A stretch of DNA of 64,000 bases from Squalus acanthias (taxonomy: Eukaryota): the NCBI GenBank assembly GCA_030390025.1, contig CM059438.1, positions 82,460,001 through 82,524,000 of the forward strand, in the 5' to 3' direction. The position numbers were made by a program, and so were the translations under genes. The notes beneath the pieces were generated by a model. It was given only the letters and a program-made list of their open reading frames with translations, made no database searches and was not told where the DNA came from. Shown here piece by piece: positions 1 through 64,000 of the stretch (within the stretch, counting starts at the first letter, position 1; each line of letters starts with the position of its first letter).

Positions 1-1929
1 TGCAGATTTCTCTGCCTTTTGGGGCATCAGCAATTCTGTCTCAGGAATCATTGAAGTGGACTAGTTATGGGTTCTATACTCCCAAAAGAAACATGCAAAA
101 GATTGCCCTTTTTGAAATCAGTTTATTACAGTACTAAATCAGTTGAAGGATATTTGGCCTTATTGATCAGTTGAGCTGCTAGATCTTGAATTCTCTTGCA
201 AGTAATACAGGAACAATCAAGTTTTAGACAATTTTTATCCAGAGTCACTGCCAGTTTCAAGGCTGCCATTGGTAGATAAGTCAACGACAACCTCCAGATC
301 TTCAATAGGAAATGCAGACTCGGAGTAGTTAAATTGTCCATGGTAAACCTCAAATACTCTGAATTTCAGTCCTCAATATGAGGGGGGCATGGGGTAGGGT
401 TCACGTGGTTAATATGAAACAGACTTTCATAGTGGATCTGGTCTACCTCTATTATTACTGTTCCACCGAGTGCCATCCTTAAAACCACAATGATCCCTCG
501 TTAGAGGAACCTCACAGGATCGTAAGGGTAGTTTTGTTAAACAAGTTAATTTTGTGTGTGAACAAACTAGTAGCTGTGCAATAAAATATTCTCGGTGCTT
601 CTTGGGTGACTTCATCTGGAAATGTAATCTCGATAGTATGAAAAATTCACCAATTCCATGCTCCCAATAGGAAGGGAATGGTTGGAGATGAGGCTACAAT
701 ACTGCAGCACCAATTCTGATCCATCCTCCCTTTAAGCGTGGCTCCCCACTAGGAATTTGGGTAACAAGAGAAAGATGTCCCCCTGTCTGAAGTCTTCACA
801 CTGATCACTGTAAATGATTTTCCAAAGTTGCTGAAATGCTTTTTTTTGGGGTGGGGGGGGGGGGGGGAAGTCACAAGTTGAAGCCATTATCTAATCATAC
901 TAAAGGCATTTGTGCAGAGTTGTCTGCTACTGGAATGGCTTTTCTGTAGTTCGTACAAATTTCAAAGCCTAGAATCAGCATGAAGGAAACATTTTCTGGA
1001 AAAAAACATGAACGAACTTAAACTGTAAAAAATACCAAAGGTAAAGCCACAGGCCAAATGAACACGGTACTATTTTTTTTTTAAAAAGCTTTTATTTAAC
1101 CAGCTGGTGTGAAGATTAAGTAACGAATCGTAATAGCAGCAGACAATAATCATGTTGCAGCCAGGCGGGAGAGGGGCGGAATGAGGTGACTTTTTATAGT
1201 ATGGGAAGAAGTCAAATAGTTACCAAGCAAAATAAAATCGCCGCCATCACCCAACTCTATGATTTTTCAGTGGTGTGATTCAGTTTATTCATGGTATATG
1301 GTGGATTATAATTTAAGTTTAATTCTTACATTTACAAAAATGTTCTGCAGTTACCATTTTTTAATGCACAAATATTTCTGCAAAGAAAGGGGAAACTACA
1401 TACTGGTGACATTAATTAGAGCTTCCTACTGTTTTCGTTGTAAAAAAGGGCAATTAAACATAATTATGATTTACTAACCATTAAGATTAATTCCCAAATC
1501 GGAAATTGTCAAATAATTTAAAAAGTACTTTTAAAGCATTTGACAAAAAGCCCCTAGTGGTACTAATGTCCAATGTATTTTAAAAGTCTCAATGAAAAAA
1601 AAAATCTTAATTAGAGGCTCATTAGTATGTAAATGCATTCATGTTTTGTTACAACTGAGTAGGGATGGCTCTACAGAAAAACCTATTTAAAAAGTTATTA
1701 CAACAAATGCAAAGCTCACTATTGGTTGGTTTACAGATTTTTTTCCCCAGATAAGAAAAATAATGCTACTTTCTCATTTCAGATGTTGGCTATGCAACAT
1801 CTGGTTTAATGAGGCACTTCTGTTTGCTCTGACTTTTTGTTATAGTGGTGGCAAAATCTAAAAAATAGTCACACACATGCATAATTTTCTCTCAACCTTT
1901 TATATATACAAATTAACTGCTTGAAGACT

Positions 1930-2280
1930 CGAACAGCTGCTCTTCAATATCGTGCCATCATACAGGAGGCCAGATAGTGAGCATTATCAGGCTATTCAAT
2001 AATGTGGGGCGCTCAGCCCACTCCTGTCCTCTCCCAGCATCTACACCCGCACCCCCCCTCCCCGCCACACTGGAAGGAGTCATTCGATAGTGGTCAAGAG
2101 TGGAATCTTTGACCAATTCTACCCTACCCTTCCCTTCCCAGCAGGCCAAATTGCAGCACCCCTACTGCTACCCCAGATGAGATCAGCCAAGTCAGTACTG
2201 CCCAGGGGTTGAACTTGGGATCTTCTTTGTCTGAATCATTCAGTGCACACAAGGCAGTGAATTTACTACTGACCCCTCTG
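1930..2280 (-). mobile_element. Old tRNA-headed SINE-like element (family with GTTAGCTGATCTCAGC core)
   Basis: B-box-like CCCAAGTTCAACCCC on minus strand and ttggctgatctcatc core; similar to copies near 21540, 39400, 46630 and 61900. Confidence 0.5.
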
Positions 2281-2282
2281 TC

Positions 2283-2746
2283 TTTGGCCTCCAACATTGT
2301 TTTAATGAAGCTCGAGAACAGCACCTCATCTTTCAATCAGGCACTTTACAGCTCTCCGGACTCAAAATTGAGTGCAACAATTTCAGATCATAACCTCCGC
2401 TCCCATTTTGTCGGACAGCAGCTGTTGGTAATTATTCTGCTGTTGCCATTTACACCTCCTCTGAACCCATCTTTTGTTTCTTTACTTGTCCCATTACCAT
2501 CTCCTTTTGCCTTGCACCATCATCCCTTTTGTCATTTAATCTCTCCTGCCTTCCACCCTATCACAGATCTTCCCTTTTGTTCTTTCGTCCCCTCCTCCCT
2601 TTCCCTGCACTTGCTTAAAACCTGTTAAATCTCTAAATTTTTCCAGTTCTGATGAAAGGTCATTGACCTGAAACGTTAACTCTGTTTCTCTCTCCACAGA
2701 TGCTGCCTGACCTGCTGGGCATTTTCCAGCATTTTCTGTTTTTATT
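2283..2746 (+). mobile_element. Penelope-like element 3' fragment (family A): GIY-YIG C-terminus, 3' UTR and hammerhead-bearing terminal repeat
   Basis: aagctcgagaacagcacctcatcttt...aacaatttcag aligns with the end of the GIY-YIG ORF at 48251-48547; same tail acagatgctgcctgacctgctg...ccagcattttctgtttttatt. Confidence 0.85.
2645..2681 (+). ncRNA. Minimal type I hammerhead ribozyme motif, core intact (family A)
   Basis: AGUU-CUGAUGA-A-AGGUC(AUU)GACCU-GAA-ACGU-U-AACU: helix I AGUU/AACU, helix II 5 bp, palindromic ACGU in place of helix III, predicted GUU cleavage triplet. Confidence 0.8.
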
Positions 2747-3464
2747 AGTGAATTTACTAATGTGGATGTTGAGGGAACTTGTGTAAGTATATTTTGAGTG
2801 TTTTCTTAGGAAATTCAACACTTAAAAGGATTAATATATTTCTCCAAAGAATTTGCAATTCTGGATAGCGTTTAAAAAAAAACGACGGTTGTGTAGTGAA
2901 CAAGTGCTGTAATTTGCTGACGTACACTATCTGTCTGAATACTACTGAGATTAGTGAGTTTATCTGAAGAGCCATACTAGACATTTACAGGTGCTGCATA
3001 TGGAGTTCATGCTTGACTGAGTTATAGTGCTGCTGTGGTTTTTTTCTTTTAATATGCTGTGATAAGATTTTTTTTTTTTTAAATGGCAGCTAAATTGCAA
3101 GTAGTTCGAATAACGTAAAACAGACATCACTTTGATATGCAGCAAAGACATAAAATAATTTTAAAAATAAGAATGTTATTTGGCACTCTTCCCTCCTCAC
3201 CAAAAAAAAAATCATCTCCCACACCAGAGCTCAGCCTAACTGCTGCTGCCAGAAGATCAATAACTCTAATATGTTCCCATACATGGAGCAATCTTTCCAA
3301 GCGGCATGCAGTTAAACACTCACTGATCTATTTTTACATTTTCTTTTGGTGACGCTCACTTTAGAATTTATATATTTTTTTCACAATCAACATTAATTTT
3401 AAAATGCAATACCAAAATGACCTATGGGAAAGAATTAAACACTTTTAGAAAGGAAATGTATTGT

Positions 3465-3550
3465 GTAACTGTCTCTCTCCACAGATGCTGCCTGACCTGC
3501 CCTGTGTGTTTTTATTTCAGATTTCCAGCATCCACAACATTTTGCTTGTT
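3465..3550 (+). mobile_element. Penelope family A terminal fragment, no ribozyme core
   Basis: taactgtctctctccacagatgctgcctgacctgc...tttcagatttccagcatccacaacattttgc matches the family A tail. Confidence 0.7.
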
Positions 3551-4399
3551 TTTTTATTGTGGAACTGTGGGAAAGGCTTAACATAAGGAAGTTAAAACAT
3601 AAGAGAATGAAAGGGTTGTACAAATGCTTAATAAATGAGAAGCTGGAAAAGTAGTGACCACAGGTGGTGTTAGATCGAATGAAGAATGAATAGCATTTAG
3701 GGTGCGTGTAATCAGAAAATGGATTAAAAGGTTCTGTAGGCCAGAAAAATACAGGTGGATGCAGATCATCAAGTTTGTTGAAGTACTGCAACATTTAAAT
3801 GAAAAAGACAAAGCAGACTTATTCAAGTATAAAATATTTCAAAATACTGCGATAAAAGAATGTAACAGGATAGAAAAGAAACAACAGAAGTAGGTTGCAT
3901 TGAAATGGCAAACCCAAGAAACATGCCTCTCTTCAAAAATAGTAATATAAGTAAGATTGTGCATGTTTTGCTTTGAAGTGCAGAAGCATCGATAATTTAA
4001 AGTGAAAGCGGGGGTAGGGGGTGGGGTGTTAACATTAATAGTTTAAAAAAAAAATCAGAATTTCTTTCAGAACTGCAGTACTCCAAGATAATTTTTGGTA
4101 GTTTCCCCCCCCCCCCCCAAAAAAAGCAGCCAGTTTCTACAACTGTGTTTTGCTCAAACAATCTGTTGCAATACATTTTGAGGAAGGAGGAGAGAAGTAG
4201 AACAGAACAACAATGCAGTTTCTGATGGCTCAAACTCCAGCATCTTGTTGACAGTGACACGCTTGACCTGCTATCAAAGGCACTTGATGCAACAAGGTAT
4301 GAGCTACATTTGTGTTGCATTTAAAAAAAAAACTTAGTTTGTTAATTTTTATAAAAGAGTTGGAATTGAAAGAAGTTAAAAAGGTTTTATTATTATATA

Positions 4400-5160
4400 C
4401 TAACATTTCTGTAAATCAGCCATCACTAGTAGGATGACAAATAAAGGTTTAAATGTGCAATTTAATTGGAACAGTTTCATCTAACTAGACTAATTCACAC
4501 CAACATTATGGGATACATATCAGGAATAGAGCAGACTGCTTCACTCTGTGGAAAAGTGACAAAAACCTCCTCATTAATGCACTGGTTAAATGGCAGGGAC
4601 TGCAGTTGCTAGCTGTGCAAGGGCTAAACTCTTTGCTGCAGACTCCCACATCCTTTTCCTTATCTTACAGATTTCCCCCTCTCCCAACTGAGCGCCCTTG
4701 GAATGCATTGCAGCGCACCCTGTAAATCACAGTACACCCCACTGCCACCACCACCATCACCTCACCAGTCTTGTTTTAGGAACAGATGATAAATAAATCA
4801 AAGTGCACTAAGCAGTGCTTCCACATGGCAATCGCCTCCCTCATTCCTTCTGCAGCTCATCAATCAAACTATTGTCTACTTGAAAGCCAAGGCTTGTAAA
4901 TGTCATCTCCACTCAAGCCCAAGGAGAAGAAAATCAAAATGCTGCAAGGAGTTTTAATTGGATAGTGTAATTAAACTAAAAAACCCCGGTAGGCCAGCTT
5001 TGACAGGATAGCTAAGACCCCTTTTAATAGGCCTATGAAATAGTATTTGTTACAAGGAATATGCATCTCATGATTATTTGTTCTTGTACTTCCAATCCTG
5101 GTATTACTGTCGCTTGCTACAATCTCACTTAGGTTTTGAATGAGTTGAGTGATTTTTTAC
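4400..5160. promoter_or_regulatory. Candidate conserved intronic enhancer with PBX-HOX motif cluster
   Basis: No recognisable repeat. Co-oriented TGATTTAC (4411-4418, 4722-4729), TGATTTAT (4793-4800) and TTGATTGATG (4858-4867) on minus; TGACAG at 5001-5006. Conservation not tested. Confidence 0.4.
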
Positions 5161-6869
5161 ACGATCAAACTAGCACATTTTAGAGGGAAAGGAATACTCA
5201 TCTACTAATTAGAAGACAAAATGACTTGACGTTACATTAGCTTGTTCCACCTGCAATATCCGTAGTTAGGTTAAGAAATTAGACCGAATTCTGAAGTTTT
5301 TTTAAAAAAAAACAAAAGCTAGCACTTCTCCAAGGATTGGAATTTATATAGTTAACTGTTTTGAATACTGAATTTTCTTGGCACTTAACAGAACACAATT
5401 TTAATAATCACAAGAATGGCTTTTGCGGAGAGAGGGCGAAGAATAGAAAATAAAGACAAAAGAAAATGAGCACAAAAGATAATTTTGCCTGAAGGCATTT
5501 TTTTGTTATTTAGATCCCCTTCTCCCCTTACACGTTCGCAAGTTCAGAACAGGGAGGTGACCTGTTCCTAGGGCTCTGCTATGCTAACAGCCATTTGGAG
5601 GTGCGCAAGAGCAATCTGGGTTGCTTCTTCACCCTTCCCCACCCAATTATATTATAGAAAAAATAATTAATAAATTACTTATTCATAGTACCTTTTTAAT
5701 GAATAGTTAAACATACCTGTGAAAAGCAGTAATCACAGTATCCAAAATATTTTAAACATCTGTTATCGATATATTTTCTAATTGGCCAGGACTTGCAAGG
5801 GAACAACAAATCAGAGCAGAACTTCCTGTGGTCATGATGGAAATCATGACCAGTCAATCAGACTCGTGAACTGAACTGAACCAGGACAAGAAGAACGAAT
5901 CTATGTGGATTAGCATAGATGCAAGAAACAGTTAAAATAATGCTGATACCGACAAATACTGCCAAATCACATTAGAGGGGGTTTGGCAATTAACAGTTAG
6001 GGAAGGACAGTACTCCACAACATCGAGGCCAAAATATTATTCGTCAACACAAAATCTGGACTTTACCTCAACACAGCCTTGTCCCAACAAAAATGATTAC
6101 CGGTTCCAAATTACAACAAGGAGAAAAAATACACTTTTCTGTAAATGACTCCAACTGTAGTGCTACATCATTGAAAAAAATACATTGAACAGTATGAGGA
6201 AACGGGGAAATATGCCTTTACTTACCTATCACCAGTTGCTGCTGTTCTTATTCGGCACTCTATCCAACATGGATTAAGTAGCACCAAGTAGGGAAAATGC
6301 ATTAACAGAGAAATTTGCATGTGGCTTTTACATCTTGCCAAAAACAACAAATTGGCACCAGGGCTCAAGTATAGATTATCTTGTCTGACAACTGTGAAAG
6401 CATCCCAAGTTGTTCAAATGCAATATTAAAAACTGGACCAATATCAAGCTGGCACTTGCTGCTCTGTAATGAACCTATACCAGCACCTTAGGATTACTCA
6501 TATGGGTTATTTCTTAAACAAAATGTTTCTTCAGTAGTTTTAACGAAGCAGCTGAGGGCACTTGTACTGCCAGGTACTTTGCAAAAAAATATTGGCACTG
6601 GACTGATAATTTTGTGAACTCACTGCTCATATGTAATAAGTCACAGAAGAGGTCAGTATTAGTGGAAAGTCAGTAAACAGTAAGTGTATATTAAATGAAT
6701 TAAAATTACCTTCTTTTAAAGTTTACTTCCAGTGCAATCCATATTACAGCAAGATTCAAGGCATTAATTACACTGAACTGAGTAAACATAAGAAAGGGGC
6801 ACTGGAGGGCACAACACTACATTAGCATGTGTCAAGTATCTTTGGTTTTAAATGAAAACTACATAAAAG

Positions 6870-7620
6870 CATTTCTGCCATCAATTTTGCTATCACTAAC
6901 AGCCAGCATGAATTCTGCAAGAAAAGCTATTTTCGTGCAGATGTGAAATTCAATGAAAAAGACCGACTCTTGTAGGAACATCAATCAAAACGTCGGCTGC
7001 AGTGACAGATCTCAACGGTGAGGGAGGGTTAAAGGTCACAGGTTAAGGAAAAAGCCAAGCTCTGGTTCAGCTCTAATATCTCTGCGGTGGAAGTCTTGGA
7101 AAGGTACACCCTCCTGTATTAGCCTACCATCATTAATCTTCTTGCCACCTTCTTTAGCTAGTCAAGCAGAACCGCTCAATAGAAAACTATATGATGGGGC
7201 ACTACGAGGAAGGCCCAGTCCCCATTATCAGGTTAACATTCTGTTAAGCCCCTCTGCAGCAATGGAATGATAACTCTTGAAGAGATCAAGGTCACATGAT
7301 GTACTGCATGCAATTAATGACAAGTGGGATTTAACAGTATAGAGCAGTGCTCACAAAAGAAGAAACTGAAATGTCTTTGTTGCATTTAATAGTCTGAAAC
7401 GAAGCAATCTTTCATCCAGTATCAAGGTTTGACATATATATTAGCATACTATCATTTCCTTACATTTCCAAATGGTGCAGTACCAAATGCTTTTTACTGG
7501 CTTGTGCATAAACCAGGGAATAAAAGGTGCTAATTGGTTAAATCAATGCATCATTGCAAAGGCACCGCATCTAAAAAGCTATTTAAATATTGGCTGGATT
7601 GGCGAGCCATTTTGAAAGGT
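6870..7620. promoter_or_regulatory. Candidate conserved intronic enhancer with PBX-HOX plus MEIS site pair
   Basis: TTGATTGATG (minus, 6979-6988) 14 bp from TGACAG (7003-7008); several TAAT cores; no recognisable repeat. Confidence 0.38.
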
Positions 7621-7934
7621 GGATTTAAAGTATTGTTGATTCTATACTGTGAAGTGCACCAAATAAACTAGGATTAAGACCACTATCCTTCAAGAGAAAA
7701 AAATGAACCAACTGGAACAATGAACTGCAGAGGGATGCACTAAAATGTCGAATTTTTTTTTTTTACTATGTATGGGATTTTCAACATTATTCTATAAAAT
7801 GTGAAGCATTCTTGCCACAATACATATTTAACACATAACATGCATCATCAATTTAGTGGTGTTTTGGCTGTTGTAAAACAATTCCTACTAACCAGTTTTT
7901 TAAAATCAACAACTAATTTTGGACAATTAAACAT

Positions 7935-8370
7935 CAACTTGCGTTTATATAATGCCTTTAATATGGAAAAAATGTCCCAAGGCACTTCACAGATATAATA
8001 AAAAAAGAGAATGATAAGGCAGAGAAGCATCTACTAGTAGGGGTGACTAAAAGCTTGGTCAAAGAGGTGGGTTTTAAGTATTGAGATGCGCCTTCATTCA
8101 TCTAGCCCCTATGCTCTGGAATTCACTCCCTAAACCTCTCCGACTGCCTATCCCATGGCATTAAGAGGGAGCAGGTAGTTCTTTCAGTGCCCTGGCCAAC
8201 ATTCCTCCCCCAAGAATACTACCAAAAACAGATTATTCAATCATTCAACTCAATGCTGTTTCAGATATTGCTGTGTGCAAAAATGACAGCCAAATTTTTA
8301 TGCACAACAGTCACTACCCTTCAAAGCAATTAAGTGTACAGAAAGTGCTTTAGATGTTTGAGGAATGTGC
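7935..8370. mobile_element. Composite of L2 3' fragments (both orientations) and a Deu-domain SINE fragment
   Basis: 7935-8080 is the reverse of the L2 tail at 18080-18226; 8115-8150 ctctggaattcactccctaaacctctccg is L2 sense; 8150-8370 is the sense version of the SINEs at 11320 and 14280. Confidence 0.65.
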
Positions 8371-9499
8371 ATGTTTTTGTTTCGAAAAGAATGTCTCAGT
8401 CAACCCACTAGGTGTACAATGATTTGCACCCTCCACCCCACAAACATTTTCTTTATTTGGAAATAATTGTTTTACATTATGACCAATATTTTTTTTTAAA
8501 GAGAAAAAAGAGGCTGTTAATCTTTAACTGAAGATAGAGAATTACTTTCTGAAAGAAGCACAAGTGACCTTCCTATAAACCATTTGTGATACAGTAGCTA
8601 GTATAACCTCACGGGTAGCAAGCTGGAGTTCTTGCAGAAGCCGAGGGGGACGTGAATCCATAAGTAAAACAATCATGCTTTATCATTTTAAATCTCAGTT
8701 CCCACAAGAAAGTAGTTTTTTTGTTTTCCCCTTCAAGAGTTCAGTACTGTAATACTGTCCTGAAATAAGATAAATAAAAATTCTGATGTTACAGAGTTTA
8801 AAACCAACAAGCACTACTTAATATTTACATACAATACTGAAAAACTTCTCGAAGCAAGTTTAGATCTTGTTTCTAAAGGATAAAAAATTTAAAATCAAAA
8901 CAATGTCAACCTCGAGACTAGAATCTTGCATCTTATCCTTCTTCAAGCAGCTTTAACATAAATCCCCAAAAGCAATACTTGTCAAATTAACTTGAATATC
9001 TATGTACAGACGAAAAATGGTTCTGATAAAATACAAAAATACCCCCCCATTAACTTCTTCCTAATTAGCATTACTGCTTTATGTACAATTCTGTAGCTTG
9101 CATTTTTTAAATAGAGCAGGAGTGAGATAAAAAAATCTGACTGACATTAGAACACCAATAACTGATTGGTAGTGGCAGATCATATTAAATTCTCAACTTA
9201 ACAAATTTGACCGGGTTTATCACCAGCAAATTCTGATGGATTAACAGGGCACCATTGCGCAGAGTGTGACAAAATGTTGTTCAACCTTTAGACGGCTGAA
9301 AATTTAGAAATTGATTTCAGTAACATAATACAGATACGCAGCTAGCAGTTTAAAGGATAAAAAAATGTATCATAGGCACCACTGTCTTATCTAATATTAA
9401 ACCTGTGGACAATATGCAGCTCTAATTTTTCTATTTGAGTGCATGCACTCACTCACACAACAACACAAAGATAGAGCGCATAAATGTAGTACTACATAC

Positions 9500-9637
9500 T
9501 TGGACTCTTTTCTTCCACAAGGTCACAAGCGCAGAGTAGATCAGAATCAATTGAAATGGGTTTCTGTTTAATCCAGAACTTGGTGCTGGCCTTCTGATTA
9601 GTAACAGGGTCTATCTCCACCTTTTCTCCCGAGATAC
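9500..9637 (-). CDS. MAPKAP1: MAPKAP1/SIN1 internal coding exon, 138 nt, phase 1-1 (PH domain)
   Basis: attcacAG|GT ATC TCG...AGT CCA A|GTATGT. Translates (G)[45 protein letters not shown](S), almost identical to the recalled human SIN1 PH segment. Confidence 0.97.
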
Positions 9638-11314
9638 CTGTGAATCAGTGGGGATATAAACCAGTGGGCCGTGTAAGTGATTTTATATCAACCATTTGAC
9701 ACACTTTATAAATCTTAATGGAATGAACACATAAAGTACTCTCTTAAGCCTTCCAAAACTCAGAGTTTTTCTGCAGCATATGAAGTGAAGACTGAATATA
9801 GAGCAGATTTCTAGACCACCAAATAAATTAAAAAATGATAAAATAGTGTCTGAAATGGATACTGTACTCTTCAAAACAGCAGTGGTGTAGTATCCTGCAT
9901 TTTGGCACCACTTAAATAGAAGCTGCTTTATTCAGCTTAACATAAGTAAGGTCTCCAATTAGTACTAGGGAGTCACAGAGACAAATAAAACAGTCATAGC
10001 ATTCCCCCAGCTATTTATAATATAAAACTATATGAATTTATCAGATTTTTGAGTTATGGCCAATTGTGGTTTGATGAGATTATAGTAGTTATATTATTAT
10101 GGCAATACAAAAGCCAATTTCTCTTAATGCATATTGTGTATTACAAAGTAATAAGAAAATGCCAAATTCGAAAGATGTCATCCAGACCCTGAGACACAAT
10201 GGTGTTCAAATCCGTGAATTTTGATATATACACAAGACTCATCAAGATCAAATTTAAACTATACATTTTGTTACTCATGACTTATCAAATCAAGCTTTGC
10301 GGGGAGAAAGCCAGCTAAGGGTCTTGATAGTGTACGGTGACGAGAATGAGGATGAGTTGACAGCAAACAAAGCTTCATGGTGTGGAAGCAGAGTTAATGT
10401 CACAATATAACTATGCACTACTTGAAGCAACAGAATGTTGCATGACTCATATGAGGGTACTGAATGTTCAATTGGAAGTTTTATATGGGTGTATAATAGA
10501 ATCTTGTGCACATTATAGTCAAAATTCTACAGCTCTAGGTAATAATTTTTAAGTATCATTCAAATAAAACTCGAAAACATATTAGTGGATGGGAAAAATC
10601 CACAACATTGTAATGGCACTTGAGCTCTGTCAGTTGCTTTTTTTTTTAAAAAGAGAAATAAACCTTTTAATGCTGTGCTAGATCTATCTATATTCTGTTC
10701 AACCTATGGAAAATCTACTTATTCTGTCAAAAAAACACCCTTCTTGCGAAGGGATGCACTAGTAATCATTCAGTGGCAACTTGCAAGTTGAACTTACTTT
10801 TCTCAACCGTAAACACAAATATAGTTTTCTAATGGAGGATAGAAATGAGCCATCACTTTCAACTTCATTGTGCTATTTAAAAGCCTTCAAATTTACTTGT
10901 ATTTGGTTCGAGTTCACATTTAGTGCACAACTATTTTTCTTAACTTAAGAATGGCAACAGTGTCCGAATAATTTGGAAATCTGGCAAAAATTCTACGTTA
11001 AGCACTGCTGTTCAAAAATTTTAGTGTCAGATTGTAGTTTATGTAAATTTGAAGTGAAAATGCAAGTTCACAAAAACAGCAGCTGCATAAATCATTAGCA
11101 AGAGAGACAACAGAATAAAATGCTTTACAACACTTCAGTGAATTTTAACGTGTAATTAGTTTTCATAATTTCAGACTTTCAATGTGATCAATAGGCTATA
11201 GTCACCATTTCTGTCCTTATGTTTAGCGGTATGGTTTTTTTTGGTTTAATTTTCGTACAACAACTGACAGTTAAAAACCATTCAACATGCTTGAATAACA
11301 TTTAGAGAATGAAT

Positions 11315-11733
11315 GAACTTAAGATTTATATAGCACCTCATCACATCCTAAAGTGCAGTCACTGTTCTTACATGGGTAAATGTGGCAGCCAATTAGTTCA
11401 CAGCAAGTTGCCACAAACAGTAAATGAACGAATGACTAGGTAATCTGTTTTTTTGGTGGTTTTAGGCAAAGGAGAGATATTGGCCACCAAGTGAACTTTA
11501 TGCTCTTCGAATAGTGCCTTGGGATGTTTAATGTCCACTTGAGTAGGCAGACGGGGGGGGGGTCTTGATTTAACATCTCATTTGAACGATGGCACCACTG
11601 CCAATGCAGCACTTCTTCAGTACTGTACTCAAGTATCAGCCCAGATTAAGTGCTCAAGTCTGAAGTGGAGCCTGAACCCACAACCTTCTGATTCAGACAA
11701 GAGTGCTTGCTACCAATTGAACTAAGCTGACAC
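11315..11733 (-). mobile_element. Deu-domain SINE (SacSINE1/AmnSINE1-related) with tRNA-derived head and L2-type tail
   Basis: Minus-strand head tgtcagcttagttcaattggtagc...gtgggttcaggctccac; Deu-like core tgagatgttaaatcaagaccc...gtctgcc...gtggacattaaacatcccaaggcactattcgaagagca; tail gtgctatataaat. Confidence 0.75.
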
Positions 11734-14284
11734 TGAATAAAAAGATATTTTCATGCAAGTCACAGAAATAAAAATTTACGCTACAATGTAATTCACTGCT
11801 GAATAGATATATTTGAGGCCAAGATGGCATTAAAATTAATATTTTATCTCCGTTGAGAGATTTTCAAGATGGCAGGAAGCCAGCTACCTCTGGAAATTTA
11901 TATTGCAATGGATATCACTCCATTGTTTCAACAAGAATGGTAACTCACATACCGAACAGGTGTATTAAAGCTGCTTTTGTGCTCACAATAGTCACGAGTA
12001 ACAAAAAAATATATAGTTTGAATATAATACCAATATCCAACCCACTTGGACATTTAAAAAACAGAATTATCTGAGAATCGATGATACTGATTTAACTTGT
12101 GAAAGGAAAGTCTTATTTCATGAGTACCAGAGATTATCCTTCTTTCAGAATACAGATAAACTCAAAAGCTGTTACAGATGCCTGGCAAATAGGCATATTA
12201 AGTTCTGCACAGATTTAACCCATGTTTGCCTGACCACCGTTGAAGACAGCACCTTGCTTTCATCAACAATGACAACTTTGCCCGCATAACAGTTGCTGCA
12301 CTTCAAAAATAACTCGTGAAGTACTTGGAGTGGATATTAAGTGGGCACGAAGCGCTAGATTAGTGCATAGCTTCCCCCCCCCCCTACAAAAATAGGACTT
12401 TTTATTAACATAAATGTAAATATAGAGGCTATCAATGTGACGACACCCAACAGTAAAAATTTGCCTTTAATCAATTGCCATTTGGAGAAAAGACAACAAA
12501 TTCAATATTTTTTATGATGATTGTAATTTTCATTAAACAAGGAAGACAACATTAAGTAACAGGATGTGCAAACCCCAGAGGAGTAGTCAGATCATTAAAA
12601 GCTTAAAAATATGTTTATCTCAATAAAATTACTCATTAAAGTAAATAAAATGTGTACGTACAAATACACTGAAGATAGTGAATAATTTCACATTTTACAT
12701 TTTTTTTTAAATTAAGAGGTAGGTTACAAAATAAATCGTAGATATTTAGAAAAAAGCTTGGGTTTATTTATTTATTTTTTAAAGATACATTTTTAAGTTA
12801 CTGAAATCTGTCAAAGAAAAAACTAAACAATTGTTTCTACTTTCCGAAGCCCCCAAATTTGCAAACTAAAAAGGGAATACATCTAAAATTCATTCTATGG
12901 TCCAAAAGCTCCAGAAACCACAGAAGCAGTCAATATTGTTAATGTACCTTGTTAATTTGATGGGATTTGTCAGGTAACTCCACTGGAAAATTATATAAAA
13001 CTGTTCCAGATGAACAGATGATAGTGACATGAATTAAACTGATAGAACAATACCAGAATATAAACCAGAAATGACACCTAAAGTGGCTGTTGATTTATTG
13101 CCATCCTGAGTTTGGTTCTGGGCTTCCATGTATATTAGTGCTACAAATCTGGGTCCATTTAGCAGTGAGATGCTCGTACATACATCACTAGCTCCTGCTC
13201 CAAGCCAAGGTCATTCCCCATTGCATCAATCTTTTCAGCAAAGGCTACTCCGCCATTCTACTAGTTTTTACCCATTCGGGCTTTGAATTTTTTTTGGTGG
13301 GGGGGGGGGGGGGGGGGGTGTGTGGAGAAGGAAGAAAAGATCGGATAATGAAGCTGTTTCTACTACTACTTCCTAAATCATCTTTAATTTTAAACACTGC
13401 TGAATTATTTAACTGATTTAAAGAAGTTCACCATTTAATGCTTTTGGCCAATCCCTTTTAGTAAAAATAAAAGTATGTGAATAGGAAACTTTTCTTCCCG
13501 TCTTCCAAAGTACAGTGCGTAAATTAATACATTTATGAAATGGCGAAAAATTAAGGTATAATGGAACAAAATCATATTGCATCTTTACATGGCAAAAGTA
13601 GTCTCTAGGTTAGTAAGGATGTATGCTTCATGTACTTTATTCAGAGTTTTAGTTGGTATTAACATCTCTGTACAGTCTGCAACAAACTCATCTTTAAAAT
13701 ATCAAAAATAATTGTTGTTGGTTTAGATATTCCCAATTTTCGTTAATCATGGACAACACTCATTTTTGTTGCAGATAAAAATACTTTTCACTGCACTAGT
13801 TAAACACAACTGCTGCTTCTGGAAGTTTGTCAAGTTAAAAATGTTACCTTTACACAGTAAGGCGTGAATAGCAGTTTCTTCGCAAGTTTTTTTTTGTTAG
13901 GTGTCGTCCAAGGCACTTTAGAACTCAAAGTATGGACTTAAAATGGCAGACATTGTCACAGGAATATAAAGCATTACCTGAAAAATTAAAGCATTGTGCA
14001 CCTTTTACAGTTAATTCTTTATAAGATTATTTTCTCATTTGCCAAACAAAAGTGCAATTTTTGGGGGATTTAAAAAAAAGAGACATTAATAGGAAGCTAA
14101 ACACCAAATTAAAAAAAAAAATCAGGTGTGAACTGGAAGATTGCTTAATACATAAAAAATTCCAAGTATTATTGCTACTACGATGGTTTACTTTTGGTCT
14201 GATTCAGTTGCGTGAGGAAACTGCGAGCAGATGACTATTTTTGAAAACATGATGAATGATGTCTTGTTCAGATATGGCGATAGA

Positions 14285-14700
14285 AAATACTTGCATTTAT
14301 ATAGTAACTTTCATGTCCTCAGGATATTCAAAATTGCTTTGGAGTCATCGAATTATCTTTAAAGTGTTGTCAATGTTGTTTTGTAGGCAAAAGCAGCAGC
14401 TAACTTGCACACAACCAGATCCCACAAACAGCAATGACATAAATGACAGAATAATTTGTTTAGGCGTTCTTTGTTGAGAAAGAAATGTTGGCCAGAACAC
14501 CGGGAAAACTCCCGCGCTGCTCTTCAAATGCGGCATGGGATCCTTTACCACCTGAGAGGGCATCTCGGTTTAACATCTTATCTGAATGACTGAATCTCTG
14601 ACAATGCAGAACTCCCTCAGTATTGTACTGAAGTGTCACCCTAGATTACGTGCTCAAGTCCTGGAGTGGGGCTTCAACCAATGACCTTCTGACTCATGCA
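14285..14700 (-). mobile_element. Deu-domain SINE, second near full-length copy
   Basis: Collinear with 11315-11733 (cagtattgtactgaagtgtcaccctagattacgtgctcaagtcctggagtgggg; catgggatcctttac; ttgcatttatatag tail). Confidence 0.78.
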
Positions 14701-16724
14701 ACTGTAGACAGCATATGCTGTGAGCACTCTTTGTAGCCAATAGATTCTTAAGATTTTCCTCACAGTTTTGATCAAATATCCCAGAGGAAAAAAAGTATCT
14801 TCCAATTACCACAACAGCATACTGGTCTTCAAATACCTAGGCAACCCAAGTCAAGGTAAGTAGTGAAGGAAATCCATTTTAGAATAATCAATTATACTCT
14901 GGATGGAACAGGTTTGATGACGGAATGGTTTTTATTTGCTCTGGATTTTCTTATGGCTCCAGCACCAATGTACACCCAGGAATAGACAATTATTGACGAA
15001 CAGCACCTGGAATTTCAGCTTACACGAGTGAAATTAAGACTCCATTTCGTATGTCATAAAGATGGAAAGTAATTCTGAAAAAGGTCTAGCTAAACTGAAG
15101 GAAAAAAGGACAAGCGAAAGGCAGCCTTGGCAGTGCAGCATTAATATATGGACCTGCTGCACTATGGAGTGGGAAGATTCACATTTTTGTATATTTACCT
15201 AAAGAGGTGGTGCAGGAGAAATGCATGTCCTCTAAGGGAGGGAAAGTTGTAATGAAGGAAGGAATTAAACTATATCATTCTTGCCCACCCCAACCTATGC
15301 AGATCAAGCCAGGAGTGGGGTGATGAGGAATAAAGGAAGAGGCGTCCCACAGTTAGAGCTCCCACCTGCCTTGGTAGAGGAATGGTGTAGAGAGCTGGTG
15401 GGAAGAAGACATAGAGGTGAATAAGTTGGTCAATTTAATAATTTTATGTAAAATTTCTTTAAAAAAGAGTGTATCAGCAATGTCTAAATTCTTGATGCCA
15501 TCCTTCAGGAAGCTGCCCACAGATGCTCCATTTCAAGTTCCCATTCAAAATCACTTAATTTGCCTGTGCTTGATTTCAGATGTGGAGTTTTCCCTCATTC
15601 AGGTGGTGATCGGTCTGAGGGGAGAACACACGCAAAATGTGCATGTGGGGTGGTCACAACGAGATCATCAACTGGCACTCACAATACCACGTTGGCATTT
15701 TGCATGTCTTAATAATGCAACACCAGGATCAAGATTCTAGAATTGTGACAAGTTTGTCCAGGCACTATCAAGACTCAACACTGTCTGTAATTAAGGAAAA
15801 AGATCTGGAGAGCGAACTTGTAAATTGCACTCTTACTCCAGGACAAAATCAATTCTGGTTTCACTCTGGAACTACATTCTCTTCAAACATTGCTAAATTT
15901 TAAAACCTTTGTATTGAGAAAACAGCAAAAAATGTTTCAACCCTATTAATGTGTTAAACACCGTTGCCTAGTCATCGCAATTCCTGTATAACTGTTACTA
16001 ACAGATATAAATGCCAACACATTTAAAATTTGGCTATAGATTTGCTGACTAATATACTGATGGAAAAAAACACTTTTTCCTATTGAGAAGTGGTGCTTGA
16101 AATTTGAAAAAGGGGGCAATATTAATTTTGGTTTTGGTAACAAGTTTACTTATTTGAAATAAAATCTGTAAACCTAGAAATTATCTGAAGAGACCCTGCT
16201 TTTCGTGTACATTAACTTCATAGTGGACATCAATACCGTTGGAAAAGAGACCCAGACACATTTGTATTTACCATGTGGTAGAGTGTACCTTACATAAAGC
16301 AGACAGACAGAATTAAAATATGACTGAAAACTCACATTTATAAGCACACTGAAAGGTGCATTAACCCCTGAAAGCTGTACTCACAGGTCAGTCCCATCAG
16401 TACTGAACAAGTTGAACCATTCGTTTCACCCAACAGCTCCACTCCCCTTATATCATTTATCTTTAGTGATAAGGGATGACCTTTTCAAGCTTTCTGTTCT
16501 GACAGCTTCCAGATGCAGAGAGGCAAAAAATTCTCCTAGAAGCAAGCTAGCAGCAACTGGCAAAAAAAATGTGAGCTTTGCAAAATAATTTCTTATGTGA
16601 AGGGTAGCATGCAATTTCTTCACTTTCATCACAAGAGTACAAAACTTTGCACAGCGGCTAAAAATTCAAATAGGATATCATATTCAAAAAACTTTTCCAT
16701 AGCACCTGGCACTGACAAAACAAT

Positions 16725-16950
16725 ACTCAGAATCACAGAAATTTCAGCCTTTTGGCCCATTATGATTAAGCCAGAGCTACCTTAACATTGGATTTAGCTA
16801 CTTTAATTTAATTTCCCTGTACTCCTTTAATATTTTTCATCTTCAAGTGCTTAATTTCCTCTTAAATGTTGTGGTTGATTTGGCAAATTGTGTTGATTTA
16901 ACAGCCACTTGTGGTAATGCATTTCACGTTCTAATAACACTTTGCATGAC
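16725..16950 (-). mobile_element. Degenerate CR1 3' end
   Basis: agaatcacagaa...ttttggcccat terminal motif and acagccacttgtggtaatgcatttcac, as in the other CR1 3' ends here. Confidence 0.5.
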
Positions 16951-17509
16951 GCTCTCATGAGGCTTTTCTGCTGAAAATACAAATCATACAGTATTTCACA
17001 TGCCTTTCACGTTTGAGAACAGTGCATATATAAAACTCTATTACTCCAAAAAATCTGTAATTATTAGAGCGCAAATGATATTCAAAAGAAGAAATTAAAT
17101 GCTTTTCACGTTGACCATTTAAAAAAATTAAACATTGTGAAAATGTCACCAGTGGCACTGAATATTATTGCTGATACTGTATAAATATTATGTTTATAAT
17201 TTGTTGATTTAACAGACAAGGTTGCCTGGACTTGTACATCTGCCAAATTTATCTTCAAAATGTGCATTTCAGAATTGTGTGTTGTATCACAGCATAGTTT
17301 CAGATCAACCAATATAGTCAAAGAATTGAACAAAGAGACCCAAATCAACAATATTTAAACTTTGCAAGAGTTTTACTTCCCGTTTTACAATAAATTTGGT
17401 GGAACAAAGTTATGGTTATGAGCTGCAAAGAGATGTTCATCAATGACTTGTACCACCACTGCCTTTAAAGGTTCCAAACTCCTAATATAATGGCATCTGA
17501 CCATTGAGG

Positions 17510-18226
17510 CCTTGGTCATTCCCATCTTATTCCAACCACATATCCGCAACATAACGAAGACCGCCTATTTCCACCTCCGTAACATCGCCCGTCTCCGCTC
17601 TTGCCTCAGCTCATCCGCTGCTGAAACCCTCATCCATGCCTTTGTTACCTCTAGACTTGACTATTCCAACGCACTCCTGGCTGGCCTCCCACATTCTACC
17701 CTACGTAAACTTGAGGTGATCCAAAACTTGGCTGCCCGGTGTCCTAACTCGCACCAAGTCCCATTCACCCATCACCCCTGTGCTCGCTGACCTACATTGG
17801 CTCCCGGTTAAGCAACGCCTCGATTTCAAAATTCTCATCCTTGTTTTCAAATCCCTCCATGACCTCGCCCCTCCCTATCTCTGTAATCATCTTCAGCCCT
17901 ACAACCCCGCCCCCCCCCCCACGATATCTAATTCTGCCCTCTTGAGCATCCCTGATTATAATTGCTCAACCATTGGTGGCTGTGTCTTCTGTTGCCAAGG
18001 CCCTAAGCTCTGGAATTCCCTGCCTAAACCTCTCCGCCTCGCTACCTCTCTTTCCTCCCTTAAGACGCTCCTTAAAACCTACCTCTTTGACCAAGCTTTT
18101 GGTCACCTGCCCTAATTTCTCCTTATATGGCTCGCTGTCAAATGTTTTGTCTTTTAATACTCCTGTGAAGCGCCTTGGCACGTTTTACTATGTTAAAGGC
18201 GCTAAATAAATACAAGTTGTTGTTGT
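17510..18226 (+). mobile_element. L2-clade LINE 3' fragment
   Basis: Frameshifted ORFs 17512/17780 encode HIRNITKTAYFHLRNIARLR...LIHAFVTSRLDYSNALLAGLP and LHWLPVKQRLDFKIL, typical of the L2 ORF2 C-terminus; ends in (GTT)n tail. Confidence 0.92.
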
Positions 18227-18791
18227 GTAGGTTGCATCAAATATCTTAAAAGGGGGGAAATTGTGGATCACAATATTTAGGACAGGAGAAGCCTGGAGGA
18301 AGAAAACAAGTGCTGTTCTTGTGACATGCTTAAATAAGAAACAAAAAGCTTCCATTAAAACTTTATGTGGCAACTATTATCCTTAAGAGGAGAACTTCAG
18401 AATGTCCATCAAAAAAAGGTAATCATTACCATTTATATTTATGTAACTGCAATGATCCCATGTGGTATTGTTAATCTAGAACGGTGGCAAAATTTGGCAG
18501 TAAGCTCCAATTCTGCTCTGTTTAAATGCCTTATACCAGTTTGTTTCCTTTTGTCGAACTAACTAGACCCCAACATCTAAAATGTCAACTTCATTAAATT
18601 GATGCAAAGCAATTACAAAATAAGATTTTAGTTTGATTTAAAAAAAAAAAATGTTTATGTCTAGCTAGAGAAAGGACACTTCAAAACACTATATATGGGG
18701 ACGAGGAAGACACCACACTTATAAATTAAGCTCCTATTAACACATCAATTTAGTCACTGTATCTTAAAATATTATGGCATCCTTTCCTCAA

Positions 18792-19964
18792 GGTGAGGTG
18801 AGTGATTGCCTTTGACATCAAGGCAGCATTTAACAGAGTGTGGCATTAAGGAGCCCGAGTAAAACTGAAGTCAATGGGAATCAGGGGGAAAACGCTCCAC
18901 TGGCTGAAGTCATACCTAGCACAAAGGAAGATGGTTGTGGTGGTTGGAAGTCAATCATCACAGCCCCAGGACATCGCTGCAGGAGTTCCTCAGGGCCAAC
19001 CATCTTCAGCTGTTTCATCAATGGCCTTCCTTCCGTCATAAGGTCAGAAATGAGGATGTTCGCTGATGACTGCACAGTGTTCAGTGCCATTTGCAACTCC
19101 TCAGATAATGAAGCAGTCTATGCCTGCATGCAGCAAGTCCTGGACAACATTCAGGCTTGGGCTGATAAGTGGCAGGTAACATTCGCGCCACACAAGTGCC
19201 AGGCAATGACTATCTCCAACAAGCGAGCGTCTAACCACCGCCCCTTGACATTCAATGGCATTACCATCGCCGAATCCCCCACCATCAATATCCTGGGAGG
19301 TCACCATTGACCAGAAACTTAACTGGACCAGCCACATAAATACTGTGGCAATAAGAGCAGGTCAGAGGCTGGGTATTCTGCGGCGAGTGTCTCACCTCCT
19401 GACTCCTCAAAGCCTTTCCACCATCTACAAGGCACAAGTCAGGGGTGTGATGGAATACTCTCCACTTGTCTGGATGAGTGCAGCTCCAACAACACTCAAG
19501 AAGCTCGACACCATCCAAGACAAAGCAGCCCGCTTGATTGGCACCCCATCCACCACCTTAAACATTCACTCCCTCCACCACTGGTGTACCGTGGCTGCAG
19601 TGTGTACCATCTACAAGATGCACTGCAGCAACTCGCCAAGGCTTCTTCGGCAGCACCTCCCAAACCCATGACCTCTACCACCTAGAAGGACAAGGGCAGC
19701 AGGCGCATGGGAACACCACCACCTCCAAGTTCCCCTCCAAGTCACACACCATCCTGACTTGGAATTATATCGCCGATCCTTCATTGTCGCTGGGTCAAAA
19801 TCCTGGAACTCCCTCCCTAACAGCACCGTGAGAGCACCTTCACCACACGGACTGCAGGGGTTGAAGGCAGTGGCTCACCACCACCTTCTCAAGGGCAACT
19901 AGGGATGGGCAATAAATGCTGGCCTTGCCAGCGACGCCCACATCCCAAGAACGAATAAAAAAAA
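18792..19964 (+). mobile_element. 5'-truncated non-LTR retrotransposon (CR1/L2 group, exact clade uncertain) with RT domain
   Basis: ALDIKAAFNRVWH, GPTIFSCFINGL and MFADD RT motifs; WTSHINTVAIRAGQRLGILRR in shifted frame; ends in A-rich tail. Confidence 0.9.
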
Positions 19965-20195
19965 TTAATACTTTCTGCAGCAATTTGAATAATTAGTTTC
20001 TTCGTGTTTCAGTACAATTAATATAATTGGCACCTACAATATAGCCAGCCATTTAAGAATTATTTTGAAAACGAGCAATTTACAGGAAAGAGGCCAATTT
20101 ACTTTAGGTAAATAATGTTTAAAATCTAATTTTTTGTTGTTCTGAAGTCATTGGACATGCATAAAGGTTGCATTTCACAAAGTACTAAGAATTAC

Positions 20196-20336
20196 CTAAT
20201 TGGACATCAGTGGTGAATCGAAGCTTGTGAACAATGCTGACTTTGTAAGATTTGTAACGATGACTGCTCAGAATATCCTGCACTGTAGTCATATCCAGAG
20301 GTGGCTCGTCCTCTGAACTCTCCTCTCCTCTTGAAC
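20196..20336 (-). CDS. MAPKAP1: MAPKAP1/SIN1 internal coding exon, 141 nt, phase 1-1 (start of PH domain)
   Basis: tttttttatctgcAG|GT TCA AGA...CAA TTA G|GTAATT. Translates (S)[46 protein letters not shown](G), matching SIN1 [31 protein letters not shown]. Overlaps ORF 20185..20394. Confidence 0.97.
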
Positions 20337-20525
20337 CTGCAGATAAAAAAAAGGAACTGTGAAGTAAAGGAAACTTTCCAAGTGCAAAAACCATTAAGTA
20401 CTTGTTTAAAAATTAAATCAATCCAATTTTTAAAGGAATTATCAGCGATGGGCATTATAGAAAAAGGAAAGAATATTAGTTTGACATAATAAGCAAATAA
20501 ATTACAGAAAATACTTGGAAGACTG

Positions 20526-20568
20526 ATGAGTTAACGTTTCACTCACTGAACTCTTTGTCAGAACTCAT
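20526..20568 (-). ncRNA. Degenerate hammerhead-like relic (Penelope family A-like)
   Basis: Minus: AUGAGUU-CUGACAA-agaguucagugagu-GAAACGUU-AACUCAU. Helix I is 7 bp, but G8 is A and helix II is disrupted. Followed by ttccaagtattttctgtaatttatt, resembling the family A tail. Confidence 0.5.
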
Positions 20569-20743
20569 TTTTGACTTTCAAATTGCTATTTCCTAAAACT
20601 AATTTAATCCTCTTAAAACACCGACTCCCTCACTGGGACATGTTTGCATTGACACAGGTCAACCTTTAGTACCTTGTACAGGTGGCCATTGAAGCCTCAA
20701 CAGTGCTTTCCAATTCTGACTCAGGGTTCACGCCCCAAGTGCT

Positions 20744-20911
20744 GGGGCAGATTTTTAACTTGCTGCCAGGGTATGAAACTGTCATTGCAGATCAGCTGCC
20801 CGTACTAGAAACCGCCAAATATTCATTTCCATTCATTTTAAAATCAGGTAGTTTCCATCAGTTAACTCGCAATGCCAATTTTACGCTTGTGCAGCAAGTA
20901 GAAAATCTACC
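20744..20911. mobile_element. Short MITE (Harbinger-like termini)
   Basis: Imperfect TIRs ggcagatttttaacttgctgc / gcagcaagtagaaaatctacc; followed directly by a Penelope family A tail (about 20920-21000). Confidence 0.65.
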
Positions 20912-21539
20912 AAGAAATCCTCTGTTCTCTCCGCAGATGCTGACCCGAGTGTTGCTGTGTTTCTTTCGGCTTTCCAGCATCTGCAGTTTTTTGTTTTTAG
21001 TTTAAGCAAATAAATTATGTTTGACACATGAAGCAACTGTGTATATTGAAGTTTTTTTTTGAAGAACTCACTCTTTAGCAGGACTGCAGCTCTGTTATTA
21101 CTCTTGGAGATGAGTCTTTGTAATTTGATTTTCCAAACTATGCATAACATACATTGATCAAAAATGATAAATCAAGAAAGCTATGAACAACCTATGCAGA
21201 ACTAATGATGTGGAAGTACGTAGTATCTAGCAGAAATTAGTACCAGTGACATTGCAAACAAGAGACTAAGTTCCAGTAGCCCAAGGCGAGAGTCAATGTT
21301 TTAAATTACTTCGCACTTTGAGTTCATTTACAAAATGTTTCCAACAAAAGGAAAGTTTCCTTTGTCTTTGAAGGCTTTCAATTCTTCCCAAAACACTATT
21401 ACCGTACTTCCCAATTACTTTTTATTTTCAGTTGTCCTTTTGCAAAAAAAACCTTCCATTCCTTTCTTTTTGTCATTTAAAGTGCTATATAAATGAAAGT
21501 AGTTGTTGTTGTTGCTGAAATATTCATTTTAGATTGTCA

Positions 21540-22365
21540 GATGACTTGTTTCCTCCTCCTCTTAAGGCACTAACTCCTTCAGTGGGGTATATTTCCATGG
21601 ACACGTCAACCTCTGGTACCTTGCCCAGGTGGGACAGTATCCATGTTCGAGTCTTGACTGCGAGGGCTGGAAGGCTGTCTGACTGTGAGGACATCATGGC
21701 TAAAAATGGATGCTATCCTCGGTTGATCTCCATACATGCCCATTTCCAGTAGCAATGAGAAGCAGGACTGGCGGATTTGCCCTCATCTAACCCAGAAATA
21801 TTGTGGGTAGTTGTGGTGCCCCATCTACATTACAACAGTGACTGCACTTCAAAAGTACTTCATTGGCTGTAAAGCGCTTTGGGATGTCCTGAGGTCATGA
21901 AAGGCCCTGTATAAAATGCAAAACTACTCCCTCTGGCAAGTGGGTCAATAACCAGAGGTCATAGATTCAAAATCGTTGGCAAAAGATCTAGAGGGGAGAT
22001 GAGGATCAATTTTTTCACTCAGTTGTCAGAATCTGGAACGCGCTCTCTGGGAAAAAGTGGTGGATGGTGGAAGCAGATTCCATAAATAATTTTAAAAGGG
22101 AGTCGGATGGGTACTTGAGGATAAGGAACTTGCAGGGTTACGGACAAAAAGCGGGGATGTGGGACTAAGCACGACTGATCTTTCTAAGAGCCGGCACAGG
22201 CACGACAGGCCGAATGGCCTCCTTCTGTGCTGTGAGCTTCTATGATTCTATTAAGTTCTCTCTTTTCTATTACTGGCCCAGCTAAGTACTGATCGGGGAT
22301 GAAACCTGGGACCTTCCTGGTCGATACAGGTCAGACAACAATGATGTCATCTCTGAGCCATCAGA
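21540..22365. mobile_element. Old SINE (minus) interrupted by a Deu-SINE tail (21825-21922, +) and a CR1 3' fragment (21925-22251, +)
   Basis: CR1 end ggccgaatggcctccttctgtgctgtgagcttctatgattctat; SINE head resumes at about 22270 (ggggatgaaacctgggaccttcctg...ctgagccatcag). Confidence 0.7.
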
Positions 22366-22439
22366 ATGTCAAATTCCTTTTTATTCTAAAAAAAATGGAA
22401 CAACTTGCTGAATTTTGCTCTTAAAGTGAAGATTGTGAA

Positions 22440-22808
22440 CATCTGAAGAATGGAATATTTCCAGTGTCAGCATCAAGCATGTGCAGGTCAGGTACAGCAG
22501 TCAGCTGCGGAGTAAAGGACTCTGTACTGTGGCAACAACGTGTCTTCAACCCAATCTCATACAGACAGCCGTTTCTGCACCAGTGTAAACTTGCTCTACA
22601 TTTTTCACATCAGCTATCCTTGCAGCCTCTGAGCGAGACATTCTATTGGTGCTAATTAGGGGCTGTTTTCTGCTGTGATCGCACATTGTGGAGATACTGT
22701 CCAAACTCCTTTCAAGTTTCCTCATTCCCTTAGAATGTTCACACCCTGGGCTGGGTTGGATTTGAATCCACGTCCAAAGGTGCAAGGAACACCCACTGGG
22801 CTACCCAG
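22440..22808 (-). mobile_element. LF-SINE-like element
   Basis: Minus strand ccttgcacctttggacgtggattcaaatccaacccag, aattagcaccaat...tctcgctcagaggctgcaagga, gggttgaagacacgttg resemble the LF-SINE consensus as recalled; similar copy at about 40100. Confidence 0.5.
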
Positions 22809-22933
22809 AGATCTTCCCTGGTTTCTTTTGTCATCTGATATTTTCTTTCTTTTATTGTCTTCATCGTTCCAGTCTTCCTCAACTATCACTACTCTTTCTC
22901 TTTCTACGTTTTCTACAATGCTTTCCTTAATCC

Positions 22934-23178
22934 TTTGATTGCCGTGACTGTCTCTCTGCCGAGGTGTGATAAAGGGCAGTTAGAAAGATTAACTGTAGTC
23001 GTCTGGCAGTGCTCTCTGACTATTTATGCTGTGCCCATATGTATTTCTTCACTTCACCTGACGAAGGAGCAGCGCTCCGAAAGCTTGTGATTTCAAATAA
23101 AGCTGTTGGACTATAACCTGGTGTTGTGCGACTTCTCACTTTTGTCCACCCCAGTCCAACACCGGCATCTCTGCATCA
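22934..23178 (+). mobile_element. Short Penelope-like insertion (family B) with hammerhead, 11-bp TSD
   Basis: Flanked by TTCCTTAATCC at 22923-22933 and 23179-23189; the 3' 130 bp is nearly identical to 34501-34625. Confidence 0.82.
23054..23090 (+). ncRNA. Minimal type I hammerhead ribozyme motif, core intact (family B)
   Basis: UCAC-CUGACGA-A-GGAGC(AGC)GCUCC-GAA-AGCU-U-GUGA. Confidence 0.8.
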
Positions 23179-25619
23179 TTCCTTAATCCCAGTAGTTTAA
23201 GTCTCTCTGATCAGCACACGTCTTAGATTTGCTGCCATTGCTCTTTAGATAGATGTTCCTATGAGGACCTAATGTCAGAAAATTTCACAGGCTAGTGGAA
23301 ATGGGGCATTAAGGAATACTGGTAAAGATGACTAGTAAATAAAATGTCTCAACACAACGTATACCCTTATTCATTTTGCATTTTAAAATCTTTAACTCAT
23401 CCACTAGCTCAGTGAATTAGTGCTGGTTCTTTCAGTTTGACAAGCACTTTGTGCAGTCAGGTGATGTGAATGATATTTCAAGCACACTTTATATATTTAT
23501 ATATTAACACTGTCCGTTGTGGTTAACAAATGAAACGGCTTAAAAACACAATTTTGCATATGGTTTTCCCAAAAGAAAAAAAAAGTCATAGGTAATCGAT
23601 CACTTAGTCATCAAGAAAGCCTACATAACAGGAAGCAAGTCGCTTTCACTCCAAGTGTGACATTTCCTGGCGCTAGGCTGTCGGCTAGAGCCAGTATTAA
23701 AAGCCTGCTGTCACTTGCTGTGAATTATACATTATTTGAATCCCTGGCATTTCATCTATTTTTCACTCTGAAATGAAATCAAGCACATGCTACACTACAT
23801 CAGGCAAAGAATGTAAATGTTAACACCTGTGCTGAACATCACAGAGAAAATCACCCTCAAGTATAAAAAAAAATCCGTAACAGCAACTAAATGTGTGTTG
23901 AACTTAGTACACAGCTTCCTATATGACAATCACACATCATCTCCATTAATACAATCATGATTTCAAAGGTTTAAAAGATCTACATTAAACTGGTATGTTA
24001 AACCCTTCATAAATCAAGATGTCACTGACAGAGCTGGTAGGGTGTATTCAGTAAGTTTACCGAAGAATTGCAAATTCTACACAACCTAATCTTTAAGCAT
24101 TGAAGCAGGACAGTAATTGTTCCACAATAAGTGCTTCTCAGTTTGGAACATGTATTCCTAGTGCAGAAAATGTTGGAAAACAGGGAATTTCTTGACCATT
24201 ATTACATCACTATGTCTGAAGCAGTATCACATGCCTTTAAAGCTAGATGATTTGCTTGCAACTAGTATTAGGAACTCTATAGAACCAGAAGGATAAAAGC
24301 ATATATCGTAAATTTAAAATCATAACTTCTTGTTAATAAACCTTTTAAGGAAGCTTGTAATACATACTATTTTCCAAACTCTTAGTACAAGGTTTCTAGC
24401 TTACAAGGCATCATGCCAATAGGGTGCACAGCACTCAAAATGTAACCTCCGTAGACTACAAACATATAGAACTATTTAAGCTTTCAGGTGTATTTTCTGT
24501 AGAAAACCCTTGTATTGGAGAATGGGGGTGGGGTGGGGGCAAACAAGATAGAAATGTGATGTGTCAACTGCAACTTAGCAGCCAGAGTCAACAGTTCCCA
24601 GGCAAGATTAATGTTTGTAAATACAGGTGCACTGTAACACTATCGATTCGGCAAGAGTGGGTAGTATTAGAGCCTCTAACATAACTTGAGTACATGCTGC
24701 GTTTATCACAGAATCTTTCAGTGATGGGTTGGTAATCAAGGGTAGTGCATGCAACCATCAGCCATCTTCTCAAATACACACTGGGGATTTACTAGAGTCA
24801 CATTTTTCTGCAATTGTTATTAGTGGAAGATTGCCAGCTCGTCTCCTAGGGACCTCAAGGTTCAATCAACGGTTTCAGCAAACAGCATTACAAAATTATA
24901 TGTTCTACAATTTGGGATTAAGAATGTATGTAACAATTAGGGACAATTGGATAATGATATCAAAAGATTTTTATTTTATTTGCTAGTTTTCTTAGTAAAA
25001 CAATTTGATGTAAAATAAGCTGCTCTTCCCCATACATCAACTTGTTTTTGGATTCATTTGTACAAATTTCTGAATATAAAACAAAGGATTTCATAGCTCA
25101 AGGTTTTCACTCTTAATAGAAATACCTTCTAAAATCACCATGCCATCAGAGAGAATCACGAGTAACCCTGAGGGACACTTATGGTATCATGATGTCACCC
25201 AAGCAACTATCCTTTCACATGAAGGGGTGTTCTTCCCTTATCCACCTCCTAAAAGATTTTCATAACGTGATAATATGGTAGCAAAAAAACACCACAAAAA
25301 ACATTTTATCTATAACTAATCATTTCCAATTGGGCCAAAATTAGGCTGATTGGAACTTGGCATGTGGAGAATCATTCCATTCATTTTTGCTCATTACGCT
25401 GCTGTGAAGGGCCTTGGGCCGTTTTCCTGCGCTAGATCAATGCAAGTTATTATTGTTGTTGAAAGCCATACAAGGTACATGCCCTGTGGAACACAAACAA
25501 CTGTCTAATTTTACAACTGATCTCTTCTTCTACATGGAGAGGAGAGTGCAGTTTGCATCCATACACTGGGATCCATGCTGCACTCCCGATGGAGGAAGAG
25601 TCAGACAGGACAGTGTAAT

Positions 25620-25960
25620 AGCAAAAGCAAAATACTGCGGAAATCGGAAATAAAAACAGAAAATGCTGGAAATACTCAGTGGATCAGGCAGCATCTGTGG
25701 AGAGAGAAACAGAGTTAATGTTTCAGGTCGATGACGTTTCATCAGAACTGGAAAAAGTTAAGATGGAAAAGGTTTTAAGCAAGTAGAGGCAGGGAATGGG
25801 GGGGAAAAGAACAAAAGGGAAGGTCTGTGATAGGGTGGAAGGCAGGAGATTAACTGACAAAAGGGATGATGGTGCAAGGCAAAAAGAGGGTGGTAAAGAT
25901 ACAAAAGATGGATCTAGAGGAGGTGTAAATGGCAATAGCAGAATCATTACCAACAGCTGC
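25620..25960 (-). mobile_element. Penelope family A 3' fragment with mutated hammerhead (25713-25749)
   Basis: Reverse complement of 2418-2746 plus extended tail. Core reads CUGAUGA-A-ACGUC(AUC)GACCU-GAAACAUU, with a helix II mismatch and ACGU>ACAU. Confidence 0.87.
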
Positions 25961-28900
25961 CCGGGAGGGATGAAAGTCAGGCTACTTTAGGGGGGGACTT
26001 CAGATGATGTCTAAGGATTACTCGAATCTAACATCACATGCAATGAGATTGATCAAACACCACAGTTTCGGTTTACCAAACCTGCAATTCTTTTGCTACA
26101 AGAACATATACAATTTCCAATTGAGATTTAGTAGATGCTGCGGATACTTAAGGATGGATGAAACGTCACACAAAGCGAGGCCATCGCTAAGCTCATTGCT
26201 GCACGCCTTCCTGGAACCCACAGCTCCCACCAACGAGTGGGAATCTGCTCCAATAGCCATGTTGTTAGTTTGAACCTCCTCTTCCAATGTCTACCACTCA
26301 TCTTTACTCCTTTTATATTCAACAAACCCCACAAGTTTGAATATTCTGTTCTCCAACTTCACTGTTCTCTCCTTCAGGTTCTATGGCTCAGAACGGATTA
26401 AATACCCCAACACCCATCTTCCTGGACCCACAAAATAGCAGAAATAGAATCCCATATTTTCTTAGCAGCCGAGGAAAACAGGAGCTCCTAAACCTTTGGG
26501 GCCAGAATATCTCTGGCAGGTGCACCGACGGTCTCAAAAATTTCCCTGCTGAATCTTGGGGAAAGAGGTGGTATGCCGAGGGAATAAAGGGTATAACATT
26601 CCTTCACCGCCTTTCTCAGCCAGATATTCCTAAAAAGAAATGCTGTCCTGAGCCAGCAATTGGTAATAATTTGCCCTGTGGATCGGATATGAAACCCAAA
26701 ATTCTCAGCTAAGCACGCATGTAAAGCAGAATCCCTAGGCTGCAGCCCATATCGATGTCTCCAGGCATATCTCTGTTGACCATAGACAACTCCAATCGTT
26801 TAGCAATGAGCTTTTAAATTATCCAAACTGAAAAGGGAACTGACCACGATGGCACGAAAATCTGCAGTAACTGTTGCACTTACTTTTACTACTTGCTTGT
26901 GTACAAATTTGATCCACTAGCCTAGATGCAATGCAATCCTCATCTAACAGATGCCCAGGATAGATAGATAGATAGAATAAATATGTATAGCTGCTTTCTC
27001 CGTTATGATACTTTTTAGGTTCTTGTTGTGAAGAATCAGTGCTTTTCCAAGTACAGGTGGTTTATCATGTATAGTCTGTTTGTATAATACCACTGAGGAA
27101 CCTTGAACTAGCAGGTACAAAGGGCATCTTAAGTTGTTGCTGGGACTATATCTTATCAGATCTTTTAGAAGCTGGGGCAAATGGACTTAACTTTTCCCAC
27201 TTCTCAAACTGCCCACATTGTGATTGGAAGAAAAAAATCTGTGAAATTAGGTGAATTACAAAAGGTCCACTGAATCCAGAATGGAGATCCAGTGAGAAGT
27301 ACTGGGATGTACAGACTTAATTTAGAGGCAATACAAGTATTACAGCCACGAAATGAAACAGGATTTAAACCTGGAGCACAAGGTGGAGGTTTCCTCCTCC
27401 TCTTCATGTATATGGCCTTCACCCTTTCAGATTCACGTTTGGTGACTTCAGATTCATGGAACTCATTAGCTGACTCAATACTATGAACTAGAAATTTCTG
27501 CTGAGATTATTTGAAGACTGAATATGGTGCATCAATCAATACCAGTGACATTGCGAACAAGTTGGTCCTACACAGGCTCTGCCAAAAGGGAAGCTAAATC
27601 TTGCATGGTTGAAATGATGGAGTTGAAACTTTCTTTTGGAGAGCTATAAATCCAACAATCTGCCCCATGCTTCTTAGAACAGTATCAATGGGAGTTACTA
27701 TTAGCTAAGGAAGACTCTTGGAATGATATTAGAGGCATGTTGCACCTCTGGTTTGGAGCAAAAAGACACTAGCAGAATGTCTGGTGCTATACTGATTGCA
27801 AATGTGCTGGTTGCAGTTTTTCTCCATTTAGATGATGGCTTGTTCATCTGTATGTGGAGGATAAGTGAATAAGGAAAAATAAATCCTTTCCATTCACTTG
27901 CATTGTGCAGAACTCCAAAGCTAAGCATAACATTTCTTGGGAGCAGTTCAATTATATTTTAGAGTTTGAGATTTCCTGACATATCTGCAGTATTTACATG
28001 CACTAAGGATCAAATCACATCCCAAACCTGCAAATTTTCCATTGGTTGTACGCATCAGGCCAAGTCAGTTGTGCTGACCCGTTTGTGCTGGGTTCCCCAA
28101 AATGGTAGGAAAAGGATAAAAGAAACAGGACTGTGCTATCAGCACTGTTTAGCAACTCTGCTAGCTGGCCATTTTTGGTTGACAACTACCCTGCTGAACA
28201 TTATGGGATTGGCACCTTTGGATTTGGTGATCATTCAATTATAGTTATCAAAATTGATCACTTCAACTGGATTTCACTGTAATACACACAAAAGATTCTT
28301 ACCCAAGATTATCTTAAATAAGATCATATATCCCTGTAGATAATGTTTTTAGGCTGAGGTGACTGCTTTTAAACTGATGAACCCTGACAAGATCACTTTG
28401 CCCTCAAGAGTGACCTCTTAGTTGACCAATCGAGAGTCTGACTGTACACTTTGATATATTACACCATTTCTATTTAATACCTTGTAGAATACCTCTATAA
28501 CCTTGAAAATACTTATTAAACAAAATTAAAAAGGAACACTGTCCTCCATTACAGAAGATACTATCTTTTATTAAACACAGAACATGTATAAATCACCTGT
28601 TTACATTTCAGTACCAATACTACTGATTATAGCACTGTAAGGCTGCACTCATCTTTATCTGATCCTATGTTTCTTTTTCATAGTCCAAATGCAAAGAGTT
28701 GACATATTTATACCTTTGCTTTCAGCACTAGTGACTTTGTTAATGCAGTAACAGAGCATATACAGTTGTTTATCACTGACCATGTAAAAGTATTCTTACA
28801 CATGTAATAGTAAAACCTTTAAAAACCACATAACTTCTGTTCTATGATTTTGCTTTGTTCAATTAAGTGTGTCTTTGGTTCCCATGCACATGAAGGTTAA

Positions 28901-31759
28901 GGTTAATTGAAGTTGAAGTTACTCTGTACCTTCCTTTTAAAAGCAGATGTGCGTTTGTGAGCATGCAGCATTATTTTTAAAACTGGGGTTAGTGTTAAAT
29001 TTACAATTAGCCTCCTAAATTTGAAATAATAATCCCAGTTTATACTGTAGTTGTCACAAATGTAGAGAATTGGAATGTAAAACCAGCTTTAAACCATACA
29101 AAGATAAAGAGCAATGTTAGGCAGTTCAATGGAACAACAGAATGCTGTCCCACATATTTATGAGTTTAATTTTCAACACGGTTTTGCTCCCCATCTCAGT
29201 TACATTGTGGGGAAGCGTTTTAAAAAAAAAACAAAAGCAGAGAGATTAATCTCCAGGCTGTCCTTGGGTATCTCCAAATGGCCTGTGGAAAGCAGCATGA
29301 TGATGTTTAAGAACAGAGTTCAGTAACCTACTTCAGTTGCGATGTAGTCTGGGAAACAAAAAGAAGAAAAAAATAACCTTTCCCTAAAAAAAGCAAAAAG
29401 GGTACCTTTGCCAAAATGCACTCCTGGTTCAGGAGCATAGAATTTCTTGAATTGAGAAATGAAAATGAAGTGCCAAGGGCTATACTGCAGGACATTACCA
29501 ACATTGAAAAGTGCAAGAGAAGTCCAGGCAAACCAGGAAATGATGACATCAACACATCAGAGATTGGGAAGAACACACAAGATGGTGTATTTGGAGCTTA
29601 GAAGAAACAGAAGGAGAAAGTTCAGAGAAACAGTAACCATAGCAGTATTGATAAAATAGAGAAAAATAAAGATTCCGACAGATCAAGGAACAGCTTGAAG
29701 GCTGGAGAAGGAATAAGGATCACATGACAGGTGTGGTAGAAATACTGCTGACCAACCTTATTTAAGTTTCTAACTGAATCAGAGGCTTCAGAGTTCTATT
29801 ATGAACACCAATTAAAAGATGAAGGTTTTTGTCGTCCTATTCCGAGTGGAAACTGGCTTTAAATGTGATTTCTCCATTTCATTAGGTGCATTTGTAAGAG
29901 AGAGTTCTTGAGAAAGGAACTTAACTTTGGCAGCAAAGACTAATGTCGTAAATTTCATCCCTCCATCCTAACCTTTATATAAACCAAAATTAAGCTCACC
30001 TCTAATCTACTGTACTGTTACGTTATAGTAAATACAAAAATAGCACTTACAGCTTTTCAATAGACATGCCAGACTAATAATTTGCATTTTCTACAGTGAT
30101 TAACTTGAATTAGTATTTCACTAAATTCAAATTCCACCCTAGGTACTATGTAACAAAACCCATCACTTGTATTTCATCTGTTGTAACACACTTAAACCTT
30201 GTGGCACTCCGGAGTCATGTTGTCAGCAGCATTCGGCGGTTATTTTGCGCCAACCATTGATCCCAACATGTACTTCCATAAGTACAGATGAAAGAATTTT
30301 TTTTTTTTTAATATGTTTTTTAAAATGCAAGCCATGAGTTGGAACTTTATAAACAATTTAGATAAATAAGCAAGAACACCACCCACACAATAACTCAGTT
30401 ATATTACTGTAATTGAATTACTATAATGATGTGCAGCTATTACCTGTAATTAAACAAATTGTCCACACCAACTCCCCAACTAAATTTACTGTATGAATTG
30501 AGTTTCCACTGTGTGCAACTCAGATTTGAAGTCTTATAACCAATTTTAATAAATTAACACTAATTTGCTTTGAATACCAATAACCAAATGATGTTAGAAA
30601 CTGACAAAGACAAAGGGTGCACTTAGAGTAGCTACCAGTTTAAGAGCCATATCTGTAGTTATTTCAACAGGGCAGAACTCTGTTTACACTGTTTGGGTCC
30701 TGCCTGGCTGGAATTTTAACTGTCCTGTTTCAGAGAGGTCTCTGTGCATGCCCGAACCCAAGAATATGCAGCGCTGACTCCAAAAATGTCAATGTTTAGA
30801 GGGTGGGAGGAATCTCTGCTTAAACATTTAAATTAAAGTTGGGTAGATTTACCAAGTGTCCAAAGGTTCCAATAGACCATCTAAGTACTTTGCAAACCAC
30901 ATTCGACACCACACTGGATTTGCACTCATTCCACTTTGCTCTCGACTCACGTTGGGCCCAAACTCTATTTTCACTGCCAGTTTAGCACCAGTGCAGAGCA
31001 GAAATTGCTTTCTAGCATTGTTAAGGCACCCTAAGTCACATGCTCCAAAAGTAATAAGTAACACTTCACAGATCCACATATCATCAGCAACAACCCTTCA
31101 GATCAATTTATAATAGGAGAAAAACCCACTGAAGCTCATCTGTTGACACTGCCATCATGGCATTCAACTGTTTTTGAACAACTCCAAGTTTCTTGCCTCT
31201 ATAATCTACTTTGATCACTTATTCCAAACATTTTTCACTCTTCGGTAAAGAAATCTTCCCTGACATCTTCTAAACATTGTCACCTGATCTTCATTGATAG
31301 CCTCTCTTCCTATTTTTATTGGCATATTTTAATGTAATAACTTGGGTCTACTTTATCTATAGATTTAATACTTTATTATACACTTAGACAAGACCCACAC
31401 ACCTCCCCATTCATAAGCTTTTTAAATCTTTTCTTGTAATCTTCACACTTGGGATCACACTTGCTGCTTTTTTCCACACTCTTTCTAATGTAAGCACTTT
31501 TTTTGTGGTATGGTGGCCAAAAACTGAACACAGGTTTTGAAGTCTTTGCATTGAAAAGCAGCAACATAACTTCTGCAGACTTGCATTCGACTATTCTGGC
31601 TATATGGTCTAACATTAAATTCATTTGTTAATAGCTTTGCTGCATTATCTGGACATTGAATGCAAGCAGTCTTGTACTGCACCCAGGTTGCTACGTCTCC
31701 TTGTACTAATTTAATTTATATATACTGAAGTTGCATACTTCTTTTCACTTGTATGTAAT

Positions 31760-32525
31760 GGCCTGGAATTTGCGGTCAGCAGCGAAGCAAAGACATTCGT
31801 GACTGGCCCCGAAGTACGCTCCGCACAAGGATCTCGCAATCCCTGTGTCTAGAATGTCTGGTTTTCCGACCTTGAATTCAATGGACTGTAATGGGGATCC
31901 CTTTGTTCGAACTGCTATGACGTCAACAGGCTGCCTAAGCAGCCAATCAAAAGGCAGAATTCTCTCAGACAGCGAACAAGGAAGTGTGTAAGCTGTTAAA
32001 ATTCTAACTTTTTGAAACAGTTAGCGAGAGCAAAACAAAGATCGGGGCTCTCGCATGGGGAAAGGCAAACCTGAAATAAAGATGGACAAACTTAAAAAAA
32101 AAAACGTTTTTTGAAAAAGTTTCTTAAAGTTTTTTAATTTTTATTAAAGTGGACAAATTTCACATTGCACAAAATCTAAAATTCGTTTTCCAGGCCCTTA
32201 ACATTTGTCTAACAGTCAATACGCTGTTAAAACCCCAGTTACACCTAATCCCTTTGGGTCTAACTTTTATTGGGGAATTTAACAGCGTAATTACTGCGGA
32301 AGAGCCGAAGTTTGTGTCAGTTCCAATGATTTGGCTGATTGCACAGATTGCCGGATCTGCGTGGGAGGGGGGTGGGGGACAGCGCAGCCTGTTTCGGAGT
32401 GGTCATTGACAGACCGCAACTTCGGGATTTCCACATGCGCCAAATCCCAAAGTTGTGGCCAGTTTCAAAGGTGGAATGATAGAACGTTGCCAGTTCGCCG
32501 GCATCCTGACCGCAAATTCCAGGCC
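31760..32525. mobile_element. MITE, PIF/Harbinger-like
   Basis: Perfect 20-bp TIRs GGCCTGGAATTTGCGGTCAG / CTGACCGCAAATTCCAGGCC; AT-rich 3-bp flanks (aat/att); non-coding. Confidence 0.85.
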
Positions 32526-32923
32526 ATTATTTTACATTTCTCAGCATCAATTTTTTACGTTTGCCCAATAACGTAACTGATTTAAACCCCATTGCCAATA
32601 ATCTGCTGCGTCTGCAGTCTCCACTGTCCTTTTAATTTTGTGTCATCGGCACATTTTTAAAGCTGATTTCGGTATCCATATCATTTATGTAGATTAGGAA
32701 CAGTAGGGCCCCAAGCACTGACCCTTTAACCCTTGTAGAACTTCACTTAGCTTTCCCTTCCCTCCATTTTGGTGTCATACCTCTCAGGAGTACTCTTGGT
32801 TTACCTATTTTTAACCCGTTACTTGTCAGCCTATATTCTTCCTTGAATTCTTGCGGCTTTCAGTTTAATTAAAAGTCTTTCACATAGCACTTGCAAAAAG
32901 CATTCCGACAGTCTAAATATATT

Positions 32924-33641
32924 GGGCCGGATATTCCGACCCCCACGGGTGCGTACGAGGTGTGTACGCACCCGTAGGGGCCTCGCAAGTGCCGGTTTCA
33001 GGCATGCGAAGCGCATGCACTAAAACCCGGCACTTCCGCTCTGTCAAGAATTCACTTGACAGATTGCACGCCTGCCCTGGAGAAGGGCCTCTGCGGGTGG
33101 AGTGTTCCGCTTTCTGCACAACCTCCGCCTGCTGAAAACCTTTAAAAATCTTACGCCTGGTAAAAGCAGCATAAGAGTTTTAAAAAATAAAAAAATATTC
33201 TTTTCCCCCCCCCACTCATTTATAATTAAAAAATACTTTAAAAAAGTTTATTTTTAGCCCTGTAAAAAACTTATTTTTTCAAAAAATTAAATGTTTAAAA
33301 TATTTAATTTAATGTAATTTTAAATATGACTTTTAAACATTTACTTAATGTTTAACTGTTTAAGTGATCCCATTCATACTTTTGACAGATTTATGCGTAG
33401 AGACCTGTCAAAAGTATGAAGGGGGATTCCCTTCTTTGATTGGTTCCCCATGGCCCATGTGATCCCAGGGTTGCTTGCGAACCGCCTGTGCCCCTGGGAT
33501 ACCTGGGCCTCTGCCCGCGTGGACCCGGAGAGGCCCAGGATCGCAAGTCTCGGGATCTACGGAGCCAGCAGGTAAGTGCGTAGATTTTTGCCAATTGGAG
33601 GCATCCGCACGCAGGAAGCCTCCGATCGGAAAATCCGGCCC
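32924..33641 (+). mobile_element. MITE, PIF/Harbinger-like, 3-bp TSD ATT
   Basis: TIRs GGGCCGGATATTCCGA / TCGGAAAATCCGGCCC flanked by ATT on both sides; CpG-rich arms, AT-rich centre; homologous to 53162-53889 (inverted). Confidence 0.87.
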
Positions 33642-34274
33642 ATTATTTTATGTCGTCTGCATATCTGCAGGATCCTCAAATAAGTTGAGGTGCTTTGTCA
33701 AGCAGGACCTAGCCCATCTAACCCTGTTGCTGGCAGTTTCTTATACTTATTAACTCAAGCCAGACTATTTCATTTTATCAATGGAAGAGACATGTCAAAC
33801 AGTAAATAAAAGGCTAAATTTAGTAGCAGTGTAAGGAGAAATGAACAGAATGAGTGATACTCTTCAACTTTCCTGAAAATTTCCCCTTCCTTCCCTTGAT
33901 GGAAGGGTTTTGCCTTCTGTTTGGCAACCCAGGTATCTCCAGCTGAGATCAAATAATTCACATTGTGGGGAATGTCAAGAGCAGGCCAGCACACAGACTT
34001 GCAGCAGAGTGACAATTTCAGTCAGTATGCATACATGCACAGTTCTCGGTCTCCGTACTGAATAAAGACTTTTAATTGAGCTGTGGACTGTACAAATTAC
34101 TATGCACACCTTTTAAGAACATAATAGGAGCAGGAGAAGGCCATTTGGCCCTTCGAGCCTCCTCCACCATTCAATAAGATCATGGCTGATCTTCTACCTC
34201 ATCTCCACTTTCCTGCACTATCCCATATCCCTTGATTCCCTTAATATCCAAAAATCTATCGATCTCTGTCTTGA

Positions 34275-34625
34275 CATCATGGCCGGTCTTCCCAGTTGTT
34301 TTTTTTAAAAAAAAGACTAGCACAAGAACCAACACAAATTGACAGGATATGCAGCCAGCAGGTGGTTTGACACGTTGGACCCCCTGGGACACATCTCATT
34401 GTCTTGGCTGTACTCTTAGTGTGTCTTTGATGTAGGGAAATATTTGAATAGATTTTGTCTGTGTTTAAATTGTGAATTCTGGGAGATTCTCTCACTGCTA
34501 ACTTACCTGAGGAAGGAGCGACAGCTCCGAAAGCTTGTAAAATTAAATAAATCTGTTGGACTATAACCTGGTGTTGTGCGACTTCTCATTTTTGTCCACC
34601 CCAGTCCAACGCCGGCATCTCCACA
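34275..34625 (+). mobile_element. Short Penelope-like insertion (family B) with hammerhead, 6-bp TSD, nested in CR1
   Basis: TCTTGA duplicated at 34269-34274 and 34626-34631; removing the insert restores a continuous CR1 (gatctctgtcttgaatatactcaac). Confidence 0.82.
34503..34540 (+). ncRNA. Minimal type I hammerhead ribozyme motif, core intact (family B)
   Basis: UUAC-CUGAGGA-A-GGAGC(GACA)GCUCC-GAA-AGCU-U-GUAA. Confidence 0.8.
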
Positions 34626-36078
34626 TCTTGAATATACTCAACAACTGAGCCTCCACAGCTCTCTGGGGTAGTGAATTCCAAAGATTCACCACCCTCAGTG
34701 AAGAAATTTCTCCTCATCTCAGTCCTAAATGGCCGACTCCTTATTCTGAGACTCTGACCCCTGGTTCTAGGCTCCCCAGCCAGGGGAAACACCCTCCCTG
34801 CATCTACCCTGTCAATCCCTGTAAGAATTTTGTATGTTTCAATGAGATCACCTCACATTCTTCTAAATTCTAGAGAATATAGGCCTAGTCTACTCAATCT
34901 CTCCTCACAGGACAATCTCCCCATCCCAGGAACCCGTCTGGTGAACCTTCGTTGCACTCCCTCTATGGCAAGTATATCCTTCCTTAGGTAAGGAGACCAA
35001 AACTATACATAATACTCCAGTTGTGGTCTCACCAAGGCCCTATATAATTGCAGTAAGACGTCTTTACTCTTATACTCAAATCCTCTTGTAATAAAGGCCA
35101 ACGTACCATTTGCTTTCCTAATTGCTTGTATGTTAACTTTCAGTGATTCATGTATGAGGACACCCAGGTCCCTCTGAACAACAACATTTCCCAATCTCTA
35201 ACCATTTAAAAAATACTCTGCTTTTCTTTTTTTCCTACCAAAGTGGATAACTTCACATTTCTCCACATTATACTCCATTTGCCATGTTCTTGCTCACTCA
35301 CGTAGCCTGTCTATATCCCCTTGAAGCCTCCTTGCATCCTCCTCACAACTTACATCCCCACCCAGCTTTGTATCATCAGCAAACTTGAATATATTACATT
35401 TGGTCCCCTCATCCAAAATCATTGATATAGATTGTGAATAGTTGAGGCCCAAGCACTGATCCTTGCGGTACCCCACCAGTTACAGCCTGCCAACCCGAAA
35501 ATGACCCGTTTATTCCTACTCTCTGTTTTCTGTCCGTTAACCAATCCTCAATGCATGCTAGTATATTACCCCCCAATCCCATGAGCCCTAATTTTGTTTA
35601 ATAACCTCTTGTGTGGCACCTTATCAAATGCCTTCTGAAAATCCAAATACACCACATCCACTGGTTCCCCCCTTATCTATTCTGCTAGTGACAACCTCAA
35701 AAAACTCTAATAGATTCATCAAACACGATTTCCCTTTCATAAATCGGTGGTGACTCTGCCCAATCCTATTATTATTTTCGCCCTTAATAATAGATTTTAG
35801 CATTTTCCCTACTACTGTTGTCAGGCTAACTGGTCTGTGGTTCCCCGTTTTCTCTCTTCCCTCCTTTCTTTCTTAATTAGTGGGGTTACATTTGCTACCT
35901 TCCAATCCGCGGGAACCGTTCTAGAATCTATGAAATTTTGGAACATGACAACGAATGCATCCACTATCTCTATACCCAACTCTTTCAAAACCCTAGGATG
36001 TAGGCCATCAGGTCCAGGGGATTTATCGGCTTTTAGTCCCATTAATTTCTCCAGTACTATTTTTTTTTTTTACTAATA

Positions 36079-36497
36079 CAGGAAACTTTCGTTTATCCGG
36101 CACCCAAATATCCGGAATTCTCGCTTAACCGGCAAAAATCATCCTCCGAAAACTCCTCTCAAATAACCGGCAATGTTGCCGAGTCGCAGTCGAGTCTCCG
36201 CGAACGCCGAGTGCTCCGAAAACTCCTCTCAAATAACCGGCAATGTTGCCGATCCCGAGTCCGAGTCCGCGAACGCCGATTTAGTCAGTAGGGGTACTTT
36301 TCAAAAGTGCCACTACTCGGCCACCTGGCGCTGTCGGAAGTCCGAAACACTGCAGTAGCAGGATTTGATTCTCCCGCGCTGCCTGGAGTCTCTTTGTTAA
36401 AAATAGCCTCGGTAGATATAACTCTCCGTTATCCGGTACTTTCGATAAACCGGCACCACGCCGGTCCCGTCGATGCCGGATAAACGAAAGTTTCCTG
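36079..36497. mobile_element. Tc1/mariner-pogo (Tigger-like) MITE nested in CR1
   Basis: Perfect 24-bp TIRs CAGGAAACTTTCGTTTATCCGGCA, TA TSD on both sides; internal 39-bp direct repeat at 36144-36182 and 36214-36252; CpG-rich. Confidence 0.92.
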
Positions 36498-36606
36498 TAC
36501 TAATTTATTTCAGTTCCTCATTCTTGCGAGACCCTTGGTTCTCCACTATTTCCGGGAAGTTTTTGGCGTCTTCTTCCGTGAACACCATAAACTTGGCGTT
36601 TGGCAT

Positions 36607-36901
36607 ATCACACAGAATCACAGAATCCCCACAGTGCAGATAGAGGCCATTTCGGCCCATCGAGCCTGCACCGACACATATCCCACCCTATCCCCGTAAC
36701 CCCACGTATTTAATCCCCCTAACACTAAGGGTCAATTTATCATAGCCGAATCAACCTAACCCGCACATCTTTGGACTGTGGGAGGAAACCCACGCAGACA
36801 CGGGGAGAATGTGCAAACTCCACACAGACAGTCACCCGTGGCCGGATTCGAACCCGGGTCCCTGGCGCTGTGAGGCAACAGTGCTAACCACTATGCCACC
36901 G
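36607..36901 (-). mobile_element. HE1-type V-SINE (elasmobranch), tRNA-derived head with CR1-type tail
   Basis: A box TGGCATAGTGG (36888-36898), B box GGTTCGAATCC (36844-36854), V-domain tgtgtggagtttgcacattctccccgtgtctgcgtgggtttcctcc, tail gggccgaaatggcctct...(GATTCTGT)n. Confidence 0.9.
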
Positions 36902-38718
36902 CTTTATCAATAATTTATTAATTTAATCATTTGCAACTTAAAAATTATTTTTTTGATTGTTTGACCAACATACAATGTTTTTCATTAGAACTAAATGGAT
37001 TAATTAATACATAAGCTTTAATCATTAGGCAAGCAACAACTGATGAAAACTATAGCTTTGCTCGATTTATCAAAAGTTTGCACAACTGTGGGAAATAAAA
37101 CCTGCGTTGAAGACACAAACATCATTACCAAATCATTTACTCAGGAAAAATGTAAGTTGTTACCATTGAACAATTATCATCCTAAAAGTTCTGCTGTTAT
37201 TGCAAAATATGGAAAAGTCAAAAACTCCTGAAATTTTGTAGATTACAATATCCTCTTAACATTTTGACAAGATAAAAATAGTCTGCATTGGTCATCAGAA
37301 AAAAGGGACAAATTCTTGTGTTGCATTAGACTACAATAGCAGATCCATGCCAAAAAACTCTCATCCTTCAATAAGACACAAAAAAGTTTTAAAATTCCCA
37401 ATAGTTACTGTGTTAGTTCCCTTTAATTTACAAATACACAAATTACAACTAGATACAAATTTCGCCACATGAAATTTCATTCGACTCAAAGATATAAAGT
37501 ATTGGTACTGAAAAGGTGAAAAAGAATTCACCTTTGAGTGGGTTGTTGTACTGTAAGAACTAATGAAACTGGATTACAATCAGATTGAGATCCCAGCAAT
37601 CCTTTCCAAATACATAAATGTCTCAGTTTCTACAATTTGTTGAGATCATAAGATTCTTTGATCTGAAAGTCTAGAGATCAGCACCCCTTTCAAATCCAGT
37701 TAAAAGAAATACCATCAACTTCAACATCCTCTTGTTCTCTACTTTCAATTTGAATGTTATTTGTGTTTCAATGCCGAGTACTGATGGTCGCACCAGAGGA
37801 ATTGGTTTGGGGTTGGGGTGGGGGTGTGGGTAAAAGGGAGAGAGAATTACTGAAGCCTGAAACAGCTGAATGCAGTAGATACAAAGAACGTTTTCAATCT
37901 TGTATTTCAACTATGTATGTTAATTCAGCTCCCTCACACTGCCAGGCTCAGTAATTCCTCCTAGTCAGTTGCTCCGATGAAGTAATTAGCACTCAATGAT
38001 TGAAACAAAAGAAAAAAAACACAATCACTGTCAAGGTTAATCATAATTCTTTGCAATGTTTAGGCTTTAAAAGGGCTACTGAAGGCAAAATCCCTCATTC
38101 AAGTCTTGCTTCTACTTGAAATGCAAAGAATATCTATGGTATCTGTCACATGTTTGTCCTAAAATCAATGACATGCATTTCTCCCCCCATCATCTTTTTA
38201 CAGCTAAATCTACAGTGTTAGCTGTTTTGGAGCAAAATTATTCAGATCGCAAAAATGCAACTACACCTCTATAATGGTTAAGGTAGGATTTTTGATCGAG
38301 GATTTTAGAATTAAACAGGCTGAGGCACGTCACTTCAGAGCTAAAGTTGCTGATACTACACTTGCACTGACACCATGTTGAAACAGAAGAGATAAGGAGT
38401 GCCGAGTCAGTTTCTGCCAAAATCGCCTTCAAATTTTCCCTTTTTGCAAAGGAATGTTAAGGCACGTGTTCCTTCGTCAATCACAGTAGTCGCACACAAT
38501 CATTTAATATTTTAGATCAATGATAGTTATCAAAACCTGCCATCTGTATATTGCATTTTTAAAATCATCAGATGAAGTACATTATGTAAATATCCCAAAT
38601 CTTTATAGTTTTAAAAAAAAAGACCACCATTTCAAACATGCATATTTCTAATCAGTGTTTTGCTGACACATGTATTTTGAAAATTAAGCTTGTTCAAAAG
38701 TTAAAAGGTCAAACTTAC

Positions 38719-38826
38719 TGTACTCTCTGACCAGACAGAATTCCAAAGTGCTCTGACTCTCTAAGGTACGATCTAAATCTACAGCTACGTTAGGTTGATT
38801 TTGCTTCTCAAGCCGATACTGATGCC
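38719..38826 (-). CDS. MAPKAP1: MAPKAP1/SIN1 internal coding exon, 108 nt, phase 1-1 (end of Ras-binding-like region)
   Basis: Minus strand ttttttcgttccAG|GG CAT CAG...GAG TAC A|GTAAGT. Translates (G)[35 protein letters not shown](S), matching the recalled vertebrate SIN1 segment [37 protein letters not shown]. Splices in frame to the next exon. Confidence 0.95.
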
Positions 38827-39394
38827 CTGGAACGAAAAAAAGGCCAGCAAATAATGTGAATGAGAAACTTTCATGCTAATTGTGCAGAAACTGTATTTAA
38901 AACACTTCAAAAATCAGGGTATATATTCTCTCCCCCATCCCACTGCAAAAAATGCCATAAGCTGATTATGTATTAAGTATCTTTTCACTGAAATCAGTGG
39001 GAATTTTTATTTTGTGGTCAAGACCTAAAAAGGTAAATTGCTCCATGTACTAAGTGTAACTCAACATAGAATTTGAATATAAAAATGGAGTTTCTGCTGT
39101 GTCGTGCAGCAATTTACAGCAGTCTGCAGACATCAAACTAATTTAAGTAGATTTGGAATTTCTCCTATTTTTTCCTCAGATTCTCTGACTACAGGAAATT
39201 CTGCCCTTGGATGTTACAGTTCTAATCAAAACTCTTGTTCCCTTCTTCTCTAATTTATCTATCCAACCTATTTTTGCATAGAATTTAATAGCTGCTAACC
39301 TGCTCAAGTATTGTGGAATTATCCATAACAAGGACATACCAAGCTCAAATTTAAAATCTTGTTTTCGTCCCTCTCAAAATTTAGTCATCTTTTT

Positions 39395-39810
39395 GCATCA
39401 ATTTTTTCCCTCTCCTGAAGGTGCTGAACTCTTGCTGGGATATGGTTCCATGTGCCAGTCGCCCTCCAGTACCTCACTCAAGTGGCCACGTGAACTTAGG
39501 CATTGGATGCTGGGAGGCTATTGGATTCCAGGGGGCATAAAGCTGATCTGTCCTCACTGAATGTCCACACATATGCTTTTACAGTCGGTAGGTAGGTGGG
39601 TGGGGGAGGGTGTGCTGGATCGTGACCAGAGACATGAACGGTGGTGAACTTCCCCCCCCCCCCACCCCCGACCCAGAAGCACTAACGCACATTCTAGTGC
39701 TCATACCACTGGTCAGCTAGCTCAGCCCGGACCAGAGATTTAACCTGCTGGGCTGGCAGCCTGAATGTATCAGCTGCTCAATACCTGAACCAGCTGAGTC
39801 ACCAGAGCAG
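39395..39810 (-). mobile_element. Old tRNA-headed SINE-like element (same family as 1930, 21540, 46630, 61900)
   Basis: Shares ctctcctgaaggtgctgaactcttgctgggatatggttccatg...cctccagtacctcactcaagtggcc and gtcagctagctcagc motifs. Confidence 0.6.
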
Positions 39811-40104
39811 TCCTATGGCGTCCTTTGAAAATTAAGTACAATTCAGATTCAAATTGCAATCTAATAATAAAATCAATGTTTATAAACGAAGATATTGAGG
39901 ATTTAGCTATACTGGGCCTGTACCACTGTAATGGCACATACCCCCTGCTGCAGCCTTACTCGTGCAGAGTGATGAGGTTGACACACAGCGCACCGTATAT
40001 GATTGCTTTAGAGTGTCACCGGGTTTTATGTAAACAGATGGCGAGCATCATTTACAAAACAATGAAACTTTAACTTGTTAGAAAGCTTTAAAAGTAACAG
40101 ATTG

Positions 40105-40500
40105 AGGGAGTGACTGGTGCAGTTGATAAGAACACTCATTTTTTTTCCTCTTGGCACTTGGATTTGAACCTAGTCCATCCCAGATGAGATAAAAGTGTCC
40201 TGTCTCTGCTTCCACAAGAGCAAAATGAGTTCACTAGTCTCAACATTGTTGCAGTGAGCACAAGCCCTCGTGGTACAAAAGTGAGCAGTTTCACTCATAA
40301 GCCATAAAAGGTGCTGGAATGAGAAATAGAAAGAAGAAATTCGTGCAGAAGGGGGTGATCTTTCTGCAGCTGAGATTGAAGTGCATTGTTGGGGTAATGT
40401 GAAGGAAGCTTTACTCTGTAGCTAAGCTGTCCCTGTTTGACATTGATAATGGTGCCAGAACTGGAAAACAAGTTCCAATCCCCAACATTAGCATAAATAG
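40105..40500 (+). mobile_element. LF-SINE-like element, degenerate
   Basis: ttggatttgaacctagtcc B-box-like, aaatgagttcactagtctca, gattgaagtgcattgttggggtaatgtgaaggaagctttactctg; collinear with the reverse complement of 22440-22808. Confidence 0.45.
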
Positions 40501-43500
40501 CATCTCAAAAGAAAAAATAAGGAAAAGATTTAAAAAAATTAATATTCCTCACCACATGCTCTGTACTATGTGACACTTTTGATTTTTACAATTCAATGTT
40601 GGAAGAGAATACTTCTTTAAATTTCAGCAAACTTTCCATTTTAGTAGCTCTAAAGCTAAACGGATTTAAATTGTCATTTTCCCAAGAGCCATTTATTTTG
40701 GCGAGCTCTATTGATTTTTTTTTATTATTTGGGTGCAGGAAATGCATTTATTTCTGAATAATGGTATGTTACTATTACAACTACCCGCATCTATTACAAA
40801 TACACAACATGAACCAGAACCTTCAAATGAGCCTATTTAGTGATTCAAATAGCATTTCAGAATGATTCTGTAACATGACCACAAACTATTTCTATTTGGA
40901 GCATTCTTCAATTTCATTACATTTTTGAAGCATTAGACCCAAAATATTTTATTTTGATTGTACTGAAATAATCTAACATTGTTTAATTAATATAATTCAC
41001 CAAATTACCCAAATATTACCAACTCTGTCCTATTTGTATATAGTGTAAAAATGCTGCTTTAATCTTTGATGGCTACAGTAACACAAGCTGTCTTTGTAAA
41101 TCAATATAAATTCTGCAAAGTGACAGATCATAATCTGTAAGACACTTTAGGATATTACATGTCAACTGGGGGTTTTACCATATGAGACAGCAGGCACATT
41201 ATTGCAATTGTAGAAAAATCTGTGTATGCATAAACATGCTACAGCATAGAACCGACAGTGTGCAAGTGTTTGCAGACAATAAAAATCACACAGGCTGAAG
41301 CAATGGCTGTCCTTTGGAAATTGCCCATCTCTAAATTACTACAAAGGTCTTGCCTTAAGTACAACAAAGGTCATTGGTTGTGGTTATGTATGATTACTGG
41401 ACGCATTTAACTTGTGATAAGATTACACATATGTAGAGCTGCACATAACTAAAAACACATTTTTCTTTTCCCTTCCATTGCACATAAAGCAAGTTTTCTA
41501 GCAGTACCCATATTCAACATTTCCATTATTTTACAAAATCGGGTAAGATGCTGCTGTGATGGAGCCTTACCTTCTGTTTGGGTGTACAGTTTAGATGACT
41601 CTCCGTGCAGGGAAAAGACAGAGGTTATACTCTTAACAAACCTGACTAAAAAAAAAATTCTGAAAAGGTCTTGGAAACACAACCCATCAATTCTAATTTT
41701 TAAACTTTCACTTTCAGTCAACAACAGAAAAAGGTCCCTTCGAACTTTTATCTTCACTACAAAGTGTTGTTATCTTGTGGTGGTGTCAGGAGCTTTATCT
41801 CTCTTTCAACTGACAACACAGACAATTCAGTTAAAATTGGAAAAGAATCCCACTTCAGTTGAGTAAATAAATAATCAATACTCATCTAAATGTAAATGAG
41901 AAACTAGCCCCCTCTGATAACAGGGTGCTTATCAAAGATCCAATTTTCTCCAGACAGTTGGATGCAACCAAATCACCATCATCCAGTCTTAAACTAATGG
42001 ATAAAAATCGTAACTAAACTGAACAGATCACCAGAGATCAACCAAGTTTCAGGTTTTGGCCACTTCACATTTAACTAGGTTGGCTATCACTCACTTTACA
42101 AACCCTTTTGGTCAGCTTTTCCCTGCTTGAACCATTCAAATCAGCTGCGATCTTCTTACAAATGTGTTAAAAATAACACTTGGGAACATTATAGCCAAAG
42201 CTGTAAATGATGATGAAAGCTGCTCCCTGATATGAGGGCTGATCTTGGTAAATAAAAACAGCAAAGAGCATCCTTTATCGAAAAAAGGTAGGAAATAAAA
42301 GTGTCAAATTTAAGTCCATTTCGATTCCAGTATTCACGTTTCAGGATTCTAATATTAGGTTCAAAGAGTCAACAAGACTAAAATGCTGTTCTGCCACTAG
42401 ATGCCGTTAACATGGTTTGTAAATATGATGCAACATAGTATTCACAACAAAGAATGCAGCTGAGGATTGCCCTTCAATTGCTCAGAGACACAACTTATAG
42501 TATTTCAAAGTCAATGGTAGGGCAGAACAAGAAACACAGCTCGGAGATCGATGAGCGGCCCTATTTCATTTAACAAACACAAAAATCAGCCCATGCAATT
42601 GAAATCGGAATTTGAGCTGCTCCAGACAGCTGCTCCCGAACCCATGAATGCTGAGACGAGCACCAAGTTCACCTCCTTGATACTAATAACGTGCCACCGG
42701 CAGCAGAAGTACCATGTGCCTGCTGCTTATGGCACATCATTAACTTAACTCGAAACTCGGAAAAACACTCCAGTTTGCACCAATCTGACTCTTCGACTTC
42801 CCACACTGCCATCCTTCTAACGAGACCAAGCAACTGGTGAAAATTGTGGATGGGTAACTATTACTGACTGAGGTTTGCTGGGAAAAAATTTAGATACGCA
42901 CAAGAGTTATATATTTGTGTTTGCACTGGGCAGTACTTCAACTTTGAAGTGAATGCATCATAAACTAACCCAGTACACCATGCAGTAAAGCAAACAGACC
43001 ATTTTCATTTTATATATAAATCCTGCTTTTGGGTCAGTTATAATTACATTAATACAATTAATAATATTTCAAATCTCAATTATCCTGGATGATTGAAATT
43101 TTGTTGTGGACTCCAGTGTTAAACTAGAAGTTTATCTAACTGGGCACCCTGGTTAAGACATTTTCAAACAGTAAGTTACGAACAGAAGAACATGCGTGCA
43201 ATTTAATGCTTATTTCTTGCAATATAGTTGCATTTGTATCCAGTAACTAAATAAAATAGAAACACATGGCACCTAGCTTTCAGCTCCAAAATTAAGAGTT
43301 TTAAAATATTAATAATTCTCTTATGCTGTATAATGCTCATTGCTCTAAAGTCTCTTCAGGCAGTAGACAGCCCTGGAGAAACACAGTTAAGATGTCGAGT
43401 GGTTCAAGTCATAGTGCTGTCTGGAGCCAGCACTAGCCAAATGCACGTCAAGAATTTTGCAACTGTTTTGTCAAGAAGTGCTCTTGCAAGGGGGAGGCAT

Positions 43501-46500
43501 GGGGGAAAGGGTCAGTGCATCATCTATTCTGCCCAAGAAATGTATTGAACTTTAGTTTAGCAAGGAGTTGTAATAGAGCCAAATGTGAAGTACATCCAGT
43601 TTATTTGCTTTCTGATTTGAAGGAAACCTGAATTTACATTCAATGTCCTTTGCTATCGGTACCCCACTTTCTTCCTGCCGCTCTTTCTGAATTCAGTTCT
43701 ATGTCATGGAAACAAAATGCAGAGTGACAGGATTTCCAGTTGTGTCAGGGGTTTCTGACATCTGCTCTAGAGCAGTAAAACAACTCCACTTTAAACCAAT
43801 TCCAGCTAACATTCTACTGACAGCTGAAGTGATCTGGGCTGAAAACCTAACTCTCAGTAAATCTAATATAATGAATATTTTTAACATACATTATATTGCC
43901 TTGGGAAAGATACATTTCATGCTGTAAACACTTCTACTCGCTGTGTTAATATCCATGGAAAAAGAAATGGTTTTCACTGCCAAATCAAATACACTCACGA
44001 TAGTTTGTTTCTGCTTTCCAATCTATTTCAAGTATGTGTCATATATCACTATTCTAACCATATCCAAGTTTGAGACTATGCAGTGTATATCAAAACAAAG
44101 AGCTTCTAGGAATGATTTGTTTAAAATAAAATGAACATCTGAGAGTGAAGACTTTAATAACCACAGGGTTTTTGTTTAGAAAATCAAAATGAACGGTAGA
44201 TTACCAAGCAGTAGTGTTGGTTCTACATAAAGCGAATGCAGAGTTCTTTTCTTGGGGAAGATCCTTCTGGTTTTTTTTTAATAACTAAAACGCAGAGAAG
44301 TGTGGGATCACATGTGGCTAGACAGAGACTATCAACCTTCAGAAAACAGAATTATTGTTAAGTACTCCACCTCTTCCTTCAGTATGGATAATTGGCCAGC
44401 GAGAACATATACTGGCAAGCTCCAACTATCAAGAGTAGAAAAAATACGACAGGATAAGAGACGAGGTTAAAATAATAGGCGTAACATTTTATTTGGGGAG
44501 TAGCACAGAAAGGCATCTTTACAACAACCCTACCACTAGCTAAACTGAGCTGCAGAGTAAATTCATTTGGAGAATATGGAGAGAGAAAGAGAAAGAGAGG
44601 GGTCAAAATGACCTTCACACAAATCCTCCAACAAATTAGAAAATGTAGTTGCTGACAATATATTTCTCTAATGAAGTGTGCCTTAATAAAGAAAGGAAAC
44701 GTCTCCATACACAGACCACATGTTACATTCACATTCAACCAGCCACCAAGCCAGCTTTTGCTTCCATATGTAGCTGTAAATCTCAGTCTTTCTGGCATAC
44801 ACACTTGCGTCTATTTCAAATCAGTAACTTTGTATATAGATGTCTGCAACTCAAAGCTTGTCTGTTAGAGTAAAAAAGGGCTGGAAAAAAGAGAGGAAAT
44901 TAGCTGTTAGATATAAAATATAGATTGCACTTTAGAAAAGCTACAACCAGTACTTGCAGTATAAAATTATTTTTACAGAAATCATAGCCACCAAAAAGAC
45001 CATTGCCTGTGGCAAAAACTTCAGTGGATAAATGTCAGCTGCGAGCGGGAGGGGAAGAAGCAAAACAGCTTGTGCAGCATTCCATTTGCACTGGATGGAA
45101 TTCTTGTCTGCTTTAACTCGCACAAAACACTACACACACTCTTGATCGTCAATAGCCTGATTCTGGAGAGGAATATGGCAACCTTCACGTGGTCCTCTCC
45201 GTTAAGTGCTCCAACACGTCCAATACCATCTACATGGCAACCAAATGCTGAACGACAGCTTCCGGGTCCAAAAAGCAACACAGTCGACAAAAGCCTCATT
45301 CTTAAAATGACTAGTTCTGGCTCCAAAAAAAAAGAGAATGTCAATCGTATTTACAGCTTTTTGACGATCTTAGCACGCTGATTGCTGATGTCAGTAGCAA
45401 TGGCGGTGGGAGTCACATCCCCAGTGGAGGGTGACGATGGCGCTTTGGAGGTACAAGTGATCGTGGAGGACAAAATAGTCAAATAGCCAGTCAAGAGTCG
45501 CACAACTTTTGCCACTTCTGGACAAAGTGCAAACTCTGGAACCAAACAAGATCCTCCTGTTTCATGTTTGTAAGAAACACAGCTCGCCAAGGAACGCAGA
45601 GAGAACGACAAAGCAGCTGGGTACAAACAATCAACTGTTGCTTGAAAGAGGTAAAAGCAAGACAGCATTATGAAAAATAACAAAGAATACAAGAAGAAAA
45701 TTGAAGAACATAAACTAAAGGAAGAAAAACAAAAGCAAGACTTCAAGAAAAACCAAACACGAAGCAGGTGTACGTATCATAATTGAGAAGTCAGAGGATA
45801 AAACAGAAGTCCAACAGATGGTCATGGGGTGGAGCACTGCACAGCAATGCAACAATCACTATTGCACTTCAATATACAATCCTGCTTTGTTGAGTCACAT
45901 TTCTAAAATTTGCTATTTTAAAGAAAAATAATCTAACTCATCAGAGTACCAATACAAGTAAAACCAAATTACATAACAGTGACCTCACCATGCCAGATTA
46001 AACCTTACGCCAGCCCGATTTCACCCCCCACCCAACCATGTCGAACTAAAGAGGAAAATTTTGGCTATGCAGGTTATTCATTTGACAGATTGGTATAAAA
46101 AAAACAACCATCACCAATAAAACAAAATATTAAATTTGACTCACTTTTACCTTCCCTACAATTCTGGTAATCTCTCTCCAGGAAAAATGACTGTCAAAAA
46201 TAAATAAACCTGCACATTTTAAAACTTTCTTTGTCTGTTTTGTTTACCTCCAGTTCTTAAACAGCGTTTCAATTCCTTTGTTCCAGTCTAAAAAAAATAC
46301 ATACATGCATTCATACCAGAGTACAGCCAAAACCAACTCCACTTAGGAAGAACTCTAGCAGTACAACCTCTCATATTGCTCGGAGAACTCACCCCTCTAG
46401 CTACAAATTTTGGTGGAACGTGTACAGGGATGTAATTTAACAACACAAATAAGGCTTTGATTATTCCCTACGTCTCCAGGCACAAAGAATGGTAGATAAC

Positions 46501-46634
46501 CTAAAGGTCATACACTAGCACCACTACACAATTGGATTTCAACGATTCCAGGTTTGCAGCAGTGTAAGCACTGACTGATATCAGGAGTGACCTAATGTAA
46601 GTCACTCAAAGTATTGCTGTAAATGGAATTTCTT

Positions 46635-46810
46635 TTCCCCTCAATTTTCTTAGCCAACTTTCTCTCCTTCCCTCATGAGGGTGCAGGCCCTTACCTGGGG
46701 CAAGATTCCATGGGTGCTGAATACCCTTAGATACCTTTCCCAAGTGACCAGTGAGCCTTGACAGTGAATATCTACAGGCTATCTGATCAATCTAAAGCTA
46801 TCCTCACCTA
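46635..46810 (-). mobile_element. 3' fragment of the old SINE-like family
   Basis: gaggtgcaggcccttacctggggcaagattccatgggtgc...atacctttcccaagtgacca matches 39410-39550. Confidence 0.55.
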
Positions 46811-47533
46811 TGCCTTCAATATCTCTTCCTCACTTAATCTTTTCTCTTTCTTTTGCAAAGAATAATTTTTCCACCGATCTTCTCCTCCTTACACTATAGA
46901 TTGCACGTGCCTTCAATTTTCAATTGCACGTACTGGTTTAAGTAAATATTTACTGTAATATTGGTAGATTTGATCACAAATTCAAACTAAGTTGTTTAAA
47001 TGGTGTAAACGAGTTATTGAAGAATTTGTTTGAGGTTTGCGGTATGTGGATGGTGGTCTTCGATGTACCACGGGAGGATAGGGGAGTATAAAAGTGAATG
47101 TTGTGTAGGTTTGCCATTTGATACTTTAAAAGCAATACTCTTCAAATTAAAGTATTCTTTCAATAAAAAGATATACTTTTGTAAATTAAAAACATATAGA
47201 AGATAGAACCCTTTATGTTTATATAAAGCAGATGTTTTAAGTTAAAACTGATGGTATAAAGCATCAGTCATGTTTGGAGCAACAGCAGAGTTGATTATTA
47301 GCCTGTTCATGACTATGGAAAATACAGATCATGTCTCTGAAAAAGCTGGCTTACATACAAAACTGTCTTTATTCATAATGCAACGATTCTTCATAAATCT
47401 GTGGATTGCCTGACATTTAGAATAAACTCTTAGCACATTTGTTGGAACATAAGATGCCATTTAAACTGGTCATAAAAGCTCAATGTATATGCATCACAAC
47501 TGCATAAGAATCCAACATAATATTGTACACATA

Positions 47534-47688
47534 GGGCGGAACTTTCAACTTTGGTGGGGGAGGGGACGTAAACGACCATTGGTAAATTGCATGCCTTCAA
47601 AGGAGAGGAAACTCGGGCGGGATGTATAACGGCAGCCAATCCGTTACCGGCCATTTTACACCTCCCGCCAAAGTTAAAAGTTCCGCCC
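47534..47688. mobile_element. Short MITE (Harbinger-like termini)
   Basis: TIRs GGGCGGAACTTTCAACTTTGGTGGG / CCCGCCAAAGTTAAAAGTTCCGCCC (25 bp, 2 mismatches). Confidence 0.82.
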
Positions 47689-48249
47689 CCTAGATTTAGG
47701 TGGTGGCGGGGGGGGCGGCGGTGTACATTAAATATTTACACAAATTAGGTTTTCTTTAATATATAAAAAGGTGTGTAGAAAAGTGAGATGATGAAATGTG
47801 TGAGGAAAACCTTGTTATTGAACCTCTGCACCAAAGACTGATCTACCCGAGATATGAAGACTACCATGGTTTATACCAGATACCTACATTTAAAAGCTTA
47901 GGTCATATGCAGGGTACCTGACCAACACAAACCCAACACTTTACAGTGATCATTTAGGTTTCTTAGAGTATCTGAGACATACTTTCCAACCCATTCCGAA
48001 CGGGTTAAAGAAATTATAATAGTCTTCAAACACCTTGCTGGCACTTTATTCCATGTTTAGTTGCTTATTAGAGATAAGGCCATTCCCCTTCTTAGGGATA
48101 AAATATGTTAAGGTTAGCTACACATATTTGAAAGTGTATCTGCCTCCCAAGTGAGGTTTAGGATTTTCAAATGAATAAGGCCAGCTCAGGTGCTGTAAAT
48201 CTGCAGAAATTCTCAAATTCCGAGCAACTTTCAACAAGCCACACCACAT

Positions 48250-48815
48250 CGTGAGCAATTTAGTATACTGTATTCGCTGCTCACGATGCGGTCGCCTCTA
48301 CATTGGGGAGACCAAATGCAGATTGGGCGACCGCTTTGCAGAACACCGCCGCTCAGTCCGTAAGGGTGACCCCGAGCTTCCAGTCGCTTATCACTTTAAT
48401 TCTCCGCTTCACTCCCACTCTGACCTCGGCCTCTTACACTGTACCAATGAAGCTCAACCTAAGCTCGAGGAACAGCACCTCATCTTTCGATTAGGCACTT
48501 TACAGCCTTCAGGACTCAACATCGAGTTCAACAATTTCAGACTATAACCCCTGCCCCCCTTTTTTCAGGTTGTATGATTCTGCCATCTCCATTTGCAATA
48601 TTCAATCTTTCCTGCCTCCTACCCTAGCACAGACTGTTCCTTCAGATCCTCCCCACCCACCACCCCCCCTCCTTCCTGCCTCCGCACCTGCTTAAAATCT
48701 GTTACATCGCTAGCCTTTTCCAGTTCTGAAGGAGGGTCCCAGACTTGAAACGTTAACTCTGTTTCTCTCTCCACAGATGCTGCCTGGCCTGCTGAGTGCT
48801 TCCAGCATTTTCCAT
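48250..48815 (+). mobile_element. Penelope-like element 3' part encoding GIY-YIG endonuclease, followed by a hammerhead variant (48722-48758)
   Basis: ORF 48251..48547 SNLVYCIRCSRCGRLYIGETKCRLGDRFAEH...VAYHF...EQHLIFRLGTLQPSGLN has the VY-C-x2-C-YIG, R-EH, H-F and GLN motifs of PLE endonucleases. Downstream AGUU-CUGAAGG-A-GGGUC(CCA)GACUU-GAAACGUU-AACU has A9>G. Confidence 0.93.
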
Positions 48816-49389
48816 TTGCTATATGGTTTGTTTACTTGACTCTGGGAAAGAGACACTTCAAGTATTGATTTACCCCCTGCTGAGAGAAGTTTTCTAAAAA
48901 TATTTTCTGGGATATGTTTGGTTTGATGAGTTAGCCCTGACATCCACTGCCTTGGGGCCATGAATGGAGCATTTTCTGGCAGGACATGGCCAGAATGTGT
49001 GGTTATAGAGAGTTCCCATCCCTTCTTTTACCATTATAAATTCCAGCAATGGGGAGGAGCACATAATATGCAGACATAAAATGATGTCATGCAAATGAAG
49101 AAAATACATCAAAGGAAATATTTCCTACATCTCTGCCAGAGTAAAGTTGGGTGCAAGAAATGCCTCGAGTCCCTGACATCCAGCACGAAGAGCCATTACG
49201 GAGAATTTTAAAATTCCCTTTACCTTCAGAACCGTCATTATCAACTACCTGCTGAAAACAAAACACTCTTGGCCCATCTGTCCACTTCAAGTACTGTTCT
49301 ATATCAAAAACTTGCATTCCGCTCCACGATCCTTTAACACGTCAAGGCCATCTGGCTCAGAGACTGCCCTAGGAAAAAAAATCACCAAT

Positions 49390-50680
49390 GACATCCTCTG
49401 CTACTGTGACCATGACCCATTTTCTCTCTCAATGCTCTAGGCCAGTCAACATGGCCGACTACGCCATTCTCCTCCACTTCCTCTCTCATGGTTACACTCC
49501 TACTTGTCTCGGTCACCAGCAAATCTCTAGCCCCTACACAGTCACCCGTAAAGTGCCACAAGATTACATGCTTAGCAACCCCCTCCCACCCACCCTGTCC
49601 TCTTGTTCATTTGTATGCTGCCCCTCAAAGACATTACCTGCAGGGAAGGTGTCAGTTTCCATAGGTGTGCCAATCATACCCAGCTCTACCACTACCATAA
49701 CTCTCAATTCTGCAACAAATTCTGTGCTGTCAGACTGCCTATCTGACACAGAATGGTACCAGGGATGAGGGTCTTCAGTTATCTGGAGAGACTGGAGAAG
49801 CTGGGGTTGTTCTCCTTAGAGCAGAGGAGATTTGATAGAGGCATTCAAAAAATCATGAATGCTTTTGACAGAGTAAAGAAGGAGAAACTGTTTCCAGTGG
49901 CAGAAAGGTTGGTAACCAGAGGACACAGATTTAAGGTGATTAATAAAAGAACTAGAGGCGACATGAGGAAACAAATTATTATTTTTTTATACAGTGAGTT
50001 GCTGTGATCTGGAATGCACGGCCTGAAAGAGCGGTGGAAGCAGATTCAATAGCAACTTTCAAAAGGGAACTGGATAAATACTTGAAGGGAAAAAATGTAC
50101 AGGGCTGTGGGGAAGAGTGGGGAGTGGGATTAGTTGCATAGCTCTTTCAAAGAGCCCGCACAGACACGATGGGCCGAATGGCCTCCTTCTGTGCTGTATC
50201 CTTCTATGATTATATTGCCCAATGAATTACTGAGAAAATCAAACTCATCTTATTTGGTTTGTACCAACAACTTTTGTAACGCTGTTCCGATTCTATCGCC
50301 TCTCCAACTGTTTAACCGCGAGCTGAGTTTAGAACTCCGTGTCCTACCTTTCATAAAGACTACTTACTTTTACCTGCACACCTCCACCCTTAGTCATCCC
50401 TACTACCACTAAAACACTTATCCATACTTTTGTTACCTCGAGGCTCACCTCCGCCAACACCCTCCTCGTCAGCCTCCACAAAATCCACATTTTCCATAAG
50501 CCATCTTTACCATGCTACTTAGTTCCATGCCTTTAAATGCCTCTTCGAAACTCGTCTTTCGACTGTGCATTTGATCATCATTCCTTATTAATTGTAATCA
50601 GTGGCTGCTCTCTCTCATATGAAACACCGTGGCGTATTTTATTATATTAAAAGTGCTATATAAAGAGCAAATTGTTGTTT
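49390..50680 (+). mobile_element. Old L2 fragments interrupted by a younger CR1 3' fragment (49762-50212)
   Basis: CR1 part: SYLERLEKLGLFSLEQRR, TRGHRFK, end gggccgaatggcctccttctgtgctgtatccttctatgatt. L2 part ends in gtgctatataaagagcaaattgttgtt. Confidence 0.75.
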
Positions 50681-51379
50681 TTCAAGGTTGGTTTGAGATT
50701 GCACAGTCACAGATTAACGTGGCAAGTAGTAAGGAACAAAACAAAACAGTTAAAAGCTTAAAATTTATATTTAAATGTAAAAGTTTCATGATGACTCTAG
50801 GCCCACTCTGTGCTGGGAATATTGTACAAGTAGACGTTGCTAGTCTATACTGAAAAAAAGTGCAGCAGTGAACTTTAGTAACTGAATAGTGCATACTTCC
50901 ACTTTTTCTTTTAGAAATGTTAGCCTGTAGGGTATCTCGCTTCCAAGAGGATCAAATCATTGAAACCTGCCAAAAATGTGAAAATATTCACCCCTGGGTA
51001 CTGGATCACTTGCATCACTGAAGTCACCATCCCATTTATTTTGAGAGTGGGGCGTTGCTAAACTGGGACAGTGCCAGCTCGAGTCCTGCCAGGAATAAAT
51101 CAGTGTCACCACCTGAAGTACATAACTTTTTATCAATTTTTACTACTACTACTCTAAGTAATAAGGCTGGCAGAAAATTTCTAATAAGTAGCATTGATGG
51201 GTCTCTTGTGGCCACTGACTCTGCTCCACATCTTTCAGAACTCCTCCATCACTCGTTGCCGGACAGGATCCTTAAGCTCTATTTGCATGCTCATTTTGGC
51301 TGCCATTCCAGACTTACGCCCTTTACTTCTTTCTCCCCCACGCTTTTATCTTGTTTCCTTCCCTGTTCTGTCACCTAGC

Positions 51380-52465
51380 CATGTCTCTTAATTTCTCCCC
51401 AGTTACTTTGTCCCCATCCCTACCCCAACCCACAATACTCCTCTGCCTTCTATTCACCCCAAAACAAGGTTCTTGCTATCCATGACCTAACTGCGGACGG
51501 TTGCATTAACAGCCTGGCTTTGACTGAAACTTAGTCCACAAGTGGCGATATCTTGCCTCATACTGAAGCCTCTCAACCTGGATATATTTTCCACCACCTT
51601 ACCCACCCAAACCGCCACAGTAGCGGCATAATTCTTACCAAGTTATACTTTGGTCTATCCCCATCTCATCTAGCAACTTCTCAAACTTGGAGCACCTCAT
51701 CCCGTTCCACCACCTCCTGCCGATCTCATAGATGACATGATCTTAGGAGAGGACATGCAGAAAGACGAGGGGGGGTTTGGCTCATTTGTTTCCACTTTTA
51801 CCTATGCGATTATAGCCAGGACATCTTTAGCAATGGCTTCTCTTGCCACCTCTGCACCACCCACTTCGGAGTCCTCCAAGGATCCATCCTTAGCCCCCTG
51901 CTCTTCCTTATCTACATACTGCCCGTTGGTGACATCATCCGCATACATAGGGTCAGCCTTCACATGTACGCGGATGACGCCCAGCTCTACCTTTCCACTC
52001 CCCCTTTTGACCCCTCCACTGCTTCTTTGATGTCAGACTGCGTCTCCAACATCCAGTCTTAGAGGAACTGCAACTTCCTCCAGCTAGACACTGGGAAGAC
52101 AAAGCCACTGTAGCTTCAACACTGACTCGAATCCCCGCTCTTGCCATTGGCTCAGGCTGCTCTCAACTTGGCATTCTATTTGAACCCAAGCTGAGCTTCC
52201 AACACCATTTTCTTTACATCAAAGACTGCCTATTTCCACCCCTTTAACATCGCCTGCCTTGGTCCTTACCTCAGCCCATCTGCTACTGAATCCTTCAGAC
52301 ATGCCTTCGTCACCTCCAGACTGGACTGTTCCAATACTCTCCTGAATGGCCTCCCATCCTCTACCCTCCAAAATTCAGCTCATCCTAAGCACTGCTGTCT
52401 GTATTCTATCCCACCCCAAGTCCCAATCGTCTATAATCCCTGTCCTCGCTGTCCTACATGGGCTG
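51380..52465 (+). mobile_element. Old, internally deleted L2 LINE (endonuclease and RT remnants)
   Basis: LALTET (ctggctttgactgaaact), GVLQGSILSP and FHMYADD (ttcacatgtacgcggatgac) remnants; 52220-52460 aligns with 17555-17800. Confidence 0.75.
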
Positions 52466-53161
52466 GGTGGCCTTCCTCATCTGTAACATTGTGCTTGGAA
52501 CAGAAGAAAATGAAAACTCAATTGAAATTTGAGAGATTTAGTATTATTACACAATTAATACAAAACTGAAATTAACAGTCAAAATAAGCATTTAAACCTC
52601 CACAAAAAAGCTATCCCTGAACACCTGCTTGGTGAAAAAGTCTATAGAAACACAAGTAAAGTATTTTTTGATCCTTTAAAAAGGTAAAAAAAAAATTGAG
52701 AAATATTATTGTGGAGAATAGTTTGACTATATTAACACCATGCAAAAAATTCAGCACTACAATGTTTTCATGAATGCTGGGGAGCTGGGGGAAACAAAAT
52801 CTACTGGTGAAAAATCACTGATTTAAGGTATTAATGGACAGCAGAGATCATCACAGACAAGCAGATTTTCTCTCTGTGGTGTGTGCAATCCCATAACTCC
52901 CCCAGTCATGCTCAATTGATGTGCGTCCAGCCATCTGGGTGCACATCAAGCCTTATCTCTCTGACCAACACTTACAAAGGATACCTAAAATAATTAGCAG
53001 ACATCTGTTATAGCTCCAAATTGTGCTCTACTTACTTGGCATTATACCAGTATGTCCCTTATTACTGGTTAAATTCTTTTCTGCAATACTTTTCTCTATA
53101 ATGATCATTTTGTCCTTCTCCATTATATTTTTGGAGGAGGGTGGGGAGGGGAAAAAAGAAA

Positions 53162-53889
53162 GGCCCTGAATTTGCGGTGGAGGCTTCCCGGGGGGAAATG
53201 CCTCTGATCCACAAATAAAATGCCCGCGTACCTGGTGGTCCGGGAGGTACGGAGATTCGCGGTCCTGGGCCTCTCTGGGTACCCGCAGGCAGAGGCCCAC
53301 GTATCCCGGGGCGCATGCGGTTTGGAAGCGCCCCTGGGATCACATGGGCCAGCCCAACGAATGAATGAAGGGAATCCCCATTCATGCTTATGGGGATTCC
53401 GTATGTACAGAATCCCCATAAGCATGCATGGGAATACCCCAAAAAATACATCTACACATCAAATAAATAAAAAGTTACATATTTAAAATGCCATTTAATT
53501 CAATATTTTAAACTAAAATTTATTGTTTTGAAAAATAAATTTAAAAGGGGCTAAAAATAAACTTACCTTATTGTACAGGTTTTTTTAAATGTATAAATGA
53601 CTGATAATTTATTTTAATGTTTTTTTAAACTCTTATGCTGGTAAAAGCAGGCCTTATGTCTGCTTTTACCAGCCGTAAGAATTTCACGGGCATTCGCTGG
53701 GCAGAAGTTGGGCAAATAGCCCCACTCTCCCCCCGGGGATGCGGATGATCTGTCAAGAAGATTCTCGACAGATCGTAAGTTCCGGGATTTCGCGCATGCG
53801 CTTCGCATTGCCTAAACCCGGAACTTGCGCGGCCCTTACGGGTGTGTACGCACTACGTATGCGCCCGTAGGGGCCACAAATTACGGCCC
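53162..53889 (-). mobile_element. MITE, Harbinger-like, inverted relative of 32924-33641
   Basis: Termini ggccctgaatttgcgg / ccacaaattacggccc; internal sequence is reverse-complement similar to 32924-33641 (gggatcacatgggcc, aactcttatgctg..., cccgtagggcc). Confidence 0.82.
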
Positions 53890-54059
53890 ATCAGTGTTAG
53901 TTTTCCTAGGCCACAACCGTACACCCTCCAAACAGCTAGCTATAAAGTACCACTAGCAAATGCATAGGGCCCGGTTGATTGATCACCCTCTTGGCCACAA
54001 TGATGCGTGGAGCAAGAATCGACAGAAAAAGTTATGCATATTTTTTATATATAAAGGTT

Positions 54060-54063
<4 letters not shown>

Positions 54064-54092
<29 letters not shown>
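54064..54092. repeat. (TA)n microsatellite
   Basis: About 14 TA units read directly. Confidence 0.95.
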
Positions 54093-54093
<1 letters not shown>

Positions 54094-54872
54094 TCATGAG
54101 CTATTTGCCAACTATTAAGACGTTCCATTCTAGCAATATTTGAAGCAAACACTCTAATTAATATGTTGCAAGATGATTTTACTGCACCACAAGATCAAAC
54201 CATTATGTTTTTATAATGTTTTGGTAAAACATATGATTTGCCTTATTTTATTTATATACAAACATTTCTTTTTATATAGAAAGAGAAAATGGTTCATCAA
54301 TATTTGCATTCTTCATCTATGACTGTGGGTCACATTAGTTGCCTTCCATCATACACTACACTCCTTACCACTATGTAGTTAAGGACAGCACTTCTGTTTA
54401 AGTAGTAAACCATTTTCCACCCGTGACTGCCAGGAAAGCTATCAACCAAAAACCTGAACATGTCCACTGAGACAAGCCTCTTTGGATTTATCCAACGTGA
54501 CTGCTTCTAATTAAATATCTGCCGTAACTGCTTCCTTTGCACATTTATCTTGTGCTGTAGAAAAGAGATCATTGGAATCAGGTAGCATTGTTCACTTTTT
54601 ATTTAAACTTCCCCCCCAAAGTTCTGGCACTAGACATGTAACCTACAATGATACAGTACTTCCATTAACCCCCTACTGCTTTCCCTGGTGAAGCTGTTGT
54701 TGTTGATAAAACTGCCGTATATAGCAATGCTAGTTACAGATCCTTTCTTTGTCCTTTCCTTCAGACCTAGGGTATATTAAAAAAATACAAAGTATTAATT
54801 CGGGGGTAATAAAATGATAACGAAAGCCCAGAAATATAACTAAGCACTATGCATATAGTTTTAAAATGATCT

Positions 54873-55152
54873 CAACAACTTGTATTTATATAGCGCCTTT
54901 AATGTAGTAAAATGTCCCAAGGCGCTTCACAGGAGTGTTATAAAACAAAAATTTGACACCAAGCCACACAAGGAGAAATTAGGGCAGATGACTAAAAGCT
55001 TGGTCAGAGGTAGGTTTTAAGGAGCATCTTAATGGAGGTGAGAGGTGTAGAGGTTTAGGGAGGGAATTCCAGAGCTTGGGGTCTTGGCAGCTGAAGGCAC
55101 GGCCGCCAATGGTGGAACGATTAAAATCAGGGATGCTCAAGAGGCCAGAATT
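54873..55152 (-). mobile_element. L2 3' end fragment
   Basis: Reverse complement of 17928-18226 including (CAA)n tail. Confidence 0.9.
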
Positions 55153-58100
55153 AAAATCATCTCCTCTAATCTAGTACAATTCTGAGATAACACAAAGGTT
55201 TAATGAAGTTTTCAGGTTTATAGTCTAATTGAGAGTTAACAGCAATACGTTTTTCTACAATGGTGCCCTCCCACTATCCCCATACAAACTGCATCCTCAG
55301 AGCAAAGATTACAGGACATGGCCCACAGTAAATGGACACACTCTGAACATACTCTTTCTTCTATTACTCCTAAGGGGCCATGGTAGATAGCATTCATAAA
55401 GTCGACTCCACCTTCAGAGAGTTTATCCAGTATACATTCACATTCATTTGTATAGCTAAGCAAAAGAAAAATTTGGGAGGAGGCGGCTTTGCAGAAAGTA
55501 TTTTCAGGACACTTTTGCCTTAATTGCTATTGTCCACTACCCCAAAGAGTAACCTTCCTATTTAACAACAACTTGTATTTATATAGCACCTGCAATGTAG
55601 TAAAATGTAAAAAATATATATCATTCAATAGTTGGCAAATAACTCATGAAAGTGTGTATTAATATATATTAAAACCTTTAACTTTTATATGAAAAATATG
55701 CATAACTTTTTTTGTTTAAGGGAGACAGTACTGGTCGGAATAAACATTCTGTGCATGAAGTGATGACATCAGATATATTTCGAGTTTGGATTTGTTGTGC
55801 AGGTCAATTTTTATTTTGATGTACAAATCAAAATGTATTTAGGGGCTCCTCTGATGGCAAGCCATTCACTGCTTGAAACAGCAAAGTTATAGGGAATCCA
55901 CAGTGGGTATCCAAAAAACACAAACGGATCAAACACGTCAGCAGCAATGCTAGGAAATGAACGCACTTGCGGGAATCCTCTGTTCTGCCATCATCACATC
56001 AATTATGCTTCACTCTTTTAGTGAGGCAACTGCTCTTCCTTCAAGGCTTCACTGCTTGAAGGATCTGTGCTCTAAAGATTAACCCACCCAAGCCTGATCC
56101 ATCCCAGTGAGCTGCAAATTAAAAATGGTGGAAAGCTCTCTAAATGATTTAATTAATTGTAACTATGGATATAAACATTAAAAAATGTGATTAATAATGT
56201 TGCCATTAAAATGTAGGTGATTTTTTGTGCAAAGAATCTTCAAGAACAATTTACCACACCCAATAATGTTTTGCACCAATATTTATATAGAAATAACTTC
56301 CCAAGAAGAGCAGGTTTTGTTAGAAAAGCCTCTTTTTAAACCTTATAATTCAGTATATCTACATATAATGACATGGGGGAGTCTACTTGTACACTCTGGA
56401 TTCCCCACCATTTCAAAGTTTTGCTCTGCTTCATTGTTGGTGTGATTACTTAAGGACATTTTGATCAGTTATCTTGGACTTCTATCTAGTGTAGTTCACA
56501 TCAATTGTTGAAGGCAAAAGATAATGGACCAAGTATTCTTGAGCAATGACACTTCATCCAGCACTAAAAAGGAAAAAGATTTGTCAGCTACTTACATGCT
56601 GAAGATAGTGTAACATTTTACCAAGACACCTCTGTTTTTCATAAAAGTATAGCTGAAGGATTGTAAAATTTTTAATACCTCTGCACTGTGATTATGTTGT
56701 GTATTTTCTGCAACTTTATATACACAATTAATGCAATGCTTTCTATGCCAGCACACTTATGTAACAGCTTCCAAAATTACCGTTGAAGATTAAGAACCTG
56801 AGTTTGCCCGATTTCCAGTCTAAAAACTTTTCCAGTTTCAGTAGCTCCAAATTTTGGTCATCAAAGTAATTTTTGATGGCCAAGCAAAGGGAGCCAAATC
56901 CATAATCTGGTGGCTAACAATTAAAAACAGAATTTGAACAGTGCAGTCTGAAAGAGTCGGTCACAAACTACGACAAATGCCATTACCATTTCCTAAAAAA
57001 AAAAATGTTAATTTATTTCCAGTAGCCCGAAGTTAGTAATTATTTCTACGAAATTTTGCTCCAACACGTAAAACTTTGCAGAAAGTTCAGTGTCAGATTA
57101 CCGATAGTCAAGAAACTAGTAAACAGATGAGAATTTTACGGTGTCAACTTAAGGAAGGTCACTTAGCTAACAAAGGTACCCAAAAGTTTCATCGGTTGCT
57201 TTACAAGAGCAGCTCTTAGAAATCCTGCTTTTTGATGCTAGGGATTGACAGGCAATTAAATCAGTGCTCGCAAAACACAGAAGTTATTAAGAAACCAAAA
57301 AAAAAAAACTAGTCACCTTCATAATAGGTAATAAAAATTGCACACATGAACATTATTTAACCAGAGGATCAGTGCAGTTTTACTAGTGTGGGCACAGGTC
57401 CCTGACAATGGGCTGAAATATTCTTGAGTACTAATGGTACACACCAAGGAGAAAAAAGTAAACTTTCAAATCATGGAGAATACTCAAAGCAGATCAATTA
57501 AACGCACTGATTTTTAGCCTATGACATGTCGTCAGTCAGTAAGATGTAGCATTTTCATTCATGTGTATGGTGTACATAGGTTACTCACTCAGTTAGCTGA
57601 ACCATTTATATATTTTAGTAGATATATAGCACCGGAATGGTCATTGTAAGCTCATTAATTCAAGTACTTAAACTGAAGAACATCTTACGATGGCTGTGTA
57701 GATGAATCGATAGGGATATACAATATTTTCTATACTTTATCACTTTTTGCACACTTCATCATTTTCTTCCTTTCAGCTGAAGGACACACAAGTGAGATAT
57801 GGGCTTTTCAATGACAGAAGACACACTTGCTGTTGTGAAAAACTGCTGGTCTCACTCTTTTCTTTGCCCGGACTGATGAAACTTATCACGAGTGTGACTG
57901 GTTGATTTGATTTCTTTTTGAATGCTTAAATGACTTTTATAAAGCCATTACACAACCATTCCTTAACAAGTTAACCATCAGTCATCTGAAACAAAAAGTT
58001 TCAAAGCTGTCCAACTCAAGTTTGTTTCTTTCCTCACTCCTCCCCCAGTGTACTGATATCATATTCCAATCTGGGCATCGACATTTATTTTTTGGAAACA

Positions 58101-58753
58101 TGAAAAGCCCTTTGAAATTATTGCTTGCTTTTCAGTTTCTTTGCGATGTACAGGAGGCATTAAATTGAGCTAACGCAATTGATAAAACACAGTAATTATT
58201 CATTCTGTAATGTACCAAAATACCAATACAAATTATTGACACTAGATCCAACAGTTATACTTCAAAACTATTTTTGGAACATTTTTATTGATGCATTTAA
58301 CTTTGCACTTGAAAAATGCTACTTGTGCTTTCATCATATACCAGAATTAGTGTTAGTCAATATTTAAATTAAAAAAAACATTTAAAGAAATGTTTTCTAT
58401 ATGGGATTTAATATTTTCATTTCATGTACCTTTATGCACTGGTATTGCAGAATGCAGAATTTACTCATTACTAAAGAATGGCTTCACCTACTTACTGAAG
58501 CCACTCCAGGTACTACTTCCAGAAATAGTAACCAGCAAAATAAAAATGAACTAAAATTTCAAAGTGGATTGAAATGCACAGGTTAAGTAATGTTTTTCTG
58601 GTCATAGCTGAGAGCCCTCTAATGCAGGCGAGAACTGTTTAAACATTACCCTGGCACGATGAACTAATCTCTCCCTTGCTAGTGAGATAATGTGACCCCC
58701 AGAATGCATAAAGTCACCCAAAAAGCGAACAAAAGCAGCTCTCAAAAATACAG

Positions 58754-58965
58754 NNNNNNNNNNNNNNNNNNNNNNNNNNNNNNNNNNNNNNNNNNNNNNN
58801 NNNNNNNNNNNNNNNNNNNNNNNNNNNNNNNNNNNNNNNNNNNNNNNNNNNNNNNNNNNNNNNNNNNNNNNNNNNNNNNNNNNNNNNNNNNNNNNNNNNN
58901 NNNNNNNNNNNNNNNNNNNNNNNNNNNNNNNNNNNNNNNNNNNNNNNNNNNNNNNNNNNNNNNNN
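58754..58965. other. Assembly gap (212 N)
   Basis: Run of N; ORFs spanning it are artefacts. Confidence 0.99.
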
Positions 58966-60643
58966 GTTGGCACATCTGGACTGCAATGCCACAGCTGAGG
59001 GTGAACAATGGCTCTTGGCAAGTGGCCAAATTGCTTGCAGACGCTAGCAGGTTTGATCCACAACCACCCTACCGGCTTTTTATGTGAATCAGATTTCAGA
59101 GTGTTAAATGCTCCTCTGCCATTTTTTACAGCTCTTATCGGCCCCACCGAATATGGCCTTGAGACAGCTCATCCATGTCCTTTTCTACTTTATCTATTGA
59201 AACTTTTAATAAAACTTCACGTTTCATCCCCAGATAGTTAATTAAATCTTTGACAGATTATACTCCAGAAAAGACTTTTAAAAAAGAAAAATTGCTGAAA
59301 ATCTACTTTTACAATCTGATGGTATTTTGTGGATGAGGTTTCAATGTTAAACCTTTTACGTAAAAGAACTCTGATTGGTTTTAACACAGACAGAAACTTG
59401 AGTATATTAGAAACCATTAACTCAGGCGAGAATGGATCTGTATGCTTTATACATCAGATTGTGTGAAATATTTTGAGCGTTTTATTTTAAACTTCAGTGG
59501 TGTATGGGATTTAAAAACTAATCCATGACAAAATGATATCCAAAATACATGTACCTTTGTCCACAACTAGACAGTTTTACATGTTGTAGTAGCTAATGAT
59601 GTTTTACTATTTCGCATTCGGGTACAGAAGATTAGAAATATTCATATGGTAAGTGTTTTAAAGATCTACCAACTCCAGAGTTTCACATTAAAAAAGCTAA
59701 AGGACTTCAAGAATAAACGTTAGATACTTAGCAAACCTTTTTTTCCCCAACAAAAAAGTAGTCTTATTTTAGAATTCATATTTTCGGACCCTTCCGTAGA
59801 GCCCTGAAGGCTATCCATCTGGTGCATTAAAAAGTCAAGCCGACATGCTCCGATGACATCGGCTAAGGGGATCCCCATGGACTGCATCCACTACCTAACA
59901 CTAACAACACTGTAGTTGGTACGTTTCCAGACCAATCAGGAGTGGTCTTTTAAGCTCAGACCCCACTGAGATTTTAATAAGTTTTTGCAAAATCTCTACA
60001 GGGATTACACTTTTCTAGGTATTTTTTGAAAAAGGTTACCAATTAGTCTTGAAATGAACCAAACTATGCCACCAACAATGCCAGCTCGTGGACATGGTCT
60101 ACTGGAATCCCCTTGATGGATGTCAGAGTAAGTTGGTTTGTCTTTTTAAATGCATCCCTAAAAGATCTGCAGAACAGCTTGTAAGAACTTTTAAAAGATT
60201 GAATTAATTACTTACTCCTATTTTACAGTTTGTTTCAAAAGTGAACTGATCATAATACAATGAATGAGATGTTAATTTCATAGTCTGTTTTTAATGTATT
60301 GGTGTACCATTATTAAATACTAAAATGGAACCAGTGCAGATAGTTCCTAGATAGGTTCATTATTATTACAAAGAAAATTATTACAATCTTGTTTCCATTA
60401 TCCCAACTTCAAGATTATTTTCTCATTTTGCAATGGTCATCGATGGTAATCTATATTACTGAGTACTAAATAGTACCTGCACTGACAAAAAGACTAGTAA
60501 ATGACAGTATTGGAGCACCAGTCAAAAGAATTACAGAACTACTAGCACAAACGGAGGCCAATGTGCCCACTGCACCTGCTAACTCTTGAACCAAAACTCT
60601 CAACTCTAAACTAGTTTTCCTGCTCTTTTCCTCGCATCATATT

Positions 60644-61610
60644 GGCCCGAAAATTAGACCTAATACGCGAGAGTACGCACTGTGTACTCTCGCGTTTTAG
60701 GTCTCCAATTGCCGGTTTCCAGCATGCACTGCGCATGCGCGGGAAACCGGCACTTCATGAATTCAAAAGGGGGCGGTTCCTAAGTGAACCGCGTGCGCGC
60801 TACAGGCTGCGCGCACGCAGTGCACTTAGTGCTTTGAACGCGCAGGTAAGCATGGAAGATTTTACACATAAAGAAAGGAGGCGTAAGACCCTCTTTTAAC
60901 AAGGTAAGTAGTTAATTAAGTATTATTTTAAATTTTTTTCAACAGGTTTATCTTTTTTAGAGACTTTAAAGAAAGGTAAGTTTATTTTTATAACTTTTAA
61001 AAAAGATAAAACATTTTCAAAAATTTAATTTTTTGTTTAAAGTGGTTAATTTATTTAACTATACTTATTTTATTAATGTGATGGCTTTTTTTTTTATTTA
61101 ATGGAGGTTTAGCTGTTCTTTTGGGGGGTATAGATTCATAGCTTTGACAGGTCTTCCTGTCAAAACTATGAATGAAAGATGGAAAACGCTGGAAAAACTC
61201 AGCAGGCCAGGCAGCATCCGTAGAGAGAGAAAGAGAGTTGACGTTTCAGGTCGATGACCTTTCATCAGATGAAAGGTCATCAACCTGAAACGTCAACTCT
61301 CTTTCTCTCTCTACGGATGCTGCCTGGCCTGCTGAGTTTTTCCAGCGTTTTCTGTTGTTATTTCGGATTTCCAGCATCTGCAGTATTTTGCTATCGAATG
61401 AAAGATGGTGTGCTGCCATTGGCTCTAACTGAATCACATGATCCCAGAGCTCGCACGAACTAATTGCGTCTCTGGGTCACGCAAGCACTGCACAGCTGCA
61501 GCCTTGAAACTAAAGTTCGTGTGGGCCCGGAGGAAAAAGGTAGGCGCGGAGTGAGATATCGCGGGGAAGCCTTACCCCCGCGTCAACACTCAGTCTTTAA
61601 TTTCTGGGCC
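60644..61610 (+). mobile_element. MITE, Harbinger-like, containing a nested Penelope fold-back insertion
   Basis: Termini ggcccgaaaatta / taatttctgggcc; shares gcgcatgc, aaccggcacttc, ggtaagtttattttt and catgatcccag with the 32924 and 53162 copies. Confidence 0.75.
61183..61395. mobile_element. Palindromic mini-Penelope insertion (family A), two head-to-head hammerhead segments, 13-bp TSD
   Basis: 85-bp inverted arms 61182-61266 and 61268-61352 with 1 mismatch; GAATGAAAGATGG duplicated at 61170-61182 and 61396-61408. Confidence 0.9.
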
Positions 61611-61624
61611 AGTATATTCTTCCT

Positions 61625-61875
61625 TTTCAAAGATTTATCCAATTTCCTTTTAAATAATGTTATAATCTCTGCCTCAGCAGCTACTTGTGGTAAAGTATTT
61701 CATGCTCTAACAACAATGGGAAAAAATGTCTTCTGACTTCCCCCTTCATTGCCCAGTAATAATCTCAGACTATGACATCTTGTTACCAACCTGTGGAAAC
61801 AACCTTTCACTATTTACCCTCTTGGAACCTCTCAGAATTCTGAAAGTCTTTTAGATCCCCCATAACCCTATCTGC
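61625..61875 (-). mobile_element. Degenerate CR1 3' fragment
   Basis: atttatccaatttccttttaaat...tgtggtaaagtatttcatgctctaacaac...ggaaacaacctttcactatttaccc; resembles 34630-34860 and 16830-16950. Confidence 0.6.
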
Positions 61876-61894
61876 TACATATCATAGGATATTA

Positions 61895-63115
61895 AGCTAT
61901 TAGGAGCAGAAGGTCTCAGGTTCAATTCCCAGTCTGTTAGTTCAGTTCTCACTGGGTTAGCTGATCTCAGCCAGGATGCGATTATTGCTGCAGTCTCCCT
62001 GAGCTGGGCGTGGAGGGGGTGGAATGAAGAAATGTCAGGTTTTCCACCCCTGATTGCTATTCAGCAACCCCTACTGAAAAGTTCATATAAAAATTGATTG
62101 AGGACAGGATTGGGCTCAGTAATCTTGCCCATGAGACCCATGTCCTGCTCGCTCAACTCTATTCCCACTAAAGTGCTGACTACCCAACTTCCTTTCTTGG
62201 CCCCCATGCCAGCTGACATTGTAAACAGTTCCCTCCCCTCACTGGCCACAGTCTCAGGCTCAACCAGAGTATTGGTAACCTCAGCACCCTATTTGACCCT
62301 GAACTGAGCTCCCGACCCCATATCCTCACCATCACAAAGACTGTCGACTTCCACCTCCATAACATCGCCCATATCCGCCCCTGCCTCCACACTTGATTGT
62401 TCCAATGCTCTCCTGGCTGGCCTCCCAGCTTCCACCATCCACACACGTGAGCTCACCAAACTCTGGTCCCCGTATCCTAACCCACACCAAGTCCCGCTCA
62501 CCCATCACACCTGTGCTCGCTGACCTACATTGGCTCCCGGTCCGCCAACACCTCGAATTTAAAATTCTCATCCTTGTGGTCAAATCCCTCCATGGCCCTT
62601 CACTGTAACCTCCTCCAGCCCTACAACCCTCCAAGAACTCTGTGTTCCCCAACTTTATGCACATATGCATCCCCCGCTAACCTACACCCCACCATTGCCA
62701 GTTGTGCCTTCAGCCATCGAGGCCCCAAGCTCTGGAATTCTCTCTCTAAACATCTCTGCCTCTCTGTCTCGCTCTCCTCCTTTAAGACCCTCGTTAGAAC
62801 CTACCTCTTTGACCAAACTTTTAATCACTCATCCTAATATTTTCTTCTTTGGCTCGATGTCAATTTTTCTCTGATTATGCTCATGAGTATCTTGGGATGT
62901 TTTCCTACATTAAAGGCCTATATGAATGCAAGCTGTTGTTGTTGTAGTTGTGATGCCTCATGATTGACGAGCTTGTTGACATTCATCGTTCAGACTCACA
63001 CAGCTGTATAATGGATGACCATTTAGCCAAAGTACAGCTCCAGCTCCTGTGAACTATACCCTAGCAAGAGTAGTATCTGAAGATGAAAGATGTGGAAGGG
63101 AGAAAGTTGGACAAA
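61895..63115 (+). mobile_element. Old SINE-like element (head 61895-62130, tail 62950-63115) split by an L2 3' fragment (about 62130-62945)
   Basis: Head aggtctcaggttcaattccc...gggttagctgatctcagcc...gaggacaggattgggctc. L2 ORFs PVLADLHWLPVRQHLEFKIL and GPKLWNSL with (GTT)n tail; SINE body resumes after the tail. Confidence 0.8.
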
Positions 63116-64000
63116 AAAAAAATCAAACATATAAAAAGAATGTCAAAGGGGAATAAGGTCAAGTCGAGAGATCTTAAAGATACGGATAAGTATAAAGAAT
63201 CAGTACTTTCTCCGCCTAGAAGGATAAATAATTAGGTTCCCCCCAAAATTAGTTTTCTTAGAAATGTGTTTTTATGTTACCCCCACAAAGCTCCAGATAC
63301 ATCTATTTTAATGAAGCAAATGTTTTGAAAGTGTGTCCAACAAGGCGATTCCCTTGCACCAAATCCACAGCAACTTTGCTGGTGTATTTTTGTTAACGGT
63401 CTGTTGACAAATGAATCTTAGGCCTTTTTAATGTGGAAAAAAGAAAGTGAAGCGAACCACAAAGTTCACTCATCCAGATGCACTCTTCCTTCTCGGGTTG
63501 TCAATGAGAAGACTTGGGCAGCCTGTTCCTGCTTGACACAGATGTTAACCTTCAGGCCTTTGCCATTTGATTTAACCAGCCTTTGGTTTTAACCAACCAT
63601 GTGGTAGTGTGTTTTTTTTTAATAAGTTACTCCCAGCTCGAAAATAGATGCTGGGAGCACAGAAGATGGAAAAAAAAACCATAATGTGTGGAAATAGGAG
63701 AGATGGATGGAACAGAATAAAATTAAAATAAACTAAAAAAAGGGTAAAGAATAACTCAGGAGGGAGAAACAACAATGGCGAGCACAGGCAATGTGATTTT
63801 TTACTTTTATGTAAAATTGTGGTTTAGCTATTTTGATTTGTAGCTTAGGGTAATTTCTCTGATATTTCTGTATCAATATATTACACCTTTTTTCAGCATC
63901 AGTGCATTAGCTGAAAACATACAAATATGGGCAACCTGGGGAACAAAAGTTTTTCTGAACCTATAAGCAATCTAAATGTTAAAAATGGGAAGGCTAGTTT

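Follow-up and report, generated by a model that had tools for sequence, protein, structure and literature searches.

That the insertions of Penelope-like elements (PLEs) often carry inverted terminal segments, which the preliminary description of the DNA analyzed here took as established, agrees with the portions of the literature covered (PMC3846280, PMC8557442). The PLEs of Adineta vaga form head-to-head inverted pLTRs with palindromes at their junctions, target-site duplications (TSDs) of 8 to 10 bp, and a tail of 31 bp; the explanation preferred there for the palindromes was self-priming, with an antisense RNA as template (Arkhipova et al. 2013, PMC3846280). The usual PLE layout comprises an inverted, 5'-truncated copy and a tail of 30 to 40 bp (Craig et al. 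2021, PMC8557442). Work in vitro on PAc, a Poseidon PLE from Anolis carolinensis, found that the two strands of the target are each cut and then extended and that cleavage by the hammerhead is dispensable (Frangieh et al. 2024, PMC11167929). Dual minimal hammerheads on opposite strands, 100 to 700 bp apart, have been reported, and the Penelope element of D. virilis has an intron whose end falls at the 5' end of helix I (PMC4209133). In a literature search confined largely to papers outside subscription, we found none on twin priming by Penelope elements or on the shark-type family described below.

Here, we analyze an insertion at positions 61170 to 61408 of a 64,000-nucleotide stretch of Squalus acanthias DNA (the window). 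The insert is very probably a severely 5'-truncated copy of an abundant Penelope-like retroelement, with the known layout of inverted repeat, tail, and TSD, likely produced by a single integration event and likely inert ever since. It resembles the endonuclease-bearing elements Pen2a_Av, Pen2_Av, and Pen3a of Adineta vaga in its head-to-head pLTR segments, junction palindrome, short TSD, tail on one inverted repeat, and shorter inverted copy; unlike these elements as described in the parts of the source covered, it has neither an ORF nor a second direct pLTR, the whole of it being 213 bp, with a TSD of 13 bp versus 8 to 10 and a one-sided extension of 43 nt versus 31 (PMC3846280). High 5' truncation, an adjacent inverted 5'-truncated copy, a one-sided tail, and a hammerhead in the pLTR are shared with the general and canonical PLE layout, of which the insert is the shortest limiting case, its junction lying inside the hammerhead core (PMC8557442, in part). 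As in PAc, two RT start sites downstream of the hammerhead would set the limits of the tail, uncleaved RNA would serve as template, and both strands of the target would be cut and extended; PAc is an in vitro system from another family, and the parts of that paper covered report no inverted products (PMC11167929).

Structure of the insert and of its family

The TSD, GAATGAAAGATGG, occupies 61170 to 61182 on the left and 61396 to 61408 on the right; comparison of the two copies within the window gives identity at 13/13 positions, with 213 nt between them, and the left copy is represented by a single copy in empty MITE paralogues. Between the duplications lie an inverted arm on the minus strand (61182 to 61266), which carries 85 nt of antisense pLTR and whose first base is common to the left TSD, and a direct arm on the plus strand (61268 to 61352), which carries the sense strand starting within the hammerhead core and is 82 to 87% identical to the window copies at 2648, 25626, and 48743. 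The arms, 85 nt each, are complementary at 84 of 85 positions around a 1-nt center at 61267. An 85-bp-arm palindrome with one mismatch within a 213-bp insertion flanked by a 13-bp TSD is exactly what the preliminary description had reported. In silico, RNA of the palindrome folds at −177 kcal/mol (z, −25.6), a stability equaled by none of 200 shuffled sequences. Comparison with the intact copy at 2635 to 2670 places the inversion junction at 61267 to 61269, where the center base is A on the plus strand and the antisense and sense segments overlap by 2 nt (GA/TC). The 43 unpaired nucleotides on the right (61353 to 61395, plus strand) resemble a PLE tail and align to the 3' ends of the family. 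The insert as a whole consists of the last 128 nt of the pLTR, in the sense orientation on the plus strand, preceded by an inverted copy of the first 85 of those nucleotides.

The sole mismatch between the arms (61252 versus 61282) is a G-to-A change at a CpG site in the right arm, and because it is the only one, we take the insertion to be young. We considered whether two different template RNAs lay behind the difference at 61282 and rejected this in favor of CpG decay; all three other window copies of adequate length have G at the equivalent position, and the contig depth table for 61282 is not clear-cut on the CpG-decay reading. Four further changes (61294, 61301, 61312, and 61315) are common to both arms and absent from the three comparable window copies, and the arms would therefore stem from one source sequence. 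The T at 61312 makes up about 3 to 6% of the summed contig depth in each run.

The repeat represented by the insert has five other copies in the window (six including the insert), and two of these serve as references. The first (48179 to 48815, plus strand), assigned by Pfam and identity, contains in order the end of a GIY-YIG-like ORF, a pyrimidine-rich 3' UTR, and a decayed hammerhead region, and it is 85 to 89% identical to the arms; its ORF end (48179 to 48544) matches the Pfam GIY-YIG family with an E value of 0.0012 and 19.5 bits, under the curated cut-off of 22.6. The second (2308 to 2746, plus strand), recognized by motif and repeat comparison, carries at 2649 a complete minimal hammerhead with core, extra A, 5-bp stem II, palindromic ACGU, and a 4-bp helix I. 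Since one longer family copy has a GIY-YIG-like ORF end and another a complete minimal hammerhead, we identify the insert as the end of a PLE pLTR. The locus itself combines a hammerhead in a terminal repeat, an adjacent head-to-head inverted 5'-truncated copy, and a short TSD with an empty site. Taken together, the GIY-YIG-linked repeat, the head-to-head arms, and the empty site support the earlier claim that the insertion is inverted, of Penelope type, and bounded by a true TSD. The 64-kb window contains no PLE-type RT. Within 1.5 kb of the five other window copies there is no inverted partner for any of them; thus, one of the six family copies is inverted.

Two remnants of the hammerhead meet at the center of the palindrome. 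The first (61240 to 61269, minus strand) retains an intact core and a 5-bp stem II, the sequence GAAACGUC, the palindromic ACGU, and the GUC triplet; the second (61266 to 61294, plus strand), with a core that reads CAGAUGA, has U4 changed to A and the last pair of stem II broken. The CUGANGA core and stem II are therefore intact on the minus strand and damaged on the plus strand. The intact copy at 2649 has a helix I of 4 bp, and an active minimal hammerhead would need one of 4 to 5 bp; either remnant is down to 1 bp. These readings bear out what had been claimed for the two cores (CUGAUGA with a GUC triplet on the minus strand, CAGAUGA on the plus strand) and for the loss of helix I on both strands. 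Because helix I is missing, the remnants are probably inert and self-cleavage is unlikely; predicted folding puts the cost of forcing stem II against the long hairpin at about 24 kcal/mol. The remnants share with the minimal hammerheads of PLEs the core, an extra base after position 9, a palindromic 15.2-16.2, and the absence of helix III; unlike the pairs in the portion of that paper covered, both have lost helix I, and they are fused into one core region (PMC4209133). Like the non-LTR retrozymes, the insert is noncoding, derived from a pLTR, and hammerhead bearing, but retrozymes are head-to-tail tandems with complete hammerheads (bioRxiv 10.64898/2026.07.22.740005, in part). We rejected an identity as a non-LTR retrozyme: the locus holds no tandem array, the copies lie head to head, and the motifs are incomplete.

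Rfam at gathering scores matched nothing in the insert, and at E values of up to 5 it returned only microRNA-precursor models, far under their cut-offs, and no hammerhead model. MicroRNA-precursor models fit any long hairpin. Pattern scans for the fold-back junction and for the family gave no matches in metagenome contigs, viral contigs, or prokaryote genomes. Elsewhere in the window, a second hammerhead-like family (23051 to 23177 and 34501 to 34627; 89% identical) has the cores CUGAcGA and CUGAgGA and a different stem II. A pyrimidine run plus CAG, resembling a splice acceptor, lies 2 nt before the hammerhead core in three copies of the family (2633 to 2646; 25749 to 25762, minus strand; and 48709 to 48722), and two contig joints end at about the CAG base of this run.

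Inverted junctions in the sequencing runs

Five sequencing runs from two samples contain 76 to 80% of the sampled words of 59000 to 64000, and one of them may underlie the assembly. Contigs of X1 and X5 (organism A) and of X22 and X24 (organisms K and L) were aligned to 61237 to 61686 at 80% likeness. The family is very abundant, with 10,626 to 27,360 contigs aligned per run. In all four runs its 3' ends cluster at 61362 to 61364 and at 61392 to 61396, and this spacing of about 30 nt is like the length of the PAc tail, which a pair of RT start sites delimits (PMC11167929). The outer end of the inverted arm, 61352, falls 10 to 12 nt short of the main cluster at 61362 to 61364, and the 43-nt extension slightly exceeds the 30- to 40-bp tails of the papers; both points weigh against our reading of the insert. 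The window copy at 48725 ends at 48812, the same element position as 61352, which is possibly a minor RT start site.

The contigs show the empty site. In X1, 21 contigs, and in X5, 18 contigs, align from 61396 rightward while reading leftward into the same sequence as stands before the left TSD; they represent insert-free copies of the host MITE at other places and confirm both the insertion and its TSD. In X22 and X24, 7 of 30 bins are uncovered, all of them in the MITE, a pattern that says nothing on an orthologous empty site.

Because the reference started with a 30-nt stub of the antisense arm, inverted junctions at other loci appear as skips in the alignment. Of 79 joints, 15 were listed, chosen by support, and 13 of those 15 read, by virtue of the reference design, as other inverted junctions; the remaining two, to 61616 and 61617, stand outside this count because they end outside the element. 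The sense strand restarts at 12 distinct positions among the 13 listed junctions, spread over 71 nt (61306 to 61377), and each junction occurs in one or two contigs per run. In eight of these junctions the restart lies at 61348 to 61377, close to the inner cluster of 3' ends, where priming from two ends would place it if the products overlapped little; against that range, the insert at 61170 to 61408 reads as the full-overlap extreme. Of the 13, 10 give a position for the end of the inverted arm, and all 10 lie within −7 to +8 nt of 61269. Three joints (61262-61372, 61267-61366, and 61269-61358) are present in all four runs, and hence in three organisms; they are orthologous insertions of some age or else junctions that recur. 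From other loci, two listed pieces (X24 record 17 and X1 record 1) cross the center with only 7 and 9 gaps, and among the 32 listed of about 82,000 pieces, none crosses the center of the locus itself.

Origin of the palindrome

The reading that we favor is a two-primer mechanism, which we infer from a single junction. The element's protein would have cleaved the two strands of the target with a stagger of 13 nt, and the 3' end exposed on each strand would have primed cDNA, synthesis starting at RNA positions equivalent to 61395 and 61352. Both cDNA segments would have reached the hammerhead core, the top-strand cDNA running 3 nt further, and they would have been joined through the 2-nt GA/TC overlap, either by a snap-back of the top strand on itself with a 3-nt loop or by its annealing to the bottom-strand cDNA; fill-in would then have fixed the palindrome. 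Compared with the intact copy, the top strand is antisense through 61269 and sense from 61268, so that every base of the junction is templated. The preliminary description had proposed fold-back priming. In its simple form, a fold-back of the first, tail-primed cDNA, this does not fit the center base: the bottom strand, which is the cDNA primed at the tail end, has at the center a T, the sense-strand base, and this T could not have been copied from that cDNA itself. Since the GUC cleavage site lies within the stretch that was copied, the template RNA would have been uncleaved, and cleavage by the ribozyme would not have been needed.

We weighed several alternatives to this account. One retains the same type of insertion and adds a preferred stop for cDNA synthesis, in the core of the hammerhead or a little upstream, whether at structured RNA, at a splice junction, or at the 5' end of the RNA, so that inverted arms would end there far more often than elsewhere. 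The clustering of 10 of 13 listed arm ends around 61269, the two other loci that cross the center with gaps, the acceptor-like run before the core in three window copies, and the intron end of the D. virilis element (PMC4209133) all favor such a stop. The clustering, however, is subject to the design of the survey: to be listed, an arm must cover about 21 nt of the 33-nt stub and fit within a short contig, and the view is therefore centered on the core by construction, with 15 of the 79 joints in it. Moreover, most family contigs continue past the core (47 in X5 and 117 each in X22 and X24), and the three longer window copies are not cut there. We consider this explanation unlikely, and we are equally doubtful of its fuller version, in which reverse transcription of the shark-type Penelope RNA would halt preferentially at the core, by or at the acceptor-like site, and the enzyme would snap back. 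Were that version true, the fold-back copies, in their thousands, would show to the base where synthesis stops and where each of the two priming events took place, and the unsolved step behind inverted pLTRs could be read from the genome.

A second alternative places the event before integration: self-priming on an antisense or already fold-back RNA would have made the palindrome, and the hairpin would have been inserted whole. Self-priming was the proposal for the head-to-head palindromes of Adineta vaga (PMC3846280), the four uncommon variants common to the arms look as if one arm had been copied from the other, and an antisense strand that ran 3 nt past the center and snapped back with a 3-nt loop would yield the exact sequence of the top strand. 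The one-sided 43-nt extension, on the other hand, demands a second template or primer under this scheme, and in vitro, sense RNA supports the extension of both target strands once they are cut (PMC11167929). We regard a preintegration hairpin as improbable.

The target itself might instead have set the breakpoint, with a cut overhang pairing with RNA or cDNA and thereby stalling or redirecting synthesis. The TSD (61170 to 61182) and the first 10 nt of the arm have 7 nt, ATGAAAG (61269 to 61275), in common. Such a match is uncommon: only 355 of 63,512 13-mers in the window (0.56%) match the junction 10-mer over at least 7 nt, and when two intact copies are compared with the real TSD, 1.4 to 3.5% of their positions match it equally well. 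This coincidence was, however, noticed after the fact in a single event, and the junction bases are not templated by the target, the bottom strand having C-T versus the target's T-C. We think it quite unlikely that the target determined the junction.

More doubtful by far is a palindromic mini-element, autonomous-like and amplified as a unit, whose junction would always fall at CUGAUGA. The preliminary description had raised such a recurrent, ribozyme-derived palindromic unit, and the survey speaks against it: the 13 other listed junctions restart at scattered positions, in one or two contigs per run each. A copy with a breakpoint identical to 61267 would align without a joint and so escape the joint count, and junctions within about 10 nt occur at two other loci. 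Yet only one in six window copies is inverted, neither ribozyme has helix I, and an RNA that pairs with itself over 85 bp would make a poor template for RT. Least credible of all is an assembly artefact, a fold-back chimera: although no listed piece spans the center of this locus and PLE inverted structures are known to trouble assembly (PMC8557442), the TSD is perfect and its empty site is confirmed, the arms differ by a CpG transition, the family tail stands at one side only, and like junctions occur in contigs from all four runs.

Host element, gene setting, and meaning

The insert lies in a MITE-like element (60642 to 61612; ends read by eye) that has imperfect, TA-flanked terminal inverted repeats and several internal hairpins. 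Paralogues of this host occur in the window at 32.9 kb (32920 to 33650) and at 53.2 to 53.9 kb (53150 to 53890), and its contig coverage is very deep in organism A (runs X1 and X5). The stems of its internal hairpins differ in sequence between copies while pairing is kept. The preliminary description had set the insert at the foot of the host's internal hairpin, and this stands as to position (hairpin, 61134 to 61173) and falls as to any special link: some hairpin foot is no more than 5 nt away at 102 of the 753 positions of the host (13.5%), so the location is not beyond chance, and we rejected targeting of hairpin feet.

The minus strand carries exons of MAPKAP1/SIN1 at 9.5 kb (SIN1_PH, under the curated cut-off) and at 38.7 kb (RBD_SIN1; E value, 2e-13; profile positions 39 to 75). 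No further MAPKAP1 exon was found in any of the 148 minus-strand stop-free segments of at least 38 amino acids that lie clear of the N gap between 38.9 and 64 kb. Since the RBD exon covers profile positions 39 to 75 only and no earlier exon appears up to 64 kb, the insert probably lies in a MAPKAP1/SIN1 intron upstream of the RBD exon. If the site is intronic, the 85-bp stem would form in the minus-strand pre-mRNA, where it might, as the preliminary description suggested, be a substrate of ADAR or Dicer, just as the DNA might form a cruciform; given the genome's many fold-back copies, RNA stems of this kind would be common. An assembly gap of 212 bases (58754 to 58965) lies 2.2 kb from the insert, and two tandem copies of a 70-bp GC-rich unit occupy 36144 to 36279.

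The insert is ordinary, in that its layout has already been described for Penelope-like elements, and as a single locus, a dead stub, it matters little. It is, nonetheless, a clean specimen of an unsolved step, namely, how Penelope-like elements make head-to-head repeats, and its junction base tells which strand ran further. The abundance of the family suffices for a genome-wide test of twin priming versus self-priming and of a stop at the ribozyme.
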